Source of the DNA: Candidatus Eremiobacteria bacterium
Lineage (GTDB): Bacteria > Vulcanimicrobiota > Vulcanimicrobiia > Vulcanimicrobiales > Vulcanimicrobiaceae
DNA length: 64,000 bases
Direction: 5' to 3'
Assembly: GCA_963737065.1 (NCBI GenBank)
Contig: CAVTRC010000001.1
Coordinates: forward strand, 640,001 to 704,000
Part shown: piece after piece, positions 1-64,000 of the stretch
Position numbering within the stretch: position 1 is the first letter of the stretch
How the letters are laid out: each line of letters begins with the position of its first letter
Position numbers and translations under genes: made by a program
The notes under the pieces: model-generated
Seen by the model: only the letters and a program-made list of their open reading frames with translations
Databases searched by the model: none
What the model was told of the DNA's origin: nothing

Positions 1-1
1 A

Positions 2-310
2 AAGGATGAGATGTTGCGCGATTATACGTTACTCTCCACCGGCGACGACGGCGCGGTATCGCGATTCGTATTCTCGCCAAAGGCGCCGAACGGCCGCGTT
101 CAATCCGTTTCCATTGCGGTAACGGATGCAACGCGATTGATCCACGATGCGCGCTGGAAATACGCGAACGGCAGTTCGCTCGTGATTACGCCACAGTTCG
201 AAAACGTCCGCGGGTATCATCTCGCTCTGCGCGAGGATATCGCAGCGCGATTTCCCGGCTACAGCGTCGACGCAACGCTTAACTTATCGAACTACACGTT
301 TGCGCGGTAA
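2..310 (+). CDS. 3' part of a hypothetical protein (beta-rich, possibly LolA-like fold), truncated by the window start
   Basis: Frame is open from base 2 to TAA at 308-310; protein-like composition; no diagnostic motif. Confidence 0.5.
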   Translation, partial: KDEMLRDYTLLSTGDDGAVSRFVFSPKAPNGRVQSVSIAVTDATRLIHDARWKYANGSSLVITPQFENVRGYHLALREDIAARFPGYSVDATLNLSNYTFAR

Positions 311-329
311 TCTTCGTGCGAATCGGACA

Positions 330-944
330 CTATGCTTGACGGCGTTCGGCGCGCTTGCGCAGTACGAGCCACAGCGCAACCATGACGAGCACGGCGCCGG
401 CGGCGACGAACAGGCCGCCTTTGTGCAACAGCGGTGTAAGCGAGTCGATATGATCGCCGGCTTCGAATCCGACCAGCACGAGCAAACCGCAGAAACCGAG
501 TGAACCGAGCGCATACCATAAATAGAACTGCGCGAGGTTCATTTCCGCGAGACCGGCCGGAATGGAAACGACCCCGCGAATGAACGGAACGAACCGGCAA
601 ATGAAGATCGCGAAGCTGCCGTAACGTTCGAAGAATCCGTGTACCCGATTCAAATTCTCGTGTGTGAGGTGCACGAATCTGCCATACTTATCGATCAGCG
701 GTCGCCCCCCGAAACGCCCGATTAGGTAACCGGCCGTTGCGCCTGCGAGTTCTCCGATCACCGTGATGACGATCGTGAGCCAAAGACTTGCGAGGTGACC
801 CGTGGCCGTGAGCGCCCCGGAGAGCGGCAACACGACTTCGCTGCCGATTGGCGCGCCGATGTTTCCGAGCGCCATGACGATGAAGAGGCCGCCGTATCCA
901 TAATGATCCACGAGCGAGACAATGACATCCTGGAGATGCGCCAA
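330..944 (-). CDS. DedA family membrane protein
   Basis: PIGSEVVL, GY.IGRFGGR and FICRFVPFIRGVVSIPAG DedA motifs; hydrophobic segments. Confidence 0.92.
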   Translation of the reverse strand: MAHLQDVIVSLVDHYGYGGLFIVMALGNIGAPIGSEVVLPLSGALTATGHLASLWLTIVITVIGELAGATAGYLIGRFGGRPLIDKYGRFVHLTHENLNRVHGFFERYGSFAIFICRFVPFIRGVVSIPAGLAEMNLAQFYLWYALGSLGFCGLLVLVGFEAGDHIDSLTPLLHKGGLFVAAGAVLVMVALWLVLRKRAERRQA

Positions 945-947
945 GGG

Positions 948-1346
948 TTACTCCGCCGGGGTTGCCGACTGCGCGGCACGCCGCAAAACTTCCGCCGCTA
1001 AACTTCCGCCTTCGGCCCGCAATGCGACGAGAAGGTCTGCCGGTTCCACGGGCCGCTCACCGGCGTGCTCTTCGGCGAGTGCGACGATTTTACGGACGCG
1101 CGGCGTGACGAGAATCCCTTCCCACAATCGGTCTTCCGCGGCGCCGAGCGCGCGGCGAATTTCCGCGTGCAGTTCCCGAATATCGATGCCCGACGTTTTC
1201 AAGTCTTCGAAAATTTGCGCGTCGCGTTCTTCGAGCAGCGCGAGCATCAGGTGCTCGGCACCAACGTAGTACTGATTGTGGTTACGGCACTCTTGCTCTG
1301 CTGCACGCAGCACGCGCTTCGACGCCGGACTAAATCTCGCGAACAC
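948..1346 (-). CDS. Stand-alone Clp N-terminal (repeat) domain protein, no AAA+ module
   Basis: MFARFS...VL..A..E..., YVGAEHLMLALL and TPRVRKIVALA resemble the ClpC N-domain; ends after 132 aa; AAGGGA RBS before GTG. Confidence 0.85.
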   Translation of the reverse strand: MFARFSPASKRVLRAAEQECRNHNQYYVGAEHLMLALLEERDAQIFEDLKTSGIDIRELHAEIRRALGAAEDRLWEGILVTPRVRKIVALAEEHAGERPVEPADLLVALRAEGGSLAAEVLRRAAQSATPAE

Positions 1347-1365
1347 GATCCCTTAACAATCAGAT

Positions 1366-1397
1366 GGGGCTCGCGACGGGTCTCCGTCGCAAGCCCC
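1366..1397 (-). terminator. GC-rich hairpin downstream of tRNA-Pro (terminator or processing hairpin)
   Basis: Minus strand GGGGCTTGCGACGG-AGAC-CCGTCGCGAGCCCC, 14-bp stem with one G-U; only a weak U tract. Confidence 0.45.
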
Positions 1398-1429
1398 AGT
1401 GGTTCGGCTAGCAAACCCTGTTGAAACTA

Positions 1430-1503
1430 TCGGGGCGACTGGATTCGAACCAGCGACCTCTTCGTCCCGAACGAAGCGCTCTACCAAGCTGAGCCACGCC
1501 CCG
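1430..1503 (-). tRNA. tRNA-Pro (anticodon CGG), CCA not encoded
   Basis: CGGGGCGTGGCTCAGCTTGGTAGAGCGCTTCGTTCGGGACGAAGAGGTCGCTGGTTCGAATCCAGTCGCCCCGA: acceptor stem, D loop, anticodon arm CTTCG-TTCGGGA-CGAAG, TTCGAAT T loop. Confidence 0.97.
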
Positions 1504-1606
1504 GCAAAACTCCCGTTAATTCTGATCTTCAGGGGCTCCTCCTTCAGTAGTCTCATGGAATTCACAGGGGAGCTACAGGACGCGCAAAGAACGCTACTCC
1601 TCGCTC

Positions 1607-2278
1607 ATGAGATACCTTATCGTCGGGTGCGGTCGCGTCGGCTCCGCGCTCGCGAAGTTACTCGACGCAGACGGTCATGAAGTGATCGTCGTCGATGAGA
1701 ATCCAGCCGCTTTCAAGCGCTTGGGCGCAAAATTCAAAGGTCACGTCGTCGTCGGTACCGGTATCGACTATGACCTTCTCAAACGATCGGGCGCTCAAAG
1801 CTCCGACGGCTTCGTTGCGGTTACCGACGGCGACAACCGCAACATCATGGCCGCGCTGATCGCACAGCGCATGTTCAAAATTCCACGCGTCGTCTGTCGG
1901 ATCTACGATCCGCCACGCGGACAAATGTATCGTGAACTCGGCGTGCAAACGGTCGTGCCGACGACCGTCGGTGCAAAGCTAATTCGCGACACGTTAATGG
2001 AAGCGCCGTGGGATCCCATGCATTCGTTTGATTTCGGAAAACTCACGTCGCTATCAGCGGTGATCGGTAACCCGCACGCCGGAGCACGCGTCGCGGATCT
2101 CGAGCGAGAGGGGCTCGTGCGAATCGGTGCCGTTCGCCGCGGCACCTCCGTGTTCGTCGCTTGCAACGATACGCTTCTTGAAGAAGGCGACGAGATCAAC
2201 GCGATCGTCGCGCCCGAAGCGATCAGCGAATTCGCAAAGATGTTCCACGGCGCAACACCGGAAGCAAAAACGGCATAA
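1607..2278 (+). CDS. trkA: TrkA/KtrA-family potassium-uptake regulatory protein (RCK_N + RCK_C)
   Basis: IVGCGRVGS Rossmann motif, VAVTDGDNRN, C-terminal RCK_C ending LEEGDEI. Confidence 0.9.
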   Translation: MRYLIVGCGRVGSALAKLLDADGHEVIVVDENPAAFKRLGAKFKGHVVVGTGIDYDLLKRSGAQSSDGFVAVTDGDNRNIMAALIAQRMFKIPRVVCRIYDPPRGQMYRELGVQTVVPTTVGAKLIRDTLMEAPWDPMHSFDFGKLTSLSAVIGNPHAGARVADLEREGLVRIGAVRRGTSVFVACNDTLLEEGDEINAIVAPEAISEFAKMFHGATPEAKTA

Positions 2279-2288
2279 GAACGCAAAC

Positions 2289-2984
2289 ATGTTTATCATC
2301 ATCGTCGGCGGCGGAAAAGTCGGTTCCTACTTGACGCGCGCGCTGCTGAATCAGAATCACGAAGTCGTCGTCGTCGAAAAGAACGATAAAAAAGCCAAAC
2401 AACTCGACACGCTTATCGACCGTCAAGTAACAATGGCAGGCGACGGCTGCGATCCGTTCGTCCTGGAGGCCGCCGGCGTCGCGCGCGCGGACGTTGTCGT
2501 GGCTGATACCGGAGACGATGAAGACAATCTCGTCGTAGTGCTGCTCACGAAGAAAAAATCGAAAGCGCGTTGCATCGCCCGCGTGAACAACCCGCGCAAT
2601 AGACAAATTTTTGATTCCCTCGACCCCGAAGACCCCGTCACGGTCATCTCATCCACCGAGATCATCCTTGACGTCCTGAACGAGCACGTCAACGCCGCGA
2701 GCTACTCGGCAGCCCTCGAAACGATGCATCTCTTCGGACGCGGAAATTTGAGCCTAGTTCGGATAAGTGTACCCGAGGGTTCACCCGCCGCCGGACGCAC
2801 AATCTCCGAAATCGCACTTCCGCGCAATAGCGTGCTCGTCGCAATCGAACGCGAGCAGGTGGAAGACATGCTAATCCCAACCGGCGACACGCAACTACAG
2901 CCCCGCGATCGCATCGTGGCCGTCGTGAAGAACGGCGCCGGCGAAAAGCTGCAAGCGATCTTCGCGGACGGCAAACGCCGCTGA
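2289..2984 (+). CDS. trkA: Second TrkA-family RCK protein
   Basis: ATG 2289; IIVGGGKVGS, GDGCDP..LE.AG, TGDDEDNL, ARVNNPRN, IPTGDTQLQPRD. Confidence 0.9.
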   Translation: MFIIIVGGGKVGSYLTRALLNQNHEVVVVEKNDKKAKQLDTLIDRQVTMAGDGCDPFVLEAAGVARADVVVADTGDDEDNLVVVLLTKKKSKARCIARVNNPRNRQIFDSLDPEDPVTVISSTEIILDVLNEHVNAASYSAALETMHLFGRGNLSLVRISVPEGSPAAGRTISEIALPRNSVLVAIEREQVEDMLIPTGDTQLQPRDRIVAVVKNGAGEKLQAIFADGKRR

Positions 2985-3004
2985 CGTTGCGCGACAACGG
3001 AAGG

Positions 3005-3850
3005 ATGCACTTCGGCACGTTTGCGGCTGCGATCGTGCTGTATTGTTGTGCCGGCGCCGTACCGGCGATCGCTCAAACACCCCCCTCACCGTCGCCCGCA
3101 GCTACTACGACGCCGGTGCCCGACCCGTGCGGCTCAATCATCTCAATTGTCACCCGTCCATCGGTGTCGACGAGCGTCTGTACCGTACGTGAGGGACACG
3201 CCGACGTCGAAAACGGCTATACGAATAGCACGACGACGGGCTCCGGTGGCGGCAGCACGATAAGTTACCCGCAGTCGCTCGTCCGCGTGGGCGTCGGCCC
3301 ACACATGGAAATATCGTTTTCGCCGCCATCGTTCAACCGTACGTCGGTCGGCGGCGCGATCGCGTCCGGATCGAGCGATATGAGCGGCGGCGTCAAGTGG
3401 GAGCTCGGATACAACGCGAAGGCATCCTGGGGTGCTAACGTGCAGGTCTCCGCGCCGACAGGCGATCCCGCGTTTACCGCGGGCGCGACACAATACACCG
3501 GAAACGTGAATTGGTCGTATACGCTGAGCCCGGTATGGAGCGCGAGCGGTACGCTCGGTTTTAACTCTTTGTCAGCCCTCAATGCCGGCGGACGATACCA
3601 AAGCTACGGCGTGTTCATACCGTCCATAGTTCTCACGCTGTCCTTGCCCGCCGGGTCTGCCGCCTTCGGAGAATACGCATACTTCAGCCACGCAGGCCCT
3701 GGACTCGCGGCACGCAGCGTGATCGACTTTGGCTACGTGCACGATCTCGGGTCGCACGTCCAACTTGATGTGGAGTACGGTTTTCAGCCCACACTCATCA
3801 ACGGTCAAAGGTCACACTACGTCGGAGCCGGCGTGTCGTTCATGAACTAA
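3005..3850 (+). CDS. Outer-membrane beta-barrel transporter (MetA-pathway/phenol-degradation-like)
   Basis: Signal peptide, Pro-rich linker, TRPS motif, SAPTG, alternating beta strands, terminal YVGAGVSF. Confidence 0.7.
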   Translation: MHFGTFAAAIVLYCCAGAVPAIAQTPPSPSPAATTTPVPDPCGSIISIVTRPSVSTSVCTVREGHADVENGYTNSTTTGSGGGSTISYPQSLVRVGVGPHMEISFSPPSFNRTSVGGAIASGSSDMSGGVKWELGYNAKASWGANVQVSAPTGDPAFTAGATQYTGNVNWSYTLSPVWSASGTLGFNSLSALNAGGRYQSYGVFIPSIVLTLSLPAGSAAFGEYAYFSHAGPGLAARSVIDFGYVHDLGSHVQLDVEYGFQPTLINGQRSHYVGAGVSFMN

Positions 3851-4952
3851 TACTCCTGCGTGCCCGCACGCGCCCGGCGCGCGAAACGACCGCCGGTACG
3901 GTCAGCGTACTCGAGATAATCGTCACAATCGCGACGGTGAAGCTCGCGATAACGATCGCTTCGCGGTCGGGGACATCGAGCGGTAGCGCGATCGCAAGTG
4001 CGAGCGAGAGCGCCCCGCGCAATCCCGCGACGCGAACGACGGCGAGCCACTGCCGAGGAAAGCGGGCAGGCAGCAAGAGCACGGAGATCGCTGCACGAGC
4101 GATTGCTACGCCGGCCAGTGCGGCGATAACGAACGTAATGCTGCCGGCAATTCGCGCCACCGAAAGCGCCGCTCCGATGAGAAAAAAAACGACGACATTG
4201 GCGATCAGCGCGGCGACGTCCCAAAACCGGTCAACATCGTCAGCGAGCGCTACGGTAACCCACCTCCGCTCGAAGTAGCGCAGCGCGATGCCGCACGAAA
4301 TAACGGCAAAGATGCCCGAGATGTGAACCAACTCGCCGGCAAAGTACGTCCCGTACGTGCAAACGACCGTCGTGAGAATTTGAAGGATCGCGCTATTTCG
4401 ATTTCGCAGCGTTCGTGCCGCCAAAAAGGCGACGCTTATCCCGAATGCGATTCCGGCAAGGGAACCAACAAGTGCAGACAACGAGGTAAACGCGACGTGC
4501 CCAGGCGTTAGGTTTGCGCTCATCACGATGGCGAGAACCGCCCGATACAGCACAACGGCGACTGCATCGTTGAAGAGCGATTCGCATTCCACGATCGTGC
4601 GAAGCGTACGTGGTACCGGCAATCGCCGGAAGACGGCGACGACCGCGATCGGGTCCGTTGCACTCAAGATCGCACCCGCGAGGAGTGCGGCTGGGAACGG
4701 CGCGCCGGCGATCGACAATGCCGCGGCAATAATGAGCGCCGTGAGTGCGACCCCGGGGACAACCAGAATAAAAATCGCGCGCCATTGACGCCGCATTGCA
4801 CGATAATCGAGATTCCATGCGGCCTCGAAGAGGAGCGCGGGTAATAGCGCGTAGAGCGTGATTGAACGAAAGGCGTCCGTCAGTTGTCCGGGCGCGAAGA
4901 CTCCGTACGCGACGCCGGCCGCCGTGACCGCCGCAATCTGCCACAGCTTCAA
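3840..4952 (-). CDS. CPA1 cation:proton (Na+/H+) antiporter, membrane domain only
   Basis: LLPALLFEAA, ILSATDPIAV, CESLFNDAVAVV, GLRGALSLALA; TTG start overlaps the upstream TGA. Confidence 0.9.
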   Translation of the reverse strand: MKLWQIAAVTAAGVAYGVFAPGQLTDAFRSITLYALLPALLFEAAWNLDYRAMRRQWRAIFILVVPGVALTALIIAAALSIAGAPFPAALLAGAILSATDPIAVVAVFRRLPVPRTLRTIVECESLFNDAVAVVLYRAVLAIVMSANLTPGHVAFTSLSALVGSLAGIAFGISVAFLAARTLRNRNSAILQILTTVVCTYGTYFAGELVHISGIFAVISCGIALRYFERRWVTVALADDVDRFWDVAALIANVVVFFLIGAALSVARIAGSITFVIAALAGVAIARAAISVLLLPARFPRQWLAVVRVAGLRGALSLALAIALPLDVPDREAIVIASFTVAIVTIISSTLTVPAVVSRAGRVRARRSISS

Positions 4953-6157
4953 TGCGTGTGCGTGAAGTTTCCGATGCCGATGCCGCACGCGGCGATCGCG
5001 TCGATTGCCGCGCGCATTCCCGTAACGCGGCGCGGGCGCCGGACGGCGCTGAAGTACCAGTCGGGATCGATATTCAGCGTTCGCGTTTGAACCATCGCTA
5101 CGCGCACATCGCGAAGGAATGAAGTCATCGCCGAAACTTCCTCTTCCTCGTCGGTGATTCCGGGGTGCGTAAGCAGGTTCAAGCTCACGCGCAATCCGCG
5201 CGATACCGCGAGGCGGATCGAATCGAGCACGTCGTGTAATCCGTATCCGATAGGACGATAGTATGCCTTGTAGACGCGGGGACGAAAGGAGTTGAGGCTG
5301 ATTCGAACCGCCTGGAGTCCTGCATCGATACAACGTTCAAGCGCGGACGGCATGCTGCCGTTGGTATTGAGATTGATCGTTCCATTTCTGCGCGCGTCGC
5401 GGATGTTTTCGATCGCGCGCGCGATCGTTAACGAGCGCAAGAGCGGTTCGCCTTCGCAGCCCTGACCGAACGAGACGATTCCGTGCTCGACGCGTTCCAA
5501 ATGGTGGATCGCGACGCGCGCGAGTTCATCGGCCGTCGTTTCGTACGTGATGCGTGATTGGGGCGACTCCAAGCCCGCTTCCGGTTCCTGCTCGGAAATG
5601 CAGCCGACGCAACGCGCATTGCACTTCGGGGATACGGGAAGTGCCGCTTCACCGCGTTCGAGAAACACGTTCTGCGCCGTGAAGCATCCGTACTCACGCG
5701 AACACAGCGCGACTTGGGCGAGCGCGCGGTTTCCCGGGTCGCGAGCGATGCGCTCGTGAAGGAGCCGCTCGAGTTGACCTTGCGCAAAATACCGCGGCTG
5801 CCAATCCTCGCTCTCGTCGGTCTGCATCGCGGCGACGTAGAGCGCGTCATCAACGACGCATGCGAACGTGTACCCGAAGAGCGGCAGCGTCGGCGCAGTC
5901 TCTTCTTTTGCGTACGCTGGAACGAGTAGACGCGTGTAACCTGCGGGAAGAATTGCGGCGACGGCATACTCGTCGGCGGATCCGCCGTGCACCGTTAGCA
6001 CGCGACGCCCGGGCAACATCATTTCGACCGTTCCCGGCGGCGCGGGGATCAGTTCGTCGCGCCGCGGCTCGCGAACGATTCCTCCGTCGGCAAGCGGCGT
6101 TCGCGTGTCATCGTAGTAGATGCGCCCTTCACGGTCGCAATACGCAAGGCCGATCAT
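4949..6157 (-). CDS. Radical SAM protein of unknown function
   Basis: CNARCVGC (CxxxCxxC), SFGQGCEGEPL, LNTNGS, VRISLNS. Confidence 0.9.
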   Translation of the reverse strand: MIGLAYCDREGRIYYDDTRTPLADGGIVREPRRDELIPAPPGTVEMMLPGRRVLTVHGGSADEYAVAAILPAGYTRLLVPAYAKEETAPTLPLFGYTFACVVDDALYVAAMQTDESEDWQPRYFAQGQLERLLHERIARDPGNRALAQVALCSREYGCFTAQNVFLERGEAALPVSPKCNARCVGCISEQEPEAGLESPQSRITYETTADELARVAIHHLERVEHGIVSFGQGCEGEPLLRSLTIARAIENIRDARRNGTINLNTNGSMPSALERCIDAGLQAVRISLNSFRPRVYKAYYRPIGYGLHDVLDSIRLAVSRGLRVSLNLLTHPGITDEEEEVSAMTSFLRDVRVAMVQTRTLNIDPDWYFSAVRRPRRVTGMRAAIDAIAACGIGIGNFTHTH

Positions 6158-6160
6158 CGC

Positions 6161-6958
6161 TCACACGCGGTCGGTGACGCGCACGGTGATCGTCGTGTCG
6201 AAAACGTGCTCGGCAGGCCCCGTCATAAACGCACGTCCCGCCGCATCGATTGCGACGAGCAAATCGCCGCCCGGCACATGGATCGCGACCGGCGAAACGA
6301 CGCCTCCGCGCGCGATACCGGCCGCCGCGCATGCCACCGCGCCCGTTCCACAAGCCAGCGTGAATCCCGCACCGCGCTCGTAATGGCGCACCCGCATCGC
6401 GTGCCGGTCGTCGATCACCGCGACATGAATGTTTGTGCCGGCGGAAAACACCGCGTCGCGCTGGAGGTCTTCACCCAAAGCGACGAGATCAGCATCGTCA
6501 AGCGATGAACGAAAGAGCACGACGTGCGGGTTACCAACATCGACGGCGACCGCATCACCGATCGGAACTGCGACATCGAGCAGACGCGGGGCGCCGATTT
6601 CGACACGCACGCGATAAATTTCGCCGCGATCGATCACCGACGTGTGAATCGGTCCCGCCGCTGTTTCAATGACCAAACTGGCGCCTTCGCCCCGTTCGTC
6701 GAGATAGCGCGCGACGCAGCGAACGCCGTTGCCGCACATTTCCGCTTCACTCCCATCCGCGTTGATGACGCGCATCGACGCGCTCGCGCTCGATGAATCG
6801 CCGATGACCAGTAGGCCGTCGGCACCGATACCCGTGTGGCGATCGCAGAGACGGCGCGCGAGCGCGGCAAAATCGTCAAAAGAGAGTGCTCGCGCATCCA
6901 AGACGATGAAGTCGTTGCGCGCGCCGTGCATTTTCGTCACGGCAACGCGTTGGTTCAC
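6161..6958 (-). CDS. dapF: Diaminopimelate epimerase
   Basis: KMHGARNDF, GIGADG, NADGSEAEMCGNG, GNPH, ERGAGFTLACGTG; GTG overlaps the hfq stop. Confidence 0.96.
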   Translation of the reverse strand: MNQRVAVTKMHGARNDFIVLDARALSFDDFAALARRLCDRHTGIGADGLLVIGDSSSASASMRVINADGSEAEMCGNGVRCVARYLDERGEGASLVIETAAGPIHTSVIDRGEIYRVRVEIGAPRLLDVAVPIGDAVAVDVGNPHVVLFRSSLDDADLVALGEDLQRDAVFSAGTNIHVAVIDDRHAMRVRHYERGAGFTLACGTGAVACAAAGIARGGVVSPVAIHVPGGDLLVAIDAAGRAFMTGPAEHVFDTTITVRVTDRV

Positions 6959-7203
6959 GACGAAACGCCGCTCTCCACGACCGGCGGTTCCGGCGCGACC
7001 GCCACGGCAGCCGATGGCGAAATCGTGGAAATTGCGTGCTTGTAGATCAAGTGCGTTTTCCGCTCGTATTCGAGCAGCACCGTGAATGGATCGAAGCCCT
7101 TCACCGTCCCGCGCAATTGAAAGCCGTTCATCAGGTACACCGTAACCTGCGTGCCGGCGCGTCTGCATTCGGCGAGAAACGTGTCCTGAAGGCTGATCGC
7201 CAT
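6955..7203 (-). CDS. hfq: RNA chaperone Hfq
   Basis: LQDTFL...VTVYLMNGFQLRG...FDPFTVLL...LIYKHAISTI (Sm1/Sm2); lies after miaA. Confidence 0.96.
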   Translation of the reverse strand: MAISLQDTFLAECRRAGTQVTVYLMNGFQLRGTVKGFDPFTVLLEYERKTHLIYKHAISTISPSAAVAVAPEPPVVESGVSS

Positions 7204-7213
7204 ACGGGTCCGT

Positions 7214-8101
7214 TTAAGCCCAGCCGAGCAATTCCCTTGCCGCGCACTCGACGCCGTCAGACGGCAGCCAATGGGTCTCCGGCTCGCGGCGAAACCAGGC
7301 GCGTTGACGGCGCGCGTACCGGCGCGTAGCGCGCGCAAGCGTCGCGCGCAACTCTTCACACGTGCTCCATCCGCGCGCGTACGCGAGCGCTTGCGGATAA
7401 CCGAGGGCCGTCGCGGCAACCGCGTCCGCTCCGACGCGCTCCGCTTCGTCGACGAGTCCGTCGCGCAGCATTTCGTCGGTGCGCGACGCTATTCTTCGAT
7501 CGTTCTCCACCAGCGGCACGTCGAGAAAAATTTTCAGGAAGCGCGTTGCACGCTCGCCGGAAGCCGGCGAGGCATCGTGTGCGCTTTGCGGAGCAAGCGT
7601 AATCTCCAACGCGCGAAGGACACGATACGTATCTTGCGGATCGAGCGCTTCTGCTCGCATCGCGTCGTGACGGCGTAACCATTCGTGCAAAAACTCCGCC
7701 GGATGAGCCTTCGCCTCGAGCGCGAGCCGTTCTCGAAGCGCGTCATCATACTGCGCTGCAAGGCGAACGTCGCCGGTGAGCGCACGTACGTAAAAGCCGG
7801 TGCCGCCCACGACAATGACCCGACGGCCGCGCGCATGAATGTCGCGTATAATTGCCCGCGCCTCGCGCGCGAATCGTCCGGCGGAATACCGCTCGCGCGG
7901 CTCGAGAAAACCGATGAGATGGTGCGGAACATCGGCAAGCTGCTCGCGCGTCGGTGCCGCCGTGCCGATCGGCATATCGCGATACACTTGCCGGGAATCG
8001 GCTCCGATAATTTCAGCATCGAACGTCTTTGCGAGCGCGATCGCAAGATCCGTTTTCCCGCAGGCCGTTGGCCCGGCGAGCACGAGAACGCCGTCGCTCA
8101 C
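7214..8101 (-). CDS. miaA: tRNA dimethylallyltransferase
   Basis: GPTACGKT, DSRQVYRDMPIGTA, VPHHLI, VGGTGFY, TRRYARRQRAWFR; GTG overlaps the mutL stop. Confidence 0.96.
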   Translation of the reverse strand: MSDGVLVLAGPTACGKTDLAIALAKTFDAEIIGADSRQVYRDMPIGTAAPTREQLADVPHHLIGFLEPRERYSAGRFAREARAIIRDIHARGRRVIVVGGTGFYVRALTGDVRLAAQYDDALRERLALEAKAHPAEFLHEWLRRHDAMRAEALDPQDTYRVLRALEITLAPQSAHDASPASGERATRFLKIFLDVPLVENDRRIASRTDEMLRDGLVDEAERVGADAVAATALGYPQALAYARGWSTCEELRATLARATRRYARRQRAWFRREPETHWLPSDGVECAARELLGWA

Positions 8102-9789
8102 ATCCGTTTGAACATTTTCGCGAGGTCGTCGGGCGCGAGACGTACCATCGTCGGACGCCCGTGCGGGCAATGCATCGGGTTCGCACACACCTGCAGACGT
8201 TCGACGAGCGTCGTCATCTCTTCGGTTGCAAGGCGTTCGCCCGCAACGGTGACGGAGTGGCACGCGAGCGACGCCCAGACTCGTTCTCGAACGTCGCGCG
8301 CTTTCGCTTCGCCGGTCAAGTCTTCGAGGAAACCGGTCAGATCGAAGGCGCGCGCGCCGTAGCCGGCCGGTGTCGCCGTAATCCGGAACGTCTGTTCTCC
8401 GAACGGCTCGACCTCGAGTCCCGCTTCGCGCAGCATTTCACGCGCGCTTTCGAGTGCGACGGTCTGCGACGCATCGAGTTCCACGACGACCGGGACGAGC
8501 AACGGTTCAACGTGCGCACCCTCTAGCGCGCGCGACACAATGGTCTCGTATGCGATTCGCTCGTGCGCCGCATGCTGGTCGACGACGAGCAGTGAATCGC
8601 CGTCGCTAGCCAAGATATAGGTGCGGTGCAGCTGGGCCAATACGCGCAACCGGTGTCCCGGGACGTCCTGCGCATCAGCGGCAACGCCGTCATCGAAGAG
8701 CGATTGCACGTGCGCGAGCGACGCATCGATACCAGCCGGAGCGATCGACACGCGCGCGGACGGTACGGTGGCATCGCGAAACCGCTTCGTCGCATGGTTG
8801 CGTAGCGTCGCTGCGATCGCTCGCCGAACGGCGTCGAAAACTTGATTGCCGTAACGCAAGCGTACGTCGCTCTTCGTCGGGTGCACGTTTGGGTCAACGT
8901 GCCCGGGCGGAAGATCGAAGAACAGCACGCCGAACGGATGACGTCCGACCATTGCAAACGTCGAGTAGCCGGCGATCCACGCGCCCGCCATGAGCGTACT
9001 GCGCAACAGACGCCCGTTGACGAACAGCAATTGCATGCGCCGGTCCCCGCGATCGCTGCCGGGCGCGCTTATGAATCCGCGCACGCGGCCGTGCACCATG
9101 CGTGCGGCGTCGTCTTCGAGCGCAATCAGTGACGACGCGGCTTCCCTGCCGAACACCATGGCCAATCGCTCGCGGGCAGCGCCTGTCGACGGCATAATCC
9201 ATACGTCCTTGCCGTCGTGGCGGAGCGTGAACGTTACATGTGGATACGCGAGAGCGAACGTCGAGAGCCATGCTGAGATGCGCGTGAATTCCGCGCCGGC
9301 AGATTTAATAAACTCGCGACGTACCGGTACGTTTGCGAACAGCTCTTCCACGACGACGTGCGTTCCGCGAGGTGACGCCACCGGCTCGATGCCGTCGGCT
9401 CGTTCCGCATGCGCAAGCACGCGCGATCCGATCTCCGCATCGCGTGTCCGCGAACGCAGTTCGACGCGTGAGACGGCCGCGATCGATGCGAGGCCCTCAC
9501 CGCGAAACCCGAGCGTCGCAACCGTTTCCAGATCGGACGCGCCGGTAAGCTTGCTCGTTGCGTGCCGGCGCACCGCGAGCGGAAGCTCGTTCGGCGCAAT
9601 GCCGCGACCATCGTCAATAACCTCGATGCGATCGAGACCGCCGCGTTCGATGTTCACGGTCACGCGCGTCGCATCCGCATCGACCGCATTTTCGACGAGC
9701 TCCTTCACGACCGACTGCGGCCGTTCGATCACTTCTCCAGCCGCGATTTGGCCGATCGTCACCGGGTCGAGCAAACGGATCGTGGACAT
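8098..9789 (-). CDS. mutL: DNA mismatch repair endonuclease MutL
   Basis: IAAGEVIERP.SVVKELVENA, GFRGEGLASI, DQHAAHERI, ACH, CPHGRP. Confidence 0.98.
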   Translation of the reverse strand: MSTIRLLDPVTIGQIAAGEVIERPQSVVKELVENAVDADATRVTVNIERGGLDRIEVIDDGRGIAPNELPLAVRRHATSKLTGASDLETVATLGFRGEGLASIAAVSRVELRSRTRDAEIGSRVLAHAERADGIEPVASPRGTHVVVEELFANVPVRREFIKSAGAEFTRISAWLSTFALAYPHVTFTLRHDGKDVWIMPSTGAARERLAMVFGREAASSLIALEDDAARMVHGRVRGFISAPGSDRGDRRMQLLFVNGRLLRSTLMAGAWIAGYSTFAMVGRHPFGVLFFDLPPGHVDPNVHPTKSDVRLRYGNQVFDAVRRAIAATLRNHATKRFRDATVPSARVSIAPAGIDASLAHVQSLFDDGVAADAQDVPGHRLRVLAQLHRTYILASDGDSLLVVDQHAAHERIAYETIVSRALEGAHVEPLLVPVVVELDASQTVALESAREMLREAGLEVEPFGEQTFRITATPAGYGARAFDLTGFLEDLTGEAKARDVRERVWASLACHSVTVAGERLATEEMTTLVERLQVCANPMHCPHGRPTMVRLAPDDLAKMFKRM

Positions 9790-9813
9790 GGGTGCCGAAA
9801 ACGTTCACCAATC

Positions 9814-10326
9814 ATGAATCCGCGCCTGTATCGCTGCGCGCTCGGCACGCCGTTCGGCGAAATGCAGATCGGGGTCGATTCGTACGGCGTCTTGATCGAA
9901 GTGTCACTACCGAACCGCGGACCGTTCTGCGATTCCCGTGTTGAAATGCCTTCGGCCGCTGAGGCAGGTATGGAGCGCGCGCGTTCGCAGTTGCTGGAAT
10001 ACTTCGGCGGCACGCGACGCACGTTCGATCTTTCGCTCGATGCGCGCGGCACGGAATTCGAGCGCTCGATATGGAAGCGGCTGGGCGCGATTCCCTACGG
10101 AGAAACGACGTCATACGGAGCGATCGCAAGCGAATTGCGATCGATCAACGGCGCGCGTGCCGTTGGTCGCGCCAACGGCGCGAATCCGATTCCAATCGTC
10201 ATTCCGTGTCATCGCGTCATCGGCAGCAACGGCGAACTGACCGGCTTCGGCGGCGGTCTTTCGCTCAAACGCGCCCTGCTCGAATTCGAGGGCGCGATCG
10301 CGCCTCAACCCCTGCGCTTGTTGTAG
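9814..10326 (+). CDS. ogt: Methylated-DNA--protein-cysteine methyltransferase
   Basis: IPYGETTSYG, ARAVGRANGANP, IPCHRVI active site. Confidence 0.95.
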   Translation: MNPRLYRCALGTPFGEMQIGVDSYGVLIEVSLPNRGPFCDSRVEMPSAAEAGMERARSQLLEYFGGTRRTFDLSLDARGTEFERSIWKRLGAIPYGETTSYGAIASELRSINGARAVGRANGANPIPIVIPCHRVIGSNGELTGFGGGLSLKRALLEFEGAIAPQPLRLL

Positions 10327-10338
10327 CGGCCGTTTAAG

Positions 10339-12825
10339 CTAATCGGTTCGCAGAAACGAAAGTTGCACTTCCGTCGGCGTCGCACGCGCGATGCGGCGAC
10401 GCAACGGAACTTGCTGTTCGACATCCGCTTTGCCGCCGAGCGCGTCGGCAATTTCTCGTGCGCGCTCGATGACGGGCATCGGCAAACCGGCCATCTTCGC
10501 AACCTCGATGCCGAACGAACGCGACGAGCTTCCCGCCTGCACGCGATGCGAAAACACCGGAGCCCCGCCGCGCGCGGTATTCTCGACGGCGGTAATGTGA
10601 TAGTTCGCGACGAGCGCCCAATGCTCGGCGAGCGCGCAGAGCTCGTGAAAATGCGTCGCAAAAAGCACCATGGGCGATTGGGCTTCGAGACCGAGCAAGA
10701 ATTCGCAGATCGCCTGAGCGATCGAAAGGCCATCGATCGTTCCGGTGCCGCGTCCCACTTCGTCGATCAGCAACAGCGAGCGGCGCGTGCAGCGCCGCAG
10801 AATGTTGGCAGCTTCCGCCATCTCCATATAAAACGTTGATTGGCCCGACGCGAGATCGTCGCCGGCGCCGATGCGCGTGAAGATCCGGTCGACGACGCCC
10901 AGCCGCATCGCGCGCGCAGGGACGTACGACCCCAGTTGCGCCATGATCACGAGCAAACCAATTTGTCGCAGATACGTCGATTTGCCGCCCATGTTGGGGC
11001 CGGTAAGGAGAATGAACCGATGCCCACCGGCTTCCAGATGCGCGTCGTTCGGAACGAAGTTCGTGCGCAGGACCGCTTCCATTACCGGGTGCCGCCCATC
11101 GTCGACGCTGAGGATGCTTTCCTCGACGAACTCCGGTCGCACGTAGCCCCGTTGCGCGGCGCACTGCGCGAGCGCGCAGAGGACATCGATCTCGGCGATT
11201 GCGTCCGCCGCCGCGAGCAACGCTTCCGCTTGCGTCGCGACGCGCTCCAGAAGTTCTTCATACAGCCGCGCTTCGAGCTGTTCTTGACGCGATTGCGCGC
11301 CGGAAATCGCCAGCTCCAGTTCCTTGAGCTCCGGCGTGATGAATCGCTCGCCGGTCGTCAGCGTTTGCTTGCGAACGTAATCCGCCGGAACCGAAGCGGT
11401 GTGGCCCTTCGAGACCTCAATTGCATAGCCGAATGCGCTTGCGTATTTGATCCTCAGCGACTTGATTCCGGTACGCTCGCGCTCGCGCTCTTCCAGTTGC
11501 GAGAGCTTCGAGCGCGCCTCGGTACGCAAGGCGACGCATTCCGCGAGTTCCGCATGTGCGTCCGGACGAATGACGCCGCCATCGCCGACCGCAGCCGGAG
11601 GTTCATCGACGACCGTGCGCTGCAAGTCATCGAGCAAGATATCGAAGTTGTCGATCCGCTCGACCAGCACGGCAAGTCGCGGCGGTACGACCTGACGTAG
11701 CGGACGAATGACGTCCAGGGTGCGCCGCAGCGACACCAGATCGCGCGGCAACGCGCGGCGGAATCGCGCTTTCTGCGCGATGCGTTCCAAATCGAAACAT
11801 CCTTTGAGAATTTCACGAATCGCTTCGCGCCGCGCGTGTTCGCCGAGCAACGTTGCTACGGCGTCTTGCCGTGCCGCAATTTCGCGCGAATCGACGAGCG
11901 GCGCTAGGATCCACCGTGCAAGCATGCGCGAGCCCATCGTCGTCGCACATTCGTCGAGGGTAGCGAGTAGCGTCGCTCGCGGGTTCTGCCCTTGCGCACG
12001 CGTCAGTTCCAGGTTTTTGCGCGTCGAGGGATCGAGCGCGAGGAATTCCGCGCGACGATAGAACGTGGGCGAGTGGAGACCGTCGCTGCCATTCGTAATG
12101 CCGGTGCGCTTGACGAAGGCCGTCAACGCATCGAGCGCGCGATGAATCGCGAAAGATTCGTCGAGCGAAAATCCGTCGATTCCGGCGCGCGGCCGCGCTT
12201 CGACCAACCCGAGCGACGGCGCGGCGAGCCGCGCACCAACGGGCTCGAGCGCCGCCGAGAGCGTTGCACGAATGTCGGCCGGGACATCGCCCACGATCTC
12301 GGATGGGCCGATACGCGCGAGCTCGGCGAGCATTTCGTCGTACGCCGCTTCACCCGAAATTGCCGTCGCGGCGGAGTACCCGGTCGACACATCGGCATAT
12401 GCGAGCGCAAACGAATCATTGAGCAGCGACAACGCCGCCAAGTAATTGTTCTGCTTGCCGTCGAGTAGTTGCTCTTCAACGAGCGTACCGGGCGTAACGA
12501 TGCGCACGACATCGCGGCGCACGAGTTTGTTCGGCACGGGAACTTCAAGTTGCTCCGCGAGCGCGATAATGAAACGCTGCTGCACGAGTTTATGCAAATA
12601 CCCGGAGAGCGCGTGGTGTGGGACGCCCGCCATGGCGACGCGCCGGCCCGCGCCGGCTTCTTTACTGGTCAGCGCAATCTGCAACGCGCGCGCGATCGTT
12701 TCCGCATCCTCTCCGTACGCTTCATAAAAATCGCCGACGCGGCTAAGCAAAATTGCATCGGGATGTTTCGACTTCATCCCAAAGTACTGCTCCAGCATCG
12801 GCGAGTACTTGACCGCTTCGCTCAT
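10339..12825 (-). CDS. mutS: DNA mismatch repair protein MutS
   Basis: SPMLEQY, GDFYE, MAGVPHH, TGPNMGGKSTYLRQ, DEVGRGT, FATHFHEL. Confidence 0.98.
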   Translation of the reverse strand: MSEAVKYSPMLEQYFGMKSKHPDAILLSRVGDFYEAYGEDAETIARALQIALTSKEAGAGRRVAMAGVPHHALSGYLHKLVQQRFIIALAEQLEVPVPNKLVRRDVVRIVTPGTLVEEQLLDGKQNNYLAALSLLNDSFALAYADVSTGYSAATAISGEAAYDEMLAELARIGPSEIVGDVPADIRATLSAALEPVGARLAAPSLGLVEARPRAGIDGFSLDESFAIHRALDALTAFVKRTGITNGSDGLHSPTFYRRAEFLALDPSTRKNLELTRAQGQNPRATLLATLDECATTMGSRMLARWILAPLVDSREIAARQDAVATLLGEHARREAIREILKGCFDLERIAQKARFRRALPRDLVSLRRTLDVIRPLRQVVPPRLAVLVERIDNFDILLDDLQRTVVDEPPAAVGDGGVIRPDAHAELAECVALRTEARSKLSQLEERERERTGIKSLRIKYASAFGYAIEVSKGHTASVPADYVRKQTLTTGERFITPELKELELAISGAQSRQEQLEARLYEELLERVATQAEALLAAADAIAEIDVLCALAQCAAQRGYVRPEFVEESILSVDDGRHPVMEAVLRTNFVPNDAHLEAGGHRFILLTGPNMGGKSTYLRQIGLLVIMAQLGSYVPARAMRLGVVDRIFTRIGAGDDLASGQSTFYMEMAEAANILRRCTRRSLLLIDEVGRGTGTIDGLSIAQAICEFLLGLEAQSPMVLFATHFHELCALAEHWALVANYHITAVENTARGGAPVFSHRVQAGSSSRSFGIEVAKMAGLPMPVIERAREIADALGGKADVEQQVPLRRRIARATPTEVQLSFLRTD

Positions 12826-12944
12826 CGTGAAGCGTGTCTAGTTAGGTGCCTCTTGGCACGGCCCCTAGCCGTCCGATATGTTTCCTGTGGACAAGCGTAC
12901 AACGCATCGTTTCAACACGCTGACGCGCGCGGCGAGATCAGCAG

Positions 12945-14342
12945 CTAGAGCAAACTAACGACAGGCTGCGCTATGCGCACGCCGGCGTCGTCGAAGCGCT
13001 GGGACCGTCGAACAACGGTTCCGGTGCATCCCCAGACGTGCGCAGTTGCCACATCGACATCGAGCCACGGCTCTCGCGCGTAGAGCGCTGGATCATAGTC
13101 GTCCGGCATCGGCGCAATCACCGTGACGTTATCGAGTGTCTTTGCCGCGAGCTTCGTCTCGTCTTTCTTTGAAGGACCAACGATGAGCGCGCGAACGGTC
13201 GTTCCGACCTTGCGATCGTGATAAGCGCGCGTCGACGCATTCTGCGCGTCGAGCAATCGTTTGAAACGCTCCGCCGCGACGTCGCCAGGCACTTGCGACC
13301 AACGCGCGGCCGGTGTTCCGCGGCGGATCGAGTAGATGAACGTAAACGCGTTACTGAAGACATTCGTCTTTACGTAGTCGAGCGTTGCTTGGAAATCCGT
13401 CTCCGTCTCGCCCGGGAAGCCGACGATGATGTCCGTCGTGATTGCCCAGTCGGGCAGATAGCGATGGATCGATTCTACTTTGTCGCGAAACTGCGCCATC
13501 GTATATTTGCGGTTCATCCGGCGTAGTATAGCGTCGCTTCCCGACTGCAAGGGCAAATGGACCCGCGGATTGAGTTGGCGAACCGCGGCGAGATCGGCAA
13601 CGATTTTTTCGGTAAAATCCTTGGGATGCGGTGAGATGAACGTCAGCCGTTCCAATCCGCGCACGGCGCCGACCGCTTTGCACAGATCGCCAAAGTCCTC
13701 ACGGGTTGCCGGATCTTTCCACGCGTTGACCGTTTGTCCGACAAGCATCACTTCGCGCGCGCCCGACGCAATCAGACCCTCGACTTCCGCGACGATCTCG
13801 CGCAGCGGCCGGTGATCGAAGCGTCCGCGAACGTGCGGCACGATGCAGAACGTACAATAGTACGAACAACCGCGCTGCACCGTCACGAAGCCGCGCAGAT
13901 GTGAAAACGCATCGGTCACCGCGTCGGCGGAACCGCCGAGCGGCATCAACAACGCGCGCTCGCCGGTGAAATCGATTTCGTCAAATGATGCGTGCCAGGA
14001 CTGCAGTTGGTCGCCCAACTGCACCAATTCTTTCGTGCCGAACACCGCATCGACGTGCGGCGCGAGTGTTTGCATGCGGTCGCGATCTTGTTCCGCCAAG
14101 CAGCCCGTCACGACGAGACGGACATCGGGATCAGCGTCCTTGAGCACCTTGAAGTGGTTCATACGCCCGTACGCACGCCGCTCCGCGTTGTCACGCACCG
14201 TGCACGTGTTGAGCACGACGACATTCGCTTTTTCGGGGTTCGATGCGATCTCGTAGCCGGCGGAAGCGGCACGATCCGCGATGTATTGCGAATCGGCTTC
14301 GTTCATCTGGCAGCCGAACGTCTCGATGTAAATTGTTGCCAT
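12945..14342 (-). CDS. miaB: tRNA-2-methylthio-N6-dimethylallyladenosine synthase MiaB
   Basis: ETFGCQMNEADS, NTCTVR, GCLA, GCSYYCTFCIVP, HLPLQSGSD, DIIVGFPGET. Confidence 0.95.
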   Translation of the reverse strand: MATIYIETFGCQMNEADSQYIADRAASAGYEIASNPEKANVVVLNTCTVRDNAERRAYGRMNHFKVLKDADPDVRLVVTGCLAEQDRDRMQTLAPHVDAVFGTKELVQLGDQLQSWHASFDEIDFTGERALLMPLGGSADAVTDAFSHLRGFVTVQRGCSYYCTFCIVPHVRGRFDHRPLREIVAEVEGLIASGAREVMLVGQTVNAWKDPATREDFGDLCKAVGAVRGLERLTFISPHPKDFTEKIVADLAAVRQLNPRVHLPLQSGSDAILRRMNRKYTMAQFRDKVESIHRYLPDWAITTDIIVGFPGETETDFQATLDYVKTNVFSNAFTFIYSIRRGTPAARWSQVPGDVAAERFKRLLDAQNASTRAYHDRKVGTTVRALIVGPSKKDETKLAAKTLDNVTVIAPMPDDYDPALYAREPWLDVDVATAHVWGCTGTVVRRSQRFDDAGVRIAQPVVSLL

Positions 14343-14378
14343 AGCTGGGTCGAGGGGGCGCTGTTCGCTCCCTTCCGA

Positions 14379-15779
14379 ATGGAACCCCCCGTGCAAACCA
14401 TTGAGCCCGCCGGCGGCAGCATGCTGCGGCCGGCGACCGTCGCGATCGTCGGACGGCCAAACGTCGGGAAGAGCGCGCTCTTCAACCGCTTGATCGGCCA
14501 GCGTCTCGCGATCGTCGAAGACACGCCGGGCGTGACGCGCGACCGGTTGTACGCGATCTGCGAGTGGCGAGGCCGGACGTTTAGCGTCGTCGACACGGCC
14601 GGCATAGATCCGGATGCGGATATGGCGCACGGCGACGCGTTTGCCGAAGCCACGCGCCGTCAAGCCGAAGCCGCTGCGCACGAAGCCGATGCAATCGTCT
14701 TCGTCGTGGATGCGCAATCCGGACTCCATCCGCTCGACGAAGACGTCGCAAAGATTTTGCGCTCGCTGCGCCGGCGTGTCGTACTCGTTGCGAATAAAAC
14801 GGAGTCACCGAGCGCGCTCGCGTCGGTGCATGCCGAGTTTTCGCGCCTCGGCTTTGGTGAACCGGTCTCGGTTTCGGCGATTCACGGCGAAGGCACCGGC
14901 GATCTGCTGGATCGCATCGTCGAACTTCTTCCGTCGCAAGCGCCGAACGCAATGGCCGAAGATGAACTCGCGCTCGCCATCATCGGGCGTCCGAACGTCG
15001 GAAAGAGTTCGCTCCTCAATTCCTTGATCGGTGAAGAACGAGCGATCGTCTCCGACGTGCCGGGCACGACGCGCGATGCGATCGATTCGGTCTTTCCGTG
15101 GCACGACCGGAACATTCGACTCATCGACACTGCCGGCGCTCGCAAGAAACCCGAAGCGCATGGCGCGATCGAATACTACGCGGCGCTGCGTTCCCTCAAC
15201 GCAATCTCCCGCTGTGACATTGCAATTCTCGTCTTCGATTCGATGGCCGGCGTGACGGCGCAAGACCGCCGCCTCGCCGGACTCGCAATCGAAGAGCGCA
15301 AAGGCCTGATCATCGTCGGCAACAAGTGGGATCTCGCGCGCGAGCAACAAGGCGAGTTCAGTCAGGGTGAACTCGCAAACGTCATTCACGATCTCATTCC
15401 GTTCGCAAAATTCGCGCCCATCACGTTTTTGTCGGCCAAGACGAAACGCCGGTTGGGAAGCCTCATGCCGCTCGTCAATCGAGTCGCAGAGAATTTGAAT
15501 CGCCGCATTGCCACCGCGCCCCTCAACGCATTGATCCGCGACGCCGTGCTGGCCCATCCTGCACCGGCAAGCGGCGGCAAACTGTTCAAGGTCTACTACG
15601 CGACGCAACCCGCCGTCCATCCGCCGGTCTTTGTCTTCTCATGTAACGATCCGGATCTGGTCCAAGCATCATACAAACGATTTCTGGAAAACACGATCCG
15701 CCAGCACTTCGATTTCGAAGGCGTGCCGCTAACGCTTGAATTCCGTCCGCACCGCGAGCATGAGGCGTTCCACGCGTGA
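14379..15779 (+). CDS. der: Ribosome biogenesis GTPase Der (EngA); start may be 14421
   Basis: Two GRPNVGKS P-loops, GVTRD/GTTRD, DTAG twice, NK motifs, C-terminal KH-like domain. Confidence 0.97.
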   Translation: MEPPVQTIEPAGGSMLRPATVAIVGRPNVGKSALFNRLIGQRLAIVEDTPGVTRDRLYAICEWRGRTFSVVDTAGIDPDADMAHGDAFAEATRRQAEAAAHEADAIVFVVDAQSGLHPLDEDVAKILRSLRRRVVLVANKTESPSALASVHAEFSRLGFGEPVSVSAIHGEGTGDLLDRIVELLPSQAPNAMAEDELALAIIGRPNVGKSSLLNSLIGEERAIVSDVPGTTRDAIDSVFPWHDRNIRLIDTAGARKKPEAHGAIEYYAALRSLNAISRCDIAILVFDSMAGVTAQDRRLAGLAIEERKGLIIVGNKWDLAREQQGEFSQGELANVIHDLIPFAKFAPITFLSAKTKRRLGSLMPLVNRVAENLNRRIATAPLNALIRDAVLAHPAPASGGKLFKVYYATQPAVHPPVFVFSCNDPDLVQASYKRFLENTIRQHFDFEGVPLTLEFRPHREHEAFHA

Positions 15780-16456
15780 GCGGTGAAACGTTCGTGGTCT
15801 TTCACGATCACGTCGGACTGACGTACGTTCTGACCGCCGTCGTCTCGTTTCTCATTGGGTCGATTCCGTTCGGGTACTTGATCGGGCGATTCTTTTATCG
15901 CACCGACCTGCGTCAGTCGGGCTCGGGAAATATCGGCGCAATGAACGCGTTACGAACGCTCGGCAAAGGCGGCGCGCTTTCCGTGCTCATCCTCGACGCA
16001 CTGAAGGGCGCGATACCGGTGCTGATCGCGCTGCATCCCGACGCGATTGATTTCCGCTCGACACACCTCCTCTGGTCGCATACCGATGTCTACGCGGCGC
16101 TCGCTGCAACCTTCGCAGTGCTCGGACATTGCTTCTCGCCTTGGCTGGGATGGAAAGGCGGGAAAGGCGTCGCGACGTCGTTCGGAGCGATCTTCGCGCT
16201 TAGCTGGGCCGCCGGACTCTTCGCCGTTCTCGGCTGGGTTGTCGGCGCGTTGCTGGTGACGCGCTATTCGTCTGTCGGTTCGATGCTTGCAAACATCATC
16301 GCGCCGTTTGCGCTGTTCTATTTTACGCGCTCATCGGCCGAGGCGGCGTACGGTGTGTTCGTTGCGTTCTTCGTCATGTGGACGCATCGTGAAAACATCA
16401 TACGTCTTCGAACCGGTACGGAGAACAGGATTTCGCTTTCCCGGAAGGCGTCGTAG
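15776..16456 (+). CDS. plsY: Glycerol-3-phosphate acyltransferase PlsY
   Basis: GSIPFG, GSGNIGAMN..R, DALKG, GH, GGKGVAT, HRENI.RL..GTE. Confidence 0.96.
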   Translation: MSGETFVVFHDHVGLTYVLTAVVSFLIGSIPFGYLIGRFFYRTDLRQSGSGNIGAMNALRTLGKGGALSVLILDALKGAIPVLIALHPDAIDFRSTHLLWSHTDVYAALAATFAVLGHCFSPWLGWKGGKGVATSFGAIFALSWAAGLFAVLGWVVGALLVTRYSSVGSMLANIIAPFALFYFTRSSAEAAYGVFVAFFVMWTHRENIIRLRTGTENRISLSRKAS

Positions 16457-16482
16457 GAGCGAAACCCGTATTGTGGCGGGTC

Positions 16483-17046
16483 ATGATTTCGTCGAACGAC
16501 CTCCGCAACGGCGTCACGATCGTCGTTGACGGCAACCTCTGGACCGTCATCGAATTTTTGCACGTCAAACCAGGCAAGGGTGCGGCCTTCGTCCGCACGC
16601 GTTTGAAGAACGTCAAAACAGGGACAACGCTCGAACGGACGTTTCGCGCGGGCGAAAAACTCGAGCGCGCAACGGTGGACAATCGCCGAATGCAGATGCT
16701 CTATAATGACGCCGAAGGTTTCCACTTCATGGATCAGGAGTCGTTCGAGAATTTCACCATCCAGCGCGAACTCATCGGCGACCCCGCCGATTTTCTCAAA
16801 GACGGCATGGTCGTCGACGTGCAGTTACACGAAGGGCTTCCGATCGGCGTCGATCTTCCGCCGCACGTCGAACTGCGCGTGACGCAAACCGACCCCGGGT
16901 TCAAAGGCGACACCGCCACGAACACCGGCAAGCCCGCGAAGCTTGAGACCGGTGCGACCGTCAACGTACCGCTTTTTGTCAATCCGGACGACCTCATCCG
17001 GATAGACACGCGCGACCGGCGCTACATCGGTCGCGTCAACGCGTAG
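16483..17046 (+). CDS. efp: Elongation factor P
   Basis: HVKPGKGAAFVR, KGDTA, LETGA.V.VPLF, IDTR. Confidence 0.97.
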   Translation: MISSNDLRNGVTIVVDGNLWTVIEFLHVKPGKGAAFVRTRLKNVKTGTTLERTFRAGEKLERATVDNRRMQMLYNDAEGFHFMDQESFENFTIQRELIGDPADFLKDGMVVDVQLHEGLPIGVDLPPHVELRVTQTDPGFKGDTATNTGKPAKLETGATVNVPLFVNPDDLIRIDTRDRRYIGRVNA

Positions 17047-17084
17047 TCGATGTAGTCGCGCGCAATACGCATAGTTTAACCGGC

Positions 17085-17858
17085 ATGCTCCTCACGATCG
17101 AACTCTTTGGCGCAGCGTTTTTCGCGAGCGTCTTCGGATCGATGGTGGGCTTAGGCGGCGGTTTCATTCTCGTACCGATTATGCGCCTCGTCTTCGGCCT
17201 CGCTCCGGCGGAAGCGGCGGGAACCTCGCTCGTTCTCGTTACGGCGAATAGCGCGTCGGGCGCATTCACCTATCTCTTGCAAAAGCGCGTAGACGTCAAG
17301 CTCGGGTTGACGTTCGCCGCGGGCGGGTTGCCGGGCTCGATCGCCGGCGCAATCATCACCAAACACATCGCGCCGCGCGACTTCGACTGGGCGTTCGGGA
17401 TTTTTCTCATCCTGGTCGCCGTCGACATGATCTTCAATGCGGCAAAGCGCGTCGGGGCACGCGTCGAAACGAACGTCGGTTTACGGAAAGCGATGTCGTT
17501 CCGCGCAGCCCTCACGATAGGCTTCGTCGTCGGCTTGGTGTCGAGTCTCTTCGGCATCGGCGGGGGCGTGATCGTCGTACCGTCGCTGCTGTATTTCTCG
17601 AGTTTGCCGGCGCACGCGATCAGCGCAACGTCGCACTTCGTGATCGTGCTAACGTCGCCGGTGGGCCTGATCGCACACGGCTTTCAGCACGACATTAACG
17701 TCGCCTATGTCATCCCGCTTGTCGCCGGCGGCCTCTGCGGCGGACCGATCGGCGCGCGCCTCTCCGTGCGTTTGAAATCTCCGCAGTTACTGATAATCGT
17801 CGGCGTTGCGCTCGTCTGCGTGGCGCTTTCGCTCGGTCTACGGCATGTAATTCACTAA
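17085..17858 (+). CDS. TauE/SafE sulfite exporter family protein
   Basis: Duplicated GLGGGFILVP / GIGGGVIVVP and AAGTS / ISATS motifs; about 8 TM segments. Confidence 0.9.
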   Translation: MLLTIELFGAAFFASVFGSMVGLGGGFILVPIMRLVFGLAPAEAAGTSLVLVTANSASGAFTYLLQKRVDVKLGLTFAAGGLPGSIAGAIITKHIAPRDFDWAFGIFLILVAVDMIFNAAKRVGARVETNVGLRKAMSFRAALTIGFVVGLVSSLFGIGGGVIVVPSLLYFSSLPAHAISATSHFVIVLTSPVGLIAHGFQHDINVAYVIPLVAGGLCGGPIGARLSVRLKSPQLLIIVGVALVCVALSLGLRHVIH

Positions 17859-17904
17859 GACGTCCGCGCGCCACGGGGATGAATCCGATCTCGTCGTGCG
17901 TCCG

Positions 17905-18594
17905 TCAGCGGCAACGATTGACGAGCGGTTGAACGAGCGCGCGCACTTCCGACTCTTCGACGCCGATTCTATACTGTGTGAGCGCGACGTCGACGGCAAT
18001 GTTTCCGTACGCGTCCGCCGAGATCAAATTACCATACGAGAAGTCTTTCGGAGCGCGGAGCCGCGTTTCACTTGCTTGTGTCGTTTGAACGGTGCGGTCT
18101 TGTTGCGCGTCGGGACGGACCATCGCTGCCATGGGATTCTTGAAGTTTTCAATGTCCGCAAGCTCCTGTGTGTCGGCCGTCCCCGAAAACTCGTTCAGTG
18201 AGTCCGCCTGAAGGTCCGCAACCACCGATAGCCGCGCACCGAGCGAAGCAACTTCGTGCGCTTCTTGAGGATCCTTGAGCGCGACGGTTGCGAGTTTTTC
18301 GAGCAGCGCATGGATCTTGATGTTGTTTGCGGCTACGTCGTCGACGACGTCCAAAAGGTGCACGTTATCCGCTTCAACCCATCCGTCGCTCTGCGCGACG
18401 TCCATTTTGGCCATGTCTTGTAAGAGCTCGCGCCCTCGGTCGATCATGCCGTCCTGAATAAAAAGGCCTTGGATCGACGGCGCGACGATCGTGCGCACGG
18501 CATTGCACAGTACCGACGTTTTCGTCGTCACGATGATCGGCAGCGGAGTCGCCGGCGCGGCGGGAACGACTACGGCAAGTAGTAACGCGAGCAT
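17905..18594 (-). CDS. Secreted, mostly helical hypothetical protein
   Basis: GAGGGA RBS, ATG 18594, short hydrophobic signal, PAAPATP linker, one Cys near each end. Confidence 0.7.
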   Translation of the reverse strand: MLALLLAVVVPAAPATPLPIIVTTKTSVLCNAVRTIVAPSIQGLFIQDGMIDRGRELLQDMAKMDVAQSDGWVEADNVHLLDVVDDVAANNIKIHALLEKLATVALKDPQEAHEVASLGARLSVVADLQADSLNEFSGTADTQELADIENFKNPMAAMVRPDAQQDRTVQTTQASETRLRAPKDFSYGNLISADAYGNIAVDVALTQYRIGVEESEVRALVQPLVNRCR

Positions 18595-18756
18595 CGTACT
18601 TCCCTCATATGATTGCGCTGCTCTGCGCGAACGCTTCGCGATTGCGCTCGGTGACGCGTGATAGGTACCATGCCGGGGTTTTGCTCGTGGCGCGTAACAC
18701 GTCAACGGCTCCCGCGAAAGTCACCTGTGTAAAGAGTCCGTAAACTATTAGGACCA

Positions 18757-18830
18757 GAGGCCCAAAGCACCCGCAAGTTCGCGGTGCGGCGACCCGATGC
18801 TCTACGTATTAGGAGTCGGGTTTGGGCTTC
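18757..18830 (+). ncRNA. Candidate structured RNA (three-way junction), probable 5' leader of a small ORF
   Basis: P1 GAGGCCCAAA/TTTGGGCTTC, P2 GCACCCGC/GCGGTGC, P3 CCCGA/TCGGG with an inner stem; TAAACT -10-like box at 18741-18746. Confidence 0.35.
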
Positions 18831-18859
18831 AGCGTAAACCCATATGAGGAGACAACGGA

Positions 18860-19012
18860 ATGCAAGACGCCCCTGACGACATGTGCGTTATCGAAGAATG
18901 GATGCTCGAACTCCTTGAAGACGATCGTCCGATCGAGTATGCCTTCAGGCCGAAACAGGTCAGCGACGGATTACATTGGATGTATCGCGCGTCGCTCATC
19001 CGGCACAACTAA
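18860..19012 (+). CDS. Small 50-aa protein MQDAPDDMCVIEEWMLELLEDDRPIEYAFRPKQVSDGLHWMYRASLIRHN (absent from ORF track)
   Basis: GAGGAG RBS at 18846-18851, 8 nt before ATG 18860; TAA 19010-19012; translated by hand. Confidence 0.55.
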   Translation: MQDAPDDMCVIEEWMLELLEDDRPIEYAFRPKQVSDGLHWMYRASLIRHN

Positions 19013-19230
19013 CGGCGTTATGCGGTGACGGCGTTGGGGTCGCTATCAATTATGTTGAGTGCGACTCTCACGATCGCGTGATTTTATAGGTGGCGTAAAG
19101 GAAGCGATAACTTGCGGTTAGTCGCCGCCTCGCAAGCGACCGCCTGTGATATTGTAAGACCCGTTCAAGCGTTGGCGCTCTGATTGTTTTTAGAGCGCGG
19201 CGCACGTTCTTGCGTTAAAAAGGGGGCGCC

Positions 19231-19713
19231 ATGTATTGGTACTGCCGGGCATTTCTTTTGTCTTTTTTTGCAATCGTCGGCACGACGGCGGCGATGGCGG
19301 CCGCACCGAACGTCACGCTGCGGCTCGACGCCGCACTCGTTCACGTCGTAAACGGCAAGGTGACGACATCGGCTGTCGATCGTCCGCTCAAGGCCGGTGA
19401 CGTGATCGAATATCGCATCGTTGCGCGTAATGCCGGCAATGCCTCGGCGTTGGCGTTTTCGCCCCTAGGGAAAGTTCCCGCGCATACCGAGTTTTTGCAA
19501 AATGAAGGCGCGAGTCGCGCGGCGCGCGCTTCATATACGCTCGATGGAACGCATTGGTCGGAACATCCCATGGTCCGTGCAGTGAAATCGTCGGGACACG
19601 TCGTTATGGAACCGGCGCCGCGCTCGCTCTATCGCGCGGTGCGATGGACGCTCTCGGGCGCGCTCGTGCCGTCGCAAACGGCGACGTTCGCGTATGAAGT
19701 GCGCGTGCAATGA
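19231..19713 (+). CDS. Secreted single DUF11-like Ig domain protein (candidate chaperone or cap of a fibre system)
   Basis: Signal peptide; LKAGDVIEYRIVARNAG, VPAHTEF, SYTLDG, VRWTL...LVPSQTATFAYEVRVQ. Confidence 0.8.
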   Translation: MYWYCRAFLLSFFAIVGTTAAMAAAPNVTLRLDAALVHVVNGKVTTSAVDRPLKAGDVIEYRIVARNAGNASALAFSPLGKVPAHTEFLQNEGASRAARASYTLDGTHWSEHPMVRAVKSSGHVVMEPAPRSLYRAVRWTLSGALVPSQTATFAYEVRVQ

Positions 19714-22187
19714 AACTCCACCGGTCTCTTGCGGCGGCGGGCGCGTTTGCGCTCGCCGTTCAACTCACGTCGCCGCTCACGGTTAATGCCGCGAACGGCC
19801 ACGACGACCCCGGAACGCAGGTGACGAACACCGCGAACGCAGTCTATAAAGACGCCGGCGGAAACTCGTACACCACCACCTCCAATACGGTAACGGTGAC
19901 GGTGCAAAACGCGCCGACTCTAACGAATACGCCGGGCACCGGTTCCCCGTATGCGCCGGGACAGGTCGTAACCGACACGTTCGTGCTCACGAACACCGGT
20001 AACGGCGCGGGCACGTTCCAAGTCTCCGATACGTCATCCGCGCCTACGGCGAGCTCCGATGCGGTGCTCGGCGGAAGCGATGCGGCAGCGGCGACGCTCG
20101 GCAACGGCGCGGCGACGTGCACGACACCCGCCGGCTCGCAATCGGCGCCGTGCAAATACGCGGCGACGGTCGGCGGCACGACATACTATTTCACGAGCCT
20201 CAATGGAACGAGCGACAACAACTCGCTCGACTATTGGCTACTCCACACGAATCCGGCGACCGCCGCAGGTTCGTCGATCACCGTCTCCGTGTACTACGCG
20301 CTCGCGACGAGTGCTTCGACGCCCGCGACGGTAACATCGAGCATCTACGCATCGGTGGCGTATCCTGCCGCAGGCAGTGCGCCTGCTACGACGTCGTCCT
20401 CTGTCAACGCAACGGAGTCGAATACCGTTACCGCGGACGCGCGCCTCGACTTGTACAAGGCGAGCAGTCAGAATCCGGCGACCGGCGACATCACGTACAC
20501 GGTCTCTGCGCACAACGGAGGCGCGTTTGCCGCGAAGGATCTGCAATCGGTGAAAGCGCTGCTCGGCAGTGCGACTGCGGGCGTGCTGATCTCCGACAAG
20601 GTTCCGCAGTTCGGTGGGTCGCCGCTTTCGCTCAGCAATTCGGGCACGGTCACCGTTACGCCGAACGCGACGTATGGATTTGCGACCGGCGCGACGGCCG
20701 ACCTGTATTACTCGACGTCGGCAACCGGTACGACTAGCTGGACGAAAGCGACAGGAAATCTTCCGACGGACGGCAGCGTAACCTACGTTGCAATCTTCAT
20801 TCACGGTGGGACCTGCACGAGCGCCGGATACGAGCTGTGCGCGGACACCGGTCATGCGACGACGCCCGGTAACAGCAACGTTGCCTCCGCTGCGGCGATT
20901 GCGTTCTCGTTCACGGTCGTTCAGCCGAGTGGGCCCGGATCGGCCAACGCGAACGCAGTCAAAAACCTCGCGAACGGTGTCATCGGCGACAACCAGTCGA
21001 CGGAGCACATACTCGGACCGGGCATTCCGGGCGGAACGGCCGATACGCCATCGGCGACGCCCATCACAACGAGCGGTCAAGGCATAAACAACACCACGAA
21101 CACCTCGACGAACGGCGCGTCCAATCAGATCGGAAATCAAGCCCTTGCGTCGTACGCGCCGCAAAACGGTCCGTTCGGACAACCGGCCGCCGTTGGGTCG
21201 TATGACGGCGTCGTCGGATCGAATGGATCCAACGATTTCACAGCGTTTCCTTTCGGTCTCGCGGGCGATAGCGTCGTTAATACGAGTACGACGGTGGGAT
21301 CACCGGTAACCGCGGCAACGCTGGGCTCCGCGCAAACGATCTGCGTCGCGCATACGCTCAAAAACAACGGGAATCACGACGACTCGTTCAACATCGTCGC
21401 CACCGTTCCAACGGCATACCAGGTTCCGTCGACCAGCGGTGGAACTGCGGTCGCCGGCTGGAAGACCGGCGTTTATTCCGATGCGGCGTGCAGCGCCGCG
21501 CTCGGCGGATCGACCGACGGATCGCCGGCGGCGACCGCATCGAACGTTGCGATCGCCTCGGGCAACTCGCTCAACTATTACGTGAAATACGTCATTCCAG
21601 CGGGAGTGAAGTACTTCTACCGCTTTGACGCTTCGATCGTTGCGACCAGTGTCGGCAGCGGTTCGCAAAGCGACTCGACGCACGATGAACTTTACTCGGG
21701 ATTCGTCGCGCTCACGAAATCGCAGAATGTCACGAGCAACGGTTGCCCTTCGGGTGTGTCGCCGTCGTATGCAGCCGGCACCGTCTGTCCGACCGGCGTG
21801 ATCGCCTACACGGTCGACTATCGCAACCTCGTGATGGGCACGAGCAGCACCAACATCTCGTTCAACGCGTGCACGACGCAAGCGGGATCGTTGCAGATAA
21901 CGGATGACGGCACGCTCTCGACATCCAGCTCGACGACCACCGTCGCCAATTGGGCATCGTTTGCATCAATGACGGCCGCTCCGTCGGACTCGAGCGCCTC
22001 GTCGTCGTTCACGTACGCCACCGGCGTTCCCGCGGCCGGCGCAAGCCCGACGTGGAGTGCGGCGGCGACGAAGTTTGTCGACACGGTCGGTGGCTCGTCG
22101 TTCCAACTCGTTCCAAAAAACTACAGCGGTCCGTCGGCAACGCAAGGCAATCAGGGGACGGTGACGTTCTCCATCGCGGTGAAGTAA
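19710..22187 (+). CDS. Secreted Ser/Thr/Gly-rich multi-Ig DUF11-type protein (candidate major fibre subunit)
   Basis: Signal peptide; N-terminal PGTQVTNTANAVY...SNTVTVTV; internal LDLYK...ISDKVP...VKNLAN; C-terminal ALTKSQ...GVIAYTVDYRN...GTVTFSIAVK; ATGA overlap. Confidence 0.8.
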   Translation: MKLHRSLAAAGAFALAVQLTSPLTVNAANGHDDPGTQVTNTANAVYKDAGGNSYTTTSNTVTVTVQNAPTLTNTPGTGSPYAPGQVVTDTFVLTNTGNGAGTFQVSDTSSAPTASSDAVLGGSDAAAATLGNGAATCTTPAGSQSAPCKYAATVGGTTYYFTSLNGTSDNNSLDYWLLHTNPATAAGSSITVSVYYALATSASTPATVTSSIYASVAYPAAGSAPATTSSSVNATESNTVTADARLDLYKASSQNPATGDITYTVSAHNGGAFAAKDLQSVKALLGSATAGVLISDKVPQFGGSPLSLSNSGTVTVTPNATYGFATGATADLYYSTSATGTTSWTKATGNLPTDGSVTYVAIFIHGGTCTSAGYELCADTGHATTPGNSNVASAAAIAFSFTVVQPSGPGSANANAVKNLANGVIGDNQSTEHILGPGIPGGTADTPSATPITTSGQGINNTTNTSTNGASNQIGNQALASYAPQNGPFGQPAAVGSYDGVVGSNGSNDFTAFPFGLAGDSVVNTSTTVGSPVTAATLGSAQTICVAHTLKNNGNHDDSFNIVATVPTAYQVPSTSGGTAVAGWKTGVYSDAACSAALGGSTDGSPAATASNVAIASGNSLNYYVKYVIPAGVKYFYRFDASIVATSVGSGSQSDSTHDELYSGFVALTKSQNVTSNGCPSGVSPSYAAGTVCPTGVIAYTVDYRNLVMGTSSTNISFNACTTQAGSLQITDDGTLSTSSSTTTVANWASFASMTAAPSDSSASSSFTYATGVPAAGASPTWSAAATKFVDTVGGSSFQLVPKNYSGPSATQGNQGTVTFSIAVK

Positions 22188-22191
22188 CGAC

Positions 22192-24297
22192 GTGAACCGC
22201 TTCGGTTGGATCGCGGCGATCGTGCTGTGCGCTCTTGCAGCACAGCACGTCGCCGCGTCCCCGACCGGCGGAACGAGCATCGTGAACGAAGCGTCCGCAA
22301 CGTATAGCGATGTCTTCTCGCACGCCTATCAGACCACTTCCAATGCGATCGTCTCGCAAGTCGTGAGCCTCTCGTCGCTCGTCGTCTCGCCGAAACAAAA
22401 TGCGGCGGCACCGGCGTCGGATACGGTTGCGGTGAACGCATCCGCCACGCGCGTCTTCACGATCACCAACACATCGAACATCACCGACGCGTATCGCATC
22501 ACGAGTCTCCAGACGGGGCCACTCGGCGTTACGTCGATTGCATGGATCACACCGCCGGGATCGCTCGCCACGGCGGTCAACGGGAGTGCATCGCCCCAGA
22601 TCGGGCCCGGTTCATCGATCTCCGTTCGCGTGACGCTTTCTACGAGCGGACTCAACGTCGGCCAGTCGGTTCCGATCGCGCTCACCGCGCAGACGACGGT
22701 GACGCAGACCGGAAACGGTCTCGCGCACGATAGCGGTATGGAATGGGTGATCGGTGCGACGGGCCCGCACTTTTCGGGGCCGGCCGGTGCAAACACCACC
22801 GTCCTGAAGACCGTAAATAATGCGAGGCAGGTACAGACCCAACCGGGCGCAACCGTGACATTTCACATTGCTGCACTCAATAGCGGCGGCGCCGCGGCGA
22901 CGAACGTGCAGATCAGCGATCCGGTACCGGCGGGGTTGCGGGTTGATCTGTCATCGGCAGAGTTGAACGGTCAACCCGCGGGCGCGCAAGCGTCACTGAG
23001 CGGAAACACAATCGTGTTTCGCGTTCCGTCGATCGGCGCCCAGCAAAGCGTCGATGCGACGTTCAACGCGATCCTTCCGCCGGGAGAATCGCTCGGCGAG
23101 TCCTTCGTGAACGTCGCGACGACAGCCGCAGACGGCATTCCCGCAACCGCAACGACTCCCGCCGATGTTTTTTCTGGTTCATCGAACATCGTCTTCGATG
23201 GTTTTGCGGGTGCTGGACATCCGATCGCCGGCGCGGTTATCGCGCTGCTCGATGCGAACGGGAAACCGGTCGGAATCAACGCGCCGAATCCGTCGGTTAC
23301 CGGACCGGACGGCAAGTACGCGCTCCCGCTTTCAGTTCAACTGATTCCCGCAGCGGGCGCGCATTTTACGCTGACGATTTCGGCACCGTCGTATCTAAAC
23401 CGGCGCATCACCCTGGTGATTACGCCCACCGCGAACGGGTTCTACAACGTCTCCGAAACATCGGCTGACGCGCAACCGATCGCGGCGGCCGGCGGCTTCA
23501 CCCTCACGATGAACAACGTTCATCTTCAAGACGTCTTCGGGCTGTTCGGCAACCTGCCGCTCTTCGCGCTCAGAACGATCTCCGTCACGAAGACGTCCGA
23601 CAAACAAGCGGCGTCTGCGGGGGACCGGGTGATCTTCACACTCGGTCTGCAAAATCAAACGACGTTTGGAATCGCGAACGTTCGTGTCGTCGATACGATG
23701 CAAGCCGGATTTGCGTATCTGAACGGAACGGCGAGAGTTGACGGGCTTCCACTCGAACCGCTGGTATCTGGACGCACGCTTTCGTGGGTCTTTTCATCGA
23801 TTGCACCGGCGCAGATGCACACGATCACCTATGGCGCAACGATCGTGCCCGGCGTTGCTGCGGGAAGTACCCTTGCGAACAGCGTTTCGGTGAACGGCAG
23901 CGCGGCGATCGGCGGCGTGAATACCGGCGCTTCCGCAAGTACGAGCGTGATGGTCATCGACGGCGTGCTTTCCATGCGCCGCGTCGTGACCGGTAGAGTA
24001 TTCTTCGACGACGCGCATCGCGGTTATTTCGTGCGCGGCGACCGCGCGATCTCCAGCGTTCGCGTCGTCCTTGAAGACGGTTCGTTCGCGATCACCGATT
24101 CCGGCGGCGCGTTTTCGTTTCCGTCCGTTCGCCCCGGATTGCATGTCGTGCGAATCGATCCGCTGACGTTGCCGGCGTCCGCGCGCGCACAGAGTGATGC
24201 GCCGATGAATTCCAGTCGCTCGTACGAGCAGCTATTGCACGGCGTGCTCGACGACGGAACGATGGAAGACGTCGAATTTGCGGTGGCACCGCGATGA
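22192..24297 (+). CDS. Secreted protein with two DUF11 domains and a C-terminal SdrD-B/carboxypeptidase-regulatory-like domain (candidate base subunit)
   Basis: GTSIVNEASATY; VLKTV...QISDPVPAGL...FVNVA; VTKTSDK...VVDTM...LANSV; GRVFFDD...LEDGSFAITDSGGAFSF..VRPGLHVVRID. Confidence 0.8.
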   Translation: MNRFGWIAAIVLCALAAQHVAASPTGGTSIVNEASATYSDVFSHAYQTTSNAIVSQVVSLSSLVVSPKQNAAAPASDTVAVNASATRVFTITNTSNITDAYRITSLQTGPLGVTSIAWITPPGSLATAVNGSASPQIGPGSSISVRVTLSTSGLNVGQSVPIALTAQTTVTQTGNGLAHDSGMEWVIGATGPHFSGPAGANTTVLKTVNNARQVQTQPGATVTFHIAALNSGGAAATNVQISDPVPAGLRVDLSSAELNGQPAGAQASLSGNTIVFRVPSIGAQQSVDATFNAILPPGESLGESFVNVATTAADGIPATATTPADVFSGSSNIVFDGFAGAGHPIAGAVIALLDANGKPVGINAPNPSVTGPDGKYALPLSVQLIPAAGAHFTLTISAPSYLNRRITLVITPTANGFYNVSETSADAQPIAAAGGFTLTMNNVHLQDVFGLFGNLPLFALRTISVTKTSDKQAASAGDRVIFTLGLQNQTTFGIANVRVVDTMQAGFAYLNGTARVDGLPLEPLVSGRTLSWVFSSIAPAQMHTITYGATIVPGVAAGSTLANSVSVNGSAAIGGVNTGASASTSVMVIDGVLSMRRVVTGRVFFDDAHRGYFVRGDRAISSVRVVLEDGSFAITDSGGAFSFPSVRPGLHVVRIDPLTLPASARAQSDAPMNSSRSYEQLLHGVLDDGTMEDVEFAVAPR

Positions 24298-27200
24298 AGC
24301 GGTTGGGAAGAGCGTTGCAGTGTGCGGGCGCCGCGCTTATGGTCGCGTCGTTTATGACGTCGATGACGACCCGCGTTTCCGATGCCGATACGGCGGCCGG
24401 CGCGGCGACGGCAACGTTCGTCGCGCCGAACCCGGGCAGCGCTGCGCCGATCGGCGCAACCAACGTCATCATCTCGACCCAACTCGGCAGTTCGATCGAG
24501 TTGCTCGACGACGGCGAACTCGTCGACGGAAAGCACCTCGGTAAGCGAACGTTCAACAAATCGACCGGCGAGGCGCAATGGTTTTTCTACGGCGTCACAT
24601 TGCACCCGGGACCGAACGAACTCGTCGCGACCGCGCTCCGCGCGCCCGGGTTACGTGGAACGCCGGCGACATTGACCGTCTATGGACCCGGTGACGCGCA
24701 GACAATTCGCGCGGAGTTCGGATCGCATTTACGTGCCGATGGAAAAACGATCGCTCCGCTCAATATTACGGTCAGCGACCGGTACGGCAATGCTGCGGCG
24801 CCCGCGCAACGTGTGGACGTGCGAATTTTGCGCGGAAACGTAACCTTCGGCGATCTGCCGAAAGACGGTACGAACGCCGCACCGGCGTCGCCGGACGTTC
24901 TCACTTCGCCCGCGCCGCAGGGCGCGCTTTCCGCGCAAGTGCCGCTTCCCGTCGGTGGATATCTGTCGCTTCCCGTCGTGTCGGGAACGCTCGCCGGCGC
25001 ATTCGACATCGAGGTACGCGTCGGCAACGCGTATCTTCGGCGTTCGTTCTACGTCGAGCCATACGTTCGCCCCGCATTCGTTACGGGGCTTGCGTCGGTC
25101 GGCGTCGGCGCCGTCCCGGGTGACGTCGACGGCGACGGTATCGAAGACGGCGGCGGAGCGCGCCGCGAGCGCGCAGCGATTTTCGCAACGGGAGCCGTTG
25201 GACGCACGCTCGTGACCGCCGGCTACGAATCGCAAAACCGTCTGTCGCCCGTTTCGTCTCTCGGTGCGCCGGTCGATTCGCCCAATAGCCGTCCGTATTT
25301 GACGTACGGCGACAGCTCGACGATCGCACAGCCGTATCGCTCGCAAGATCACTTCTACGCGCGCGTGGATCGCGGAAGGTCGAGCGCATTGTGGGGGCAG
25401 TACGTTGCGGACGTCGGGCCACCGGACGTGGGCGGATATCAGCAGCTCTTGAACGGCGCGAAGGTCGATGTGTCGCTCGGTGCGAGCGGACGCGCGCGTG
25501 TAACCGCGTTTACCGCGCGCAATCAGCAAGCGTTCATTTCGACGATTCTTCCGTTGACGGGACTCGCCACGCTTTCCGCACCGCTTCACCCCGACATCGT
25601 CGTCGGCTCGGATCTGCTGCAGTTGGTGACGCTCGACCGCGCGACGGGTTTGATGATTCGAGAGACACCACTCTTGCGAAACGTCGACTACACAATCGAT
25701 TACGCGACGGGCATCCTGCGTTTCATCAACGTACCGCTACCGTACGACCCGCAGTTCAATCCGCAAGTCGTCTCGCTGCAATACGAATACCAGGGGCCGG
25801 GCGTCGCATCACAGACGACCGGTGCGCAGGTCAGCTACGCGCTTTCCCTCGACGGCCGCACGACGGCCCGTGCAGGTTACGTCAACGACGCAACCGGAAC
25901 GCAAAATTTCGCGCTCGTCACACAATCGCTAGCGCGGACATGGGCGAACGGATCGTTTACCGTTTCTCATGCTTCCAGCGCCGGGTTCGTTCCGAGCGCC
26001 GGAAGCTCGACGCAACTGGGCGCGGCGACCGTGGTGCCGCATAACGGCGAAGCGATCTCCGTCGCGCTCGATGAACGGAATGCCACGAATGCCGTTGCGC
26101 TCGGATATCAGTCGACTAGCGCGGGTTATAACGATCCGTTCGGTGGATTCAGCTCGCCCGGAACGCGCGCATATCGTGCGATCTATTCACTCGGCACGGC
26201 GCGTGCCGGTCAACTGCAAATGAACCTCTCGGGTGAAAGTAACACCGGCATCGGAGCGGCAAGCAGCGAGCTCGACGGTGCGGTGACGTACCTGCGCGCC
26301 CTCACGTCCCGCTTGACGATGAGCGCGGGCGTTGCCGAGCATCGCCAAACGATCGGGGCGCAGCCGTCGGCGTCTCCCGCTGCGAACGTCGCATTAGCGA
26401 ATACGCAGCAGACGCAGGCGCAGGCATCCCTCACCTACCGCATGCCGGAGCGTCTCGGCATTTCGGTTTCGGAATCCGACACGCTGCGCGGCAGTGATGC
26501 GGGCTCAACGCAACCGTCTCAGACGCAACTCGAAGCGACGTACGACTTGCCAAAGCGCGGCCGTTTGTTCTTCCGCGAACTTTGGAGCGATCAACCGTCG
26601 GCGACGTTTGCGAATTCAACGGCAAATCTCAATATCGCGTCGGGCTCGACCCATTCGATGCAATTCGGGGTCGAACAGCCGCTCTCGGCGGCAACGACGG
26701 TTAGCTCGCAATACGTCATCGATCAAGTCGCGTCGGGCGTGAATATCTATGCCGCGGCAGGCATTGACGAACGCGTGCATCTCGGCAAAGCAATTGCCGG
26801 AAACTTGACGTTGCAATCGGCAAACGCAGTTGGCGCGGGAGCGGAGGGATTCACCGTTCTCGGTGCCGCGCTCACATACGCGCCGGCGAGCGGGAAGTTT
26901 CGCAGTTCGGTTTCGTATCAAGATCGAACGGGCGCGTCGTCCGGATCGACCGTTTCCGCGGCAATCGCAGGTCATATCAGCGACGCTCTCTCAGCGGTGG
27001 GCTTCATTCAACGCGCATACGGCAACGGGATCAACGCGATCGACGATCGGTTGTCGGTTGCGTATCGTCCGCGCGCCGACGATCGCCTCATCTCACTCTT
27101 CGATTACGAGCGAGGCAACGAGACCGGGCTCGCCGGTGAAGCGGCGAACGTCGCCTCGTTCGAAGAGTTGTTTCGCATGACGCAGACCTTTGAACTCGCC

Positions 27201-27527
27201 GGCCGGTTTGCATACAAATTCGACGGCGGCGGCGAGTACGCGGCGCGCACCGTGCTGTGGTTGGGACGCGCAACGCAGCATGTCGGCTCGCGCGGTGATG
27301 TCGCGCTCGAGGCGCGGACGGCCATCGTTCCGGGCGCGACCGGCGCACGCACGACCGCCGTCGCCGCCGAAGCCGGCGAGACCATTGGGCGCACGGCGCG
27401 CGCCGCGGTTGGTTACAACATCGCCGGAAGCGTCGATCCGTCGCTGCTCGGCGTCCCGCAACGCAAAGGCATCTACATAACCTTCACAACGCTGATCGAT
27501 CGTATCTTCGGGTGGGGAAAACCATGA
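24294..27527 (+). CDS. Large outer-membrane beta-barrel protein with periplasmic Ig-like domains (candidate secretion/assembly platform)
   Basis: Signal peptide; LRADGK...ITVSDRYGN Ig-like motif; YLTYGDSS; LLRNVDYTIDYATGILRF; several hundred aa of alternating Y/F/G-rich strands; ATGA overlaps at both ends. Confidence 0.75.
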   Translation: MKRLGRALQCAGAALMVASFMTSMTTRVSDADTAAGAATATFVAPNPGSAAPIGATNVIISTQLGSSIELLDDGELVDGKHLGKRTFNKSTGEAQWFFYGVTLHPGPNELVATALRAPGLRGTPATLTVYGPGDAQTIRAEFGSHLRADGKTIAPLNITVSDRYGNAAAPAQRVDVRILRGNVTFGDLPKDGTNAAPASPDVLTSPAPQGALSAQVPLPVGGYLSLPVVSGTLAGAFDIEVRVGNAYLRRSFYVEPYVRPAFVTGLASVGVGAVPGDVDGDGIEDGGGARRERAAIFATGAVGRTLVTAGYESQNRLSPVSSLGAPVDSPNSRPYLTYGDSSTIAQPYRSQDHFYARVDRGRSSALWGQYVADVGPPDVGGYQQLLNGAKVDVSLGASGRARVTAFTARNQQAFISTILPLTGLATLSAPLHPDIVVGSDLLQLVTLDRATGLMIRETPLLRNVDYTIDYATGILRFINVPLPYDPQFNPQVVSLQYEYQGPGVASQTTGAQVSYALSLDGRTTARAGYVNDATGTQNFALVTQSLARTWANGSFTVSHASSAGFVPSAGSSTQLGAATVVPHNGEAISVALDERNATNAVALGYQSTSAGYNDPFGGFSSPGTRAYRAIYSLGTARAGQLQMNLSGESNTGIGAASSELDGAVTYLRALTSRLTMSAGVAEHRQTIGAQPSASPAANVALANTQQTQAQASLTYRMPERLGISVSESDTLRGSDAGSTQPSQTQLEATYDLPKRGRLFFRELWSDQPSATFANSTANLNIASGSTHSMQFGVEQPLSAATTVSSQYVIDQVASGVNIYAAAGIDERVHLGKAIAGNLTLQSANAVGAGAEGFTVLGAALTYAPASGKFRSSVSYQDRTGASSGSTVSAAIAGHISDALSAVGFIQRAYGNGINAIDDRLSVAYRPRADDRLISLFDYERGNETGLAGEAANVASFEELFRMTQTFELAGRFAYKFDGGGEYAARTVLWLGRATQHVGSRGDVALEARTAIVPGATGARTTAVAAEAGETIGRTARAAVGYNIAGSVDPSLLGVPQRKGIYITFTTLIDRIFGWGKP

Positions 27528-29050
27528 CGCGGCTATTGATGCGTCTCGTGGTCGCGGCGGCGTTCGCGATCGTGACGTGCGCGTTTGCGAGCGCCTCGAC
27601 GATCATGGTCTTGAGCGACAGCGCGGGCGTCTATTTGATCGATTCCGCGACCGGCAAAGTCGTTCAGTCGTACGGCAACCTCTTCTCCGGAAGCAGCGCG
27701 CAGGACGTCGCTGAAGACCTCAACGGCAACCTGTACGTGACCGATAGCTCCGGCAACCTCCGAAAGGCGACGTTCAACGCGAACGCCGGATCGTCGACCG
27801 GCGCGTATGCCGCGGCGACCGTCGTCGGCGCGATCCCCGGATATACTTCCGCGGTTGCGCGTCTTGCGTGGGATCCCACCACGTTGTATTGCGCGACCGG
27901 CTGCCTCGTGACGATGAACAGCAGCGGAAATTCGCTCGATTGGATCAATCCGGCGACGGCCGCCATCGTAAAAAGCGTCGCGGTGAGTCCGGCCATCTCG
28001 GGTGGCGGCGACCTTGTCATCGACCCCACTGCGGTGAACAACGCGGCCGTCTACGTCGTCTCCGGAAAAGCGTTTTACAGCGTCAATCCGTCGACGGGCG
28101 CGTCGACCTCGATCGCGACGTTTTCGTGGCCGGGGCTCACGGCGAATCTGACGGGACTTGCGCTCCTGGCGAACGGCGATCTGGTTGGATGCGAACAAAA
28201 AGGCAGCGGAACGGCCTGGACGCTTTGGGAATTCACGACCGCCGGAGCGCTCGTCACGAGCCAAACGGGCATTAGCACCGGAAGCGACGTGGTGAACGAC
28301 CTCGCTTCGGTTCCGGCGACGTTCACGACGTCGAAAACCGGCACCGCGAATGCGGGCCTCGGCGACACGATGATTTATACCGTCACATTGAAGAACACGA
28401 GTTACTTCACCGTGCCGACGGCCGCGATGACCGACCCATATCCTTCGACGATCAGCGTTTTATCGTCGCCGGCGCCGTCGTGCAGTGTTTCCGGCGGCGG
28501 CAGTTGCACCGCGACGCTGAACCCGAGCGCAAGCCCTTCGCCCGACGTTGTCGCAAGCGTTACGAACTTGGCCGCCGGCGCAACCGCCACGATGACGTTC
28601 GAAGGTTCACCGAGCGCGAGTGCGAGCGGGACCGTCTCGAACACGGCAAACTCGAGCGTTCCGTTCGATCCCAACGAGTACGGCGGCTCGACCGCTGCAA
28701 CGAACACCATCAACACAACGATCACGGCGTCCGAATTTGCGAAACAGGTAGCAAACATCACGGAGGGCCTTGCGCCGGGCACGAGCTTGATCGGCAAACC
28801 GGGTGATGTCGTGGAATACACCCTGACGTTCACGAACCGCCGCGGCTTTTCGCTGGCGTCCTTTCAAATCAACGACCCGGTGCCGACGGGAACGACGTAC
28901 GTCGCAAACAGCGCAACGTGCATAAGTCAGCCCGCGGGGCTCACCTGCGCGCCGTCGCAGTCAGGCGGCGTCGTGTCGTTTGTTTACACCGGCACGAGCT
29001 TGGCCGCCAACGGCGTCGTCAGCGCAAAGTTCCGCGTAACGATCAACTAA
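27524..29050 (+). CDS. Secreted beta-propeller + two DUF11 domain protein (candidate tip adhesin)
   Basis: Repeated blades (LIDSATG, DLNGNLYV, INPATA, VNPSTGA); TTSKTG...MTDPYP...VSNTA; FAKQV...PGDVVEYTLTFTN...INDPVPTGTTYV...AKFRVTIN. Confidence 0.8.
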   Translation: MTRLLMRLVVAAAFAIVTCAFASASTIMVLSDSAGVYLIDSATGKVVQSYGNLFSGSSAQDVAEDLNGNLYVTDSSGNLRKATFNANAGSSTGAYAAATVVGAIPGYTSAVARLAWDPTTLYCATGCLVTMNSSGNSLDWINPATAAIVKSVAVSPAISGGGDLVIDPTAVNNAAVYVVSGKAFYSVNPSTGASTSIATFSWPGLTANLTGLALLANGDLVGCEQKGSGTAWTLWEFTTAGALVTSQTGISTGSDVVNDLASVPATFTTSKTGTANAGLGDTMIYTVTLKNTSYFTVPTAAMTDPYPSTISVLSSPAPSCSVSGGGSCTATLNPSASPSPDVVASVTNLAAGATATMTFEGSPSASASGTVSNTANSSVPFDPNEYGGSTAATNTINTTITASEFAKQVANITEGLAPGTSLIGKPGDVVEYTLTFTNRRGFSLASFQINDPVPTGTTYVANSATCISQPAGLTCAPSQSGGVVSFVYTGTSLAANGVVSAKFRVTIN

Positions 29051-29058
29051 CGAAGGCC

Positions 29059-30486
29059 CTACTTCGGGTACGTCATCTCTTTGGGCACGACGTACGTATC
29101 GAATTCGTCCGGCGTTACATGGCCGAGTGCGAGCGCCGCGTCTTTCAGCGTCGTTCCTTCGTGATGCGCCTTCTTCGCGATCTCGGCGGCTTTGTCGTAC
29201 CCGATCTTCGGCGAGAGCGCGGTGACCGTCATCAACGATTCACCGAGATACTTCTTGATCACGCGTTCATTTGCTTGAAGTCCCTCGACCGCGTGCTCGC
29301 GGAACATCGTGCACGTGTCGCGCAGCAAGTGACAGCTGTGAAGGAAGTTCGCAATCATCACCGGGTTGAACACGTTGAGCTCGAAGTTGCCCTGAGACGC
29401 GCCGAAACTGATCGCGGTATCGTTGCCGTAGACCTGCGCGACCACCATCGTCATCGCTTCCGATTGTGTGGGGTTGACTTTGCCGGGCATGATCGAGCTG
29501 CCCGGCTCGTTCTCCGGCAGAATCAGTTCGCCGATACCGGCGCGCGGGCCCGATGAGAGCCACCGGATGTCGTTCGCAATCTTCATCAGCGCAGCGGCAA
29601 GCGTCTTGAGCGCGCCCGACGCAAAAACGAAGTCATCGTGCGAGGCAAGAGCGGTGAATTTATTCGGATGCGAGCGGAACGGAAGGGCGGTCAATTCGGC
29701 GATCTTACGCGCCATGCGCTCCGCGAACTCCGGATGCGCGTTGAGGCCCGTACCGACGGCGGTGCCGCCGATCGCGAGATCGTAGAGGTGATTGTTCGCT
29801 TCATTGATCGCGACGATCGCGCGGTCGAGTTGCGTGACGTAGCCTGAGAACTCTTGACCGAGCGTCAGCGGGGTCGCATCCTGCAAGTGCGTGCGGCCGA
29901 CCTTCACGAGCTCTTTCCACTGCTCGGCTTTTTGCTCCAGCGCATCGCGCAATTTCACGACCGCGGGCAGCATCTGCACGACCGCTTCCGCAGCGGCCAT
30001 GTGCATCGCCGTCGGAAACGTATCGTTCGACGACTGGGACATGTTGACGTGGTCGTTCGGATGGACCGGTTTCTTCGAACCCATCTCGCCGCCGCCGATC
30101 TCGATCGCGCGGTTCGAGATGACTTCGTTGACGTTCATATTGGTTTGCGTGCCCGAACCGGTCTGCCAAATGCGAAGCGGGAAATGCGCGTCGAGTTTTC
30201 CGGCAATGACTTCATCGGCCGCCGCAACGATGAGCTTCGTCTTTTCGTCGTCGAGTTTTCCGAGATCGTGATTGACGAGTGCCGCAGCTTTTTTCAGCTG
30301 CGCCATTGCAACGATCACTTGCTTCGGCATCACGTCGCGCGGCCAGCTCCCGTCGCCGATGTCGAAATGGATGAGCGAGCGCGCCGACTGCGCGCCGTAA
30401 TACTTGTCTGAAGGAACGTCGATTTTGCCCATCGAGTCGCTCTCGACGCGCTTCTTTACGTGTCCGTTCGTTTCACTCGTCGTCAT
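29059..30486 (-). CDS. fumC: Class II fumarate hydratase
   Basis: [51 protein letters not shown]. Confidence 0.98.
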
Positions 30487-30596
30487 GGCCCGAATATCTT
30501 GGCCGTCATCCCGGCGCTTCCGCCTTGACTAAGGTCGCTCGACCGGCTTCTGCGGCACCTGTCGCCGAAGGAAGCACGGGAAAGGTCGGCGAGCGT

Positions 30597-31145
30597 CTAA
30601 CGGCCCCTCTGCGCCGCTTTTCGCCCGTCGACGGTCGTTCCGACGAGGTCCATCGACGTGATTTCATAGATGCTGAGCGGAAAGTTCGGATTGAACCGCC
30701 GTTTGTCGCAGCGCGGACAGCTCGCGGGCTTCCCCGGCTTCTTTCGCCGGAGCACTTCGAACGCGCAATGTTCGCAGCGTAAGACGTAACGCTTGCTCGA
30801 CTCATTGAGCGGCCGCACGTTGCCGAGATCGTGATAGATCGACGCTAGTCCGCACTCGCGCATTTTCTTCTTGAAGCGCAATCCATGACCCGTGTCGCGA
30901 AACTTCGCATAACACCATGCATGCACCATTTCATGCAGCAATGTCTCTTCCAACGCCCCGGGATATTTGTCGAAATGTTTCGGCGAAAGCTCGATGAGAA
31001 GCGGATGTCCCCTGTACGAGATGCGCCCGGCGGAGTTCGAAAACCGGGCATTGTACCGAATACGGCAGTCGGGCACTTCGCCGTTGAAATGCTCGTAATT
31101 CAAACGAGCGAACAGCAATTGAAGATCTGCTTCGGACGGCATCAC
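30597..31145 (-). CDS. SprT-like zinc metalloprotease with C-terminal Zn ribbon
   Basis: TLLHEMVH, GHG..FK, CEHC...CPRC. Confidence 0.88.
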   Translation of the reverse strand: MMPSEADLQLLFARLNYEHFNGEVPDCRIRYNARFSNSAGRISYRGHPLLIELSPKHFDKYPGALEETLLHEMVHAWCYAKFRDTGHGLRFKKKMRECGLASIYHDLGNVRPLNESSKRYVLRCEHCAFEVLRRKKPGKPASCPRCDKRRFNPNFPLSIYEITSMDLVGTTVDGRKAAQRGR

Positions 31146-31182
31146 GGATGACTTTCTTCAACGTGCGTCCAAACGATTCTTC

Positions 31183-31608
31183 GTGCCAGATCAATCCGGA
31201 CGCGGCCTTCCGCCGCGGATCTACGTTCCGATCGTCGCAGTCCTCGCCATCGCTTTCCTCGGCGTAATGTTTTACCTCGTCGCGGTCGGTTTCGGTGTAA
31301 CGGGTTCAGTCTTCGGCAACGCAGCGCCGAATGGAACGCAAGCTCAGGCGCCGTCTTCGGGAACGAACGTGCAAGGTGGTGGACCGCCGCCCGCGGTGAT
31401 GCTACAGGTCCAGACGCTCAAAGCACGCGTCGCCGCACATCCAAAAGACGACGTCGCGTTGACGCAGCTCGGCGATCTCTATCTCGCGGCGAACAAGTTC
31501 CAACAAGCGATTCCGCTCTACCGGCGTGCGCTCGATGCGAACCCGCGAAACGTTGCCGCGCAGACCGGGCTCGCGCAAGCGCAAGAGGACCTTCGTCAAT
31601 CGCAATGA
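31183..31608 (+). CDS. Membrane-anchored tetratricopeptide repeat protein
   Basis: N-terminal TM; PKDDVALTQLGDLYL...AIPLYRRALDANP.N..A..GLA. Confidence 0.8.
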   Translation: MPDQSGRGLPPRIYVPIVAVLAIAFLGVMFYLVAVGFGVTGSVFGNAAPNGTQAQAPSSGTNVQGGGPPPAVMLQVQTLKARVAAHPKDDVALTQLGDLYLAANKFQQAIPLYRRALDANPRNVAAQTGLAQAQEDLRQSQ

Positions 31609-32435
31609 GGCTCTACATTAGCGCCGACATGGAAGGTACGGCCGGCGTCTGTTCCTGGGCGCAGGTCGATCCGTGCAACGTCCACGAGTATCCCGTGTAC
31701 CGCCGGTATATGAGCCGCGAAGTCGCCGCCGCGATCGCCGGCGCGCGCGAATCGCAGCCGTGCGACGTGACGATCAACGACTCGCACTGGGATATGCGAA
31801 ATCTCGTGTGGGACGAGTTGCCGGAGGACGTTCGCGTCATCTCCGGACGCAAACCGCTCTCGATGGCGCACGGCGCGCAAGATCGGTTTGATGCTGCATT
31901 CTTCACCGGATACCACAGCGCAGCCGGTACAGCCGGCTCCGTGCTCGCGCATACATATTCGAACGAAGTGATGTATAACGTCTACGTTAACGGAAAGGCG
32001 TGCACCGAAGCTTTGCTCAACGCCGCGCTTCTCGGCGTGCACGGCACGCCCGTAGCAATGGTCACCGGCGACCGCGCGCTCGTCGAAACGACGCTTGCCG
32101 ATCTGCCGTGGGCGACGGGCGTGATCGTGAAAGAGTCGATCGGATACTACGCCGCAAACTCGCTCACGCCGCAAGCAGCCTGCGATGCAATTCGTTCGGG
32201 TGCGCGCGAAGCGATTCAATCCGCGTCGCGCGCGAAACCATTCACGTTTGAGCCGCCGGTCGAGCTCGTGATCGAGACGGCCGGCGTCGAACACGCCGAC
32301 TTCATCGAGTTGCTTCCGCGTTTCGAACGCACCGGGGGACGCAGCGTAAGATTCGCAAGCGACGATTATGCAACGGCGTTCAACGCCTTTCTCGTTGCGA
32401 TGCGTCTCGGTGGCGCGGCCAATCTACCGGCATGA
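31605..32435 (+). CDS. M55 family D-aminopeptidase (DppA-like), paralog 1
   Basis: YISADMEG, INDSH, FFTGYH, LAHTY, E..LNA, GD. Confidence 0.92.
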   Translation: MRLYISADMEGTAGVCSWAQVDPCNVHEYPVYRRYMSREVAAAIAGARESQPCDVTINDSHWDMRNLVWDELPEDVRVISGRKPLSMAHGAQDRFDAAFFTGYHSAAGTAGSVLAHTYSNEVMYNVYVNGKACTEALLNAALLGVHGTPVAMVTGDRALVETTLADLPWATGVIVKESIGYYAANSLTPQAACDAIRSGAREAIQSASRAKPFTFEPPVELVIETAGVEHADFIELLPRFERTGGRSVRFASDDYATAFNAFLVAMRLGGAANLPA

Positions 32436-33256
32436 AACTGTACATTTCGAGCGACATGGAAGGCGTTGCGGGCGTAACCGCGTGGCAGCAAGTCGATGCC
32501 CGTACGCCGCACCCCGAGTATCACATGTACAAGCAGCACTACACACGCGAGGTTGCAGCGGCGGTGCGCGGCGCGCAACGCAGCGGCGCGTCCGACGTGA
32601 CGATCAACGATTCGCATGGTCCGATGCGAAACTTCGTCTTCGAAGAATTGCCCCGCGACGTTCGCGTCATCTTCGGAAACCGCAAACCATACTCGATGGT
32701 GCAAGATTGCGACGGCGGATACGCAGGCGCGTTCTTCATCGGCTATCACGGCGGCATCGGTGACGCCGACGCCGTCCTCTGCCATACGTACACGCCGTCG
32801 GTCATCTACGAGACGCGGCTCAATGGCATGATATGCAGTGAAGCAACGCTGAACGCGGCGGTCCTCGGGTATCACGGCGTCCCGTTGCTCTACGTCACGG
32901 GCGACCGCACGACCGTTGACGGCGTGCAACGGCAGATGCCCTGGGTGCGCGGCACGATCGTGAAAGAGTCCATCGGCAACTTTGGCGCGAATACGATGTC
33001 GCCCGCTGCAGCCCAGCGTGCGATCGAAGAGGCCGCGGCTGCGGCCTTTGCCGCACGCGCCGACGCCGAACCATTCATCATCGAATCGCCGATCGCGCTC
33101 GAAATTACGCTCGCAAAAGTGGAGCAGGCGGATTATGTCGCAATGATCCCCGGATTTGACCGAACCGGTCCGCGCGCGGTTCGCTTTGTCGATGAAGACA
33201 TGCTGACGATTTTCAAAGCGTTCGTCGCGGTCTTCCGGCTCGGCATGATCGCATAA
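32432..33256 (+). CDS. M55 family D-aminopeptidase (DppA-like), paralog 2
   Basis: YISSDMEG, INDSHG, FFIGYHG, LCHTY, SEATLNA. Confidence 0.92.
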   Translation: MKLYISSDMEGVAGVTAWQQVDARTPHPEYHMYKQHYTREVAAAVRGAQRSGASDVTINDSHGPMRNFVFEELPRDVRVIFGNRKPYSMVQDCDGGYAGAFFIGYHGGIGDADAVLCHTYTPSVIYETRLNGMICSEATLNAAVLGYHGVPLLYVTGDRTTVDGVQRQMPWVRGTIVKESIGNFGANTMSPAAAQRAIEEAAAAAFAARADAEPFIIESPIALEITLAKVEQADYVAMIPGFDRTGPRAVRFVDEDMLTIFKAFVAVFRLGMIA

Positions 33257-33277
33257 GCTTCGGCAAGCCGAAAAACG

Positions 33278-34678
33278 CTACGACGCGATCGGGGCGCTCG
33301 TCGAACGTAACGCGATCGCAATCTCCGCAACGTCGTCTTCCGAGATCGAAAGCTCGCGCATCGCTCGTTCGTACGCGTCGATCGTCTCTTCGCTCTTGCT
33401 GGACGCCGCCCGGTCTTCACGCAGGCGTTTGATCTCTTCCGTAACCGCGTGCGCGAGCGCCGAATCAACCTGGATGCCGGCGGCCGCGAGGTTCTCTCTG
33501 CGCTTGCGAAGCGTGTCCTCGACGAGCGCGACGCCGGAGTGTTTGCCGAAGATGAAGCTCGTCTCGCCGCCGACGAGTTCACTCGGAACGGCTTCGTAAA
33601 TGCGGCGGTCGATGAGCACACCGTGTGTGTGGATGCCTGACTCGTGCGCGAACACTTTCGCTCCGACGATCGGCTCGTGCTGCTGCATCGGGATGCCGCT
33701 CATCCGTTCCATGAACCGCGCGAGCTCGCGCAACTTTTTGTATTTGAATCCCGGGATCTCGACCCCGTAAAGCACGCGCATCGCGACCGCATATTCGTGC
33801 AGTTTTACGTTGCCCGCGCGTTCGCCGTACCCGTTTGCGGTCACCGAAACCACGTTGAATCCGCACGATGTCGCGGTAATCGCATTGATCGTGCCCAATC
33901 CGTAATCGTTGTGCAGGTGCGCGACAACCGGAATCCCTTTCGGTAAGCCGCCGATGATTCGCGTGCCGTACCAGCGCATCGCTTCGGGCGTCAGACACCC
34001 GACCGTATCCGGCCATGCCGGCCGCGAACCGCCGGCCTCGATCCCGGCTTTGAAGTATTCGATGAAGTAATCGACATCGCCCCGGCTGCCGTCTTCGGCA
34101 CCGAATTCGATGCGCTCGACGCCGCATTCGCGCGCGTGTTTGATTGCGTCGCACTGCAGCCGAATGTTCGCGTTGCGGTAAAATTCCAGCGGAAGCTCGA
34201 GCCACTCCGACTCGTCGCGCCCTTCGAAGCGCAAGAGTGTCTTCCCGATCTTGTACTTCAAGTGCAAATCGCTGCCGCTCGTGAAAATAAAGAACGTCAC
34301 CGCGGACGGATCGACCCCGGCTTCACGTAATGTCGCGACGGTAACGTCGATGTCTTTGCGGTTGCTGCGGCACATCACGACGATCTCGGTATCACCGATT
34401 TCTCCGCGGCGCTTTGCGTCCATCACGAGTTGCAGCGTGCGCCGGTCGCCTTCCGATGCTGCGGGAAATCCGATGCTCATGATATGGACGCCTACGTCAG
34501 CGAGCGCCTTCGCGATCTCGAGCTTCTGTTGCGGCGTGTAACAGACGCCCGGCATTTGCTCGCCGTCGCGCAGCGTCTCGTCGTAGATCCGCAGTTCCGA
34601 AGGATCGGGAAACGCGACATTGCGCGTGAATTCCTTGGGATCGCGAATCAGCCGTTCGATCGGCTCGCGCAGTTCCAT
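33278..34678 (-). CDS. DRE-TIM acetyl-CoA condensing enzyme (isopropylmalate/homocitrate/citramalate synthase family)
   Basis: DETLRDGEQ, PDTVG, HLHNDYGLG, GYGERAGN, HESGIH, GKHSG; AGGAG RBS before ATG 34678. Confidence 0.88.
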   Translation of the reverse strand: MELREPIERLIRDPKEFTRNVAFPDPSELRIYDETLRDGEQMPGVCYTPQQKLEIAKALADVGVHIMSIGFPAASEGDRRTLQLVMDAKRRGEIGDTEIVVMCRSNRKDIDVTVATLREAGVDPSAVTFFIFTSGSDLHLKYKIGKTLLRFEGRDESEWLELPLEFYRNANIRLQCDAIKHARECGVERIEFGAEDGSRGDVDYFIEYFKAGIEAGGSRPAWPDTVGCLTPEAMRWYGTRIIGGLPKGIPVVAHLHNDYGLGTINAITATSCGFNVVSVTANGYGERAGNVKLHEYAVAMRVLYGVEIPGFKYKKLRELARFMERMSGIPMQQHEPIVGAKVFAHESGIHTHGVLIDRRIYEAVPSELVGGETSFIFGKHSGVALVEDTLRKRRENLAAAGIQVDSALAHAVTEEIKRLREDRAASSKSEETIDAYERAMRELSISEDDVAEIAIALRSTSAPIAS

Positions 34679-34840
34679 AATGCTGGCTCCTATAATCGCT
34701 GACTGGAATGGATATTCCGCGTGCGGACGCGCGATTCCGCGATATTGGCCGCGACGGCGGATTCCACAGCCCGATGCAAGCAGCGGAGGAACCAAGCCGC
34801 GCGGGAGGACGCGTCGAGCCGTCGACGTGAAGAGCCCAAT

Positions 34841-35647
34841 GTGATCCAAGAACCCGATCCGGCCGAACCGGAAAAGAAACCGGTGGACGATCCCGCGCAG
34901 AAGACCACGCGCCGTGGCGGAATCGGCGCGCTCGTTGCAGCGATCGCCGTCGCCGCGACCAAGTTCGCGCTCGTCCTCAAACTGTTGCTGCCGAGTTGGA
35001 CGTTTTTGCTCTCGCTCGTTTTCTACGTGGCGTTTTTCGGGTGGCGCCTCGGGATTGTGATTCTGCTTGCGCTCGCCGCGCACGAGCTGGGTCACTACTT
35101 TGCGTATCGCGCGTACGGACTTGCGGCGCGTCTGCCGGTGTTCGTTCCACTGTTGGGCGCGTACACGCGCGGTGCGCTTGCGCCGAATCTGGAAGACGAC
35201 GCATACATCGCCCTGGCCGGACCGCTGACGGGCCTCGCGCTTGCGGCCGCGTGCTACGGCGTCGGCGTCGCGACGGGCGACCGCTTTTGGATTGCGTGCG
35301 CCGAGGTGTCGGCGTTTTTGAATCTCTTCAATATGATTCCGGTGCTGCCGTTCGACGGCGGTCGCGTCATCGGCGCTGTCTGGCCTCCGTTATGGGTTGT
35401 CGGCGTCATCGTTTTTCTCGCGGCCGCGGTATGGCTTCACGTACCGATCGTGCTCGTCGTTCTCATCGCGCTGCTCGGCGTACCGGCAATGTTTGCGTCG
35501 TTCCGCGGAACGCCGGATCCTCGCGCCGCCGCGATGACGAACGCCGCGCGTGCACGCGTCGGATTCTGGTACGTGGCGACATCGCTCGCGCTCATCGTGC
35601 TCGTCGGCCAAGCGCATACCGTACTTCCGTCGAATACCGGAGTATGA
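34841..35647 (+). CDS. Site-2 protease (M50) family membrane metalloprotease; start uncertain (34721-34841)
   Basis: HELGH, ALAGP, NLFNMIPVLPFDGGR. Confidence 0.9.
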   Translation: MIQEPDPAEPEKKPVDDPAQKTTRRGGIGALVAAIAVAATKFALVLKLLLPSWTFLLSLVFYVAFFGWRLGIVILLALAAHELGHYFAYRAYGLAARLPVFVPLLGAYTRGALAPNLEDDAYIALAGPLTGLALAAACYGVGVATGDRFWIACAEVSAFLNLFNMIPVLPFDGGRVIGAVWPPLWVVGVIVFLAAAVWLHVPIVLVVLIALLGVPAMFASFRGTPDPRAAAMTNAARARVGFWYVATSLALIVLVGQAHTVLPSNTGV

Positions 35648-36213
35648 ACGAAGGCTCGACCCCCGATTTCGCGATGCAGCGGGCCGTCGAAATTCTTGCG
35701 AACATCTACGAGCGCGGGCAAAAGCAGAACGACGTTCCACCGCCGCCCGCCGACAAACCGATCGTCCTCTTCAGCGAAACGATCGCGCTCGACGTCGCGC
35801 GCACGCAACGCCCCGACGTCGAACGCGCGCTCGGCAGTGCATTCGCGTATCCCGCGCGCGGCTGGCACACATACTGCGTTCGCGGCCCGGACGGCGCACG
35901 GCTCTTCGCAAGCCTCTTTTACAGTGAGAGCACGCTGATTGCAGCCGAATTATACGTCCCGAAGGTCGATCGTGCACCGAAGCTCGCGCCGCGCGATGTA
36001 ACGTTTCGTTTCGTTCCCGGCGAAATCACCGTGGGAAAACCCATTACGACGCTCCCAAAACACTTCGCACGGATCTCCGCGCTCGCAGAGAAGTTCGGCG
36101 CCTACGCCGAGATGTTCGGCGCACGTTTTCCCGGCGGCTCCGCATATGCAATGGGCAACGGCGGCACGATCGAGCGATTGGCGATCTACGCGCTGCGCGC
36201 TAGCGAACCTTAG
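35644..36213 (+). CDS. Hypothetical protein
   Basis: ATGA overlap with the upstream gene, abuts the downstream gene; no motif recognised. Confidence 0.65.
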   Translation: MNEGSTPDFAMQRAVEILANIYERGQKQNDVPPPPADKPIVLFSETIALDVARTQRPDVERALGSAFAYPARGWHTYCVRGPDGARLFASLFYSESTLIAAELYVPKVDRAPKLAPRDVTFRFVPGEITVGKPITTLPKHFARISALAEKFGAYAEMFGARFPGGSAYAMGNGGTIERLAIYALRASEP

Positions 36214-37608
36214 GTGCAGCGCCGACGCGTTTGCGCCATCGTCGCGGCGGTCCTGGTTGCGATTGCGCTTCTTGTGACGCGGCCGCCGGGCGAACCCGGC
36301 GTAACGTTGCGCGACTTCGAAGCGTACTACACCGCGGGAGCGACGTGGGCCGCACACGGCGATCCGTATTCGCTTGCGATCTGGAGTGCGCAGTCGCACA
36401 TTCCGGGCGTGATTGCAGCACGATACGAAGTGCTCCCGTTCGTCGGTGTGCCGGCGACGTTGCCGCTCTGGTCGCTCTTCGCGCGGCTCCCGTACCAATC
36501 GGCGACGGTCGTGTGGAGCGTGGTGCTGGGCTGCGCGCTTGCAACATTCGTCATCGGGACGGCACGGCTCGTACGCCTCTCGCCGATGCAGACGACACTG
36601 GCGGCGATCGCGGCGCTGGCATTCGTGCCGATCACGAGCAACTTCGGTCTCGGGCAAGCCGCACTGCCTGCCTATGCGTGTGCCGTTATTGCGCTCGTGA
36701 CGCGGCCGGTCGTTGCATCGCTCGCCGTTGCGCTGAGCGCGATCCAACCGAATGTAGCGCTTGGCCTCGCGGCAATGGCGAGATCCAAACGCGCGGCCCG
36801 CGCGCTTGCGGCCGGTCTGATAATCGCGTACGGCGCGGGCGCATTCGCAGACGGTGCCGCCTGGCCTGCGCGATATCTCGCAACGCTCGCCGCGCATGGC
36901 GCAGCCGAACGGTTCGCTTCGATTCAGTACACGCCCGCCGCCGTACTCTATGGGTTCGGCGTGCCGCACGCGGCCGCGCAAGCGCTCGCGATCCTCGTCG
37001 GCGTCGCCGCATTCATCTTCGCGATCCGCGGCGCGCTCACCGCACGCAACGTCGCGCACCGCTTCGCGATTCTCTGCTGTGCGATTCCCTTCGTCGCGGG
37101 GTTCTTTCACGAGCATGATTTCGTTGCGCTCTTCGTCCCGGCGATCGTTGCGCTCACATATGCGCGGAATTCAATACTTGCCGTCGTCGCAACGGTGTGC
37201 GTCGGAGTGAATTGGCTTGACTTCGCGCAGCAACCGCAAGCACTGCCGCAGGACATCGTTCTCGCCGCCGGTCTCTTCGTTGCCGCGATCGGATTCGGGC
37301 GTTCCCGCGTCTCGCTCTTGGTCGCGATCCCGGTGACCGGCGCGATTGTGCTCGGCGCCTGGATCGGCCACGCGCATCCGCTTGCGATTTGGCCGAACGA
37401 TATGCAGGGCGCCGCGCATGGCGCGACTGTTGCGGACGTCTGGAAAAACGAACAGCTGAAGACCGGCCTTTTGCGCCCCGATGCTGCAGCCGCTGCGCTT
37501 CGAAGCTTCGCGCTGCTCGGCAGTGCGCTACTCTTTTATCTGGTCTTAAATGTCGACGTCCATCATATTGTCGAACGGCGTGACACCGTTGGGACGGAAG
37601 TCCCGTAG
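36214..37608 (+). CDS. Polytopic GT-C glycosyltransferase (GT87/DUF2029-like)
   Basis: RDFEAYY after the first TM, DPY, LGQ, HEHD, many TM helices. Confidence 0.65.
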   Translation: MQRRRVCAIVAAVLVAIALLVTRPPGEPGVTLRDFEAYYTAGATWAAHGDPYSLAIWSAQSHIPGVIAARYEVLPFVGVPATLPLWSLFARLPYQSATVVWSVVLGCALATFVIGTARLVRLSPMQTTLAAIAALAFVPITSNFGLGQAALPAYACAVIALVTRPVVASLAVALSAIQPNVALGLAAMARSKRAARALAAGLIIAYGAGAFADGAAWPARYLATLAAHGAAERFASIQYTPAAVLYGFGVPHAAAQALAILVGVAAFIFAIRGALTARNVAHRFAILCCAIPFVAGFFHEHDFVALFVPAIVALTYARNSILAVVATVCVGVNWLDFAQQPQALPQDIVLAAGLFVAAIGFGRSRVSLLVAIPVTGAIVLGAWIGHAHPLAIWPNDMQGAAHGATVADVWKNEQLKTGLLRPDAAAAALRSFALLGSALLFYLVLNVDVHHIVERRDTVGTEVP

Positions 37609-39180
37609 GTCCTTGTTGTACACGTAGATATCTTCGCGTTCACTTGTAACGATCACTGGAACATCTCGCACGAACTCACGCACGAAAGCCCGCACGTCGG
37701 CGTTTCGCTGTGTTTGTTCGTAGTGTCGATAGAGCGAATCCATCGCCGCTTGCGCCTTCTCGTTACACCACCGCGGATCGTTTTGTCCGTTTGGAGGGAA
37801 CGCGTTGCAGCCGTAGATTTGTGAGAAATCGCCGATCGCTTCGTTCTGCCATGCGAAGAAAATGATATCCCACTTGTTACTGTATACGATGCCACCCTGC
37901 TGAAGTGGAGCAAACATCAGCGCAATCGGATAATGGCGGACGCTTATCCCGACGCCGAGTTTCTGCCAGTTTGCGCGGATCAACTCGATCATGTTGTCGG
38001 TATCCGCCGATCCGGTATTCGTGGCTACGTCGAGGACGAGACGGACGCCGTTCTTCGCGCGAATGCCGTCAGCACCGCGAACCCAACCGCCCTTATCGAG
38101 AAGATCGTTCGCCTTTGCGAGATCGAATGGCGTAATTGAAACGCCCGACACATAGTACGGCGCAGTCACCGGTGTGGGAACATCGGAAAGGATGCCGACA
38201 TCGTGGCCGATCTTATGCCGCAGTTCGGCTCGATCGATACCGTACCGCAACGCCTGCCGCACCACCTCATCTTTTAGAGCCGGCCGCAACAGGTTGAAAT
38301 CGAGGTGATTCCAGTAATAGCTGGGCTGCCGCAAGGTCGCGACGCCGGGGAGGCCCTGCACGCGAGAGAGATAGCTTCCCGGCACAAGATGCCACATATC
38401 GACATCATGCGTTTGTAATTCCGATACCATCGTGTTGCGATCCGGGATGATCTTGAAAACGACCTTTTGGAGCTTCGGCCGTCCGCGCCAGTAGAGCGCG
38501 TTCGCGACGAGGATCACATCTTGCGTACGATCCCAGCGGTCCACTTTAAAAGGACCAATTCCAACCGGCTTCTGATTGTACGGAATGTTGTTGATGTTGG
38601 GATACTGCGCGAGCAGATGCTTGGGGAGAATGCACGGATTCGCGCCCGCCGTTGAAAAGAACGTCTCGACGAACGGCGAGTACGGTTTCTTTAAATGATA
38701 GACAACCGTATATTTGTCGGGCTCGTCAATCTTCGCGATTTGGTCCCAGCCTTGACGACCCACTTCATTGTTCGCCGGGTTCAGCACGACTTTTGTAGAG
38801 AAAACGACGTCATCGGCATCAAACGGCACGCCATCCGCCCATTTAACGCCCTTACGCAGATGGTACGTGATCGTCAAACCATCTTTGCTCACGCCACCGT
38901 TGGCCTGAGTGGGGACTTCCGTCGCGAGTTCAGGTATCGGATTGTTGTGCTCGTCCCATTTGACGAGCCACGCCATCGTCATCTGCGCGATGAATCCGAC
39001 GTCGGCATATTGCCCAAGATGCGGATTCAATGTGTTGATGTCGCCGGCGTCGGCGAACGTCAGCACGTGAGGCTTCGTCCACGAATTTACCCGGCCGCCG
39101 GATTCGCCCGTCTGCGATACTTTCGCGCAGCCGGATACGAGAAGAGCGAGCGCGAGAGACGCGCCTACGACGCGTTTCAA
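37546..39180 (-). CDS. Family 5 peptide/nickel ABC substrate-binding lipoprotein
   Basis: Lipobox LVSGC, TLNP, LRKGVKWADG..FDADDV.F, PVGIGPFK, VRQAL..GIDR; TTG overlaps the upstream TGA. Confidence 0.92.
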   Translation of the reverse strand: MKRVVGASLALALLVSGCAKVSQTGESGGRVNSWTKPHVLTFADAGDINTLNPHLGQYADVGFIAQMTMAWLVKWDEHNNPIPELATEVPTQANGGVSKDGLTITYHLRKGVKWADGVPFDADDVVFSTKVVLNPANNEVGRQGWDQIAKIDEPDKYTVVYHLKKPYSPFVETFFSTAGANPCILPKHLLAQYPNINNIPYNQKPVGIGPFKVDRWDRTQDVILVANALYWRGRPKLQKVVFKIIPDRNTMVSELQTHDVDMWHLVPGSYLSRVQGLPGVATLRQPSYYWNHLDFNLLRPALKDEVVRQALRYGIDRAELRHKIGHDVGILSDVPTPVTAPYYVSGVSITPFDLAKANDLLDKGGWVRGADGIRAKNGVRLVLDVATNTGSADTDNMIELIRANWQKLGVGISVRHYPIALMFAPLQQGGIVYSNKWDIIFFAWQNEAIGDFSQIYGCNAFPPNGQNDPRWCNEKAQAAMDSLYRHYEQTQRNADVRAFVREFVRDVPVIVTSEREDIYVYNKDLRDFRPNGVTPFDNMMDVDI

Positions 39181-40833
39181 ATCGAGTACTCCCACGAATT
39201 CCAAAACGGCGAGATGACGGGCGAGGGGGTGAAGCCCTTCAGGTCACTGTTGTAGACGTAGACCGGTCTTGCGAAGTATATGACGATCGTCGGCACGTCG
39301 AGCGCCATTTGCTGCTGAATGATCGTATATTGCGGTTTTCGCTTTGCTTCGTCGACCGTCGCGAGCGCGGCGCGCTCCGCAGCATCGACCTTATCGTTTT
39401 TCCAGAACATCGTGTTCTGTCCGGTCGGCCCAAAATTCCAGCTGGAATAGAGCGCACTGTCGTCCGGGTCCGCCGCCGCAACCCAGGCATAGAATGCCGC
39501 GTCATAGTGACCGCCTTCGAGGACGCCTGCCGTACCGTTTTCGAACATCTGCGCCGTCGAATAGTTCTTCACGTTCGCCTCAACGCCGATGTCGCGCCAC
39601 GCGCGCTGCACCAGCGCTTGAGTCGCGCGGCCCGGCGGTCGATTCCGTTTGCGTGCTAAACGTGAACTGCAACCGCTGTCCGTTCTTCACGCGCACGCCG
39701 TCCGGCCCGGCTTTCCAGCCGTCACTGTCGAGGATCTGTTTCGCCTTCGCGGGATCGTATGGATAATGCTGGATGTCGCTCGTGTACGCCCATGAGAGCA
39801 TCGGGTGTTGGTCGGTCTCGGCAGATGTCGCCGATCCGTGAAAGACCTTGTCGATAATTTCTTGGCGGTTCGTGGCGTACGCGAGCGCTCTGCGGACGTT
39901 CACGTCGGAAAGAATCGGATTGCGAAGGTTGAAGTCGATGTGCCCGAACTGAAAGGCGTATGGGCGAACCGTGACGAGCCCATTCTTCGGATCCGCTGCG
40001 AGCGCTTGATACCGCGGCCAATTCAATCCGCTGCCGCGCACGATCATGTCGATGTTGTGCGTCTGGAGCTGCGTCTCCATCGTGTTCTCATCCGGCTCGA
40101 AATAGTAGTCGATCTCGTTGAGTTTCGGCTTGCCCATGAAATAGTTTGGATTCGCGGCGAGGCGCACCATCGTGCCGCGCTGCCACTCGATGACTTTGAA
40201 GGGCCCGCTTCCGATCGGCATCGAGTTGTACGGCGCGTTATTGATCGACGTCGGACCATTCAGATAGCTCGCGAGCAGATGCTCGGGAAGAATTGCCGCG
40301 TTGCCGTTCACGCCCCACAACTGCTGCAAGAACGGCGCATACACGCGTTTCATATGCACGACCGCGACGTAGGGGTCGCTGCAATCGATATCTTTGATAT
40401 CGCGATAGCCGTCGGTCGCCGCAACGTTCGTATGCGGGTTGATCACGACTTGCCAGGTAAATCGAAGATCTTTGCACGTCAGCGCCTGGCCGTCTTGCCA
40501 TTTGATGGTGTGACGCAGCTTGTATTTGAGCGTCAATCCGTCTTTACTGACGTCGCCGTTGGCAAGGCTCGGCACTTCTGAGACGGCATCGGGCACCGGC
40601 TTCGCGTGGTCATCATAGAGAACGGCATACGAAAAGATCAGCGTCGATAGGTCACCTGTTACGGCGTTCGCCCCGATGACCGGATTCAGCGTCGTGATGT
40701 CTTGATTTTGAGCGACTCGTAAGACGCCCGGGCGCGTCCATGAGTGGCGCATTCCTGCGGTTTGCTCGTTTCCGACCTTCGTGCATCCTGCGGCGGCAAA
40801 CGCAATGACTCCGGCGGCAAGCGCCGCGCGCAT
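39177..40833 (-). pseudogene. Second family 5 substrate-binding lipoprotein, split by a one-base insertion near 39630-39633 (pseudogene or sequencing error)
   Basis: ORFs 39580-40833 and 39177-39611 are the N- and C-parts; removing one base from GGGCC gives continuous STAGRATQALVQRAWRDIG; lipobox AAAGC. Confidence 0.8.
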
Positions 40834-40841
40834 ACGCGTGT

Positions 40842-42005
40842 TCAGACAGAACCTCCCTCTTCGCCTGGCGAAACTTTCATCGTGTCCGGATCGATGCCCT
40901 GACGCTCGTAGAATTCGCGAAACGCCTGCGGCGCGATTTCCGACGGTTTGATCTCGCTGCGTCCTCCCCAGAACACGTTGGTGTAGCCGAAATCGATCCC
41001 CGCTTCACGCAAGTGTTCGTCGATTGCAGCTTTGTGCGCGAGCACCCGCTCTTTTTCCATGCCGTGAGCGACGGCCATGATATTCACGTTGCGGAACTCG
41101 GGTCCGCCTTCCCGCCAATAGGCATGCGTGATGATATAGTGACGGCCGACTTCGCGCCCCGCTTCCATTTCGCGCCCACGCGGCACAGCCCAATGGAACA
41201 ACGCATTGTATCGCGTGACGCGTTCGTTGTTCGCGCCCGGTTTCACATGCTCGAGAAAGGTCGAAAACCGGCCGATGACGCGTCGCGCATTGAGATCGCG
41301 CGCCACGCGCGCAAACTCTTCCGACGACACACCGGCTTCGTCTGCCCGCGCATCCCAGATATTCCGGACGATTTCGCCCGCTTCGAACTCGCGTTTGAGC
41401 ACGGTGAGGACGCGCCACTCCAAATCGCTGAGTTGCACGATCGCGGTATCCTTTGGTTGCGCCATGACTTCGGCGCGCTCACCGGGCTCGAGCCCGCGGC
41501 GACGCACGTGACCGACGCCCAGCGCGAAAACGAACTTTGCGGGCATCAATCTGAAGGATTCCGCACCCGTTTGCTTCGCGAGAAACTCAGCGTGTTTGCG
41601 CAGCGAATAGCCTTGCGGAACTTTGGCGGTCGTCCACAAGCGATACGTGCTGCCCGGCGTGACCGCGTCCGTCGTTCGGATGACGATGTGCCCCGAAAAC
41701 GGATCATCCTTATACATGTACTCGAAGGCTGCATCGAGCCGGTCGTTGGGGATCTGCCACGCGCAAAGCGCGCCTTGCGCGAGGTTCGTCGACATCAGCG
41801 TCTGTCGCACGCGGCGGATCGTCCCGGCGCGCAGCATCGCGACGACCCGTTCGATAACCGTCTCAACCGGGACGCCGCTCTGCTGGGCAATCGCGCCGAA
41901 CGGATCCTCTTGAAATCCGGTAAGGCGGTCTTCCGAGACCGCGAGAATCGCGGCGTTCACCGGATCGGAAACCGCCGCTGGAACCGTAGGATGATCGGGA
42001 GCCAT
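40842..42005 (-). CDS. Double Lrp/AsnC-fold protein resembling a fused siroheme decarboxylase AhbA-AhbB (NirDL/NirGH-like)
   Basis: Two HTH+RAM units: DPFGAIAQQSG...GTIRRV and ADEAGVS...VIGRFSTFLEH...NALFHWAVP...ITHAYWR...NIMAVAHG. Confidence 0.65.
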   Translation of the reverse strand: MAPDHPTVPAAVSDPVNAAILAVSEDRLTGFQEDPFGAIAQQSGVPVETVIERVVAMLRAGTIRRVRQTLMSTNLAQGALCAWQIPNDRLDAAFEYMYKDDPFSGHIVIRTTDAVTPGSTYRLWTTAKVPQGYSLRKHAEFLAKQTGAESFRLMPAKFVFALGVGHVRRRGLEPGERAEVMAQPKDTAIVQLSDLEWRVLTVLKREFEAGEIVRNIWDARADEAGVSSEEFARVARDLNARRVIGRFSTFLEHVKPGANNERVTRYNALFHWAVPRGREMEAGREVGRHYIITHAYWREGGPEFRNVNIMAVAHGMEKERVLAHKAAIDEHLREAGIDFGYTNVFWGGRSEIKPSEIAPQAFREFYERQGIDPDTMKVSPGEEGGSV

Positions 42006-42049
42006 ACGCCGCTCTTTAGACGACCGCTCCCCATCACCCGTCCCGCACC

Positions 42050-42168
42050 GCGGATTGGCGCAAAGCGCCAACCGTAACCGGTTCACGCGAACCGTGCTTC
42101 AAATCGCTCATTAAAGCTGCGGCTTGGCCCGAAGGGCCAAACGCGACGGGTTCGCCGGAGGCGAATCC
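42050..42168. repeat. Two-unit degenerate repeat of paired hairpins (REP/BIME-like or structured RNA)
   Basis: GCGGATTGGCGCAAAGCGCCAACCG vs GCGGCTTGGCCCGAAGGGCCAAACG (20/25 identical, 69-nt period), each followed by a GGTTC...GAA(C/T)C hairpin. Confidence 0.55.
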
Positions 42169-42169
42169 T

Positions 42170-43642
42170 CTAGAGCTTCAAGTCGCTCGCCCCGATCGAG
42201 AACGTGTAGCGTTCCTCGGAGACGCGCTCCGCGTAGAGCGCGTTGACGTAGGTGCTCGACGCCGTTGCAAAGAGTGACTGCGCCGTGACGATATCGGTGA
42301 TCGTTGCGGCGCCCACGCGATAGCGAGCTTCCGTCGCTTGCACGTTCACAACCGCGCTGTTCAATCCCGATTGCGCTTCTACGAGAGCCGCGCGCGCCGA
42401 GATGACCTGCGACAGTGCGGTCCGCACGTCGGACTCGACGGTCAGTTTCGTCGACACCAGCGCCGCATTCGCTTGATCGAGTTGCGATGCCGCGAGCGCG
42501 ACGTTGTAGTTCGTCAACCCTTGGTCGTAGATCGGAATCGAGATCGTTGCGCCGAGCTGTCCACTTCCGCTATAGGGCAGCGCGCCGTTCGCACCGGGCG
42601 CGAGGATCCGTCCGGTACCGGATGACGCATTTGCGTTGATCGACGGAAAGCGCGCCAGCTTTGCAAACCGGACATTCTCTTGCGATGACTCGACCGTATG
42701 AATCGCCGCCAGGTAGTCGGGACGCAAATTCAACGCTTCGTTGAGCGCCTGCTGATAGGGAAGCGTTTTTACTTGCGGCGGCGAGGACGACAGACGCTGC
42801 GGCTGAATTGCCGTATCCGCATCCAATCCCAGCGTCGTCGCAAACGTCGCTTGTGCGCCGATCGCGGAACTCTGAGCCGCGACGAGCGCACCGCGCGCCT
42901 GCGCGGTTTGCGATTCTGCGGCTGCAAGGTCGGAACGCGCTGCGGCGCCTGCGCGAATCTGCGCGGAAATCGCCTTCTCTTGCGTTTCGAACTGTCGCAC
43001 GACGAGCGCATCCGCATCAACGGTTGCATCGGCTTGGAGTACGCCGTAATAGGCATTCGCGACGTTGAATGCGAGCGTTTGCACTTGCCGAACGAGCGTG
43101 TCTTTACCGGCGATATCGGCTTCACGTGCCGAATGGATGCCCGCGATGACGCGCCCGCCGTCATAAATCAACTGCGTGAGCGCAACGTCCGCTCGTTCCT
43201 GCGTAACCATCGAGCCGCCGGTATTCCCCGTGCCGCCCGTATTTGTACCGCTGCCGGCGCCGTAGCTTCGCGTGATCGAACCGTTGGCGCTGATGTTGGG
43301 GTAGAGCGCACCCAATTCCGAACCGTACCGCGCATAAATTGCACGGTACTGCGCGCGCTCGGATGCGAATGCGGGTGACTGCGCGACCGCGATATCAACG
43401 GCCTGTTCGAGCGAGACGTTCGTCGGCACACCTGCGCGCTGGCGCTGCGCCGCGACGTCGGGCGCAGGTGTGCCGTATGCGGGATACGGGATCGGCGTGC
43501 TCGACGTGGTCGGAAGCGGCATTGCGGATGGCGCCGTAACCGGCGCTTGGTGCGGCTGCGCGCTTGCGTGTAAAGGCACAGCGGGAGCCAGCACGAGCGC
43601 AAAGGCGAGCGTTCGCGCGAAAACGTTGAGCGCGCGACTCAC
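42170..43642 (-). CDS. TolC family outer-membrane efflux protein
   Basis: SLEQAVDIA...SP, LYPNIS, IYDGG, NAYY, RPD, ISIPIYDQG, RYRVGAATITDI. Confidence 0.92.
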   Translation of the reverse strand: MSRALNVFARTLAFALVLAPAVPLHASAQPHQAPVTAPSAMPLPTTSSTPIPYPAYGTPAPDVAAQRQRAGVPTNVSLEQAVDIAVAQSPAFASERAQYRAIYARYGSELGALYPNISANGSITRSYGAGSGTNTGGTGNTGGSMVTQERADVALTQLIYDGGRVIAGIHSAREADIAGKDTLVRQVQTLAFNVANAYYGVLQADATVDADALVVRQFETQEKAISAQIRAGAAARSDLAAAESQTAQARGALVAAQSSAIGAQATFATTLGLDADTAIQPQRLSSSPPQVKTLPYQQALNEALNLRPDYLAAIHTVESSQENVRFAKLARFPSINANASSGTGRILAPGANGALPYSGSGQLGATISIPIYDQGLTNYNVALAASQLDQANAALVSTKLTVESDVRTALSQVISARAALVEAQSGLNSAVVNVQATEARYRVGAATITDIVTAQSLFATASSTYVNALYAERVSEERYTFSIGASDLKL

Positions 43643-44904
43643 TGCGAGTTCGATCCTCCGTTCGATCCACTCGCGGGAGCCGCGCCGTTAATCGCAACGA
43701 CGCTGCCATCCTTCAGCGCATCCGGGCGTGTCGTGATGACCTTCGTGCCTGGTTGAACCTGCGGTGAATCGACTTCCGCAAGCGTGTCGGTCTGAATGCC
43801 GACGCGCACGGGGACTTCCTTGGCTTTGTTGTCGGCGCCGACGACGTAAACGGCGTTTCCGTTTTCGGTTTGCGCGACCGCCGTACGCGGAACGACGATC
43901 GCGTTGTTACGCGCTTCCTTTGTAATCGTCGCCGTCACCAGCATGCCGCCGCGCAGGATATCGCTCGGGTTCGCCATTTGGATACGAGCGAGATACGATA
44001 GCGTGCCTTGCGTCGGTACGGCGTTCACCGTGCTGATATTCGCCGAGAAGTTTTTTCCGGGAAGCGAACTGGACGTAAAGCGGACGCGCGTACCCGGACG
44101 CACGTAGGCAAGATCTTCATCGGGCACGTTGATATTGACCCAGACGGTGTCGATGCGCGAAATCGCGAGCACCGGCTGTTGCGGACTCGCGTACGCGCCC
44201 GGATCCAACAGGCGCTGCGTGATCACGCCTGAGTACGGCGCGTATAACGTCGTCTGCGAGATCTGCGTGCGCAACGTGTTCGCGTTCGCCGCGGCCGCTT
44301 GTGCGCCGGCTTGCGCCGCTTTTACGTTTTGCGCGCTGACCGTATTGTTCAACAGTCCCTTTTGCGCGTTCTGTACTGTGTTTTGCGCTTGGACGTATGC
44401 GGCGCGCGCGGCCTCCAGCTGCGCTTGCGAAACGTAGCCTTCCTTGAAGAGCGCTTGATCTTGATTGTAGACGAGCTTTGCATTATTGAGCGCCGCTTGC
44501 GCCGTTGTGACGGCCGTATTATTTTGTTCCATCTGCGCGGGCAGTCCGACTTGCGCGCCGGTCGCGCTCGCACTCTGCTGCGCCGCCTGCGCTTCGGCTT
44601 GCGCCAGTTGGGCGCGCAACGTCGAATCGTCGATCTTCGCAAGCACTTCGCCCGTCACGACACGATCGCCGACATTGACGTTGATTGCCGTCAGCGGTCC
44701 GCTTTGCTGAAACGCGAGCGTCGACTGCTGAAGCGGCGCGATCTGTCCGTCGAGTGAGATATATGTCGCAATGTCGCGGCGCTGCGCGCTCGCGACGTCG
44801 ACGTTGAGCGGCATCGCTCCGCGTTGCTGGCCGCCGCCTTTGCCGCATCCGCTCAAAAGAATCGCCGCGATCGTTCCGACGACCGCCGCACGTTGATATC
44901 GCAT
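43639..44904 (-). CDS. Efflux periplasmic adaptor (membrane fusion protein), lipoprotein
   Basis: Lipobox LLSGC, GDRVVTGEVLAKID, coiled-coil hairpin, LYAPYSGVI, LRGGM, VVPRTAV. Confidence 0.92.
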   Translation of the reverse strand: MRYQRAAVVGTIAAILLSGCGKGGGQQRGAMPLNVDVASAQRRDIATYISLDGQIAPLQQSTLAFQQSGPLTAINVNVGDRVVTGEVLAKIDDSTLRAQLAQAEAQAAQQSASATGAQVGLPAQMEQNNTAVTTAQAALNNAKLVYNQDQALFKEGYVSQAQLEAARAAYVQAQNTVQNAQKGLLNNTVSAQNVKAAQAGAQAAAANANTLRTQISQTTLYAPYSGVITQRLLDPGAYASPQQPVLAISRIDTVWVNINVPDEDLAYVRPGTRVRFTSSSLPGKNFSANISTVNAVPTQGTLSYLARIQMANPSDILRGGMLVTATITKEARNNAIVVPRTAVAQTENGNAVYVVGADNKAKEVPVRVGIQTDTLAEVDSPQVQPGTKVITTRPDALKDGSVVAINGAAPASGSNGGSNSQ

Positions 44905-45104
44905 CGTTCTCCTACCGTCCACAACAAACAAAAGCCGCGTCTGTTCCTTCAGTGAGTCAACGTAGACTATACGGCCGCGAGGCGAAAATTGATTCATACC
45001 TTGGGCCGCAAACCTGAAAACAGCCTGTTATGCTGTTCGTCGCTTCCGCGTTACCTTCGGTAACTCCCGAGGAGCGCGTGGGGTTTCCTCGTATCCTCCC
45101 CCGC

Positions 45105-45500
45105 ATGAGCGCGAAACTGGACATTGGCCGCTCGTATAGTCTGCAAACTCGCGTCGAGGAGTGGATGACCGCCGATAAAGCGGGAAACAAGGGAGTCGAA
45201 GCGCTCTCGACCTCGGTGCTGGTTCAATTGGTCGAAAACGCGGCGATCGCGTGTTTGGAACCAATACTCGGAACGGAAACCGTATCGCTCGGAACGCATA
45301 TAGACGTCGAGCATCACAAACCCGTGCCGGTAGGCTTCATCGTTCGAACTGAGGTGGAGATCGTAATGATTGACGGTCCTCGCGTCAGTTTTGCCGTCCA
45401 GGTCTTCGACGAGCAAGAGGCCGTTGCGGAGGGAACACACGAACGCTATCTGATCGAGCGTTCGAAGTTTCTCGCCAGGCTTGAGGAAAAGCTTGCGTAA
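45105..45500 (+). CDS. Hotdog-fold thioesterase (fluoroacetyl-CoA thioesterase FlK-like)
   Basis: ALSTSVLVQLVENAA, SLGTHIDVEHHKPVPVG, AEGTHERY. Confidence 0.85.
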   Translation: MSAKLDIGRSYSLQTRVEEWMTADKAGNKGVEALSTSVLVQLVENAAIACLEPILGTETVSLGTHIDVEHHKPVPVGFIVRTEVEIVMIDGPRVSFAVQVFDEQEAVAEGTHERYLIERSKFLARLEEKLA

Positions 45501-45665
45501 CCGTTTGGTCCAAAGAAACCGAGAACTTGCCCGGCTCATACTGCAGGGTGGGCAATCGTCCTCCCGAACAGATGAACAAAGATTGTTTTGGGAGCACCTT
45601 TGCCCTTAGCCCGAGTGGCTGGCGCACGGGTTTTCCGCGTGGTAAACACGCGCACCCGGACAAGC

Positions 45666-45681
45666 TAAGTTCTAGAACTTA
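45666..45681. promoter_or_regulatory. Perfect 16-bp palindrome next to the RBS
   Basis: TAAGTTCTAGAACTTA equals its own reverse complement; 2 nt before AGGAGG of the gene at 45695. Confidence 0.5.
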
Positions 45682-45694
45682 CTAGGAGGAAACA

Positions 45695-47008
45695 TTGAAG
45701 CGACTGAGCACCGGAGTCCTGGCCGCGGTTTTGGCCGCCGGCTTCGGACTTAACGCGGTCGCAGCCCCTGCCGGCGCCTCGCATGGAAACATTGGAACCA
45801 ACGCGATCGCGCAAGCGGGTGGCTCGACCTCGGCTCCGCCGGCGAACTTCGGTTCTCCGCCGTCGGGGCAGATCCCGATTCTCTTCAACGACCACCATGT
45901 CTATGCTAAGCCCGACGTCCTGAAGCAGGGTCGCGTGCTTGCCGCACTCGTTCGCGGCGGTACGGTTTTGATTCCGCTTCGTTCAATGTTCGAGCAGATG
46001 GGCGCGACCGTTTCGTACGACGCGGCCAACAAGACGGTGGACGTTAGTAAACCGGGCGCCGACGTGAAGGTCACGGTCGGTAAACCCGAAGTTATCATCA
46101 ACGGCGAAACGCGTCCGCTCGACGTGCCGCCGATGATGTACCAAGGTCACGTTCTCGTTCCGGTTCGTGTTATTTCGGAAGGCATGGGAGCCTACGTGCA
46201 ATGGGTGCCCGACAAGCAAGTCGTCGTCGTGCGTTATCTGCCGCCGACGCCTCCGCCGCCGCCCACGCCGGCTCCGACCGAAGCACCGACCGTTGCGCCA
46301 ACACCGACTCCGACGCCCGCACCGACGCCGTACTTCGATCACTTTGTGGTGGGCGACTATCTATTCTCACCGAAGGTGTATAACGAGTTCAACAACGGCG
46401 CGACGCAGAGCAACACCAACGGATTCTCATATGCAATTCGTGGTGGGCTCGAATTCCCGCTCTTCAACATTCCGTGGATGCTCGAGGGCGATTATCGTCA
46501 ATTCAACTATCCACACAACTGTAACGGAACCGCCGGCGATCCGTCGTGCTACGTCACGACGATCGGCTCAACGGGACAAACGTTCGTCCCGCAGTTCACG
46601 GTTCGCGACTACGACTTCGATGTGCGACTCGGCCTGCGCGTTTTGCAACCGCGCATCTACATCGGCGTCGGTTACATGTGGAAGGGCAACAACGCCGGCT
46701 ATCCGCGCATGAGCAACATCGGTTTCGGCATCGAAAAACTGCCGGATCTGAATCAACCGTTCTCCGTGTACGGTAGCGCCTGGTATTACCCGAACGTGAA
46801 GGGCAACTTCACGGATCCGGGCACCGGCGTCGGCTATCAACTCGCGTACAATATTCTCAAGACGCAACTCGGCTTCACGTATGCGTTCCAAGGCAGCCCG
46901 CTGTTCCTGGAAGCCGGCGTGTTGGGCGAGAGCCAGAAGAATAAGAGCAACGCTCCGACCGACGGTTCGAATATGGCGATCTACGCCGGTATCGGACTGA
47001 AGTTCTAG
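45695..47008 (+). CDS. Copper-amine-oxidase N-terminal (stalk) domain + Pro/Thr linker + outer-membrane beta-barrel
   Basis: AGGAGG RBS with TTG start; LIPLRSMFEQMGATVSYD, LVPVRVISEGMGAYVQW; PPTPPPPPTPAP; terminal YAGIGLKF. Confidence 0.85.
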   Translation: MKRLSTGVLAAVLAAGFGLNAVAAPAGASHGNIGTNAIAQAGGSTSAPPANFGSPPSGQIPILFNDHHVYAKPDVLKQGRVLAALVRGGTVLIPLRSMFEQMGATVSYDAANKTVDVSKPGADVKVTVGKPEVIINGETRPLDVPPMMYQGHVLVPVRVISEGMGAYVQWVPDKQVVVVRYLPPTPPPPPTPAPTEAPTVAPTPTPTPAPTPYFDHFVVGDYLFSPKVYNEFNNGATQSNTNGFSYAIRGGLEFPLFNIPWMLEGDYRQFNYPHNCNGTAGDPSCYVTTIGSTGQTFVPQFTVRDYDFDVRLGLRVLQPRIYIGVGYMWKGNNAGYPRMSNIGFGIEKLPDLNQPFSVYGSAWYYPNVKGNFTDPGTGVGYQLAYNILKTQLGFTYAFQGSPLFLEAGVLGESQKNKSNAPTDGSNMAIYAGIGLKF

Positions 47009-47090
47009 ACGGTTCGGCCCGCCGCGAACGCAGCGGGTCGCATCGCTTGCTCCGAACCTTCACCCGCATCGTGCGGGCACCCCAAAAAAG

Positions 47091-47126
47091 GAAGAACGGC
47101 TCCGCGAAAGCGGGGCCGTTCTTCTT
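47091..47126. terminator. Bidirectional intrinsic terminator between convergent genes
   Basis: GAAGAACGGCTCCGC-GAAA-GCGGGGCCGTTCTTC followed by TT, with an A run on the 5' side. Confidence 0.75.
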
Positions 47127-47149
47127 GTAACATCGTTTGCCGTACGGCG

Positions 47150-48043
47150 TTACGCGTGCGTCGTCGCAGATGCCGACGGCGCGGTCGCGGCGGACGACGG
47201 CGCCATCGTGGCGGGCAACGGCGCGGTCGTCGCCGGCGACGGAGCGGTCGTGGACGGCGCAGCCGTGCTCGCCGGTGATGGGAAGTTCGACGGTGCCGGC
47301 GTCGGTGATTCGAGCAGCGGTGACGGTTTTACGCACGGCGGTTGAATGACGTCGACCTTCGGTTGTCCCGGCTTCGGCGTTGGTGTGGGCGCGGGTGTCG
47401 GCGTTGGAGTCGGCGTCGGTGTCGGCGATGGCGTCGGGGTCGGTCTTCTGTTCGGAGGACCGGACGTCGGAGTGTCGGTGGGTTCCGGCGTCGGACAAAG
47501 CTCCGCATTCGCAAAGTAGTGTTCGGTGAACCCCTTCGCCATATCGGTTTTCTCGAGTTTTCCGAAATATGTCGTCGAGAACGTGGGGCTCGTCAGGATG
47601 TGCATGTACTGCCAAGCTTTGTCCTGATAGCTCTTGATGTAGATCTTCTTATACATCCTGATTGCCAGGAAGTAGCTGCGGGCGAGTTGCGGATCGCCCG
47701 GATATTTCTGCGCCCACGCTTGCAAAGCTTCATCCGCGAAATTGACCTTGTTGATCACGTTCGCATCGGTCGTATAGTCGCCCGCGCGAATGAATTCGTC
47801 GTGGAACGTGTTGTTGATGCCCAGATAACTCAGCTTCATCCGGCCGAAATACTCGTCACCCGGCGCTGAGTTCTGAAAGCGCTCGCAAACGTCGTGCGCG
47901 TATTTGCTCTTTGCAGTAGAGCAAGGGTCCTTCGGCGTTGCGGTCGGTTTCGCCGCCGGTGCGGCGGCGTTCACCGTGCCATAACCGGCGTTTGCGACGG
48001 CGACCGCTGCGGCAGTCGCAATTGTGAGTAACGTGCGCTTCAC
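47150..48043 (-). CDS. Secreted hypothetical protein with a Pro/Thr-rich C-terminal tail
   Basis: GGAG/GAGG upstream of GTG 48043; signal peptide; APGDEYFGRMKLSYLGINN core; (TP)n tract. Confidence 0.75.
   Translation of the reverse strand: MKRTLLTIATAAAVAVANAGYGTVNAAAPAAKPTATPKDPCSTAKSKYAHDVCERFQNSAPGDEYFGRMKLSYLGINNTFHDEFIRAGDYTTDANVINKVNFADEALQAWAQKYPGDPQLARSYFLAIRMYKKIYIKSYQDKAWQYMHILTSPTFSTTYFGKLEKTDMAKGFTEHYFANAELCPTPEPTDTPTSGPPNRRPTPTPSPTPTPTPTPTPAPTPTPKPGQPKVDVIQPPCVKPSPLLESPTPAPSNFPSPASTAAPSTTAPSPATTAPLPATMAPSSAATAPSASATTHA
47173..47262 (-). repeat. Imperfect 21-nt coding tandem repeat (about 4 copies of a PxTTAPx heptapeptide)
   Basis: PSTTAPS PATTAPL PATMAPS SAATAPS. Confidence 0.6.
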
Positions 48044-48152
48044 GTATAGCCTCTGTCTCCTAATGAAAGCGGCAGTAGCTTTTGAGGGGCCTATTCGCTT
48101 CAGGGAACGTCTGTCCCATGCCGGAATGTCACAGCGGCGTTTCGTAGAAGCG

Positions 48153-49412
48153 ATGGGCGTGGCAACGACGTTACGCGTGGCCGCGCTGCAACTTGCGGCG
48201 CACGATCGCGCCGATTTCGAAAAGGCAGAGCGATCCTTGCGCGTCGATGTCACGAACGCAGCGCGCGAGCACGATGTGCTCGTGCTCCCTGAAGCGACCC
48301 TTCCTGCATATGTTCTCGGCGACGATCGCGTTGATGATGAGTCAATTGCGCGCGCACTCGGCCGTTTGCAAGCCATCGCTCGCGAATCGACATGCGTCAT
48401 CGTTGCCGGCGCAGCGATTCGCCGAGCAGGCAAGCTCTATAACAGCGCGGTGATTATCGATGCCGACGGCACGATCGCGGGAAGCTCCGAGAAGATTTTC
48501 CTCTGGCATTTCGACCGGAAGTGGTTCGCGCGGGGCGAGCGGATCGCGCCGGTGGAAACGCGCGCCGGGCGTTTGGGCGTGATGATCTGCGCGGACGGAC
48601 GCATGCCCAACATCGCGCAGACGCTGGTCGATCGCGGTGCCGACCTTCTCGTTATGCCGACCGCGTGGGTGACATCGGGACGCGATCCCAACGCGCTCGA
48701 AAACATTCAAGCCGATTTACTTGCGCGCGTTCGTGCATTTGAGAACGGCGTACCGTTCGTCGCCGCGAACAAGTGCGGCGCCGAAATGAACATGGTCGCG
48801 TACTGCGGCAAGTCGCAAATCATCGATTGCACGGGTGAAGTCGTCGCAATCGCCTCGCAGCACGAGCCAGGCATCATCGAGGCTTCGATCGTGCTCGGTG
48901 TAGGATCACGTATCCCCGCGCCGGTGCTGAAGCCCATAGAACGGTTGCCGCGCGCCGACGCCGTGCGCGTCGCATTCTCGCTTGACGGTGTCGGCGATAT
49001 CGCGCGACGTCTGGAGATCCTCGACGCCGAAGAATTCATTACGCCGGCGAGCGATGAGTGTATCGACGCGGAGATCGCGCTCGATCCAGGCGCACTTCCG
49101 AAATATCGTGCCGCCGGCTACCGCCGGGTCGTTCTCGACGCGCAACGTTCGCATCCGTGGCTCGAACGCATCGCTCGCGCTCGCGCGGCGGAACTGCGGA
49201 TCTTCGTCGTCGTTTTCGATCGCGAACGCGATCGCGCGTATGCCGTCGACCCGGACGGCACAATCATCGCGGGTACGTATGACGGCTTGCGGATCGCGAG
49301 CGCCGCGATGGACTTCCGGCGCACGAACGAAACGATGGTCGCGCCCGGGACCGACGTGGACGTCGGCCTCGCCACGGTCGCCTCGATCGCAAACGCGGAC
49401 GAACGCGTGTGA
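48153..49412 (+). CDS. Carbon-nitrogen hydrolase (nitrilase superfamily) with a C-terminal extension
   Basis: Catalytic triad LPE / SEKIFLW / MICADG; LYNSAVII; ARAFEN. Confidence 0.88.
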   Translation: MGVATTLRVAALQLAAHDRADFEKAERSLRVDVTNAAREHDVLVLPEATLPAYVLGDDRVDDESIARALGRLQAIARESTCVIVAGAAIRRAGKLYNSAVIIDADGTIAGSSEKIFLWHFDRKWFARGERIAPVETRAGRLGVMICADGRMPNIAQTLVDRGADLLVMPTAWVTSGRDPNALENIQADLLARVRAFENGVPFVAANKCGAEMNMVAYCGKSQIIDCTGEVVAIASQHEPGIIEASIVLGVGSRIPAPVLKPIERLPRADAVRVAFSLDGVGDIARRLEILDAEEFITPASDECIDAEIALDPGALPKYRAAGYRRVVLDAQRSHPWLERIARARAAELRIFVVVFDRERDRAYAVDPDGTIIAGTYDGLRIASAAMDFRRTNETMVAPGTDVDVGLATVASIANADERV

Positions 49413-49978
49413 CGACGCCTTCGAAGGTGTACGAAGAGGCGACCGAGCGCGACGAGCAAATCGCGCACGGCCAGCGCTTTATCCCGCTCGTTGCGGCGAT
49501 CATCGCCGTGCTCGCGGCACTCGGCACGATGCTCTCACATCATCGTTCGGTGGAAGCGCTCAATCTCAAGAACAACGCGATTTTGACCACGACGAAAGCC
49601 TCCGATCAATACACGACCTATCAGACGAAACGCGTGCGCGTGGCCGTGTACTCGACGCTTCTGCTCGGCGACGTCATCCGTGCTCCGAAGGGACGTGCGA
49701 ACACGCAGAAGGCGCTCGATCACGAACAGGCCACCTCCGTCGCTATCCTCAAGGAAGCGCAGCGGTTGGAACAGCGCGCCGCCGAGGAGCAACAAGAATC
49801 GGAAAAACTGATGGCGTCGTTCGTCACACTGGAAGTCGGCACGACCCTCTTCGAAATTGCGATCGTACTCTCGTCGATCTCGGCAATGACGCAATCGCGC
49901 GCGTTGCTTTGGGTTGCGATAGGAACGTCGGTAATCGGAATTATCCTACTCGTCATCGGGTACGCTCCGGCACATTGA
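49409..49978 (+). CDS. DUF4337-like membrane protein
   Basis: TM, ASDQYTTYQTK, coiled region, LFEIAIVLSSISAMT, TM. Confidence 0.7.
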   Translation: MTTPSKVYEEATERDEQIAHGQRFIPLVAAIIAVLAALGTMLSHHRSVEALNLKNNAILTTTKASDQYTTYQTKRVRVAVYSTLLLGDVIRAPKGRANTQKALDHEQATSVAILKEAQRLEQRAAEEQQESEKLMASFVTLEVGTTLFEIAIVLSSISAMTQSRALLWVAIGTSVIGIILLVIGYAPAH

Positions 49979-51222
49979 TCCGACGCCTGCTCGCCGCCGC
50001 GTTGCTGATCGCGGTTACCGTTGGCGCATCGCCGCATCGCGCGCACAACCGAAAAGCCGTTGCGTCATTTACGCTGCCGGATCTTCCGCTGGTTCCCGGC
50101 AGCGTCGTGCCGATCGACGTGCAAGGTTTGGCGCCGCCGTACGATGTCGATATTCTAGGCCCCGGCCGGTTCAGCGCCGGCGAATACTGGGTCCCGAGCG
50201 TGGTTGGCGGGACCGCGACCGTACTCGCGGCCGGCCCGAGCGCGCTCGCCATGCGATCCATCACATTCGCGCCGCCCCCGAGCGCGCAACAACCCTTCGT
50301 TGCGGTCGCCTCATACGATGACGGCGTCGTGTTCCACGATGCTGCGCCACCGTTTGCGATGCGCGCCATTCTCGGTGTGGGCGGCGCGCCGAGCGATGTC
50401 GCGATCGACCCTTCCGGTGAGATTGCGGCCGCCGCGACGAACGGCACGATCGCCGCAATCGCGACGTTACAGCCATGGAACGTATCAACCTACTCCGCCG
50501 TGCCGTTCACCGACGAGCTCGCCTTTGATACGTCGACGCACGCGCTCTACGCTTCCAATCGTGACGTGAACGGTGCCGGTGCGGTCACGCGAATCGCGCC
50601 CGACGGCACGATTCGTCAACGTGTGATCGGATTGACCGCCGAAGGAATCGCCGTCGACGCTCGCCGGCGCCGAGTGTACGTCGCGAACGTGAACGACGGC
50701 ACCGTTTCCATCGTCGACGCCGATTCACTCGTCGAGCTTCGCCGCTTCAAGGCCGTTCCGCGCGTTTTCTCGCTCGCGCTCGACGACGACGGCTCGCGGC
50801 TCTATGCCGTATCGAATCAAAGTCTGACGTCGCCCTTCGGATCCGCGGGCTCCGTGATCGCGATCGACGTCTCGCGCGACGTACCACGTATCGTCGCCCG
50901 CACCCGCGCCTTGACGTTTCCCGTCGGCGTCGCGGTTGACGACCGGCATCACCGCATTTTCGTCACCGACGAGCACGACGACGATGTCGATGTGTTCGAT
51001 TCGCGCACGCTGCACCCGGCGCACGCGCCGCTGCTTACGTGCCGCACGCCGTGGAAGCCGCTCGTCGACGAAAGCCGCCTCTACGTTCCGTGCGCGCGAT
51101 CCAATAACGTCGACGTCATCGACACCACGACGTTGAAACGTGAGGCGGGAGCACCGTTCGCGACGGGCGGCTATCCGCTCGCCGTCGCGGTATGGCACCC
51201 GCACGCCTCCGTCGTACGTTAG
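49975..51222 (+). CDS. Secreted YncE/YVTN-type beta-propeller protein
   Basis: EGIAVD..RRRVYVANVNDGTVSIVD, PVGVAVD, SNNVDVIDT; TTG overlaps the upstream TGA. Confidence 0.82.
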   Translation: MIRRLLAAALLIAVTVGASPHRAHNRKAVASFTLPDLPLVPGSVVPIDVQGLAPPYDVDILGPGRFSAGEYWVPSVVGGTATVLAAGPSALAMRSITFAPPPSAQQPFVAVASYDDGVVFHDAAPPFAMRAILGVGGAPSDVAIDPSGEIAAAATNGTIAAIATLQPWNVSTYSAVPFTDELAFDTSTHALYASNRDVNGAGAVTRIAPDGTIRQRVIGLTAEGIAVDARRRRVYVANVNDGTVSIVDADSLVELRRFKAVPRVFSLALDDDGSRLYAVSNQSLTSPFGSAGSVIAIDVSRDVPRIVARTRALTFPVGVAVDDRHHRIFVTDEHDDDVDVFDSRTLHPAHAPLLTCRTPWKPLVDESRLYVPCARSNNVDVIDTTTLKREAGAPFATGGYPLAVAVWHPHASVVR

Positions 51223-51250
51223 CAACCTCCGAAGGAGAAAATCCTGATCC

Positions 51251-53321
51251 GTGATTGCAGCAGCTTTGCTTGCCGTGCTTCCTTTGCGCCTGATGCCGCA
51301 GGCGCCGTTTCCGCGTGTAGTTACGGCGCCGCGTACGGCGCAACGCGTCACGTCCGGAGTTGAGTACGCGCGTTACACGATGACGACCGAACTCGGTCCG
51401 ATGGTCGTGAACGTGCTCGCGATCAAGCCAAACCGGTCGCAGATCCGAATCGATTCGGTGCTCGCGCACGACGCATTGACGTCGAGCGGCGAGACGATCA
51501 CGTCGATGGCGCAACGCACCGGTGCGGTCGCCGGCATCAATGGCGATTACTTCGACATCGGCGCGACGAATCAGCCGACGAACATCGTCGTGACGCATCA
51601 TACGTTGCTGCGAACGCCGCGCAAACGATTTGCGCTGTTGATCACAAACCAAGGTCCCGAGATCGCGGAAACGAGCTTTAGCGGACAACTTCAGATCGGC
51701 GCGCGGACGTTTGCGCTTGATGCCGTCAACGAAATGCTGCCCCCGCACGGCGGCATCTCGCTGTTGACGCCGGCGTATGGATCGGTCGCGCCGGGCGATG
51801 CGTTGACGTTAGTCGCGATACGACCGGTAAACGGCACACCGCCGTTCGCGACATACGCGGTCGTGAATCAAGCGAACAACTTCGCACGGCAACCCGCCGG
51901 GTATTACGTCGCCATTGGACCGACCGCAATTGCAAACACCGGTGTCCCGAATCCGGGCGATACGATCGTTGCAACCGGTGATCTCGATGGGACCGATTTG
52001 TCGAACGTGCGAGCAGCCGTCGGCGGCGGGCCCTTGATTCTCGAAGACGGAAAGTGGTACGACGATCTCGACGGGCCGCGCGGCGGAACGTACTCGATGC
52101 GCGCACCACAAAGCGGCGCAGCGCTTACGCCCGACGGGACCCTGCTGCTGATCGAAGTCGATGGACGCCAGCCGGATGAATCGATCGGTGTTACGCCGCA
52201 AGAATTTTCGGCGCTGATGCGGTCGTTCGGTGCGACGCGCGGTATGGAATTCGATAGCGGCGGTTCGTCCGAGATGGCAGTTCGTATCCCGGGCAACGGC
52301 GTTGCAACGCTGGTCAATTCACCGTCGGACGGCAAAGAACGTCCAGTCTCCGACGGCGTCTTCATCTACAACGACGCTCCGGTGAGCGCGCCTGCGCAGA
52401 TCGTCGCACAGCCGCAAGCCGTGCGCGCAATCGCCGGCGCGCGTGTGCCGCTGCGCCTCGCAGCCGTCGACGCTGCGGATCATCCCGTCGCAGCACCGGG
52501 CGCAATACACGTGCGCGTCGAGCCCGCATCGCTCGGCGCGTACGGCGACGGCACGTTCGTTGCGCAGCACACGGGTTCGGGTTCGCTCATCGCGCGCAGC
52601 GGCACGCTGCTCTCGCGCATACCGGTGGACGTCGTCGAGCGACCCGGCGCGGATCGTTATTCTGCCGCACGACCCGATCGTTGGTAAAAACGCACACGTT
52701 ACGCTCGAAGCGCGCGCGTACGATGCCGCGGGCTACGAGCTCGCGCTACCGGCGCACCTACCGTGGCGCGCGAGCACGGGAAATATCGACGGCAGCGGAC
52801 TCTTTTCCGCGGGAACGCACGACGCCGTAATCTCGCTTTTGGTCGGCGATCATCTCGCGAACGCGCGCGTAAGCGTCGGTTTCCGCGACGTTGCGCTGCC
52901 TTTCACGAACCACGTTCATTTTATGACGTCGCCGAGCGGCGGCGAAGGCGCAATCAGCAGCGAATGCGACGGATGCGTCGAGCTGCAGTATCGGCTCGGG
53001 AAAAAAGAGCGTGCGGCATATGCCGCCTCGGATACGCCATTGCCTCCCCGATCGGCCGGCGTCGCGTTCGACGTTCGGGATGACGGGAACGGCGCGCAGC
53101 TCAAAGTCGCGCTGCACAACGCGCTCAACGAGGAAGTGTTGCTGCCGGCGACGGTTCTCGTCGGTCACGGCTGGCGGCACGTCGTGGTAACGTTTCCGCA
53201 GTCGCTCTTCCAGCCTGCGCGTTTGACCGCAATATACGTGATCGGATCGGTTCCGGGCGAAGCGCACGCAGGCACGATCGGAATCCGAGACGTGAAGGCG
53301 GTCGTCGGCGGCTCGGAGTAG
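51251..53321 (+). pseudogene. Phosphodiester glycosidase (NAGPA/DUF2233) family protein with Ig and carbohydrate-binding-like tail, split by a one-base insertion near 52636-52637
   Basis: AVAGINGDYF, AVGGGP, VDGRQ..SIG, FDSGGSS, NSPSDG.ERPV; deleting one base gives ...VDVVSDPARIVILP... joining ORFs 51251-52687 and 52443-53321. Confidence 0.8.
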
Positions 53322-53344
53322 TCGCGCGTTTAAGGAGGCTCCGA

Positions 53345-54796
53345 ATGCAGTTCGAAGACCTCGGGCGCAGGGCGCTCGATACCGCGACCGCCCGCGGCGC
53401 GCGCTATACGGACATCCGCTTCGAATCCGTGCGTAGCGAACGAATCGAGGTGCGCAATGCCGTCGTCGCTTCGCTGGCCGATTCGCGCAGCGTCGGATAC
53501 GGCATCCGCGCTCTCGTCGACGGTGCGTGGGGCTTCGCGGCAAGCGAAGATCTTACGACGGCCGGCATCGATGCTGCGGCGGCGCGCGCGGTCACGATTG
53601 CGCGCGCGAGCGCTTCGATCGCGCGACGTCCAATCGGCGAACCGCCACCTGCTCCGTACGTCGACACGTTTACTACCCCGCTGGAGCGCGATCCGCAAAG
53701 CGTTCCGCTCGGAGATCGCGTCGCATTGCTGCTTGAAGCGGAAAAGGCGCTGCACTCGACGGCGGCCGTCGGGGTGGGGCGCGCGTGGCTCGATCTCTGG
53801 GACACCGAAAAATTCCTTTTCAGCTCCATCGGTTCAGCGATACAACAACGCATCGTACAGACGGGCAGCGGGATTCAAGCACTCGCGGTAGGCGAGGGAG
53901 ACGTGCAAGCGCGCACGTTCCCCGGCGACGTCGGCCTCTACAAATCGGGGGGATGGGAGATCGTCAAGGAGGCGGCACTCGTGCAAAACGCCGCGCGCAT
54001 CGGTGAAGAAGCGACGGCGCTGCTGAACGCGCCGCAGTGTCCGAGCGGCACGTTCGACATCGTTCTCGGCGGCTCGCAAATGTCGCTGCAAATCCACGAA
54101 TCATGCGGACATCCGGCCGAACTCGACCGCGTCATGGGATGGGAAGCGAACTTCTCCGGAACGAGTTTTCTCGAAATCTCTCAGCTCGGGAAACTGAAAT
54201 ATGGAGCGGACATCGTCTCAATCGTGATCGACAATACGTTACCGTTTGGAATGGCGACGTGCGGCTACGACGATGAAGGAACCAAATCAGGCGTCTCCGA
54301 CATCATTCGCGACGGCACGCTGGCCGGCTACGAGATGAGCAACGATACGGCGCGCGCGATCGGACGCACGAGTAACGGGTGCGTGCGCGCGCAGAGCTGG
54401 GAATTCGCACCGATGATCCGCATGTGCAATCTCAACTTGCTGCCCGGGAACGTTGCCTTCGAGCATCTCTTTGACGACGTGCGCGACGGCGTTTACATGG
54501 AGAGCAACCGCTCGTGGTCCATCGACGATCGGCGGTTGAACTTTCAGTTCGGTTGTCAGATCGGGTGGGAGATCAAGAACGGGAAACGGGGGCGAATGCT
54601 CAAGAATCCGACGTACGGCGGAATGACGCCGCAGTTTTGGAACGCGTGCGACGCGATTGCCGACGAGCGATCGTGGAACGCCTGGGGGACGCCGAATTGC
54701 GGCAAGGGTGAACCGATGCAAGTGGGTCGCACGACGCAAGCAGCAGCACCGGCGCGATTCCGCGGTATCGCGGTAGGAGTCGGCTACGGTGGATAA
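53345..54796 (+). CDS. tldD: TldD metalloprotease subunit
   Basis: AAGGAGG RBS; GIRALVDGAWGFA, HESCGH.AE.DR, YDDEG, RM.N, CGKGEP. Confidence 0.9.
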   Translation: MQFEDLGRRALDTATARGARYTDIRFESVRSERIEVRNAVVASLADSRSVGYGIRALVDGAWGFAASEDLTTAGIDAAAARAVTIARASASIARRPIGEPPPAPYVDTFTTPLERDPQSVPLGDRVALLLEAEKALHSTAAVGVGRAWLDLWDTEKFLFSSIGSAIQQRIVQTGSGIQALAVGEGDVQARTFPGDVGLYKSGGWEIVKEAALVQNAARIGEEATALLNAPQCPSGTFDIVLGGSQMSLQIHESCGHPAELDRVMGWEANFSGTSFLEISQLGKLKYGADIVSIVIDNTLPFGMATCGYDDEGTKSGVSDIIRDGTLAGYEMSNDTARAIGRTSNGCVRAQSWEFAPMIRMCNLNLLPGNVAFEHLFDDVRDGVYMESNRSWSIDDRRLNFQFGCQIGWEIKNGKRGRMLKNPTYGGMTPQFWNACDAIADERSWNAWGTPNCGKGEPMQVGRTTQAAAPARFRGIAVGVGYGG

Positions 54797-56120
54797 GGCG
54801 CAGCGCGAAGGCATCGCACGCCGCGCGCTTGCGGCCTCGAACGCCGATCAAACCGAAGTCATCGTGAGCGGATCGAACAAGGCGTTGACGCGCTTCACGC
54901 ATGGCGTATCGAATCAAAACGTCGACGCAATCGATGTCAACGTTTCGGTTCGTGCAATCGTCGACGGGCGTACCGGCGTTGCAGCGAGCAATCGCACCGA
55001 GGACGGGGATCTCGAAGAGCTGGTGCGGCGTGCAATCGACATGGCCGCCTTTGCTCCGGCCGATCCGCTGCGTCCAACGCTCCCGTGCGGTGGCGCAATG
55101 CTCTCTCCGCCGGACGCGTTCGATGACGCCACGGCGCGCGCGGACGCGTTTGCACGCGCGCATATCTGCGATTCGATACTCACCGAAGCCGAGGAAGCCG
55201 GGTACTGGTGCGCCGGCTACACTTCTACGGCGCGCGAGGGCGTCAGTATCGCGAATTCTTCGGGCGCGCTCGCGTCGTTCGACGGAACCGACGCGCAAGC
55301 AAACGTCAAGATGATCGGCTCGGATTCGTCGGGATTCGCGGAGTTTTATTCCACGAAAATGGGCGCGGTGAACGGGCGCGACGTCGGACGGCGAGCCGCA
55401 CATAAAGCGCGCGAATCGGCTGAGCCGAAGACCGTTGAACCCGGTGAATGGACCGTCATCCTCGAACCGCCTGCGTTCGGCGAACTACTCGCGTACCTCA
55501 TCGGCCACTTTTCGGCGCAGTCGTTCGACGAAGGCTCGTCGTTCTGCAGCGACGGGCTCGAGCGCTCGTACTTCGCGGACGCCGTTACGATCCATGACGA
55601 CTATGCGAACCCGCTCGCGCCCGGCATGCCGTTCGATTTCGAAGCGCAGCCCAAGGAGCGCCTGGCGTTGGTCGAATCGGGCGCCGTTCGGAACGTCGTG
55701 ACCGACAGCTACTATGCGAAGAAGCTCGACCGTCGGAATACGGGCCACGCGCTTCCCGCGCCGAACGCGTGGGGGCCGCAAGCGCTCAACATCGTCGTTT
55801 CACCGGGAACGAGCTCGACGGAAGAATTGATCGCGCAAACATCACGCGGCCTCCTGATCTCACGGTTCTGGTATATCCGGAACGTGGACCAAAAGAAAAC
55901 GATCGTTACGGGGATGACTCGGGACGGAACGTTTCTCATCGAGCACGGGCGCATTACCGGCGGCGTCCGCAATCTGCGTTTCAATCAAAGCATCGTCGAA
56001 GCGCTCGGCGCGGTGTCATTCTCGAACGATCAGCACCGCACGGGACAATATTCGTATTCGCTCGTCGTTCCGACGGCGAAAATCGAACGCTTCAATTTCA
56101 CGAGCACAACGGAGTTCTAG
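54789..56120 (+). CDS. pmbA: TldE/PmbA subunit
   Basis: TRF...QN, VILEP.A, FDFE, TGHA, TGMTRDG; lacks HExxxH; follows tldD. Confidence 0.85.
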   Translation: MDKAQREGIARRALAASNADQTEVIVSGSNKALTRFTHGVSNQNVDAIDVNVSVRAIVDGRTGVAASNRTEDGDLEELVRRAIDMAAFAPADPLRPTLPCGGAMLSPPDAFDDATARADAFARAHICDSILTEAEEAGYWCAGYTSTAREGVSIANSSGALASFDGTDAQANVKMIGSDSSGFAEFYSTKMGAVNGRDVGRRAAHKARESAEPKTVEPGEWTVILEPPAFGELLAYLIGHFSAQSFDEGSSFCSDGLERSYFADAVTIHDDYANPLAPGMPFDFEAQPKERLALVESGAVRNVVTDSYYAKKLDRRNTGHALPAPNAWGPQALNIVVSPGTSSTEELIAQTSRGLLISRFWYIRNVDQKKTIVTGMTRDGTFLIEHGRITGGVRNLRFNQSIVEALGAVSFSNDQHRTGQYSYSLVVPTAKIERFNFTSTTEF

Positions 56121-56124
56121 CGCC

Positions 56125-56841
56125 GTGCTAACGTCTCTCCTCCTGGTACTGCTCTTACGTCTTCCATCGGTGCTGATGTACCATCAAGTCGATCTGCAGG
56201 CGCCGCGGGATGCGATCGGACGCGCGCTGACCGTTTCGCCCATCCAACTCTCGCACGATCTCCAGTATCTCGCCAGCCACAATCTGCGCGCCGTGAGCGT
56301 CGACGATTATTTGGAGGCCGTCAAGGCGCATCGCTCGACGGATGACATGGTGATCCTTACGTTCGACGACGGCTACGCAGACCAGTTCACACAAGCGCTT
56401 CCGGTACTGCTAGCTCATCACGCGCATGCCACGTTCTTCATCACGACCGGTAACGTCGGCAAACGAAATCACCTCACGTGGGGTGAGATCGACGAGATGC
56501 ACCACGAGGGGATGTCGATCGGCGGCCACAGCGTCGAACACGTCGATCTCGCGGCGCTCTCGCCGCAACAGCAGCGCTCCGAAATCGAAGGCTGCCTGGC
56601 CGCGCTTGCGCAGCATGGCGTCACGGCAGATACGTATGCGTATCCCGGCGGAACGTTCAATCGCGCGACGGAAGCAATACTCGCCAAGGAACCCGTCGCA
56701 CTGGCATTTACGACCGATGCATCGCATCGCATCGGTATCTATGCCCGATTCGAAATCGCACGCCTGCGCGTGAAAAACGTTACGACGATCCACGAACTCG
56801 CGCGGGAGCTCGCACAACCATCAAAGCAGCACCTGCAATAG
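56125..56841 (+). CDS. Polysaccharide deacetylase (NodB/CE4)
   Basis: LMYH, LTFDDGY, ATFF, GGHSVEH, AYPGG. Confidence 0.92.
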   Translation: MLTSLLLVLLLRLPSVLMYHQVDLQAPRDAIGRALTVSPIQLSHDLQYLASHNLRAVSVDDYLEAVKAHRSTDDMVILTFDDGYADQFTQALPVLLAHHAHATFFITTGNVGKRNHLTWGEIDEMHHEGMSIGGHSVEHVDLAALSPQQQRSEIEGCLAALAQHGVTADTYAYPGGTFNRATEAILAKEPVALAFTTDASHRIGIYARFEIARLRVKNVTTIHELARELAQPSKQHLQ

Positions 56842-57706
56842 CGAGCGCGACTGCGAACCCCACGACCCGGATGTCGGGAACGGAAACGAGATTTACCGCC
56901 GGGTAGTTGAAGACGTGCGGTTCGAGCTGGAGTCCGCCGAGCGTCACGCGTGCACCATCGCGCGCGATACCGATTCCGTTCTTCACTTCAACTTCGTTGT
57001 CGTTTTCGACGTCGAAGAGCACGACGGGTACCGCGGCGCCGATCGACGGCATTCGCGCCGCTTCTTGCGCGCTGAAGTACACCGCTTTGACGACGCGATG
57101 CGCCGCGGGAACGGCGAACGAGTCATACGGCACCGTCATGCCGGCAATCGTTTGTTGCGACTGCATGAGCAGGACCGGTGAAAGGAACGTATTCCCGGTC
57201 GGTTGCGTCATCGTTAGGTGTCCGCCGCGCACATCCGAAACGTCGACGGCGACAACGTCTCGCGCTACCGCTTCAAGGAGAAACGGCCCGTCATAACGGC
57301 GTCCCGTTATCGTTTGCGCGTCTCCACCGCGCACGAGTTGGACGCCCGATTGGGCCGAGCGGTTCGACGGCGCAATTGGAAACACGAGCGAACCACCGAG
57401 CGCATCGACTCGTACGGTCGCGCCTGGCGCAGCGACGAGCAGCTGGGAGTCCGGGCCGAGCAGCCCCGACGCAATCGTTGCGAAACCCGCAACAACGCCC
57501 CCGGCGATACACGCGGCAAGCGCAGCTCGCGCGCGCGGTATTTTGATTGCACCGACCGCTCGTGGCAGCGGCATGAGCGCAACGGCGATCAGGGCGGCAA
57601 GAAGCACGTTGAACCAACCGTAATGGTACACGTCGTTGCCGGGGAAGAGCAGCTCGATCAGCGCACATAGGATGAGCGCGGACGCACAAACGAGGCTCGT
57701 GATCAC
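56780..57706 (-). CDS. Membrane protein (3 TM + periplasmic domain + TM), possibly ResB/Ccs1-like
   Basis: DVYHYGWFNVLL resembles the ResB VY.S.WF motif; coupled to a TlpA gene. Confidence 0.5.
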   Translation of the reverse strand: MITSLVCASALILCALIELLFPGNDVYHYGWFNVLLAALIAVALMPLPRAVGAIKIPRARAALAACIAGGVVAGFATIASGLLGPDSQLLVAAPGATVRVDALGGSLVFPIAPSNRSAQSGVQLVRGGDAQTITGRRYDGPFLLEAVARDVVAVDVSDVRGGHLTMTQPTGNTFLSPVLLMQSQQTIAGMTVPYDSFAVPAAHRVVKAVYFSAQEAARMPSIGAAVPVVLFDVENDNEVEVKNGIGIARDGARVTLGGLQLEPHVFNYPAVNLVSVPDIRVVGFAVALAIAGAALMVVRAPARVRGSS

Positions 57707-58233
57707 GAATTCAGGTACGGCCCAACGGCGGCTTGCATCTGCGAGAGCGTCAATGCACCGTCGAATCCCTTGACGACGTTTCCGTCGCGACCGATCACAA
57801 CCGTGGTCGGCATGCCGAGTGCCGCATAGAGACGTCCGTATCGCTGCTGGTCATCGATCCAAATCGGAAAACGAATGCCGAGCGACTGTGCAAATGCGCG
57901 CGCGCGCGAAGGCGACTCACCTTCGTTGACGCCGACCACGACGAGCCCCGCCGACGCGTATTGCTGTGAAAGCCGCTGAAGATCCGGCATCTCAGCGCGG
58001 CACGGCGGACACCACGACGCCCAGAGATTCATCACGATGATGCGTCCGCGATACTGCTGCAATGAAACCACCGTGCCGCGATCGTCGGCTAATGTGAAGG
58101 CAGGAGCGGCCGTTCCCACGAGCGCCGAGGGTCCCGTTGCGTGCGACGTGTCGGAGCGAAAGAACGGAACGATGATGACCGCCGCGATGATGACGACCGC
58201 AATGATGAGCAGCCAGCGCATTTGGCGATTCAC
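57703..58233 (-). CDS. TlpA/ResA-family thiol-disulfide oxidoreductase
   Basis: N-terminal TM, APAFTL, NLWASWCPPCRAEMP, GMPTT. Confidence 0.93.
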   Translation of the reverse strand: MNRQMRWLLIIAVVIIAAVIIVPFFRSDTSHATGPSALVGTAAPAFTLADDRGTVVSLQQYRGRIIVMNLWASWCPPCRAEMPDLQRLSQQYASAGLVVVGVNEGESPSRARAFAQSLGIRFPIWIDDQQRYGRLYAALGMPTTVVIGRDGNVVKGFDGALTLSQMQAAVGPYLNS

Positions 58234-58493
58234 CAGTCGCCCATCCGGTCTTCGTCGACTTCGCCTTCGAACGCAACCGTGCCCGCGGGCATCACGGCAG
58301 CGTAGAGCGGGACGCCGCGGAAGCTGACCTCACGCTTTCGCGCCGCGTCATCACCCGACTCGAAGAGGCGGCAATAGCGCGAAAGAACATCGGGACTGCA
58401 GCGCGCAAGTTTCGGCGAAACGTTATAGATTTGGACGAAGCGGTCGAAAGCGCGTTCGAAACTCTCGGCTGCGAAATTCGACCCCAGGCGCAC
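58230..58493 (-). CDS. Small hypothetical protein; start uncertain (58493 or 58505)
   Basis: GTGA overlap with tlpA; C-terminus FEGEVDEDRMGDW. Confidence 0.6.
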   Translation of the reverse strand: MRLGSNFAAESFERAFDRFVQIYNVSPKLARCSPDVLSRYCRLFESGDDAARKREVSFRGVPLYAAVMPAGTVAFEGEVDEDRMGDW

Positions 58494-58548
58494 TTCGCGC
58501 CGCACGTGTTCCAGGTGACCATCCTCCGACGGACGAAACGGCGACCGC

Positions 58549-59415
58549 GTGTCCGCCCACATCCTCGACGGCAAGGCGTTGGCCGCCGATCTGCGTACGG
58601 AACTAATCGCACGTACGAGTGCGCTACGCGAGGTCGCGATTCATCCCAAGCTCGTGATCGTTTTCGTTGGAGAAAACGAGTCGAGCGTCGCGTACGTTCG
58701 CAACTTGGCGAAAACCGGCGAACGCGTCGGCGTGGCGGTCCAGGTCGACCGCCTTCCGGAGCATGCATCCGCCGCCGACGTTCGCGCGTGCTTGGAACGC
58801 TTGCGCGACGATCCCGCCGTGCACGGCGTAATGTTACAGCAGCCGCTTCCCGCGCATCTGTCCATCCGCGAAATCGCCGATGCGATTCCCTTGCACAAGG
58901 ATGTCGACGGAACGCATCCCGTGAACCAAGGTCATCTCGCGTTTGGAAGCGGCACGGAATTCGTTCCCGCGACGCCGGCTGCCGTGATGCTGCTCCTCGA
59001 ACGCAGTCCACACTGGCCGCTGCGCGGACGCCGCGCAGTGATGATCGGCCGATCGATCGTTGTCGGCGCGCCGGTTGCGATGTTGATGCTCGCACAGGAC
59101 GCGACGGTAACCGTGCTTCATAAGGAGAGCGCGGATCTTCAGCCCTACGTCCAAATGGCGGAAATCGTCGTCGTCGCAACCGGCGTTCCAGGACTCATCG
59201 GCGCTAACGACATCTCAGCCGGTGCCACCGTGATCGACGTCGGCACGACGGTGGTCAACGGCGAACTCAAAGGTGACGTCGATTTTTCTTCGGCTGTGGA
59301 AGTCGCCGGTGCCATTACGCCGGTTCCCGGGGGAGTCGGGCCGGTTACGAACGTCGCACTGCTTCGCAACGTCGTCAAATCGGCGGAACACCTCACACAC
59401 GCGATTCTGCGCTAG
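58549..59415 (+). CDS. folD: Methylenetetrahydrofolate dehydrogenase/cyclohydrolase
   Basis: ILDGKALA, KDVDG.HP.N, PATP, GRS.VVG.P, IDVG, ITPVPGGVGPVT. Confidence 0.95.
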   Translation: MSAHILDGKALAADLRTELIARTSALREVAIHPKLVIVFVGENESSVAYVRNLAKTGERVGVAVQVDRLPEHASAADVRACLERLRDDPAVHGVMLQQPLPAHLSIREIADAIPLHKDVDGTHPVNQGHLAFGSGTEFVPATPAAVMLLLERSPHWPLRGRRAVMIGRSIVVGAPVAMLMLAQDATVTVLHKESADLQPYVQMAEIVVVATGVPGLIGANDISAGATVIDVGTTVVNGELKGDVDFSSAVEVAGAITPVPGGVGPVTNVALLRNVVKSAEHLTHAILR

Positions 59416-59436
59416 TCGCGTCGAGGCTCATCTGCG

Positions 59437-60156
59437 TTAGTTCTGCGAAAATGCTTTACCGAAGAATTTTTCTTGCTCGGCTTTGAACGCGTCGTCGTCG
59501 CCGGCATCCCCCCGGCGTTCCAGTTCCGCTCGTCGGCGTTCCAGCAAGTTCCGCAGTTGCGGTAAGAGCCGCTCGAGGAACTCGTTCTCGGCGCGCAAGC
59601 GTGATTTCGTATCGTTCAGTTCGAGTAGCCGTTGCTTCACGGCTTCCGTGATCTGCAGTGAATCGGCGATGAGAAACGACGTGCCAAGCGCGTCCATCGG
59701 AAGTTCGACGGACGTTTCTTGCCCGGAGAACTCAACCATCATTTCGAGATATCGATCGAAGAGCTCGCGCACCGCGGGCAGCAATTCCTCGATTTCATGG
59801 TCGTCCTCCGGCGGGTCGTCTTCTTCCACGGTTTCCGCCTCGACGAGCAGATACGGTTCGCGGCTGACGATCTGTTCGATGCGGAATCGCTCGCGTCCGA
59901 TCGTGGAGATGAAATACCGGTCGAGCGGCAGCGCCTGAACCTCAACGATTTCCGCGATCGACCCCATCTCGTGCGGCATGACGTTGGGATCGCCGGCCTC
60001 CGAACCTTCGGCGATCAGCGAAACGCCAAACGTTTCGCCGCTCTCGAGACATTCGGCGATCAACTGTTTGTAACGCGGCTCGAAAATATGGAGGTTGAGG
60101 ACGGCTCCGGGAAAGAGCACCGCGTTGAGCGGAAACAACCGAAGGCGCCGACGCAT
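59437..60156 (-). CDS. Stand-alone LON substrate-binding (N-terminal) domain protein
   Basis: LFPL..VLFPG..L.LHIFEPRY, G..RFRI, KQRLLE; no AAA+ or protease domain. Confidence 0.9.
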   Translation of the reverse strand: MRRRLRLFPLNAVLFPGAVLNLHIFEPRYKQLIAECLESGETFGVSLIAEGSEAGDPNVMPHEMGSIAEIVEVQALPLDRYFISTIGRERFRIEQIVSREPYLLVEAETVEEDDPPEDDHEIEELLPAVRELFDRYLEMMVEFSGQETSVELPMDALGTSFLIADSLQITEAVKQRLLELNDTKSRLRAENEFLERLLPQLRNLLERRRAELERRGDAGDDDAFKAEQEKFFGKAFSQN

Positions 60157-60212
60157 AGGGTCGCGTTCCTTCTAGGAGGTCGGCGACGGTTCCCCGCTAA
60201 GATTGTTCGTAA

Positions 60213-60791
60213 ATGGATGACGTGTTGCGATATTTGGAGTCGGTACATCCTGCGCCAAATCCGCTCTTGCTCGAATTGGAACAGCACGCGCGCAAGGACG
60301 GCATCCCGATCGTCTCACGCGAGACCGGACGACTCTTATCCGTGCTCGTGCACATGATGCAAGCCAACCGCATTCTGGAGATCGGGACCGCATACGGCTA
60401 TTCGACGTTGTGGATGGCCCTCGCTCAACCGCCGGTCGGGAAGATTTGGACGAGCGATACGGATAGCAGCCGCACCGACGTCGCGCTCTCGTATTTCAAG
60501 CGCGCCGGTGAAGACGACCACATCACGATTTTTAACCAAGACGCACGCGAACTATTGGAAAACTTCCAACAACGCAACCTCGACATCGTTTTCATCGACA
60601 CCTATAAGCGCCGCTACCGCGATTACCTGGATCTCGTCATTCCGATGCTCAAACGTTCCGGCATCGTGATCATCGACGGCCTGCTCGATGATGACGATCG
60701 GTTCAATGAATACTTCCTCTCGCATCCGCAGCTCAATGCAACCATCCTTCCGCTCGGCGAAGGCACGGGGATCGGCGCTCGGATCGAATGA
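60213..60791 (+). CDS. SAM-dependent O-methyltransferase (Methyltransf_3 type)
   Basis: ILEIGTAYGYST, DIVFID..K..Y. Confidence 0.9.
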   Translation: MDDVLRYLESVHPAPNPLLLELEQHARKDGIPIVSRETGRLLSVLVHMMQANRILEIGTAYGYSTLWMALAQPPVGKIWTSDTDSSRTDVALSYFKRAGEDDHITIFNQDARELLENFQQRNLDIVFIDTYKRRYRDYLDLVIPMLKRSGIVIIDGLLDDDDRFNEYFLSHPQLNATILPLGEGTGIGARIE

Positions 60792-61282
60792 ACCGTCGTC
60801 CGGTCGACGCGTCGGCGTTCAGAGCGGTCATGCGCCACTATCCAACGGGCGTCACCGTCGTGACCAGTCTGCGAGAAGGCGAACCACGCGGCATGACGCT
60901 CAACGCGTTCTCGAGCGTCGCCGTCGATCCACCGCTCTTACTCATTTGCGTGAACCGCGAGGCGCGCAGTTATCTCTACATCGCGACGTCACGGATCTTT
61001 TGCGTCAATTTGCTTTCCGCCGGCCAGCGAGAACTTGCAGAACGTTTCTCGGGGAAGATTCGCGAGCGTCAATTCGAAGGAGTGCCGTTCGACGTCGACG
61101 TTACCGGTGCGCCCGTACTTGCCGAGACGATCGGTCACTTCGACTGCGAAGTGGCCGAAGAGCATCACGCGGGCTCGCATTCAATTATCATCGGCCGCGT
61201 GGTCGCCTGCACCGCGCGTCCGGGCATCCCCCTCGGTTACTTCAATGCCGGCTACCACGATTTCGGAATGCGCGTTGAATGA
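60788..61282 (+). CDS. Flavin reductase-like protein
   Basis: FRAVM..YPTGVTVVT, GMT.NAFSSV..DPPL, GSHSIIIGRV. Confidence 0.92.
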   Translation: MNRRPVDASAFRAVMRHYPTGVTVVTSLREGEPRGMTLNAFSSVAVDPPLLLICVNREARSYLYIATSRIFCVNLLSAGQRELAERFSGKIRERQFEGVPFDVDVTGAPVLAETIGHFDCEVAEEHHAGSHSIIIGRVVACTARPGIPLGYFNAGYHDFGMRVE

Positions 61283-61914
61283 TCTTCGAAACGTTTGCCG
61301 TCGGTTTGTTGTCCTGCAACTGCACGATCGTCGGCGACGAGACGACGCGCGAAGCAATCGTTATCGACGGCGGCGACGGCGTTGCAGACGTCGTGCAGCG
61401 GCTCGAACGCTTATCCCTGCGCGCAACGTATTTGATCCACACTCACGCGCATTTCGATCATATTGCGGATGTTGGCGCTTTGCGCGAGCGAACGCGAGCG
61501 CACGCGTTGCTCCACCCCGCCGATCTGCCGATTTACCACGAGCAGCCGACGCTAGCGCGCGCGTTCGGCTTTCCGCAACTGCCGGAAGTTGTTGAACTGG
61601 ACGGCGATCTTGCCGACGGCGATCGCATGGCGATCGGGTCCGTGCGGGTCGAAGTGCTGCACACGCCGGGCCATACGCCCGGCAGTGTCTGTTTCGCAGT
61701 GCGTCAGGATGACGACCAGCGGCTCGTTACCGGCGACACGCTTTTTGCGGGCGCGATCGGCCGTTGGGATCTCGGCGGCACGTCGATGAGCGACATCGTC
61801 GATTCCATTCACCGTAAATTGATGGACTATCCGGACGCAACGGCGGTAATCCCGGGACACGGAGCGTTCACGACGATCGGAAAAGAACGCGTTACAAACC
61901 CATACCTGCAATAA
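61279..61914 (+). CDS. MBL-fold metallo-hydrolase (glyoxalase II-like)
   Basis: THAHFDH, HTPGHTPGS, GDTLF, PGHG. Confidence 0.93.
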   Translation: MIFETFAVGLLSCNCTIVGDETTREAIVIDGGDGVADVVQRLERLSLRATYLIHTHAHFDHIADVGALRERTRAHALLHPADLPIYHEQPTLARAFGFPQLPEVVELDGDLADGDRMAIGSVRVEVLHTPGHTPGSVCFAVRQDDDQRLVTGDTLFAGAIGRWDLGGTSMSDIVDSIHRKLMDYPDATAVIPGHGAFTTIGKERVTNPYLQ

Positions 61915-62525
61915 TGCGGCGGCTCTTCGCCGGTATCGAGCTCGACGACGCAACGTGCGCGCTCTGCGTCGACGTCCAGCAGCGTTTGCAGCGAGCCGCA
62001 TTCGACGCGAAATATGAGGCGCCCGAGAAACTGCACGTCACGCTCGCATTCTTGGGCAACGTGGGTGAGGAAAAGGTCGCAAGCGTCGAAGACGTGCTCG
62101 CGGCAACGGCCGCCTCGGCGTCGCCCTTCGAACTGACGCTCGATCGGGTCAGCGCGTTTCCGAACGAGCGGCGGCCGCGAATCGCGTTTGTCGGCTCGCG
62201 CGGCGGCAGCGTCCCGTTTCGTTCGCTGTGCGATGCGTTGCGCGAACGCTACCGGCGGCTCGGGTTCGCATTCAACGAAGACGCCGTCGCGCACGTTACG
62301 ATCGCGCGCGTAAAAGGTGGATCGCTACGCGCTCTACCGATACTCGAGCTTGCGGCTCACGCACTGGCCGTCCGCAACATCGTGCTCTTCGAGTCACTGC
62401 CCGCGCAGAACACGACCCGCTACGAAGTTCGCCGAAGAGCGCCCTTTGCAAGCCCGCCGTATGAAGAGCCGATCGACGACTTTGAAAATCGACCGTACCG
62501 CGGCATATACGACGACGATCATTGA
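61914..62525 (+). CDS. thpR: RNA 2',3'-cyclic phosphodiesterase (2H family)
   Basis: RLFAGI, HVTLAFLG, HVTIAR, LFES, RYE. Confidence 0.9.
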   Translation: MRRLFAGIELDDATCALCVDVQQRLQRAAFDAKYEAPEKLHVTLAFLGNVGEEKVASVEDVLAATAASASPFELTLDRVSAFPNERRPRIAFVGSRGGSVPFRSLCDALRERYRRLGFAFNEDAVAHVTIARVKGGSLRALPILELAAHALAVRNIVLFESLPAQNTTRYEVRRRAPFASPPYEEPIDDFENRPYRGIYDDDH

Positions 62526-62529
62526 AGCG

Positions 62530-63104
62530 GGTAAAACGGATCGCGGTTCGGAGAAGCTTCGGAAGCGGTTCGTTGAGGCTTGCGCCGACGCGGCAGCGCA
62601 GCGTCGAACGCCGGAAGAAGCCGCGATTGCACGTGCGCATGTTCGCGCTCGACGGGGCGTCATGCGCCGGCGCGCGATCGTGATTTCCATGGCGGTAGTG
62701 ACGAGAACTTTGAAGGACGCGTTCCGCGCCTTGCCGGCGCGGAAATTAGCGTCCAGCACGTCGGGCTCGGTGATGCGCTTTTGACGGCGCTCCTCCGCGA
62801 CGATCCGTCCAAACTCTACACCATCCCGCCCTAGCATGAGGTGAACGTCGGCACGTTGACCGTGTTTCTCAACGCGATACTGAGGAAAGTGCGCCCGCAA
62901 ACTCTCCGCGAGGCGCTGCTCGTGCGCGAGACCACGTTTACTTGGCGTTATCGCGCGCTTCGCGAGGTTCAGATTTACGTGGTGCGCAATTTCGTCGGCG
63001 TGCTGTTCTTTGAAGCGTTGCCGTTCTGCGCGTGCGCCGGCTTTGCGAGCGTCTGCGGGGTTTAGCTTCGCGCATCGTAGCGCGCGCTGAACGTTTCGCC
63101 GCAT
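62530..63104 (-). pseudogene. Degraded DUF2130-like PD-(D/E)xK nuclease gene; boundaries approximate
   Basis: RGLAHEQRLAESLRAHFPQYRVEKHGQRADVHL...GRIVAEERRQKR...ASFKVLVTT; resemblance stops after VLVTT and no clear start. Confidence 0.45.
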
Positions 63105-63329
63105 CCGCAGACCGCCTTACCGTGGTCGCTGCTCCTCAACCCTGGTCAAGCGACACAGCTCCTGCGCAATGCGTTTGTTCTCGGCGTCACAGATGCGTCG
63201 ACGTACTCATCGAAGAAGCGTACATCCGCGACGTGCGAGCGCGGTGGCATTACCCCGGTGGCCGCCGAGTGTCGGACCACGCGAAAGCGGGCGCCCGCCT
63301 ACCGAAAGTCGCCGGACCCGTCAGCCACC

Positions 63330-63393
63330 CTTGCGTCTAGCTTGCTTTGAGCTTGCAGTTTACTTGCAGTCGCGCCTGTGTCATTGGTACACT
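63330..63393 (+). promoter_or_regulatory. Sigma70-type promoter overlapped by four phased CTTGC repeats
   Basis: CTTGC at 63330, 63341, 63352, 63363; -35 TTGCAG 63364-63369; extended -10 TGG-TACACT 63385-63393. Confidence 0.6.
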
Positions 63394-63402
63394 ATGCAGG
63401 TG

Positions 63403-63969
63403 ATGAGCAAAAGTAAGTCCGGCAAGCGCGGCAAAGTCACGACCCGCAAGACTGTGGGTCGAAAGGCCAACGTCTACACCCACACCGGGCCGCGACGGAT
63501 CGAGGGTCCTGGTATCTCGTTTCCCGTTGTAAAACTGGACGCGCGCCGAATGGCGAGTGCTTTGGAACGCACGTACCGGACTCAGGGCTCGCGCGAGTTG
63601 GTTACAATCAAGGATCTCTTCCAATTGACATCGTCCGAACTCGGCGTGCTATTTGGCAATGTCAGCCGTCAGGCGATTGACCAATGGTTTGAGAATGGTG
63701 TTCCGACGGAACGCGTTGCCGACGTGGATCGCGTAGCCGAAGTCGCGGAGGCTCTCGGACGCACGTTCAAAACGCAGCGTCTGCCTGCGATCGTGCGCGG
63801 CCCGATGGCCGTTTTCGACAATCGAAGCATCTTTGATGTTCTACGCACGGACGGCGTTGGACCGTTGCACGAGTTTTTCCGGCGCTTGGAGGCACTGATC
63901 CCCGGTGCGGAGCCAATCCGCGCGGGAGAATATGCGACAGGGAAGGTCGCGCACGTTGCTTCGGGTTAG
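63403..63969 (+). CDS. Xre/MbcA/ParS-like antitoxin (HTH + C-terminal toxin-binding domain); start 63394-63403
   Basis: LTSSELGVLFGNVSRQAIDQW HTH; LPAIVRGPMAVFDNRSIFDVL resembles DUF2384; overlaps the downstream ORF. Confidence 0.7.
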   Translation: MSKSKSGKRGKVTTRKTVGRKANVYTHTGPRRIEGPGISFPVVKLDARRMASALERTYRTQGSRELVTIKDLFQLTSSELGVLFGNVSRQAIDQWFENGVPTERVADVDRVAEVAEALGRTFKTQRLPAIVRGPMAVFDNRSIFDVLRTDGVGPLHEFFRRLEALIPGAEPIRAGEYATGKVAHVASG

Positions 63970-64000
63970 ACGCGGCGGTTCGTACCTTCGTGCCCTTGGA
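63932..64000 (+). CDS. 5' end of a probable RES-domain toxin (runs off the window)
   Basis: MRQGRSRTLLRVRRGGSYLRALG; open to the window end; overlaps the antitoxin 3' end; only 23 codons visible. Confidence 0.45.
   Translation, partial: MRQGRSRTLLRVRRGGSYLRALG

What the first reader, a model, noticed from the sequence alone, without database searches (positions are those of the whole stretch)
19231..19713. First operon gene is a non-reactive acceptor domain: possible chaperone or chain cap
Seen: one DUF11-like domain that also ends without the Asn strand (TATFAYEVRVQ). It has Arg at the Lys position (VTLRLDA) and LGKVP where the reactive domains have xxDxVP. It carries a distinctive YTLDG...P...YRAVRW insertion. 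Inference: it could bind donor strands reversibly and prevent premature periplasmic polymerisation, the reverse of PapD, which donates a strand.
Basis: inference. Interest (0 to 1): 0.72.

Follow-up and report, generated by a model that had tools for sequence, protein, structure and literature searches.

The report
Inert acceptor-type domain of fibre operon
The first gene of this operon encodes a small secreted protein that looks like the strand-accepting end domain of the neighbouring surface-fibre subunits but lacks their bond-forming residues, so it probably helps or caps fibre assembly without being locked in.

Summary
It belongs to a widespread family of about 160-aa secreted, basic, single-domain DUF11/CLIPPER-like proteins. 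The family stops right after the strand that precedes the Asn strand in complete domains. It has no conserved Lys and usually no catalytic Asp: both together occur in 4 of 148 homologues. Its Asp-box-like half is also found in the reactive C-terminal acceptor domain of the fibre subunit in other phyla (hhalign 97% probability), so g1 is a free-standing, catalytically dead copy of that domain. In 79 of 84 loci with a large next ORF, that ORF's product starts with an Asn-bearing donor hairpin; 40 of the 79 overlap g1 by 4 nt. The order g1-g2-g3-g4 is kept across many phyla. "Non-reactive acceptor" is supported; "chaperone or cap" remains inference. My best reading, at about 0.4, is a reversible decoy acceptor for the donor hairpin. 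The main rivals are a closed accessory domain and a non-covalent tip. No paper describing this diderm system was found.

The parts
19220..19226 (+). Shine-Dalgarno-like AAGGGGG, 4 nt before the ATG of g1
   Evidence: read directly from the sequence; not tested further
19231..19713 (+). g1: 160-aa secreted single-domain DUF11/CLIPPER-like protein (the finding)
19231..19299 (+). probable Sec signal peptide (res 1-23, ...AMA|A)
   Evidence: hydrophobic N-terminus read by eye; modelled as helix 2-18; no signal-peptide predictor was available
19312..19332 (+). first strand, VTLRLDA; region of the lost isopeptide Lys
   Evidence: columns 28/30/32 are hydrophobic; column 31 has K 41/148 and column 32 has K 0/148; the alignments disagree on the exact equivalent
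19465..19479 (+). LGKVP, aligned with xDxxP of reactive domains; the Asp position is G80
   Evidence: hhalign to g3 domains and to Latescibacterota-type g2C; column 80 counts are G71, D25, A17 of 148
19534..19647 (+). Asp-box-like insertion, YTLDGTHW ... YRAVRW (res 102-139), including hairpin 114-128
   Evidence: D105 61/62, P113 61/62, R138 56/62; weak Asp-box hits; also present in the g2 C-terminal domain of other phyla
19678..19710 (+). last strand, TATFAYEVRVQ; the protein ends where complete domains continue with the Asn strand
   Evidence: hhalign end at template column 95-98 of 141; 59/62 homologues end here, with last residue K40, R11, Q5
19710..22187 (+). g2: 825-aa subunit with an N-terminal donor hairpin and a C-terminal acceptor domain; its start overlaps the g1 stop (ATGA)
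   Evidence: orthologue alignment A4 has N40 invariant and K670 and E/D732 at >=90%
19812..19907 (+). g2 donor hairpin (res 35-66) with invariant Asn40
   Evidence: A4; homologous to the g3 hairpin at 98.8% probability, E 6e-17; it lands on the Asn strand of complete domains, but only weakly (E 0.007-0.08)
21693..22184 (+). g2 C-terminal acceptor domain (about res 662-825; K670, D732; ends ...AVK with no Asn strand)
22192..24297 (+). g3: 701 aa, with an N-terminal donor hairpin (22270-22365, N32 invariant), two complete DUF11 domains, and CarboxypepD_reg-like and SdrD_B-like parts
   Evidence: fused N-terminally to g4 in 14 loci of other phyla
24294..27527 (+). g4: 1077 aa with no family hit; probable outer-membrane barrel (inference only)
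   Evidence: 0 Pfam families; Atlas neighbours are mostly 'hypothetical', with one 'outer membrane protein' cluster at 0.90; always follows g3
27512..29050 (+). g5: 512 aa, variable fifth gene; two DUF11 domains, the last one (28724-29047) ending without an Asn strand but showing K411 and D455 by eye
   Evidence: replaced by other genes in relatives

Best explanation
g1 is a free-standing, catalytically dead copy of the terminal acceptor domain of the fibre subunits. In this operon, g2 and g3 start with a two-strand hairpin that carries the isopeptide Asn. g2 (and g5) end with a CLIPPER-type domain that keeps the Lys and the acidic residue but lacks those two strands. The subunits can therefore join head to tail and probably lock covalently. 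That is inference, with precedents in BsaA and the archaeal threads. g1 has the acceptor architecture without the reactive residues. It is made together with g2 and exported by Sec. The most likely mechanism is that it takes up the donor hairpin of newly exported g2 by beta-strand complementation without locking it. It would act as a decoy acceptor that holds or caps the donor end, prevents self-cyclisation or premature polymerisation, and releases the hairpin at the g3/g4 assembly site. Shown here: the homology, the loss of the triad, the truncation point, the synteny and the coupling. Inferred: binding, reversibility and cellular location.
For: - g1 family against the Latescibacterota-type g2 C-terminal acceptor domain: hhalign 97.4%, E 1.1e-11, 100 columns up to the last strand. 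All 6 of those g2 domains keep K and D.
- g1 ends at column 95-98 of 141 of complete domains.
- No conserved Lys; K31 together with D/E80 occurs in 4 of 148. In contrast, g2 has K670 and E/D732 at >=90% and N40 invariant in 20 orthologues.
- Of 89 unique g1 genes, 86 have >=1.1 kb downstream and 84 have an ORF >=250 aa next. 79 of those carry the donor motif, and 40 of the 79 overlap g1 by 4 nt.
- The order g1-g2-g3-g4 is kept in 10 of 10 relatives' loci and in most of 79 loci from at least 10 phyla.
- The g1-g2 pair is duplicated as a unit in L027.
- Both g1 and g2 end in a hydrophobic-x-hydrophobic-Lys C-terminus: g1 has K61 and R4 of 70; g2 has K 51 of 77.
- g1 is basic (median pI 9.7; 56 of 62 above 8), while g2 and g3 are acidic (4.6 and 5.4).
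- All 16 g1-positive relatives also have g4.
- The g4-like genes that have no g1/g2/g3 near them (L113, L114) show no split subunit gene nearby. In G012 the ORF next to the barrel gene begins with a complete domain, not a donor hairpin.
Against: - No binding test could be run.
- The AF2 monomer is confident on its own (pLDDT 93.6), which is compatible with a closed fold.
- g1 has an extended first hairpin and a hairpin at 114-128 where the reactive Latescibacterota-type acceptor has a short Gly-rich loop. Either could fill the donor slot in cis.
- P0084 has two g1-type domains in tandem with no donor strands between them.
- The VIA alignment to 9IFR spans chain residues 18-109, which includes the Asn-strand region. 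I cannot reconcile this with the sequence alignment without coordinates.
- Homology to this lineage's own g2 acceptor domain is weak (22 columns, 27% probability).
- The loci were found through g1 itself and many come from one phylum, so the counts are not independent.
Confidence: 0.4

Rival explanations
1. g1 is a closed, self-sufficient Ig-like accessory domain. Its own inserted hairpins replace the missing two strands, and it does not take up donor hairpins. It would act through other surfaces, for example as a periplasmic adaptor for the g4 barrel, as a carbohydrate- or envelope-binding module (Asp-box half, basic charge), or by lending a hairpin to the g2 groove as PapD does.
For: - Confident monomer model.
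- g1-specific hairpins are absent from the reactive Latescibacterota-type acceptor.
- Tandem g1-type domains occur without donor strands in P0084.
- The VIA alignment to 9IFR covers the Asn-strand region.
- Basic pI.
Against: - This lineage's own reactive g2 acceptor also has a long first-hairpin region and a long insertion, yet keeps K670 and E/D732, so extra strands do not exclude an open slot.
- The shared truncation point and the shared C-terminal Lys with g2 suggest the same partner.
- Covariation gave no stable contact between the hairpin and the last strand.
Confidence: 0.3
2. g1 is a permanent, non-covalent distal tip or initiator subunit. Like the pilin domain of a chaperone-usher tip adhesin, it is acceptor-only, receives the donor of the first g2 and stays at the fibre end.
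For: - g1 has acceptor architecture and no donor of its own.
- g3 is donor-only and is fused to the barrel protein in 14 loci, which gives the same polarity logic as chaperone-usher pili (recalled).
- g1 is the only acceptor-only protein present in all cassettes, while g5-type genes vary.
Against: - g1 is the first gene and overlaps g2 by 4 nt, which suggests an amount near that of g2 rather than one per fibre. In the archaeal thread the putative cap is expressed at a lower level (PMC9715654, passages seen).
- There is no obvious reason for a permanent cap to lose Lys and Asp when g5 keeps them by eye.
Confidence: 0.2
3. g1 is an unrelated small secreted DUF11 protein that merely sits next to the fibre genes.
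For: Its own Pfam scores are below the cut-off, and no experiment links it to the fibre.
Against: Adjacency and order are conserved across at least 10 phyla, the genes overlap by 4 nt, and g1 is duplicated together with g2.
Confidence: 0.05

Closest known systems
CLIPPER / DUF11 (PF01345) intramolecular isopeptide domain, PDB 9IFR (PMC12617251; passages read)
   Different: g1 has no Asn strand, no conserved Lys and usually no Asp. It carries an Asp-box-like insertion. It stands alone as a 137-aa mature protein rather than as a repeat in a stalk.
Periplasmic chaperones of chaperone-usher pili (PapD, FimC); properties recalled, family membership tested by Pfam
   Same: Both are small, basic, Ig-like, Sec-exported proteins encoded with the subunits and a large outer-membrane protein. 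Both are proposed to hold subunits by strand complementation until assembly.
   Different: No sequence relation: there was no PapD-family Pfam hit. g1 has one domain, not two. It would accept the subunit's strands rather than donate one. The fibre here is probably locked covalently.
Clostridium perfringens BsaA (TasA family): donor-strand exchange followed by an intermolecular Asn-Lys isopeptide bond catalysed by Glu (PMC11580942; passages read)
   Same: The operon-level logic is the same: the N-terminal strand of one subunit enters the next subunit and an Asn-Lys bond forms with an acidic catalyst.
   Different: The fold family is different, the organism is monoderm, there is no barrel protein, and no dead-acceptor paralogue is described in the passages seen.
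Archaeal thread Saci_0406 with putative cap Saci_0405 (PMC9715654; passages read)
   Same: It is a donor-strand filament with isopeptide bonds and a co-transcribed small putative cap.
   Different: That cap is donor-only (a strand but no acceptor site) and is expressed at a lower level. g1 is acceptor-only and is the first gene.
ElrE chaperone of the enterococcal WxL pilus (bioRxiv 10.64898/2026.10.17.759780; abstract read)
   Same: A conserved chaperone-pilin core with variable tips and anchors, matching the constant g1-g2-g3-g4 core and the variable fifth gene.
   Different: ElrE donates a strand, is membrane-anchored and belongs to another family.
Engineered non-reactive SpyCatcher variants used for reversible SpyTag capture (recalled, not checked in any call)
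   Same: A catcher domain that binds the tag strand but cannot form the isopeptide bond.
   Different: It is man-made, derived from a CnaB2 domain and binds a single strand.

Membership tests
CLIPPER / DUF11 (PF01345) | Sequence match above Pfam's gathering score | tested here: not met
   g1 scores 16.7 bits against the 24.6 cut-off. 50 of 62 homologues match at E<=0.01, best 2.2e-8. hhalign to the operon's complete DUF11 domains gives 90-94% probability. g1 is therefore a homologue but a divergent one.
CLIPPER / DUF11 (PF01345) | CnaA-like Ig fold | tested here: met
   [not shown]
CLIPPER / DUF11 (PF01345) | Lys-Asn isopeptide with catalytic Asp within one domain | tested here: not met
   There is no Asn strand; g1 ends at column 95-98 of 141. 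There is no conserved Lys. The Asp column holds G80. K and D/E together occur in 4 of 148.
Terminal acceptor domain of the split-CLIPPER fibre subunits (g2 C-terminus; not a curated family) | Homology over the whole domain and the same truncation point | tested here: met
   97.4% probability, E 1.1e-11, 100 columns against the Latescibacterota-type g2 C-terminus. Only 22 columns and 27% probability against this lineage's g2 C-terminus.
Terminal acceptor domain of the split-CLIPPER fibre subunits (g2 C-terminus; not a curated family) | Conserved Lys and acidic catalyst | tested here: not met
   g2 has K670 and E/D732 at >=90% of 20 sequences. g1 has them together in 4 of 148.
Terminal acceptor domain of the split-CLIPPER fibre subunits (g2 C-terminus; not a curated family) | Takes up the donor hairpin of another subunit | not testable with these tools
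Chaperone-usher periplasmic chaperones (PapD family) | Two Ig-like domains matching the PapD N- and C-terminal Pfam families | tested here: not met
   No such hit at E<=1; the model has a single domain.
Asp-box / BNR motif (PF02012) | S-x-D-x-G-x-T-W hairpin | tested here: inconclusive
   The family consensus SLDGGKTWS fits the recalled motif, and g1 itself has the shorter TLDGTHW. There is a BNR hit in 1 of 62 at E 0.007 and a sialidase Asp-box match at E 0.074.

The most novel reading that the evidence does not exclude
g1 is a natural 'dead catcher': a periplasmic decoy acceptor. It would capture the Asn-bearing donor hairpin of each subunit as it emerges from Sec, prevent irreversible self-cyclisation or premature covalent polymerisation, and hand the hairpin over at the barrel. 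That would be the first assembly chaperone known to work by accepting rather than donating strands, and a core part of an undescribed, widespread, covalently locked fibre system of diderm bacteria.
Probability: 0.25. Interest if true: 0.85.

Novelty: new variant of a known kind. Interest (0 to 1): 0.68.

Why it matters
- If the operon builds a fibre from split isopeptide domains, it is a natural counterpart of the SpyTag/SpyCatcher chemistry in diderm bacteria, with its own outer-membrane machinery.
- Cassettes were found in Eremiobacterota/Vulcanimicrobiota, Armatimonadota, Cyanobacteriota, Gemmatimonadota, Latescibacterota, Deinococcus, Proteobacteria and others.
- Any self-reacting subunit must be kept from reacting too early. 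A conserved, non-reactive copy of the acceptor, made together with the subunit, is an obvious candidate for that control.
- Showing how g1 works would explain how irreversible polymerisation is timed. It could also provide a natural reversible binder for such hairpins.
- Cultured Deinococcus species carry the cassette, so the question can be tested directly.

Tried and rejected
- **Complex prediction.** No other tool was used for it.
- **First structure job.** With 3 sequences it gave a poor model (pLDDT 69.4) and a useless Foldseek list.
- **Sequence searches of the PDB.** The single-sequence search for g1 found nothing meaningful (best E 0.23), and the search with one g3 domain found nothing at E<=1.
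- **Word-index search.** g1 alone found only 2 relatives.
- **The search for related loci.** The 62-row alignment failed for lack of a conserved block. A 12-row alignment worked.
- **Covariation (mean-field DCA written by me).**
  - With 113 sequences (Neff 87) and 212 sequences (Neff 148), it recovered the two known hairpins.
  - It hinted at contacts of residues 112-119 with 151-159 and with 26-29.
  - These signals vanished when sequences with gaps there were removed (118 sequences, Neff 71).
  - The canonical sheet pairs were never recovered.
  - I therefore reject this analysis as evidence either way.
- **Idea that the g4 N-terminus carries a non-reactive donor for g1.** The alignment of 9 g4 N-termini shows no donor-like pattern.
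- **Apparent g1-g2 fusions in L043 and L050.** These are overlapping frames, not fusions (coordinates).
- **Promoter and terminator scan.** It gave fewer sites than the shuffles.
- **Sequencing runs.** None was listed, so expression was not examined.
- **Earlier-findings look-ups.** By place, by sequence and by one word set they returned nothing.
- **Paper searches.** Searches listed no paper on this diderm system. Only listings, and the passages named elsewhere in this report, were seen.

Full report
**What is there**

The window holds a co-directional cluster:
- g1, 19231-19713, 160 aa
- g2, 19710-22187, 825 aa
- g3, 22192-24297, 701 aa
- g4, 24294-27527, 1077 aa
- g5, 27512-29050, 512 aa

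The cluster lies after a 525-bp gap from a divergent ORF. g1 has a Shine-Dalgarno-like AAGGGGG 4 nt upstream, and its stop overlaps the g2 start (ATGA). The closest named cassettes are on Vulcanimicrobiota/Eremiobacterota MAG contigs.

**Family**

- On its own, g1 is below the curated cut-offs: PF01345 E 0.0095, TIGR01451 E 2e-4.
- An exhaustive profile search found 2279 proteins at E<=1e-3 and 426 at E<=1e-10.
- Of the 150 listed hits plus two earlier ones, 66 are 330 aa or shorter.
- I aligned 62 of these. I dropped P0042, P0082 and P0090, which diverge or stop early at the C-terminus, and P0084, a 320-aa tandem form.
- 50 of the 62 hit PF01345 at E<=0.01.
- 59 of the 62 end in the same column as g1, with last residue K40, R11, Q5.
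- A second search gave 107 proteins. Their sources call them 'uncharacterized repeat protein (TIGR01451 family)', 'DUF11 domain-containing protein' or 'hypothetical protein'.
- Atlas neighbours are clusters of about 163-165 aa with the same names.
- The own genome has one g1, one g2, one g3 and one g4.

**Fold**

**The triad**

CLIPPER/DUF11 domains form a Lys-Asn isopeptide bond catalysed by Asp: K715, D748 and N806 in 9IFR (PMC12617251; passages).
- Profile-profile alignment of the g1 family to the two complete domains of g3 (90-94% probability) ends at template column 95-98 of 141. The Asn strand and the last strand therefore have no counterpart in g1.
- The Asp aligns with G80. Over 148 unique g1-type sequences that column holds G71, D25, A17, N13, L13, E3.
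- The Lys equivalent is ambiguous (R31/L32, the H38-V39 gap, or S47, depending on the template). No column from 26 to 50 has a conserved Lys: the maximum is K 41/148 at column 31, and column 32 has none.
- K31 together with D/E80 occurs in 4 of 148.
- The Asp is kept in some lineages (Latescibacterota-type, zeta- and gammaproteobacterial loci), so its loss is not universal.

**Donors and acceptors around g1**

- g2 and g3 begin, after their signal peptides, with homologous hairpins (98.8% probability, E 6e-17).
- The hairpin Asn is invariant: N40 in 20 g2 orthologues and N32 in 18 g3 orthologues.
- The hairpins align to the Asn strand of complete domains at the expected place, but weakly (E 0.007-0.08).
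- The g2 C-terminal domain keeps K670 and E/D732 in at least 90% of 20 orthologues and ends without an Asn strand.
- This is the anatomy of a split isopeptide domain. Three earlier notes of this scan describe the same kind of operon in other genomes. They are leads, not evidence.

**g1 is a copy of the acceptor domain**

In Latescibacterota-type, Krumholzibacteriia and Bipolaricaulota loci, the g2 C-terminal domain carries the same Asp-box-like half as g1. It aligns to the g1 family at 97.4% probability (E 1.1e-11, 100 columns up to the last strand). All 6 such domains keep the Lys and the Asp. Giant DUF11 repeat proteins lack this half: of 1129 domain hits, 925 end at profile position 70-79 and only the 2 in P0084 reach the end. 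Against this lineage's own g2 C-terminus the match is only local (22 columns, 27% probability).

**Context**

- The order g1-g2-g3-g4 is kept in 10 of 10 loci fetched from relatives, at 33-42% g1 identity, and in most of 79 loci from many phyla.
- After removing duplicates there are 89 g1 genes. 86 have at least 1.1 kb downstream and 84 have an ORF of 250 aa or more starting within -30 to +300 nt.
- 79 of those ORFs carry the donor motif in their first 110 residues, and 40 of the 79 overlap g1 by 4 nt. Three of the five exceptions are cyanobacterial loci with the order g2-g1-g3-g4.
- The g1-g2 pair is duplicated as a unit in L027 (the same contig as L047).
- g3 and g4 are one ORF in 14 loci.
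- Among 61 relatives (own genome included), g1 was found in 16, g4 in 22 and g3 in 19. The g4 and g3 tallies include one genome flagged unpublished, on which no claim rests. All 16 g1-positive genomes have g4.
- Two g4-like genes (L113 from G012; L114 from G009 contig 43) have no g1, g2 or g3 nearby. In G012 the gene lies beside giant DUF11 ORFs whose first domain is complete.
- These loci were found through g1 and many are kin, so the counts overstate independence.

**Other properties**

The g1 family is basic (median pI 9.7; 56 of 62 above 8). g2 and g3 are acidic (4.6 and 5.4). Both g1 and g2 usually end in Lys.

**Reading**

What is shown is that g1 is an obligatory-looking, inert paralogue of the acceptor domain, made together with g2. 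What is not shown is that it binds a donor hairpin.
- For binding: the shared architecture, truncation point and C-terminus; the coupling to g2; and the logic that a subunit carrying both reactive halves needs one of them masked after export.
- Against binding: g1-specific hairpins (28-48 and 114-128) that the reactive Latescibacterota-type acceptor lacks and that could fill the slot; the tandem protein P0084; the confident monomer model; and a VIA alignment range to 9IFR that I cannot reconcile with the sequence alignment.

My own covariation analysis gave no stable answer. I put the reversible decoy acceptor at 0.4, a closed accessory domain at 0.3, a permanent non-covalent tip at 0.2 and an unrelated neighbour at 0.05.

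**Literature**

Four full-text searches listed no paper on such a system in diderm bacteria. The nearest precedents are:
- BsaA (PMC11580942; passages)
- the archaeal thread with its donor-only putative cap (PMC9715654; passages)
- the strand-donating chaperone ElrE (preprint abstract)

Statements about PapD/FimC, type V pili, CsgC and engineered Spy variants are recalled, not checked. Supplements were not consulted.

Noticed in passing
L074, L075, L076, L078, L088-L090, L092-L094, L097, L101, L106, L111: In 14 loci of other phyla, g3 and g4 are one ORF of about 1600-2250 aa, with the g3 part N-terminal and the g4 part C-terminal. This argues that g3 is physically attached to the barrel protein.
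   Followed up: partly
L027 2693-11052 (the same contig as L047): Tandem duplication of the g1-g2 pair ahead of a single g3-g4.
   Followed up: no
L113 2734-5865 and L115 3922-18749 (G012); L114 10696-13629 (G009): g4-like barrel genes lacking about 150-220 N-terminal profile positions, with no g1, g2 or g3 nearby. In G012 the gene lies next to giant multi-DUF11 ORFs that start with a complete domain and end with a g3-like C-terminus. This may be a single-chain variant of the system.
   Followed up: partly
protein P0084 (320 aa): Two g1-type domains in tandem with no Asn strand between them. The first has a Gly-rich loop where g1 has hairpin 114-128.
   Followed up: partly
L072 7368-16513 and L095 7080-17060 (Cyanobacteriota MAGs): The gene order is g2-g1-g3-g4, with a short (about 500-aa) g3 and a long (1520-1660-aa) g4.
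   Followed up: no
own genome G000:C1:1474965-1482091, outside the window: Two adjacent ORFs of 1092 and 1137 aa with several DUF11-type domains and no g1 or g4 nearby.
   Followed up: no
window 19708-19710 and 22182-22184; loci: g1 and g2 share a conserved C-terminal Lys directly after the last strand (g1: K61 and R4 of 70; g2: K 51 of 77). The window's own g1 ends in Gln. The complete domains in g3 and g5 do not have a basic residue there (by eye).
   Followed up: partly
[not shown]
   Followed up: no
window 17905-18705 (-): Divergent upstream ORF of 266 aa with a hydrophobic N-terminal stretch and no family hit.
   Followed up: no

Follow-up and report, generated by a model that had tools for sequence, protein, structure and literature searches.

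The locus analysed here raises the question of whether five adjacent genes of a Candidatus Eremiobacteria genome (GCA_963737065.1, CAVTRC010000001.1:640001-704000, a 64,000-nucleotide stretch referred to below as the window) encode a fibre whose subunits complete each other's terminal domains and become locked by isopeptide bonds. An earlier note, made from the DNA alone, had proposed such a pilus, with DUF11-type subunits, donor strands and a dedicated outer-membrane (OM) barrel. The features concerned are listed below, the role names being those of the proposed model.

19231..19713, + strand: small secreted protein; a single truncated acceptor domain of CLIPPER type, in which Lys and the catalytic Asp are replaced, and a long conserved hairpin insertion.
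19710..22187, + strand: putative shaft subunit; a leader and a donor hairpin precede three complete Ig-like domains and a truncated acceptor domain.
19809..19904, + strand: shaft donor hairpin, aa 34-65, with Asn40 (codon 19827-19829); two strands in the model, pLDDT about 73.
21705..22184, + strand: shaft acceptor domain, aa 666-825, with Lys670 (21717-21719) and Asp732 (21903-21905), lacking the two Asn-bearing strands.
22192..24297, + strand: putative base/terminator subunit; a donor hairpin (Asn32) is followed by an Ig domain, two complete CLIPPER domains and a C-terminal SdrD_B-like module, no acceptor.
24294..27527, + strand: predicted outer-membrane protein; two N-terminal Ig domains (aa 34-256) and a predicted 38-stranded β-barrel (aa 262-1068).
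27524..29050, + strand: putative tip subunit; β-propeller-like head, one complete CLIPPER domain and a truncated acceptor (Lys407, Asp451), no donor.

Operon layout and host

The five open reading frames (160, 825, 701, 1077 and 508 aa, in the order of the genes) are connected by three ATGA overlaps and one 4-nt gap, and each protein starts with a hydrophobic, Sec-type leader (read by eye). In these respects, as well as in the positions of N40, K670, N32 and K407, the earlier description was accurate. The frame of the last gene is already open from a GTG at 27512. Upstream of the operon, 525 nt of non-coding DNA (18706-19230) lie between divergent genes; no Rfam match was found in this stretch, and the promoter consensus did not rise above chance. 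Two tandem paralogues resembling M55 D-aminopeptidases (DppA-type) are encoded at 31605-33256, as recognised by eye from the translation.

The host is a two-membrane soil bacterium. Its genome is 95% complete and contains one Omp85/BamA gene, which indicates an outer membrane. Against PF01345 (DUF11; curated Pfam cut-off of 24.6 bits), the base (62.5 bits) and the tip (41 bits) scored over the cut-off and the small protein (16.7 bits) under it, while the Pfam search gave no family match for the shaft and barrel proteins. The base also matched the NCBIfam isopeptide-pilin model TIGR04226 (49.1 bits) and, weakly, PF17210.

The split terminal domain and its Lys-Asp-Asn triad

A 130-column profile was built from complete DUF11/CLIPPER domains inside the proteins of the fetched loci (149 rows), in which the triad occupies columns 7 (Lys, 144/149), 41 (Asp, 145/149) and 105 (Asn, 146/149). 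When all open reading frames of the loci were scored, 242 of the 244 C-terminal matches, defined as those ending within 6 aa of the stop codon, stopped at or before column 96, ahead of the Asn-bearing strands. The complete terminal domain expected of CLIPPER/DUF11 proteins is therefore missing. Internal matches extended beyond column 105 in 299 of 355 cases; this figure is in part circular, since the profile was made from domains of that kind, whereas the C-terminal figure is free of the problem. The missing part corresponds to two strands, and the shaft and base proteins begin with exactly those strands, following the pattern G-x-x-I-x-N-x-A, turn, S-N-x-V. The complementary division claimed in the earlier note was confirmed in the sequences, but the donor, described there as a single orphan strand, consists of two strands that form a hairpin (37-47 and 53-64 in the shaft model). 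In the solved CLIPPER domain (residues 708-828, triad K715, D748 and N806), 22 residues separate the Asn from the end of the domain, according to the accessible part of PMC12617251, which fits a two-strand donor. A donor profile taken solely from internal domains lacked power (3.5 bits for the base donor and none on the shaft); scoring therefore relied on a profile for which 16 donors served as seed, at a 12-bit threshold. Lys, Asp and Asn are found together in one domain of one chain in the internal domains of the base (K206/D243/N307 and K467/D501/N563), in that of the tip and in shaft domain 2 (K250/D296/N419, kept in 73, 76 and 67 of 85 aligned proteins, respectively).

The AlphaFold2 (AF2) model of the shaft has a mean pLDDT of 90.4, and structural alignments place its Ig-like domains at about 66-243, 244-480 and 482-666. 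CnaA-type pilin domains give the best matches (BcpA, Z 10.0, rmsd 2.8 over 129 residues; RrgB, Z 8.8), and the CLIPPER structure (PDB 9IFR) aligns to domain 1 with Z 8.3 and rmsd 3.1 over 117 residues. Packing of the N-terminal strands into their own first domain had been named as an outcome that would speak against the proposal; the alignments of the first domain with solved folds begin at residue 64-71, none of those listed starting before 64. Domain 1 is therefore whole without the donor and does not need it. At the other end, 84 of 85 aligned proteins terminate 5 or 7 residues past the Phe820 column. Of the acceptor residues proposed earlier, Lys670 and the ITDDG motif, Lys670 was retained, and the acid in the catalytic register could be narrowed to D732, the first Asp of the motif. 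Neither sequence nor structure searches of the PDB turned up a solved fibre or barrel of the family, a result that does not show a new fold.

The survey of homologous loci reproduced the proposed tip-(shaft)n-base logic in every role count. The tip is an acceptor-only protein, as had been claimed: its last domain covers profile columns 15-93 and ends one residue ahead of the stop, and donors were found in 0 of 30 Eremiobacterota tip proteins. Its head matches designed propellers (best E 1.1e-11), and tip heads vary widely among loci while the acceptor is retained. Eight Eremiobacterota loci (L040, L042, L049, L058, L062, L018, L032 and L037) are among those with two different acceptor-only tip genes, some of them upstream of the small gene, which suggests that the adhesin heads may be exchangeable. 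Most Sphingopyxis-like loci have two shafts, with no tip gene beside the barrel. The base is donor-only, again as proposed: C-terminal acceptors were absent from all 96 donor-bearing bases, and 95 of them carry the donor Asn motif. Among 124 long proteins with the SdrD_B-like module, 97 score as donors; the others score weakly, are truncated or are single-chain adhesins.

The small protein, left unplaced in the earlier note, was found to be a truncated acceptor domain without Lys and Asp. Its match covers profile columns 7-93 and runs to residue 159 of the 160. The catalytic Asp position is occupied by Gly, and Asp was found there in only 7/42 Eremiobacterota and 2/61 sphingomonad-type homologues; Lys at the in-register position (register read by eye) was found in 0/42 and 0/61, respectively. 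A donor was detected in 0 of 111 small proteins. This acceptor cannot cross-link, and it would therefore suit a reversible guard of donors, or a cap where the tip is absent. From these sequence features, a donor-binding chaperone or cap is a candidate role, with the odds for it about even.

Conservation of the triad was evaluated in alignment A1, which holds 85 of 89 matches (two partial sequences, one fused or frameshifted and one of 1437 aa were left out); four of the 85 rows are tips, leaving 81 Eremiobacterota shafts. Asn40 is kept in 81/81, Lys670 in 74/81 and an acid at position 732 in 76/81 (52 Asp and 24 Glu), and the full triad is present in 73/81. The remaining eight lack a triad residue, including three related shafts that have lost Lys and acid together and kept the donor Asn. 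In sphingomonad-type shafts, Asn, Lys and Asp are each present in 28/28. With a profile of these shafts, 2,347 cluster representatives were retrieved (E 1e-30 or better), giant adhesins being numerous among them; of the best 150 of the 2,347, 80 are pilins of 315-400 aa (representatives of 50% identity clusters), 73 with the full triad and 7 lacking a triad residue.

Covariation was also studied. In coupling, calculated over 906 complete domains of 67 unrelated giant adhesins, the column pair Lys-Asp ranks 1, Asp-Asn 2 and Lys-Asn 13. These 906 domains also supplied the contacts that join the two final strands to the remainder of the domain, which were then transferred to 191 pilins (effective number 122). 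For the twelve strongest contacts outside the triad the mean z was 0.85 (permutation p 0.005), and two of them, both via Ala50, rank 1 and 4 among 3,638 donor-by-acceptor pairs; nine of the twelve have z below 1, and unrelated donor-by-domain-1 control pairs reach z values of up to 5.6. The covariation, weak overall, lends modest support to a donor-acceptor contact, and does not separate a contact between chains from one within a chain, or a long polymer from a short assembly. It is highly probable that the hairpins complement truncated domains of other subunits.

The outer-membrane barrel and the distribution of the system

The AF2 model of the barrel protein has a pLDDT of 79.4 (84 of 101 matches were aligned, alignment A2). 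Reading of its strand list gives 38 membrane strands, connected by linkers whose mean length is 15.8 aa behind odd-numbered strands and 3.9 aa behind even-numbered ones, the same alternation of long and short linkers as in outer-membrane barrels, with a 95-residue insertion after strand 7. The backbone diameter estimated by geometry is about 68-70 Å. Structural matches were to generic porins only, at rmsd 5-14, and the best Z scores (13.6-15.4) were obtained at rmsd above 10. The first predicted outer loop (25113-25160, aa about 274-290) carries a DxDGDG motif, typical of calcium-binding loops and largely retained in the A2 consensus. PMC9388160, in the text available, counts the 30-stranded SlpA among the largest barrels observed and states that three Deinococcus radiodurans proteins are predicted 38-stranded barrels. 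These three may belong to the same barrel family, noted there with no function.

The claim that the barrel is dedicated to the fibre genes was strengthened by natural fusions: base and barrel form one chain in P0185, P0186, P0189, L064, L067 and sphingomonad-type loci, and the fused chain begins with a donor. One Nitrospirota protein carries an OmpA-type wall-binding domain between base and barrel. The N-terminus of an outer-membrane barrel is normally periplasmic, and a fused base would therefore have to reach the surface through the pore. The barrel is a likely exit and anchor of the proposed fibre.

Related barrels also adjoin single large adhesins without a split domain, a two-gene variant composed of a giant DUF11 adhesin and a related barrel (L051, L054, L068, L074, L075 and L076); the presence of the barrel thus does not imply a polymer. 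These adhesins end in the same SdrD_B-like module as the base, which suggests that this module may be what the barrel recognises. A comparable architecture has been described for the solved CLIPPER adhesin of Acinetobacter silvestris (B9T28_05395), which may belong to this variant.

Within the sample of 201 Eremiobacterota genomes, the barrel is present in 44 and the small gene in 36, all of them among the 44; in three genomes of the same genus, both barrel and small gene were absent. The same gene set was found in D. ficus, D. radiodurans (base in pieces), T. thermophilus HB8 (all five genes intact on pTT27, TTH_RS10905-10925), T. brockianus, Synechococcus NIES-970, Kovacikia, Pacificitalea, Novosphingobium and Acinetobacter haemolyticus (shaft in pieces). 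The range spans Eremiobacterota, Deinococcus, Thermus, cyanobacteria and Proteobacteria, with frequent base-barrel fusion. Some loci first labelled as other phyla were excluded from the other-phyla count because their genomes also occur in the own-phylum sample. A literature search with Thermus and Deinococcus locus tags returned table mentions only (PMC5382914, available part). The gene system is real and widespread.

Assembly model, known systems and alternatives

The reading preferred here is a covalently locked fibre of tip, shaft and base subunits, which the barrel would export and hold, a reading to which a probability of about three in four is given; the fibre, the bond and the transport are inferred. 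All subunits would pass the inner membrane by Sec, and the N-terminal hairpin of a shaft would enter the truncated C-terminal domain of the subunit before it, two chains together restoring one CLIPPER/DUF11 domain. The acceptor Lys and Asp would then meet the donor Asn, and a Lys-Asn isopeptide bond could form spontaneously, with no need for a sortase. The order would be tip adhesin (acceptor only), shafts (donor and acceptor) and base (donor only). The base would end growth and stay bound or fused to the dedicated 38-strand barrel, tethering the fibre, and the barrel, with about 69 Å from the geometry, would be wide enough for folded Ig domains. The small protein, as a non-cross-linking acceptor, would most likely shield donor hairpins until assembly or cap a free one.

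The closest relatives in fold are CLIPPER/DUF11 domains (PF01345, PDB 9IFR, PMC12617251), which share the Lys-Asp-Asn triad and have complete copies in base and tip. Their isopeptide bond has been solved, but it lies within one chain, in stalks of single-chain adhesins, whereas the terminal domain of the operon is split over two proteins; neither split domains nor a barrel are described for CLIPPER in the accessible text. The earlier idea of donor strands combined with isopeptide bonds was supported as such, yet strand exchange with a spontaneous lock is already published for Clostridium perfringens BsaA and proposed for an archaeal thread. In BsaA's 'donor-strand exchange and lock', as far as PMC11580942 could be consulted, a donor Asn is joined to the Lys of the next subunit with the aid of an acid and without sortase, as shown by mutants; BsaA is, however, a TasA-family single-domain subunit of a Gram-positive organism, with a SipW peptidase and no barrel, in contrast to the multi-domain CLIPPER subunits and two-strand donor of the operon. 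Pfam and NCBIfam searches found no TasA-family or peptidase match in the five genes. The Sulfolobus acidocaldarius thread resembles the assembly proposed here in donor-strand complementation and in a proposed inter-subunit isopeptide bond, but the latter joins an Asn side chain to the N-terminal amine of subunit n+2, and the system is archaeal, with no barrel and no report of DUF11 in the part of PMC9715654 available.

Chaperone-usher pili (Fim, Pap) resemble the operon in their logic of tip adhesin, shaft and terminator, in the barrel encoded in the operon and in the N-terminal extension that completes the Ig fold of a neighbour, as sequence complementarity and weak covariation suggest it may do here. 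They differ in being non-covalent, with one donor strand, a 24-stranded usher and a PapD-type chaperone (PMC13721041, consulted in part), whereas the operon has 38 predicted strands, a base often fused to the barrel and an acceptor as candidate chaperone. In agreement with the earlier note, which recognised neither PapC/PapD nor sortase motifs, the genome gave no match to the usher family PF00577 (the E. coli positive control worked) or to the PapD-type chaperone family PF00345, which none of the five genes matches either, and the 95% complete genome gave none to sortase PF04203 (three positive controls worked). The subunits end on a β-strand, and a membrane anchor is absent. A divergent chaperone-usher-like cluster, missed by the Pfam usher and PapD models, lies 1.6 Mb away (G000:C1:2322620-2328822); judged by eye, it encodes a barrel-like protein of 1040 aa with SdrD-type repeats, a chaperone-like protein of 275 aa and three pilin-like proteins, and it adjoins a flagellin-like gene.

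Among giant single-chain barrels, the T9SS translocon SprA, with 36 strands, is able to pass folded proteins. It has about 2,300 residues versus about 1,080 in the barrel protein, and it is not among the listed sequence or structure matches of the latter, although absence from such lists excludes nothing. The SprA model TIGR04189 matched aa 457-480 weakly (E 0.032, 11.3 bits over 24 of 2319 positions, cut-off 200); this stretch (25662-25733) lies in the insertion after strand 7 and contains a conserved D-Y-x-I-D-Y, possibly a plug or a shared module. By these family searches the operon falls outside the chaperone-usher, sortase, TasA/BsaA and SprA families, with a subunit logic like that of chaperone-usher pili and a proposed chemistry like that of BsaA.

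Other candidates were set apart, the published ones according to the parts of the sources available. Anabaena HesF/Alr0267 was rejected as a homologue by description, being reported without a signal peptide, with TolC-dependent export and an opposite-strand neighbour (10.64898/2026.06.08.730779, PMC4390845). CryoSeek TLP-1 (single-domain protomer, n+4 donor; PMC11494351), the CPR Pam pili (PMC13278184), the Litorilinea GhlA hooks (one chain of 49 DUF11 domains; 10.1101/2025.08.19.671072, PMC13319060) and the Enterococcus Elr pili (10.64898/2026.10.17.759780) are other systems. A second DUF11 pair in the host genome is leaderless and unrelated. It consists of two tandem DUF11-repeat proteins of 1,080-1,130 aa (L001:8966-16062, G000:C1 about 1474900-1482100) that follow mreC/mreD/penicillin-binding-protein-like genes, and a shorter relative (G000:C1:220824-222299) follows an ExeA-like ATPase gene; all lack a leader, share a helical C-terminus and are apparently cytoplasmic.

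The alternative explanations differ in how much of the assembly they keep. A fibre with the same hairpin complementation could be non-covalent, as in chaperone-usher pili, the triad bonding slowly, rarely or never. This would accommodate the 8 of 81 shafts that lack a triad residue, among them the three without Lys and acid but with the donor Asn, and the SDS-stable oligomers that a BsaA mutant without the Asn still gave until heated (PMC11580942, part seen). However, Lys, acid and Asn, which sit at different ends of the chain, have been retained in five phyla, and loss of Lys and Asp is compatible with the fold, as the small protein demonstrates. Such a fibre is considered unlikely, and the covalent lock between subunits probable.

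Less likely still is a short modular adhesin, in which a tip, one or few spacers and a base rebuild, at the same barrel, the single giant chain of other species. Single-chain adhesins with the same SdrD_B-like end do adjoin related barrels, and the two different shafts of some loci could give a fixed order, but the window has one shaft gene with both donor and acceptor canonical, and base donors resemble shaft donors; nothing seen therefore prevents self-polymerisation. As for independent adhesins or envelope proteins, whose truncated domains would fold alone or with their own N-terminus beside an unrelated channel, complementation of a shaft by its own bent chain is compatible with the sequence statistics. 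Against this stand the tips without donor and the bases without acceptor, which need partners, as well as the three rigid domains between shaft donor and acceptor and the fusion of base to barrel in many taxa, and this explanation seems very improbable.

The covalently locked fibre is most likely a new pilus class. In the literature covered, outside of which most subscription papers fall, no description of split DUF11 pilins or of the five-gene operon was found; the chemistry has precedents, while the split domain, the barrel and the small acceptor are without precedent as far as searched. Somewhat more likely than not is a still broader proposal, that of a widespread, undescribed two-membrane pilus/secretion system, which would combine an enzyme-free, covalently locked tag-and-catcher polymer of split CLIPPER domains, a strand-accepting 'reverse chaperone' and a 38-stranded single-chain barrel, wider than any solved one known to us, that would also export single-chain giant adhesins, recognising them by the same C-terminal SdrD_B-like module.

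The genes of the system are currently annotated only as hypothetical or DUF11 proteins. If the model is correct, it would add a pilus class and a probable outer-membrane export route to Eremiobacterota, Deinococcus-Thermus, cyanobacteria and Proteobacteria, and it would give a function to an orphan family of giant barrels. In addition, the naturally split self-ligating domain pairs, with many sequence variants including thermophilic ones, are candidate tools for protein ligation.

Follow-up and report, generated by a model that had tools for sequence, protein, structure and literature searches.

Five adjacent genes in the window (the whole 64-kb stretch of DNA that was analyzed) look like an undescribed kind of surface fiber whose subunits are joined via one split domain, and the joints are probably locked by a self-made covalent bond, judging from conserved residues. 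Across 65 loci, the donor Asn, the acceptor Lys and the acid are about as conserved in sequence as the triads of complete domains. A new, sortase-independent fiber that combines donor strands with isopeptide bonds is the best reading of the locus, and we put its probability at roughly 0.6. Full-text literature searches found no description of such a system. If true, the reading adds a new assembly principle for diderm pili, in which covalent fibers are made via a domain split between subunits; a 2026 review, in the part available, treats chaperone-usher pili, type IV pili, the sortase pili of monoderms and curli (PMC13721041).

Layout of the five genes and their complete domains

The five genes are tightly packed on the + strand between positions 19231 and 29050, with ORF coordinates taken from translation (Table 1). 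ATGA overlaps occur at 19710, 24294 and 27524, and genes 2 and 3 are spaced by 4 nt (22188-22191); these coordinates bear out the arrangement described in an earlier sequence-only reading of this DNA. Signal peptides were read by eye. Each of the five proteins starts with basic residues, followed by a hydrophobic stretch and an AxA-like site, and is Sec type I-like at its N-terminus, in agreement with the Sec signals previously assigned; residues 2-20 of the gene 4 product form a helix in the AlphaFold2 (AF2) model. The residues named in that reading are also placed correctly: N40, K670, ITDDG (D732) and the terminal GTVTFSIAVK in gene 2, N32 in gene 3, and K407, INDPVP (D451) and the terminal AKFRVTIN in gene 5 (ATG numbering). 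Promoter and terminator scans of the locus gave no signal above that of shuffled sequence.

Table 1. Features of the five-gene locus, in positions of the window.
Feature	Position	Strand	Description
Gene 1 (P0001)	19231..19713	+	160 aa, secreted; single DUF11-like domain without Asn strands
Gene 2 (P0002)	19710..22187	+	825 aa; putative shaft with donor hairpin and acceptor domain
Gene 2 donor hairpin	19812..19904	+	Residues 35-65, GTQVTN40...SNTVTVTV; Asn40 codon 19827-19829
Gene 2 type A acceptor	21687..22184	+	Residues 660-825; ends GTVTFSIAVK without Asn strand
Gene 2 type A Lys670 codon	21717-21719	+
Gene 2 type A Asp732 codon	21903-21905	+
Gene 3 (P0003)	22192..24297	+	701 aa; proposed base with donor hairpin, without acceptor
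Gene 3 donor hairpin	22270..22362	+	Residues 27-57, GTSIVN32...SNAIVSQV; Asn32 codon 22285-22287
Gene 3 SdrD_B-like domain and tail	23971..24294	+	Residues 594-701; adjoins barrel in fused relatives
Gene 4 (P0004)	24294..27527	+	1077 aa; putative very large outer-membrane barrel
Gene 4 two Ig-like domains	24408..25058	+	Residues 39-255 (AF2)
Gene 4 about 40 long beta-strands	25077..27497	+	Residues 262-1068, with small insert 441-478 (AF2)
Gene 5 (P0005)	27524..29050	+	508 aa from ATG 27524 (ORF also from GTG 27512); putative tip
Gene 5 type B acceptor	28721..29047	+	Residues about 400-508; ends AKFRVTIN
Gene 5 type B Lys407 codon	28742-28744	+
Gene 5 type B Asp451 codon	28874-28876	+

Complete DUF11 domains (Pfam PF01345) are present in gene 3 (62.5 bits) and gene 5 (41.0 bits), above the cut-off of 24.6; gene 1 scores 16.7, under that cut-off, and gene 2 has no match. 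Gene 3 also exceeds the NCBIfam cut-off for TIGR04226 (RrgB D2 type). The internal Lys/Asp/Asn triads of gene 3 are retained in 45-46 of 47 orthologs, and the internal triad of gene 2 (K250/D296/N419) is retained in at least 90% of 39. Family matches and triad conservation thus agree with the claim that the internal domains are of DUF11 type and carry Lys, Asp and Asn. In the CLIPPER structure 9IFR, such a triad (Lys715, Asp748 and Asn806) forms an isopeptide bond, according to the available part of the source (PMC12617251). A full triad within one chain is found in the internal domains and not in the terminal ones: in genes 2 and 5 the acceptor contains Lys and acid but no Asn, and the donors contain just the Asn.

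The order of parts in gene 3 is hairpin, DUF11-type domain, CarboxypepD_reg-like domain, DUF11 domain, and SdrD_B-like domain with tail, the SdrD_B match being a weak Pfam one at residues 602-665. Sequence and profile searches of the PDB returned nothing useful for gene 3. Gene 2 has no Pfam or NCBIfam family, and its 71 homologs are all named "hypothetical" in their source except for one "beta strand repeat-containing protein"; the same two kinds of PDB search found no relative, with one weak match to apolipoprotein D (E 0.15). In gene 5, a variable head at the N-terminus is followed by one complete DUF11 domain and then by a truncated DUF11 acceptor (type B), the acceptor being conserved. 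The head is a putative beta-propeller, for which the sole match is Pfam DUF5074 at E 0.0012, under the cut-off.

Donor hairpins and truncated acceptors

Directly after the signal peptide, genes 2 and 3 encode a two-strand hairpin resembling the last strands, with Asn, of a DUF11/CLIPPER domain. Residues N40, A42, S58, N59 and V65 of the gene 2 hairpin are invariant among 39 orthologs, and at the N32 column of gene 3, 46 of 47 sequences have Asn and the remaining one, L042, has Ser. The hairpin motif with its Asn was found at the N-termini of 42/43 gene 2 and 46/48 gene 3 orthologs, the donor Asn being present in the 43rd gene 2 as well; since only 5 matches occur in 5,153 other ORFs (983,675 aa in total), this rate is beyond chance. 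All 79 matches to a donor HMM are N-terminal, just past the signal peptide, and this single HMM recovers both base and shaft donors, which are closely alike. Where two tandem domains meet, the same succession is seen, a hairpin and then strand A.

To measure the split, the sequences were aligned to a profile (138 positions) of a complete internal DUF11 domain. Gene 5-type C-termini cover profile positions 18-94 before the protein ends (hhalign 97.9%, E 5.4e-13), and the gene 1 family covers positions 12-97 before its end (hhalign 96.8%, E 2.3e-10). The hairpins align to positions 99-136, Asn on Asn (positions 102-135 for the gene 2 hairpin), although each donor match is weak singly (E 0.07-10; hhalign E 0.0034, probability 9.5%). 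On one profile, then, acceptors stop at about 94-97 and donors occupy about 99-136, which upholds the complementary split that had been proposed for the terminal domains. When type B acceptor rows were fused to the shaft donor rows of the same locus (10/12 rows), the profile alignment grew from 77 columns (positions 18-94, score 79.6) to 99 columns (positions 18-119, score 86.9); Asn fell on Asn, and the junction showed a gap of 3 residues. The gain of +7.3 in score is modest; a control with column-shuffled donors gave positions 18-103 and a score of 79.3.

Lys and Asp are each present in 12/12 type B acceptors. For the type A acceptor, an alignment of 58 sequences has Lys at the K670 column in 41/43 shaft and 15/15 tip proteins (56/58), and an acidic residue at the D732 column in the same numbers (41/43, 15/15; 56/58). 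G734 is kept in 58/58 and W748 in 57/58. The D732 column contains D or E and the D733 column D or N, so that the catalytic acid of type A is ambiguous between the two. Type A HMM matches end within 6 aa of the C-terminus in 73 of 76 cases, and the remaining 3 are broken ORFs. Against the DUF11 profile, type A aligns over one strand only (hhalign 47.5%), and Pfam finds no match; by analogy, through its likeness to type B and its conserved Lys, acid, Gly and Trp, it may be an incomplete Ig fold as well. The ends of the chains can be tallied as follows: the shaft carries donor and acceptor, the base just a donor, and the tip just an acceptor.

This tally bears on whether the hairpins pair between chains. 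They might instead complement in cis, packing on their own first domain or, in gene 2, on the chain's own C-terminal domain, and in that case the operon would simply encode five separate proteins of the cell surface. Gene 2 does have both halves in one chain, but the gene 3 hairpin comes without an acceptor and the acceptors of genes 5 and 1 come without a hairpin. The first domains behind the hairpins already possess final strands of their own, as read from the sequence, the hairpins stand in the tandem-border order given above, and the split is retained in four phyla. We regard pairing in cis as very improbable and favor pairing between subunits.

The conservation of Lys, Asp and Asn across homologs had been named as a test of the proposal, and each of the three residues is retained in 96-100% of cases, much as in the internal triads. 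Exceptions exist: the acid is replaced by Asn in locus L037 and the Lys by Ala in L040, the L042 donor has Ser, and in L049 Lys and acid are lost together. The bond therefore cannot be universal. These loci lack one or two triad residues with the rest of the system kept, which is consistent with donor-strand complementation that has no covalent lock and in which Lys, acid and Asn would serve packing or inefficient bonding. Gene 1 points the same way: it is of acceptor type without Lys and Asp, and if the hairpins bind it, non-covalent pairing must be possible. Yet the level of conservation equals that of the complete CLIPPER triads in the same proteins, and the identical triad forms a bond in CLIPPER, in the part of the source available (PMC12617251). 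We judge an unlocked fiber to be improbable, and the covalently locked fiber is preferred.

In gene 1 the first-strand Lys and the catalytic Asp are both missing, with Gly at the Asp position (hhalign), and the family (43 aligned) has no conserved Lys or Asp and ends in YEVRVK*. Its matches to DUF11 and TIGR01451 are weak. By these residues, gene 1 is a third, non-crosslinking acceptor-type protein, and it may act in the periplasm as a chaperone or cap for donor hairpins, or else be a default tip.

The putative gene 4 barrel, its fusion with gene 3, and related loci

The AF2 model of gene 4, built with 38 sequences, is of moderate confidence (pLDDT 74.1, pTM 0.59) and is a large beta-barrel, as had been suggested for the product of the gene starting at 24294. 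Foldseek found no global match to this model in the PDB (TMq at most 0.21). Among the matches listed, the nearest barrels are LptD and MtrB, the Ig pair at the N-terminus is similar to intimin D00-D0 (TMt 0.41), and no usher is present. Gene 4 has no Pfam family, and PDB searches by sequence and profile were empty. Two identities were rejected. The SprA family TIGR04189 scores 11.3 bits over 24 residues against a cut-off of 200, and no barrel or plug family of TonB-dependent receptors was found by Pfam in gene 4 or in 10 barrel relatives scanned; "TonB-dependent receptor" is the source name of barrel relatives on alphaproteobacterial plasmids.

Genes 3 and 4 form a single protein in Acidobacteriota-type relatives. 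The fused protein P0160 matches gene 3 end to end over its N-terminal 734 residues (E 1e-76), followed by gene 4 (E 3e-64). The best 150 of 3,351 barrel-family representatives include 62 proteins longer than 1,400 aa, and among these 62 a gene 3-like part is present in 58 and an N-terminal donor match in 37. Because the two genes are fused in many relatives, gene 3 is taken as the barrel-proximal base, in agreement with the role suggested for it before.

The same fusion gives one-polypeptide proteins with a passenger-plus-barrel layout, and the barrel might accordingly be an autotransporter-like anchor for the base only, with shaft and tip leaving the cell elsewhere and adding distally. Pfam and NCBIfam also identified neither an energy source nor any known type of periplasmic chaperone at the locus. 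We think this arrangement unlikely: the approximately 40 long strands of the AF2 model far exceed the need for holding one chain, the operon encodes no other exporter, and distal growth would need free subunits to meet the fiber end outside the cell. In the preferred reading, the barrel would be an outer-membrane anchor and probably the exit pore too. A TolC-like outer-membrane gene in the same window (42170-43639) was counted in favor of this main reading.

Conservation of the donor/acceptor logic extends over 65 Eremiobacterota loci, and a matching part list was found on a plasmid of Synechococcus sp. NIES-970 and a plasmid of Acinetobacter haemolyticus, so that the survey of related loci suggested by the sequence-only reading did recover the pattern. 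With E up to 0.001 as the limit, the barrel profile reaches 3,351 representative clusters; source names among the members listed are "hypothetical", "TIGR01451 repeat protein", "SdrD B-like" and "TonB-dependent receptor"; taxa of distant representatives are from source names and plasmid records. By this distribution, the system is not lineage-restricted. Its carriers include the abundant soil phyla Eremiobacterota and Acidobacteriota, whose surface biology is almost unknown, and also a culturable cyanobacterium. The host of the present locus is a soil bacterium. If true, the reading would assign a role to a barrel family that is very large and unannotated, and would supply an unusually large barrel for structural work.

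In 38 of the 48 loci with enough upstream DNA, genes 1-3 are found intact upstream of the barrel. Of 49 loci with 3 kb or more downstream, 30 have a detected acceptor-ending gene behind the barrel; among the other 19, a third acceptor type was seen by eye in three, and four are giant-adhesin variants. The heads encoded behind the barrel vary and are sometimes duplicated (L019, L039). Single-chain giant adhesins accompany the same barrel family in L052, L053, L055, L058 and Phyllobacterium; those of L052, L055 and L058 end in the gene 3 tail, and that of L053 keeps the base tail and is missing the hairpin.

These variants raise a further arrangement, a fixed three-part adhesin of base, one adaptor (gene 2) and one tip. 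It would be a modular stalk with exchangeable heads and no repeating shaft, each split-domain joint being made once. A single shaft copy fits the tally of chain ends equally well, the variable and duplicated heads are as expected of such a stalk, and the barrel-bound giant adhesins make a non-polymeric ancestor plausible. Gene 2, however, holds the donor and acceptor of one pairing class, and the close similarity of base and shaft donors means that nothing visible bars shaft-on-shaft joining. The three-part adhesin is a credible but minority explanation, and a fiber with more than one shaft copy is the one we carry forward.

Proposed fiber and comparison with known systems

The locus would encode a modular diderm surface fiber, built by complementation of a split DUF11/CLIPPER (CnaA-like) isopeptide domain, with each joint being one Ig-like domain common to two proteins. 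The C-terminus of the distal partner would be the acceptor, giving strands A to F together with Lys and catalytic acid, and the mature N-terminus of the proximal partner would be the donor, giving the last two strands and the Asn. From the cell outwards, the order would be barrel (gene 4), base (gene 3), at least one shaft subunit (gene 2) and tip (gene 5 class), the donor-only base being held by or fused to the barrel and the acceptor-only tip presenting a variable head. Insertion of the hairpin would bury Lys, Asn and acid, and a Lys-Asn isopeptide bond would form spontaneously, as within complete CLIPPER domains; given such a bond at each joint, the joints would be covalent without a sortase. 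We infer that the halves pair in trans, that the bond forms and that more than one shaft copy is used. Gene 1 would most likely be a reversible periplasmic hairpin binder (chaperone or cap), or a default tip. Tip-first, base-last growth, as in chaperone-usher pili, is likewise our inference, as is the role of the barrel as a pore.

A wider reading is put forward tentatively, as somewhat short of an even chance. It sees an unnamed, phylum-spanning class of diderm pili carried by Eremiobacterota, Acidobacteriota, Cyanobacteriota and Pseudomonadota plasmids. Its subunits would act as Tag and Catcher, with strand insertion and autocatalytic Lys-Asn bonding driving and locking assembly with no ATP, sortase or PapD-type chaperone. 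The barrel of about 40 strands would serve as usher and carry its own covalent terminator, the base, fused or docked. Gene 1, as a Lys-less acceptor, would be a silencer that keeps donor hairpins silent in the periplasm.

Profile scans matched no sortase, PapD, usher or pilin family in the five genes (Pfam, NCBIfam) or in the 53 other main ORFs of the window, and these scans of 58 main ORFs agree with the earlier statement that no PapC/PapD, sortase or type IV pilin motifs were recognized. The locus is therefore compared with known systems by architecture. In chaperone-usher pili, as described in the available part of the source, an incomplete Ig-like fold is filled out by a neighbor's N-terminal extension, the tip is acceptor only, the terminator is donor only, and a single operon includes an outer-membrane barrel (PMC11821415). 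These pili differ in using a PapD-like chaperone and a PapC/FimD usher, neither of which was matched here. Their donor is a single strand, whereas the donor here is a two-strand hairpin with a reactive Asn, the joints are predicted to be covalent, and many relatives have base and barrel fused. The small gene 1 protein, in contrast to PapD, is an acceptor-type domain and thus of opposite polarity.

Similar chemistry is that of Clostridium perfringens BsaA (TasA family, "exchange and lock"), in which, in the part of the source available, an N-terminal donor strand with Asn inserts into the next subunit, the Asn is bonded to an acceptor Lys with a Glu in a model supported by mutants, and mutants lose oligomers (PMC11580942). 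BsaA differs in its TasA/camelysin fold, which is not DUF11, in its monoderm host, and in its SipW and type-IV-pilus-associated secretion, with no outer-membrane barrel and no base or tip classes. Pfam scans of the five proteins and their neighbors matched neither the TasA/camelysin fold family nor a signal peptidase of SipW type. Threads of Sulfolobus acidocaldarius (Saci_0406) are also non-type-IV and combine donor-strand complementation with proposed intermolecular isopeptide bonds. They differ in being archaeal and in joining the Asp24 N-terminal amine to Asn57 of subunit n+2, with no Lys-Asn-acid triad in the available part of the source (PMC9715654); they have no barrel and no detectable sequence relation to the present proteins. 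Three further literature matches were set aside as unrelated on the parts available: the "DUF11" match in the tafi of Haloarcula was DUF1102 (PMC11821415), the Litorilinea grappling-hook protein is one chain of 6,596 aa (bioRxiv 10.1101/2025.08.19.671072), and one is a signal-peptide screen in PCC 11901 (PMC13297417).

Gram-positive sortase pili are likewise covalent fibers of CnaA/CnaB-type Ig-like domains with internal Lys-Asn bonds, a likeness reflected in the TIGR04226 match of gene 3. Their inter-subunit Thr-Lys bond is made by an enzyme, whereas here the bond is predicted to be autocatalytic within a shared domain. The C-termini of genes 2, 3 and 5 (...TFSIAVK, ...EFAVAPR and ...KFRVTIN) have no LPXTG signal or hydrophobic tail. 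Autotransporters and inverse autotransporters combine an Ig-repeat passenger and a barrel in one chain, as do the fused relatives here; Pfam found no autotransporter or intimin barrel family in gene 4. A type V secretion barrel has 12 strands. By comparison, the barrel region here spans about 800 residues, and extra subunits would be added via split domains.

Single-chain fibrillar adhesins with CLIPPER/DUF11 domains share the domain family and triad and are secreted diderm stalks, as described in the available part of the source (PMC12617251), and the barrel family of gene 4 has giant single-chain relatives bound to it. In the CLIPPER/DUF11 adhesins, each domain is complete in one chain. The terminal domains here are split between chains, and an intramolecular bond would therefore become intermolecular.

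SpyTag/SpyCatcher and DogTag/DogCatcher are man-made splits of CnaB-type domains into a strand tag and a catcher, which spontaneously re-associate and form the bond. The split proposed here would be a natural one, CnaA-like, with a two-strand tag and used for fiber assembly. If true, such loci would be a source of natural, mutually specific tag/catcher pairs.

Operon layout and domain content

The five genes are joined by ATGA overlaps at 19710, 24294 and 27524 and, between genes 2 and 3, by a 4-nt gap (22188-22191). Each of the five has a Sec type I-like signal at its N-terminus as judged by eye, and residues 2-20 of gene 4 are modeled as a helix by AF2. The compact arrangement and Sec-type N-termini described in the sequence-only reading are thus confirmed by ORF calling and visual inspection. 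Housekeeping genes flank the operon, with mutS, miaB, der, plsY and efp plus a TauE exporter upstream and fumC downstream on the opposite strand, and G+C content is uniform over the operon region. On the minus strand (window 42170-44994), an HlyD-type membrane-fusion protein is encoded beside a TolC-like efflux protein of the outer membrane (OEP, E 1.5e-51), which shows the organism to make an outer membrane. The window also holds a candidate minus-strand ORF of 266 aa (17905-18705), 525 nt upstream of gene 1, whose product begins with a hydrophobic segment and matches no Pfam family, and two tandem D-aminopeptidase (Peptidase_M55) paralogues with an overlapping junction (31605-33253).

Genes of the operon, with window coordinates and proposed roles
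Gene	Coordinates	Strand	Product	Proposed role	Source
1	19231-19713	+	160 aa	cap/chaperone	ORF call
2	19710-22187	+	825 aa	shaft	ORF call
3	22192-24297	+	701 aa, start codon GTG	base	ORF call
4	24294-27527	+	1077 aa	barrel	ORF call
5	27524-29050	+	508 aa counted from ATG; GTG at 27512	tip	ORF call

Two genes exceed the Pfam cut-off for DUF11, gene 3 with 62.5 bits and gene 5 with 41 bits; Pfam gives weak DUF11-type matches only for gene 1 and none of any kind for genes 2 and 4. Gene 3 also carries the RrgB-D2 isopeptide domain TIGR04226 (NCBIfam, 49.1 bits; cut-off 30). According to PMC12617251, DUF11 has recently been renamed CLIPPER, and crystal structure 9IFR shows it to be CnaA-like, with an intramolecular bond between Lys715 and Asn806 beside Asp748. 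The complete internal domains of the operon retain this Lys/Asp/Asn triad. In gene 3, K206/D243/N307 and K467/D501/N563 are conserved in 45-46 of 47 orthologues; in gene 2, 90% or more of 39 orthologues keep K250/D296/N419.

Complementary terminal domains and their conservation

Terminal domains were compared with a 138-position profile of one complete internal DUF11 domain (gene-3 residues 455-592 plus orthologues). Acceptors, the C-terminal domains lacking the last strands, run up to positions 94-97 of this profile: gene-5-type C-termini span positions 18-94 (hhalign, 97.9%, E 5.4e-13) and the gene-1 family positions 12-97 (96.8%, E 2.3e-10), with the protein ending there in both cases. The gene-1 family has Gly in place of the catalytic Asp. 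The shaft C-terminal domain (type A; that of gene 5 is type B) is more diverged, and strand B alone aligns to the profile (47.5%). Donors, the two-strand hairpins with which the mature products of genes 2 and 3 begin, cover positions 99-136 with Asn aligned to Asn, in matches that are individually weak (E 0.07-10; hhalign E 0.0034, probability 9.5%). When acceptor rows were fused with the shaft donor rows of their own loci (10 of 12 rows), 99 columns instead of 77 aligned to the complete domain and the score was 86.9 instead of 79.6, a gap of 3 residues falling at the junction; a column-shuffled donor scored 79.3. The proposal that the terminal domains are truncated in a complementary way stands, each single donor match being weak.

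Scanning a single genome for each species yielded 65 loci, almost all from Eremiobacterota MAGs. In 48 of them 5.4 kb or more of sequence precedes the barrel; among these, genes 1, 2 and 3 are intact in 38 and broken or partly undetected in five further loci, and another five are a shaft-less variant. Of 43 shaft orthologues, 42 carry the donor motif with its Asn (the 43rd was recognised separately), as do 46 of 48 base orthologues, the exceptions being one Ser and one giant variant without a hairpin; among 5,153 other ORFs the motif gave five hits. N40 does not vary across 39 aligned shafts. Of 58 aligned type-A acceptors, 56 have Lys in the K670 column and 56 an acidic residue in the D732 column; G734 is found in all 58 and W748 in 57. 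In a census of 5,318 ORFs, 79/79 donor HMM matches are N-terminal and 73/76 type-A matches lie at the extreme C-terminus, the remaining three being broken ORFs. The donor/acceptor pattern predicted from the single operon, with its Lys, acid and Asn, is conserved among homologous loci.

A few shafts depart from this pattern. One orthologue (locus L049, 5142-7682) has Thr for the acceptor Lys and Ala for the acid and retains the donor Asn; L037 lacks the acid only and L040 the Lys only. The joint loss hints that the two residues work together, or that the covalent lock may have been abandoned in some lineages. The terminal residue is Lys in 45 of the 58 type-A acceptors (in gene 2, window 22182-22184), and the gene-1 family likewise ends in VRVK.

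Barrel, base and tip in the predicted fibre

The AF2 model of gene 4 (38 sequences; pLDDT 74.1, pTM 0.59) has two Ig-like domains at residues 39-255; from 262 to 1068 it continues as about 40 strands, each 7-15 residues long, in successive hairpins, with a small insert at 441-478. Foldseek against the PDB gave no global match (TMq ≤0.21); for the barrel, LptD and MtrB match best, the Ig pair fits intimin D00-D0, and no usher is among the matches listed. Sequence and profile searches of the PDB returned nothing. Homologues comprise 147 matches in Eremiobacterota/Vulcanimicrobiota MAGs, every source-given name being "hypothetical", and the barrel profile (A1) recovers 3,351 representative clusters at E ≤0.001, 1,382 of them at E ≤1e-30.

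In P0160 (1,924 aa), residues 23-734 align with gene 3 (E 1e-76) and 805-1880 with mature gene 4 (E 3e-64). Its relatives come from Pyrinomonadaceae and other Acidobacteriota under the names "TIGR01451 repeat protein", "SdrD B-like" or "hypothetical". Among the best 150 of the 3,351 barrel representatives, 62 exceed 1,400 aa; 58 of these have a gene-3-like N-terminal part and 37 an N-terminal donor match. Such fusions show genes 3 and 4 to be one functional unit, with gene 3 as the cell-proximal end of the predicted fibre and its N-terminal hairpin directed outwards.

The gene after the barrel has a variable head; of 49 loci with 3 kb or more of downstream sequence, 30 have it ending in a type-A or type-B acceptor, and a third acceptor type was seen by eye in three more. 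Some loci have two acceptor-ending genes after the barrel, as in L019 (11713-17293) and L039 (13216-16791), where they are successive and have unlike heads; this suggests alternative tips for one fibre. In L052 (9932-18978), L053 (2523-12817), L055 (9722-18068) and L058 (9677-18015), which lack the shaft gene and gene 1, the barrel adjoins a single giant gene-3-like adhesin of 1,790-2,450 aa. These giant adhesins, like one adjoining the barrel on a Phyllobacterium plasmid, carry the same C-terminal tail as gene 3, and the N-terminus of the L053 protein has no donor hairpin. Such loci may represent a single-chain ancestor of the split system.

We conclude that the operon probably (roughly 60%) encodes a split-domain fibre with predicted covalent joints, a mechanism that the comparative evidence supports well. 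Each joint would be one CLIPPER-type domain common to two chains, the distal partner's C-terminus supplying strands A-F with Lys and the acid and the proximal partner's N-terminus the last hairpin with Asn, in the order barrel, base, shaft (at least one copy), tip. By analogy with complete CLIPPER domains, burial of the triad would lead to a spontaneous Lys-Asn bond. Gene 1, an acceptor without Lys or acid, would probably hold hairpins reversibly in the periplasm or cap the fibre. On the chaperone-usher analogy and the base-barrel fusion, growth may proceed tip-first through the barrel and stop once the hairpin of the base that belongs to the barrel attacks the last acceptor.

Known systems and occurrence in other phyla

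The operon proteins share the logic of their subunit ends with chaperone-usher pili and their domain with CLIPPER fibrillar adhesins. The predicted lock is the one proposed for C. perfringens BsaA (PMC11580942) and for Sulfolobus threads (PMC9715654). Passages of a 2026 review of bacterial surfaces mention isopeptide crosslinking for sortase-assembled monoderm pili only (PMC13721041). Pfam/NCBIfam and Foldseek searches of the operon proteins and 53 other main ORFs of the window matched no defining family of chaperone-usher, sortase or type IV pili, type V secretion, T9SS or TasA, in agreement with the failure of the sequence-only reading to recognise PapC/PapD, sortase or type IV pilin motifs. 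Full-text searches of the openly accessible literature yielded no description of split DUF11 domains, the gene-4 barrel family or such a fibre. The system is widespread and unannotated, and its parts are unrelated to known pilus machines. For the DUF11 pilus first proposed, truncation, conservation and base-barrel fusion now provide comparative support; pairing, bonding, polymer length and export are predicted.

Atlas look-alikes of genes 1 and 4 in Pseudomonadota, Acidobacteriota and Fidelibacterota serve as leads only. A plasmid tblastn with P0160 returned 49 records. On the Phyllobacterium sp. 628 plasmid (L067, 1-13823), the barrel relative overlaps the end of a roughly 3,500-aa DUF11 protein and is annotated "TonB-dependent receptor", as are several other alphaproteobacterial plasmid matches. 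That name is probably wrong, since no TonB-receptor Pfam family matches gene 4 or the ten relatives scanned. On the plasmid of the culturable, non-pathogenic Synechococcus sp. NIES-970, the shaft has 910 aa (donor E 1.6e-15; type-A acceptor at residues 747-909), the gene-1-like protein 187 aa, the hairpin-bearing base 509 aa, the barrel 1,543 aa and the acceptor-ending protein 2,018 aa. An Acinetobacter haemolyticus plasmid (L066, CP085288.1) encodes a gene-1-like protein, a 2,008-aa base-barrel fusion with a hairpin and a 978-aa acceptor-ending protein. Its shaft gene is annotated as five short ORFs (4295-7129) and is apparently disrupted. An OmpA-family gene (13252-14334) separates the fusion from the tip gene, which is followed by a transposase.
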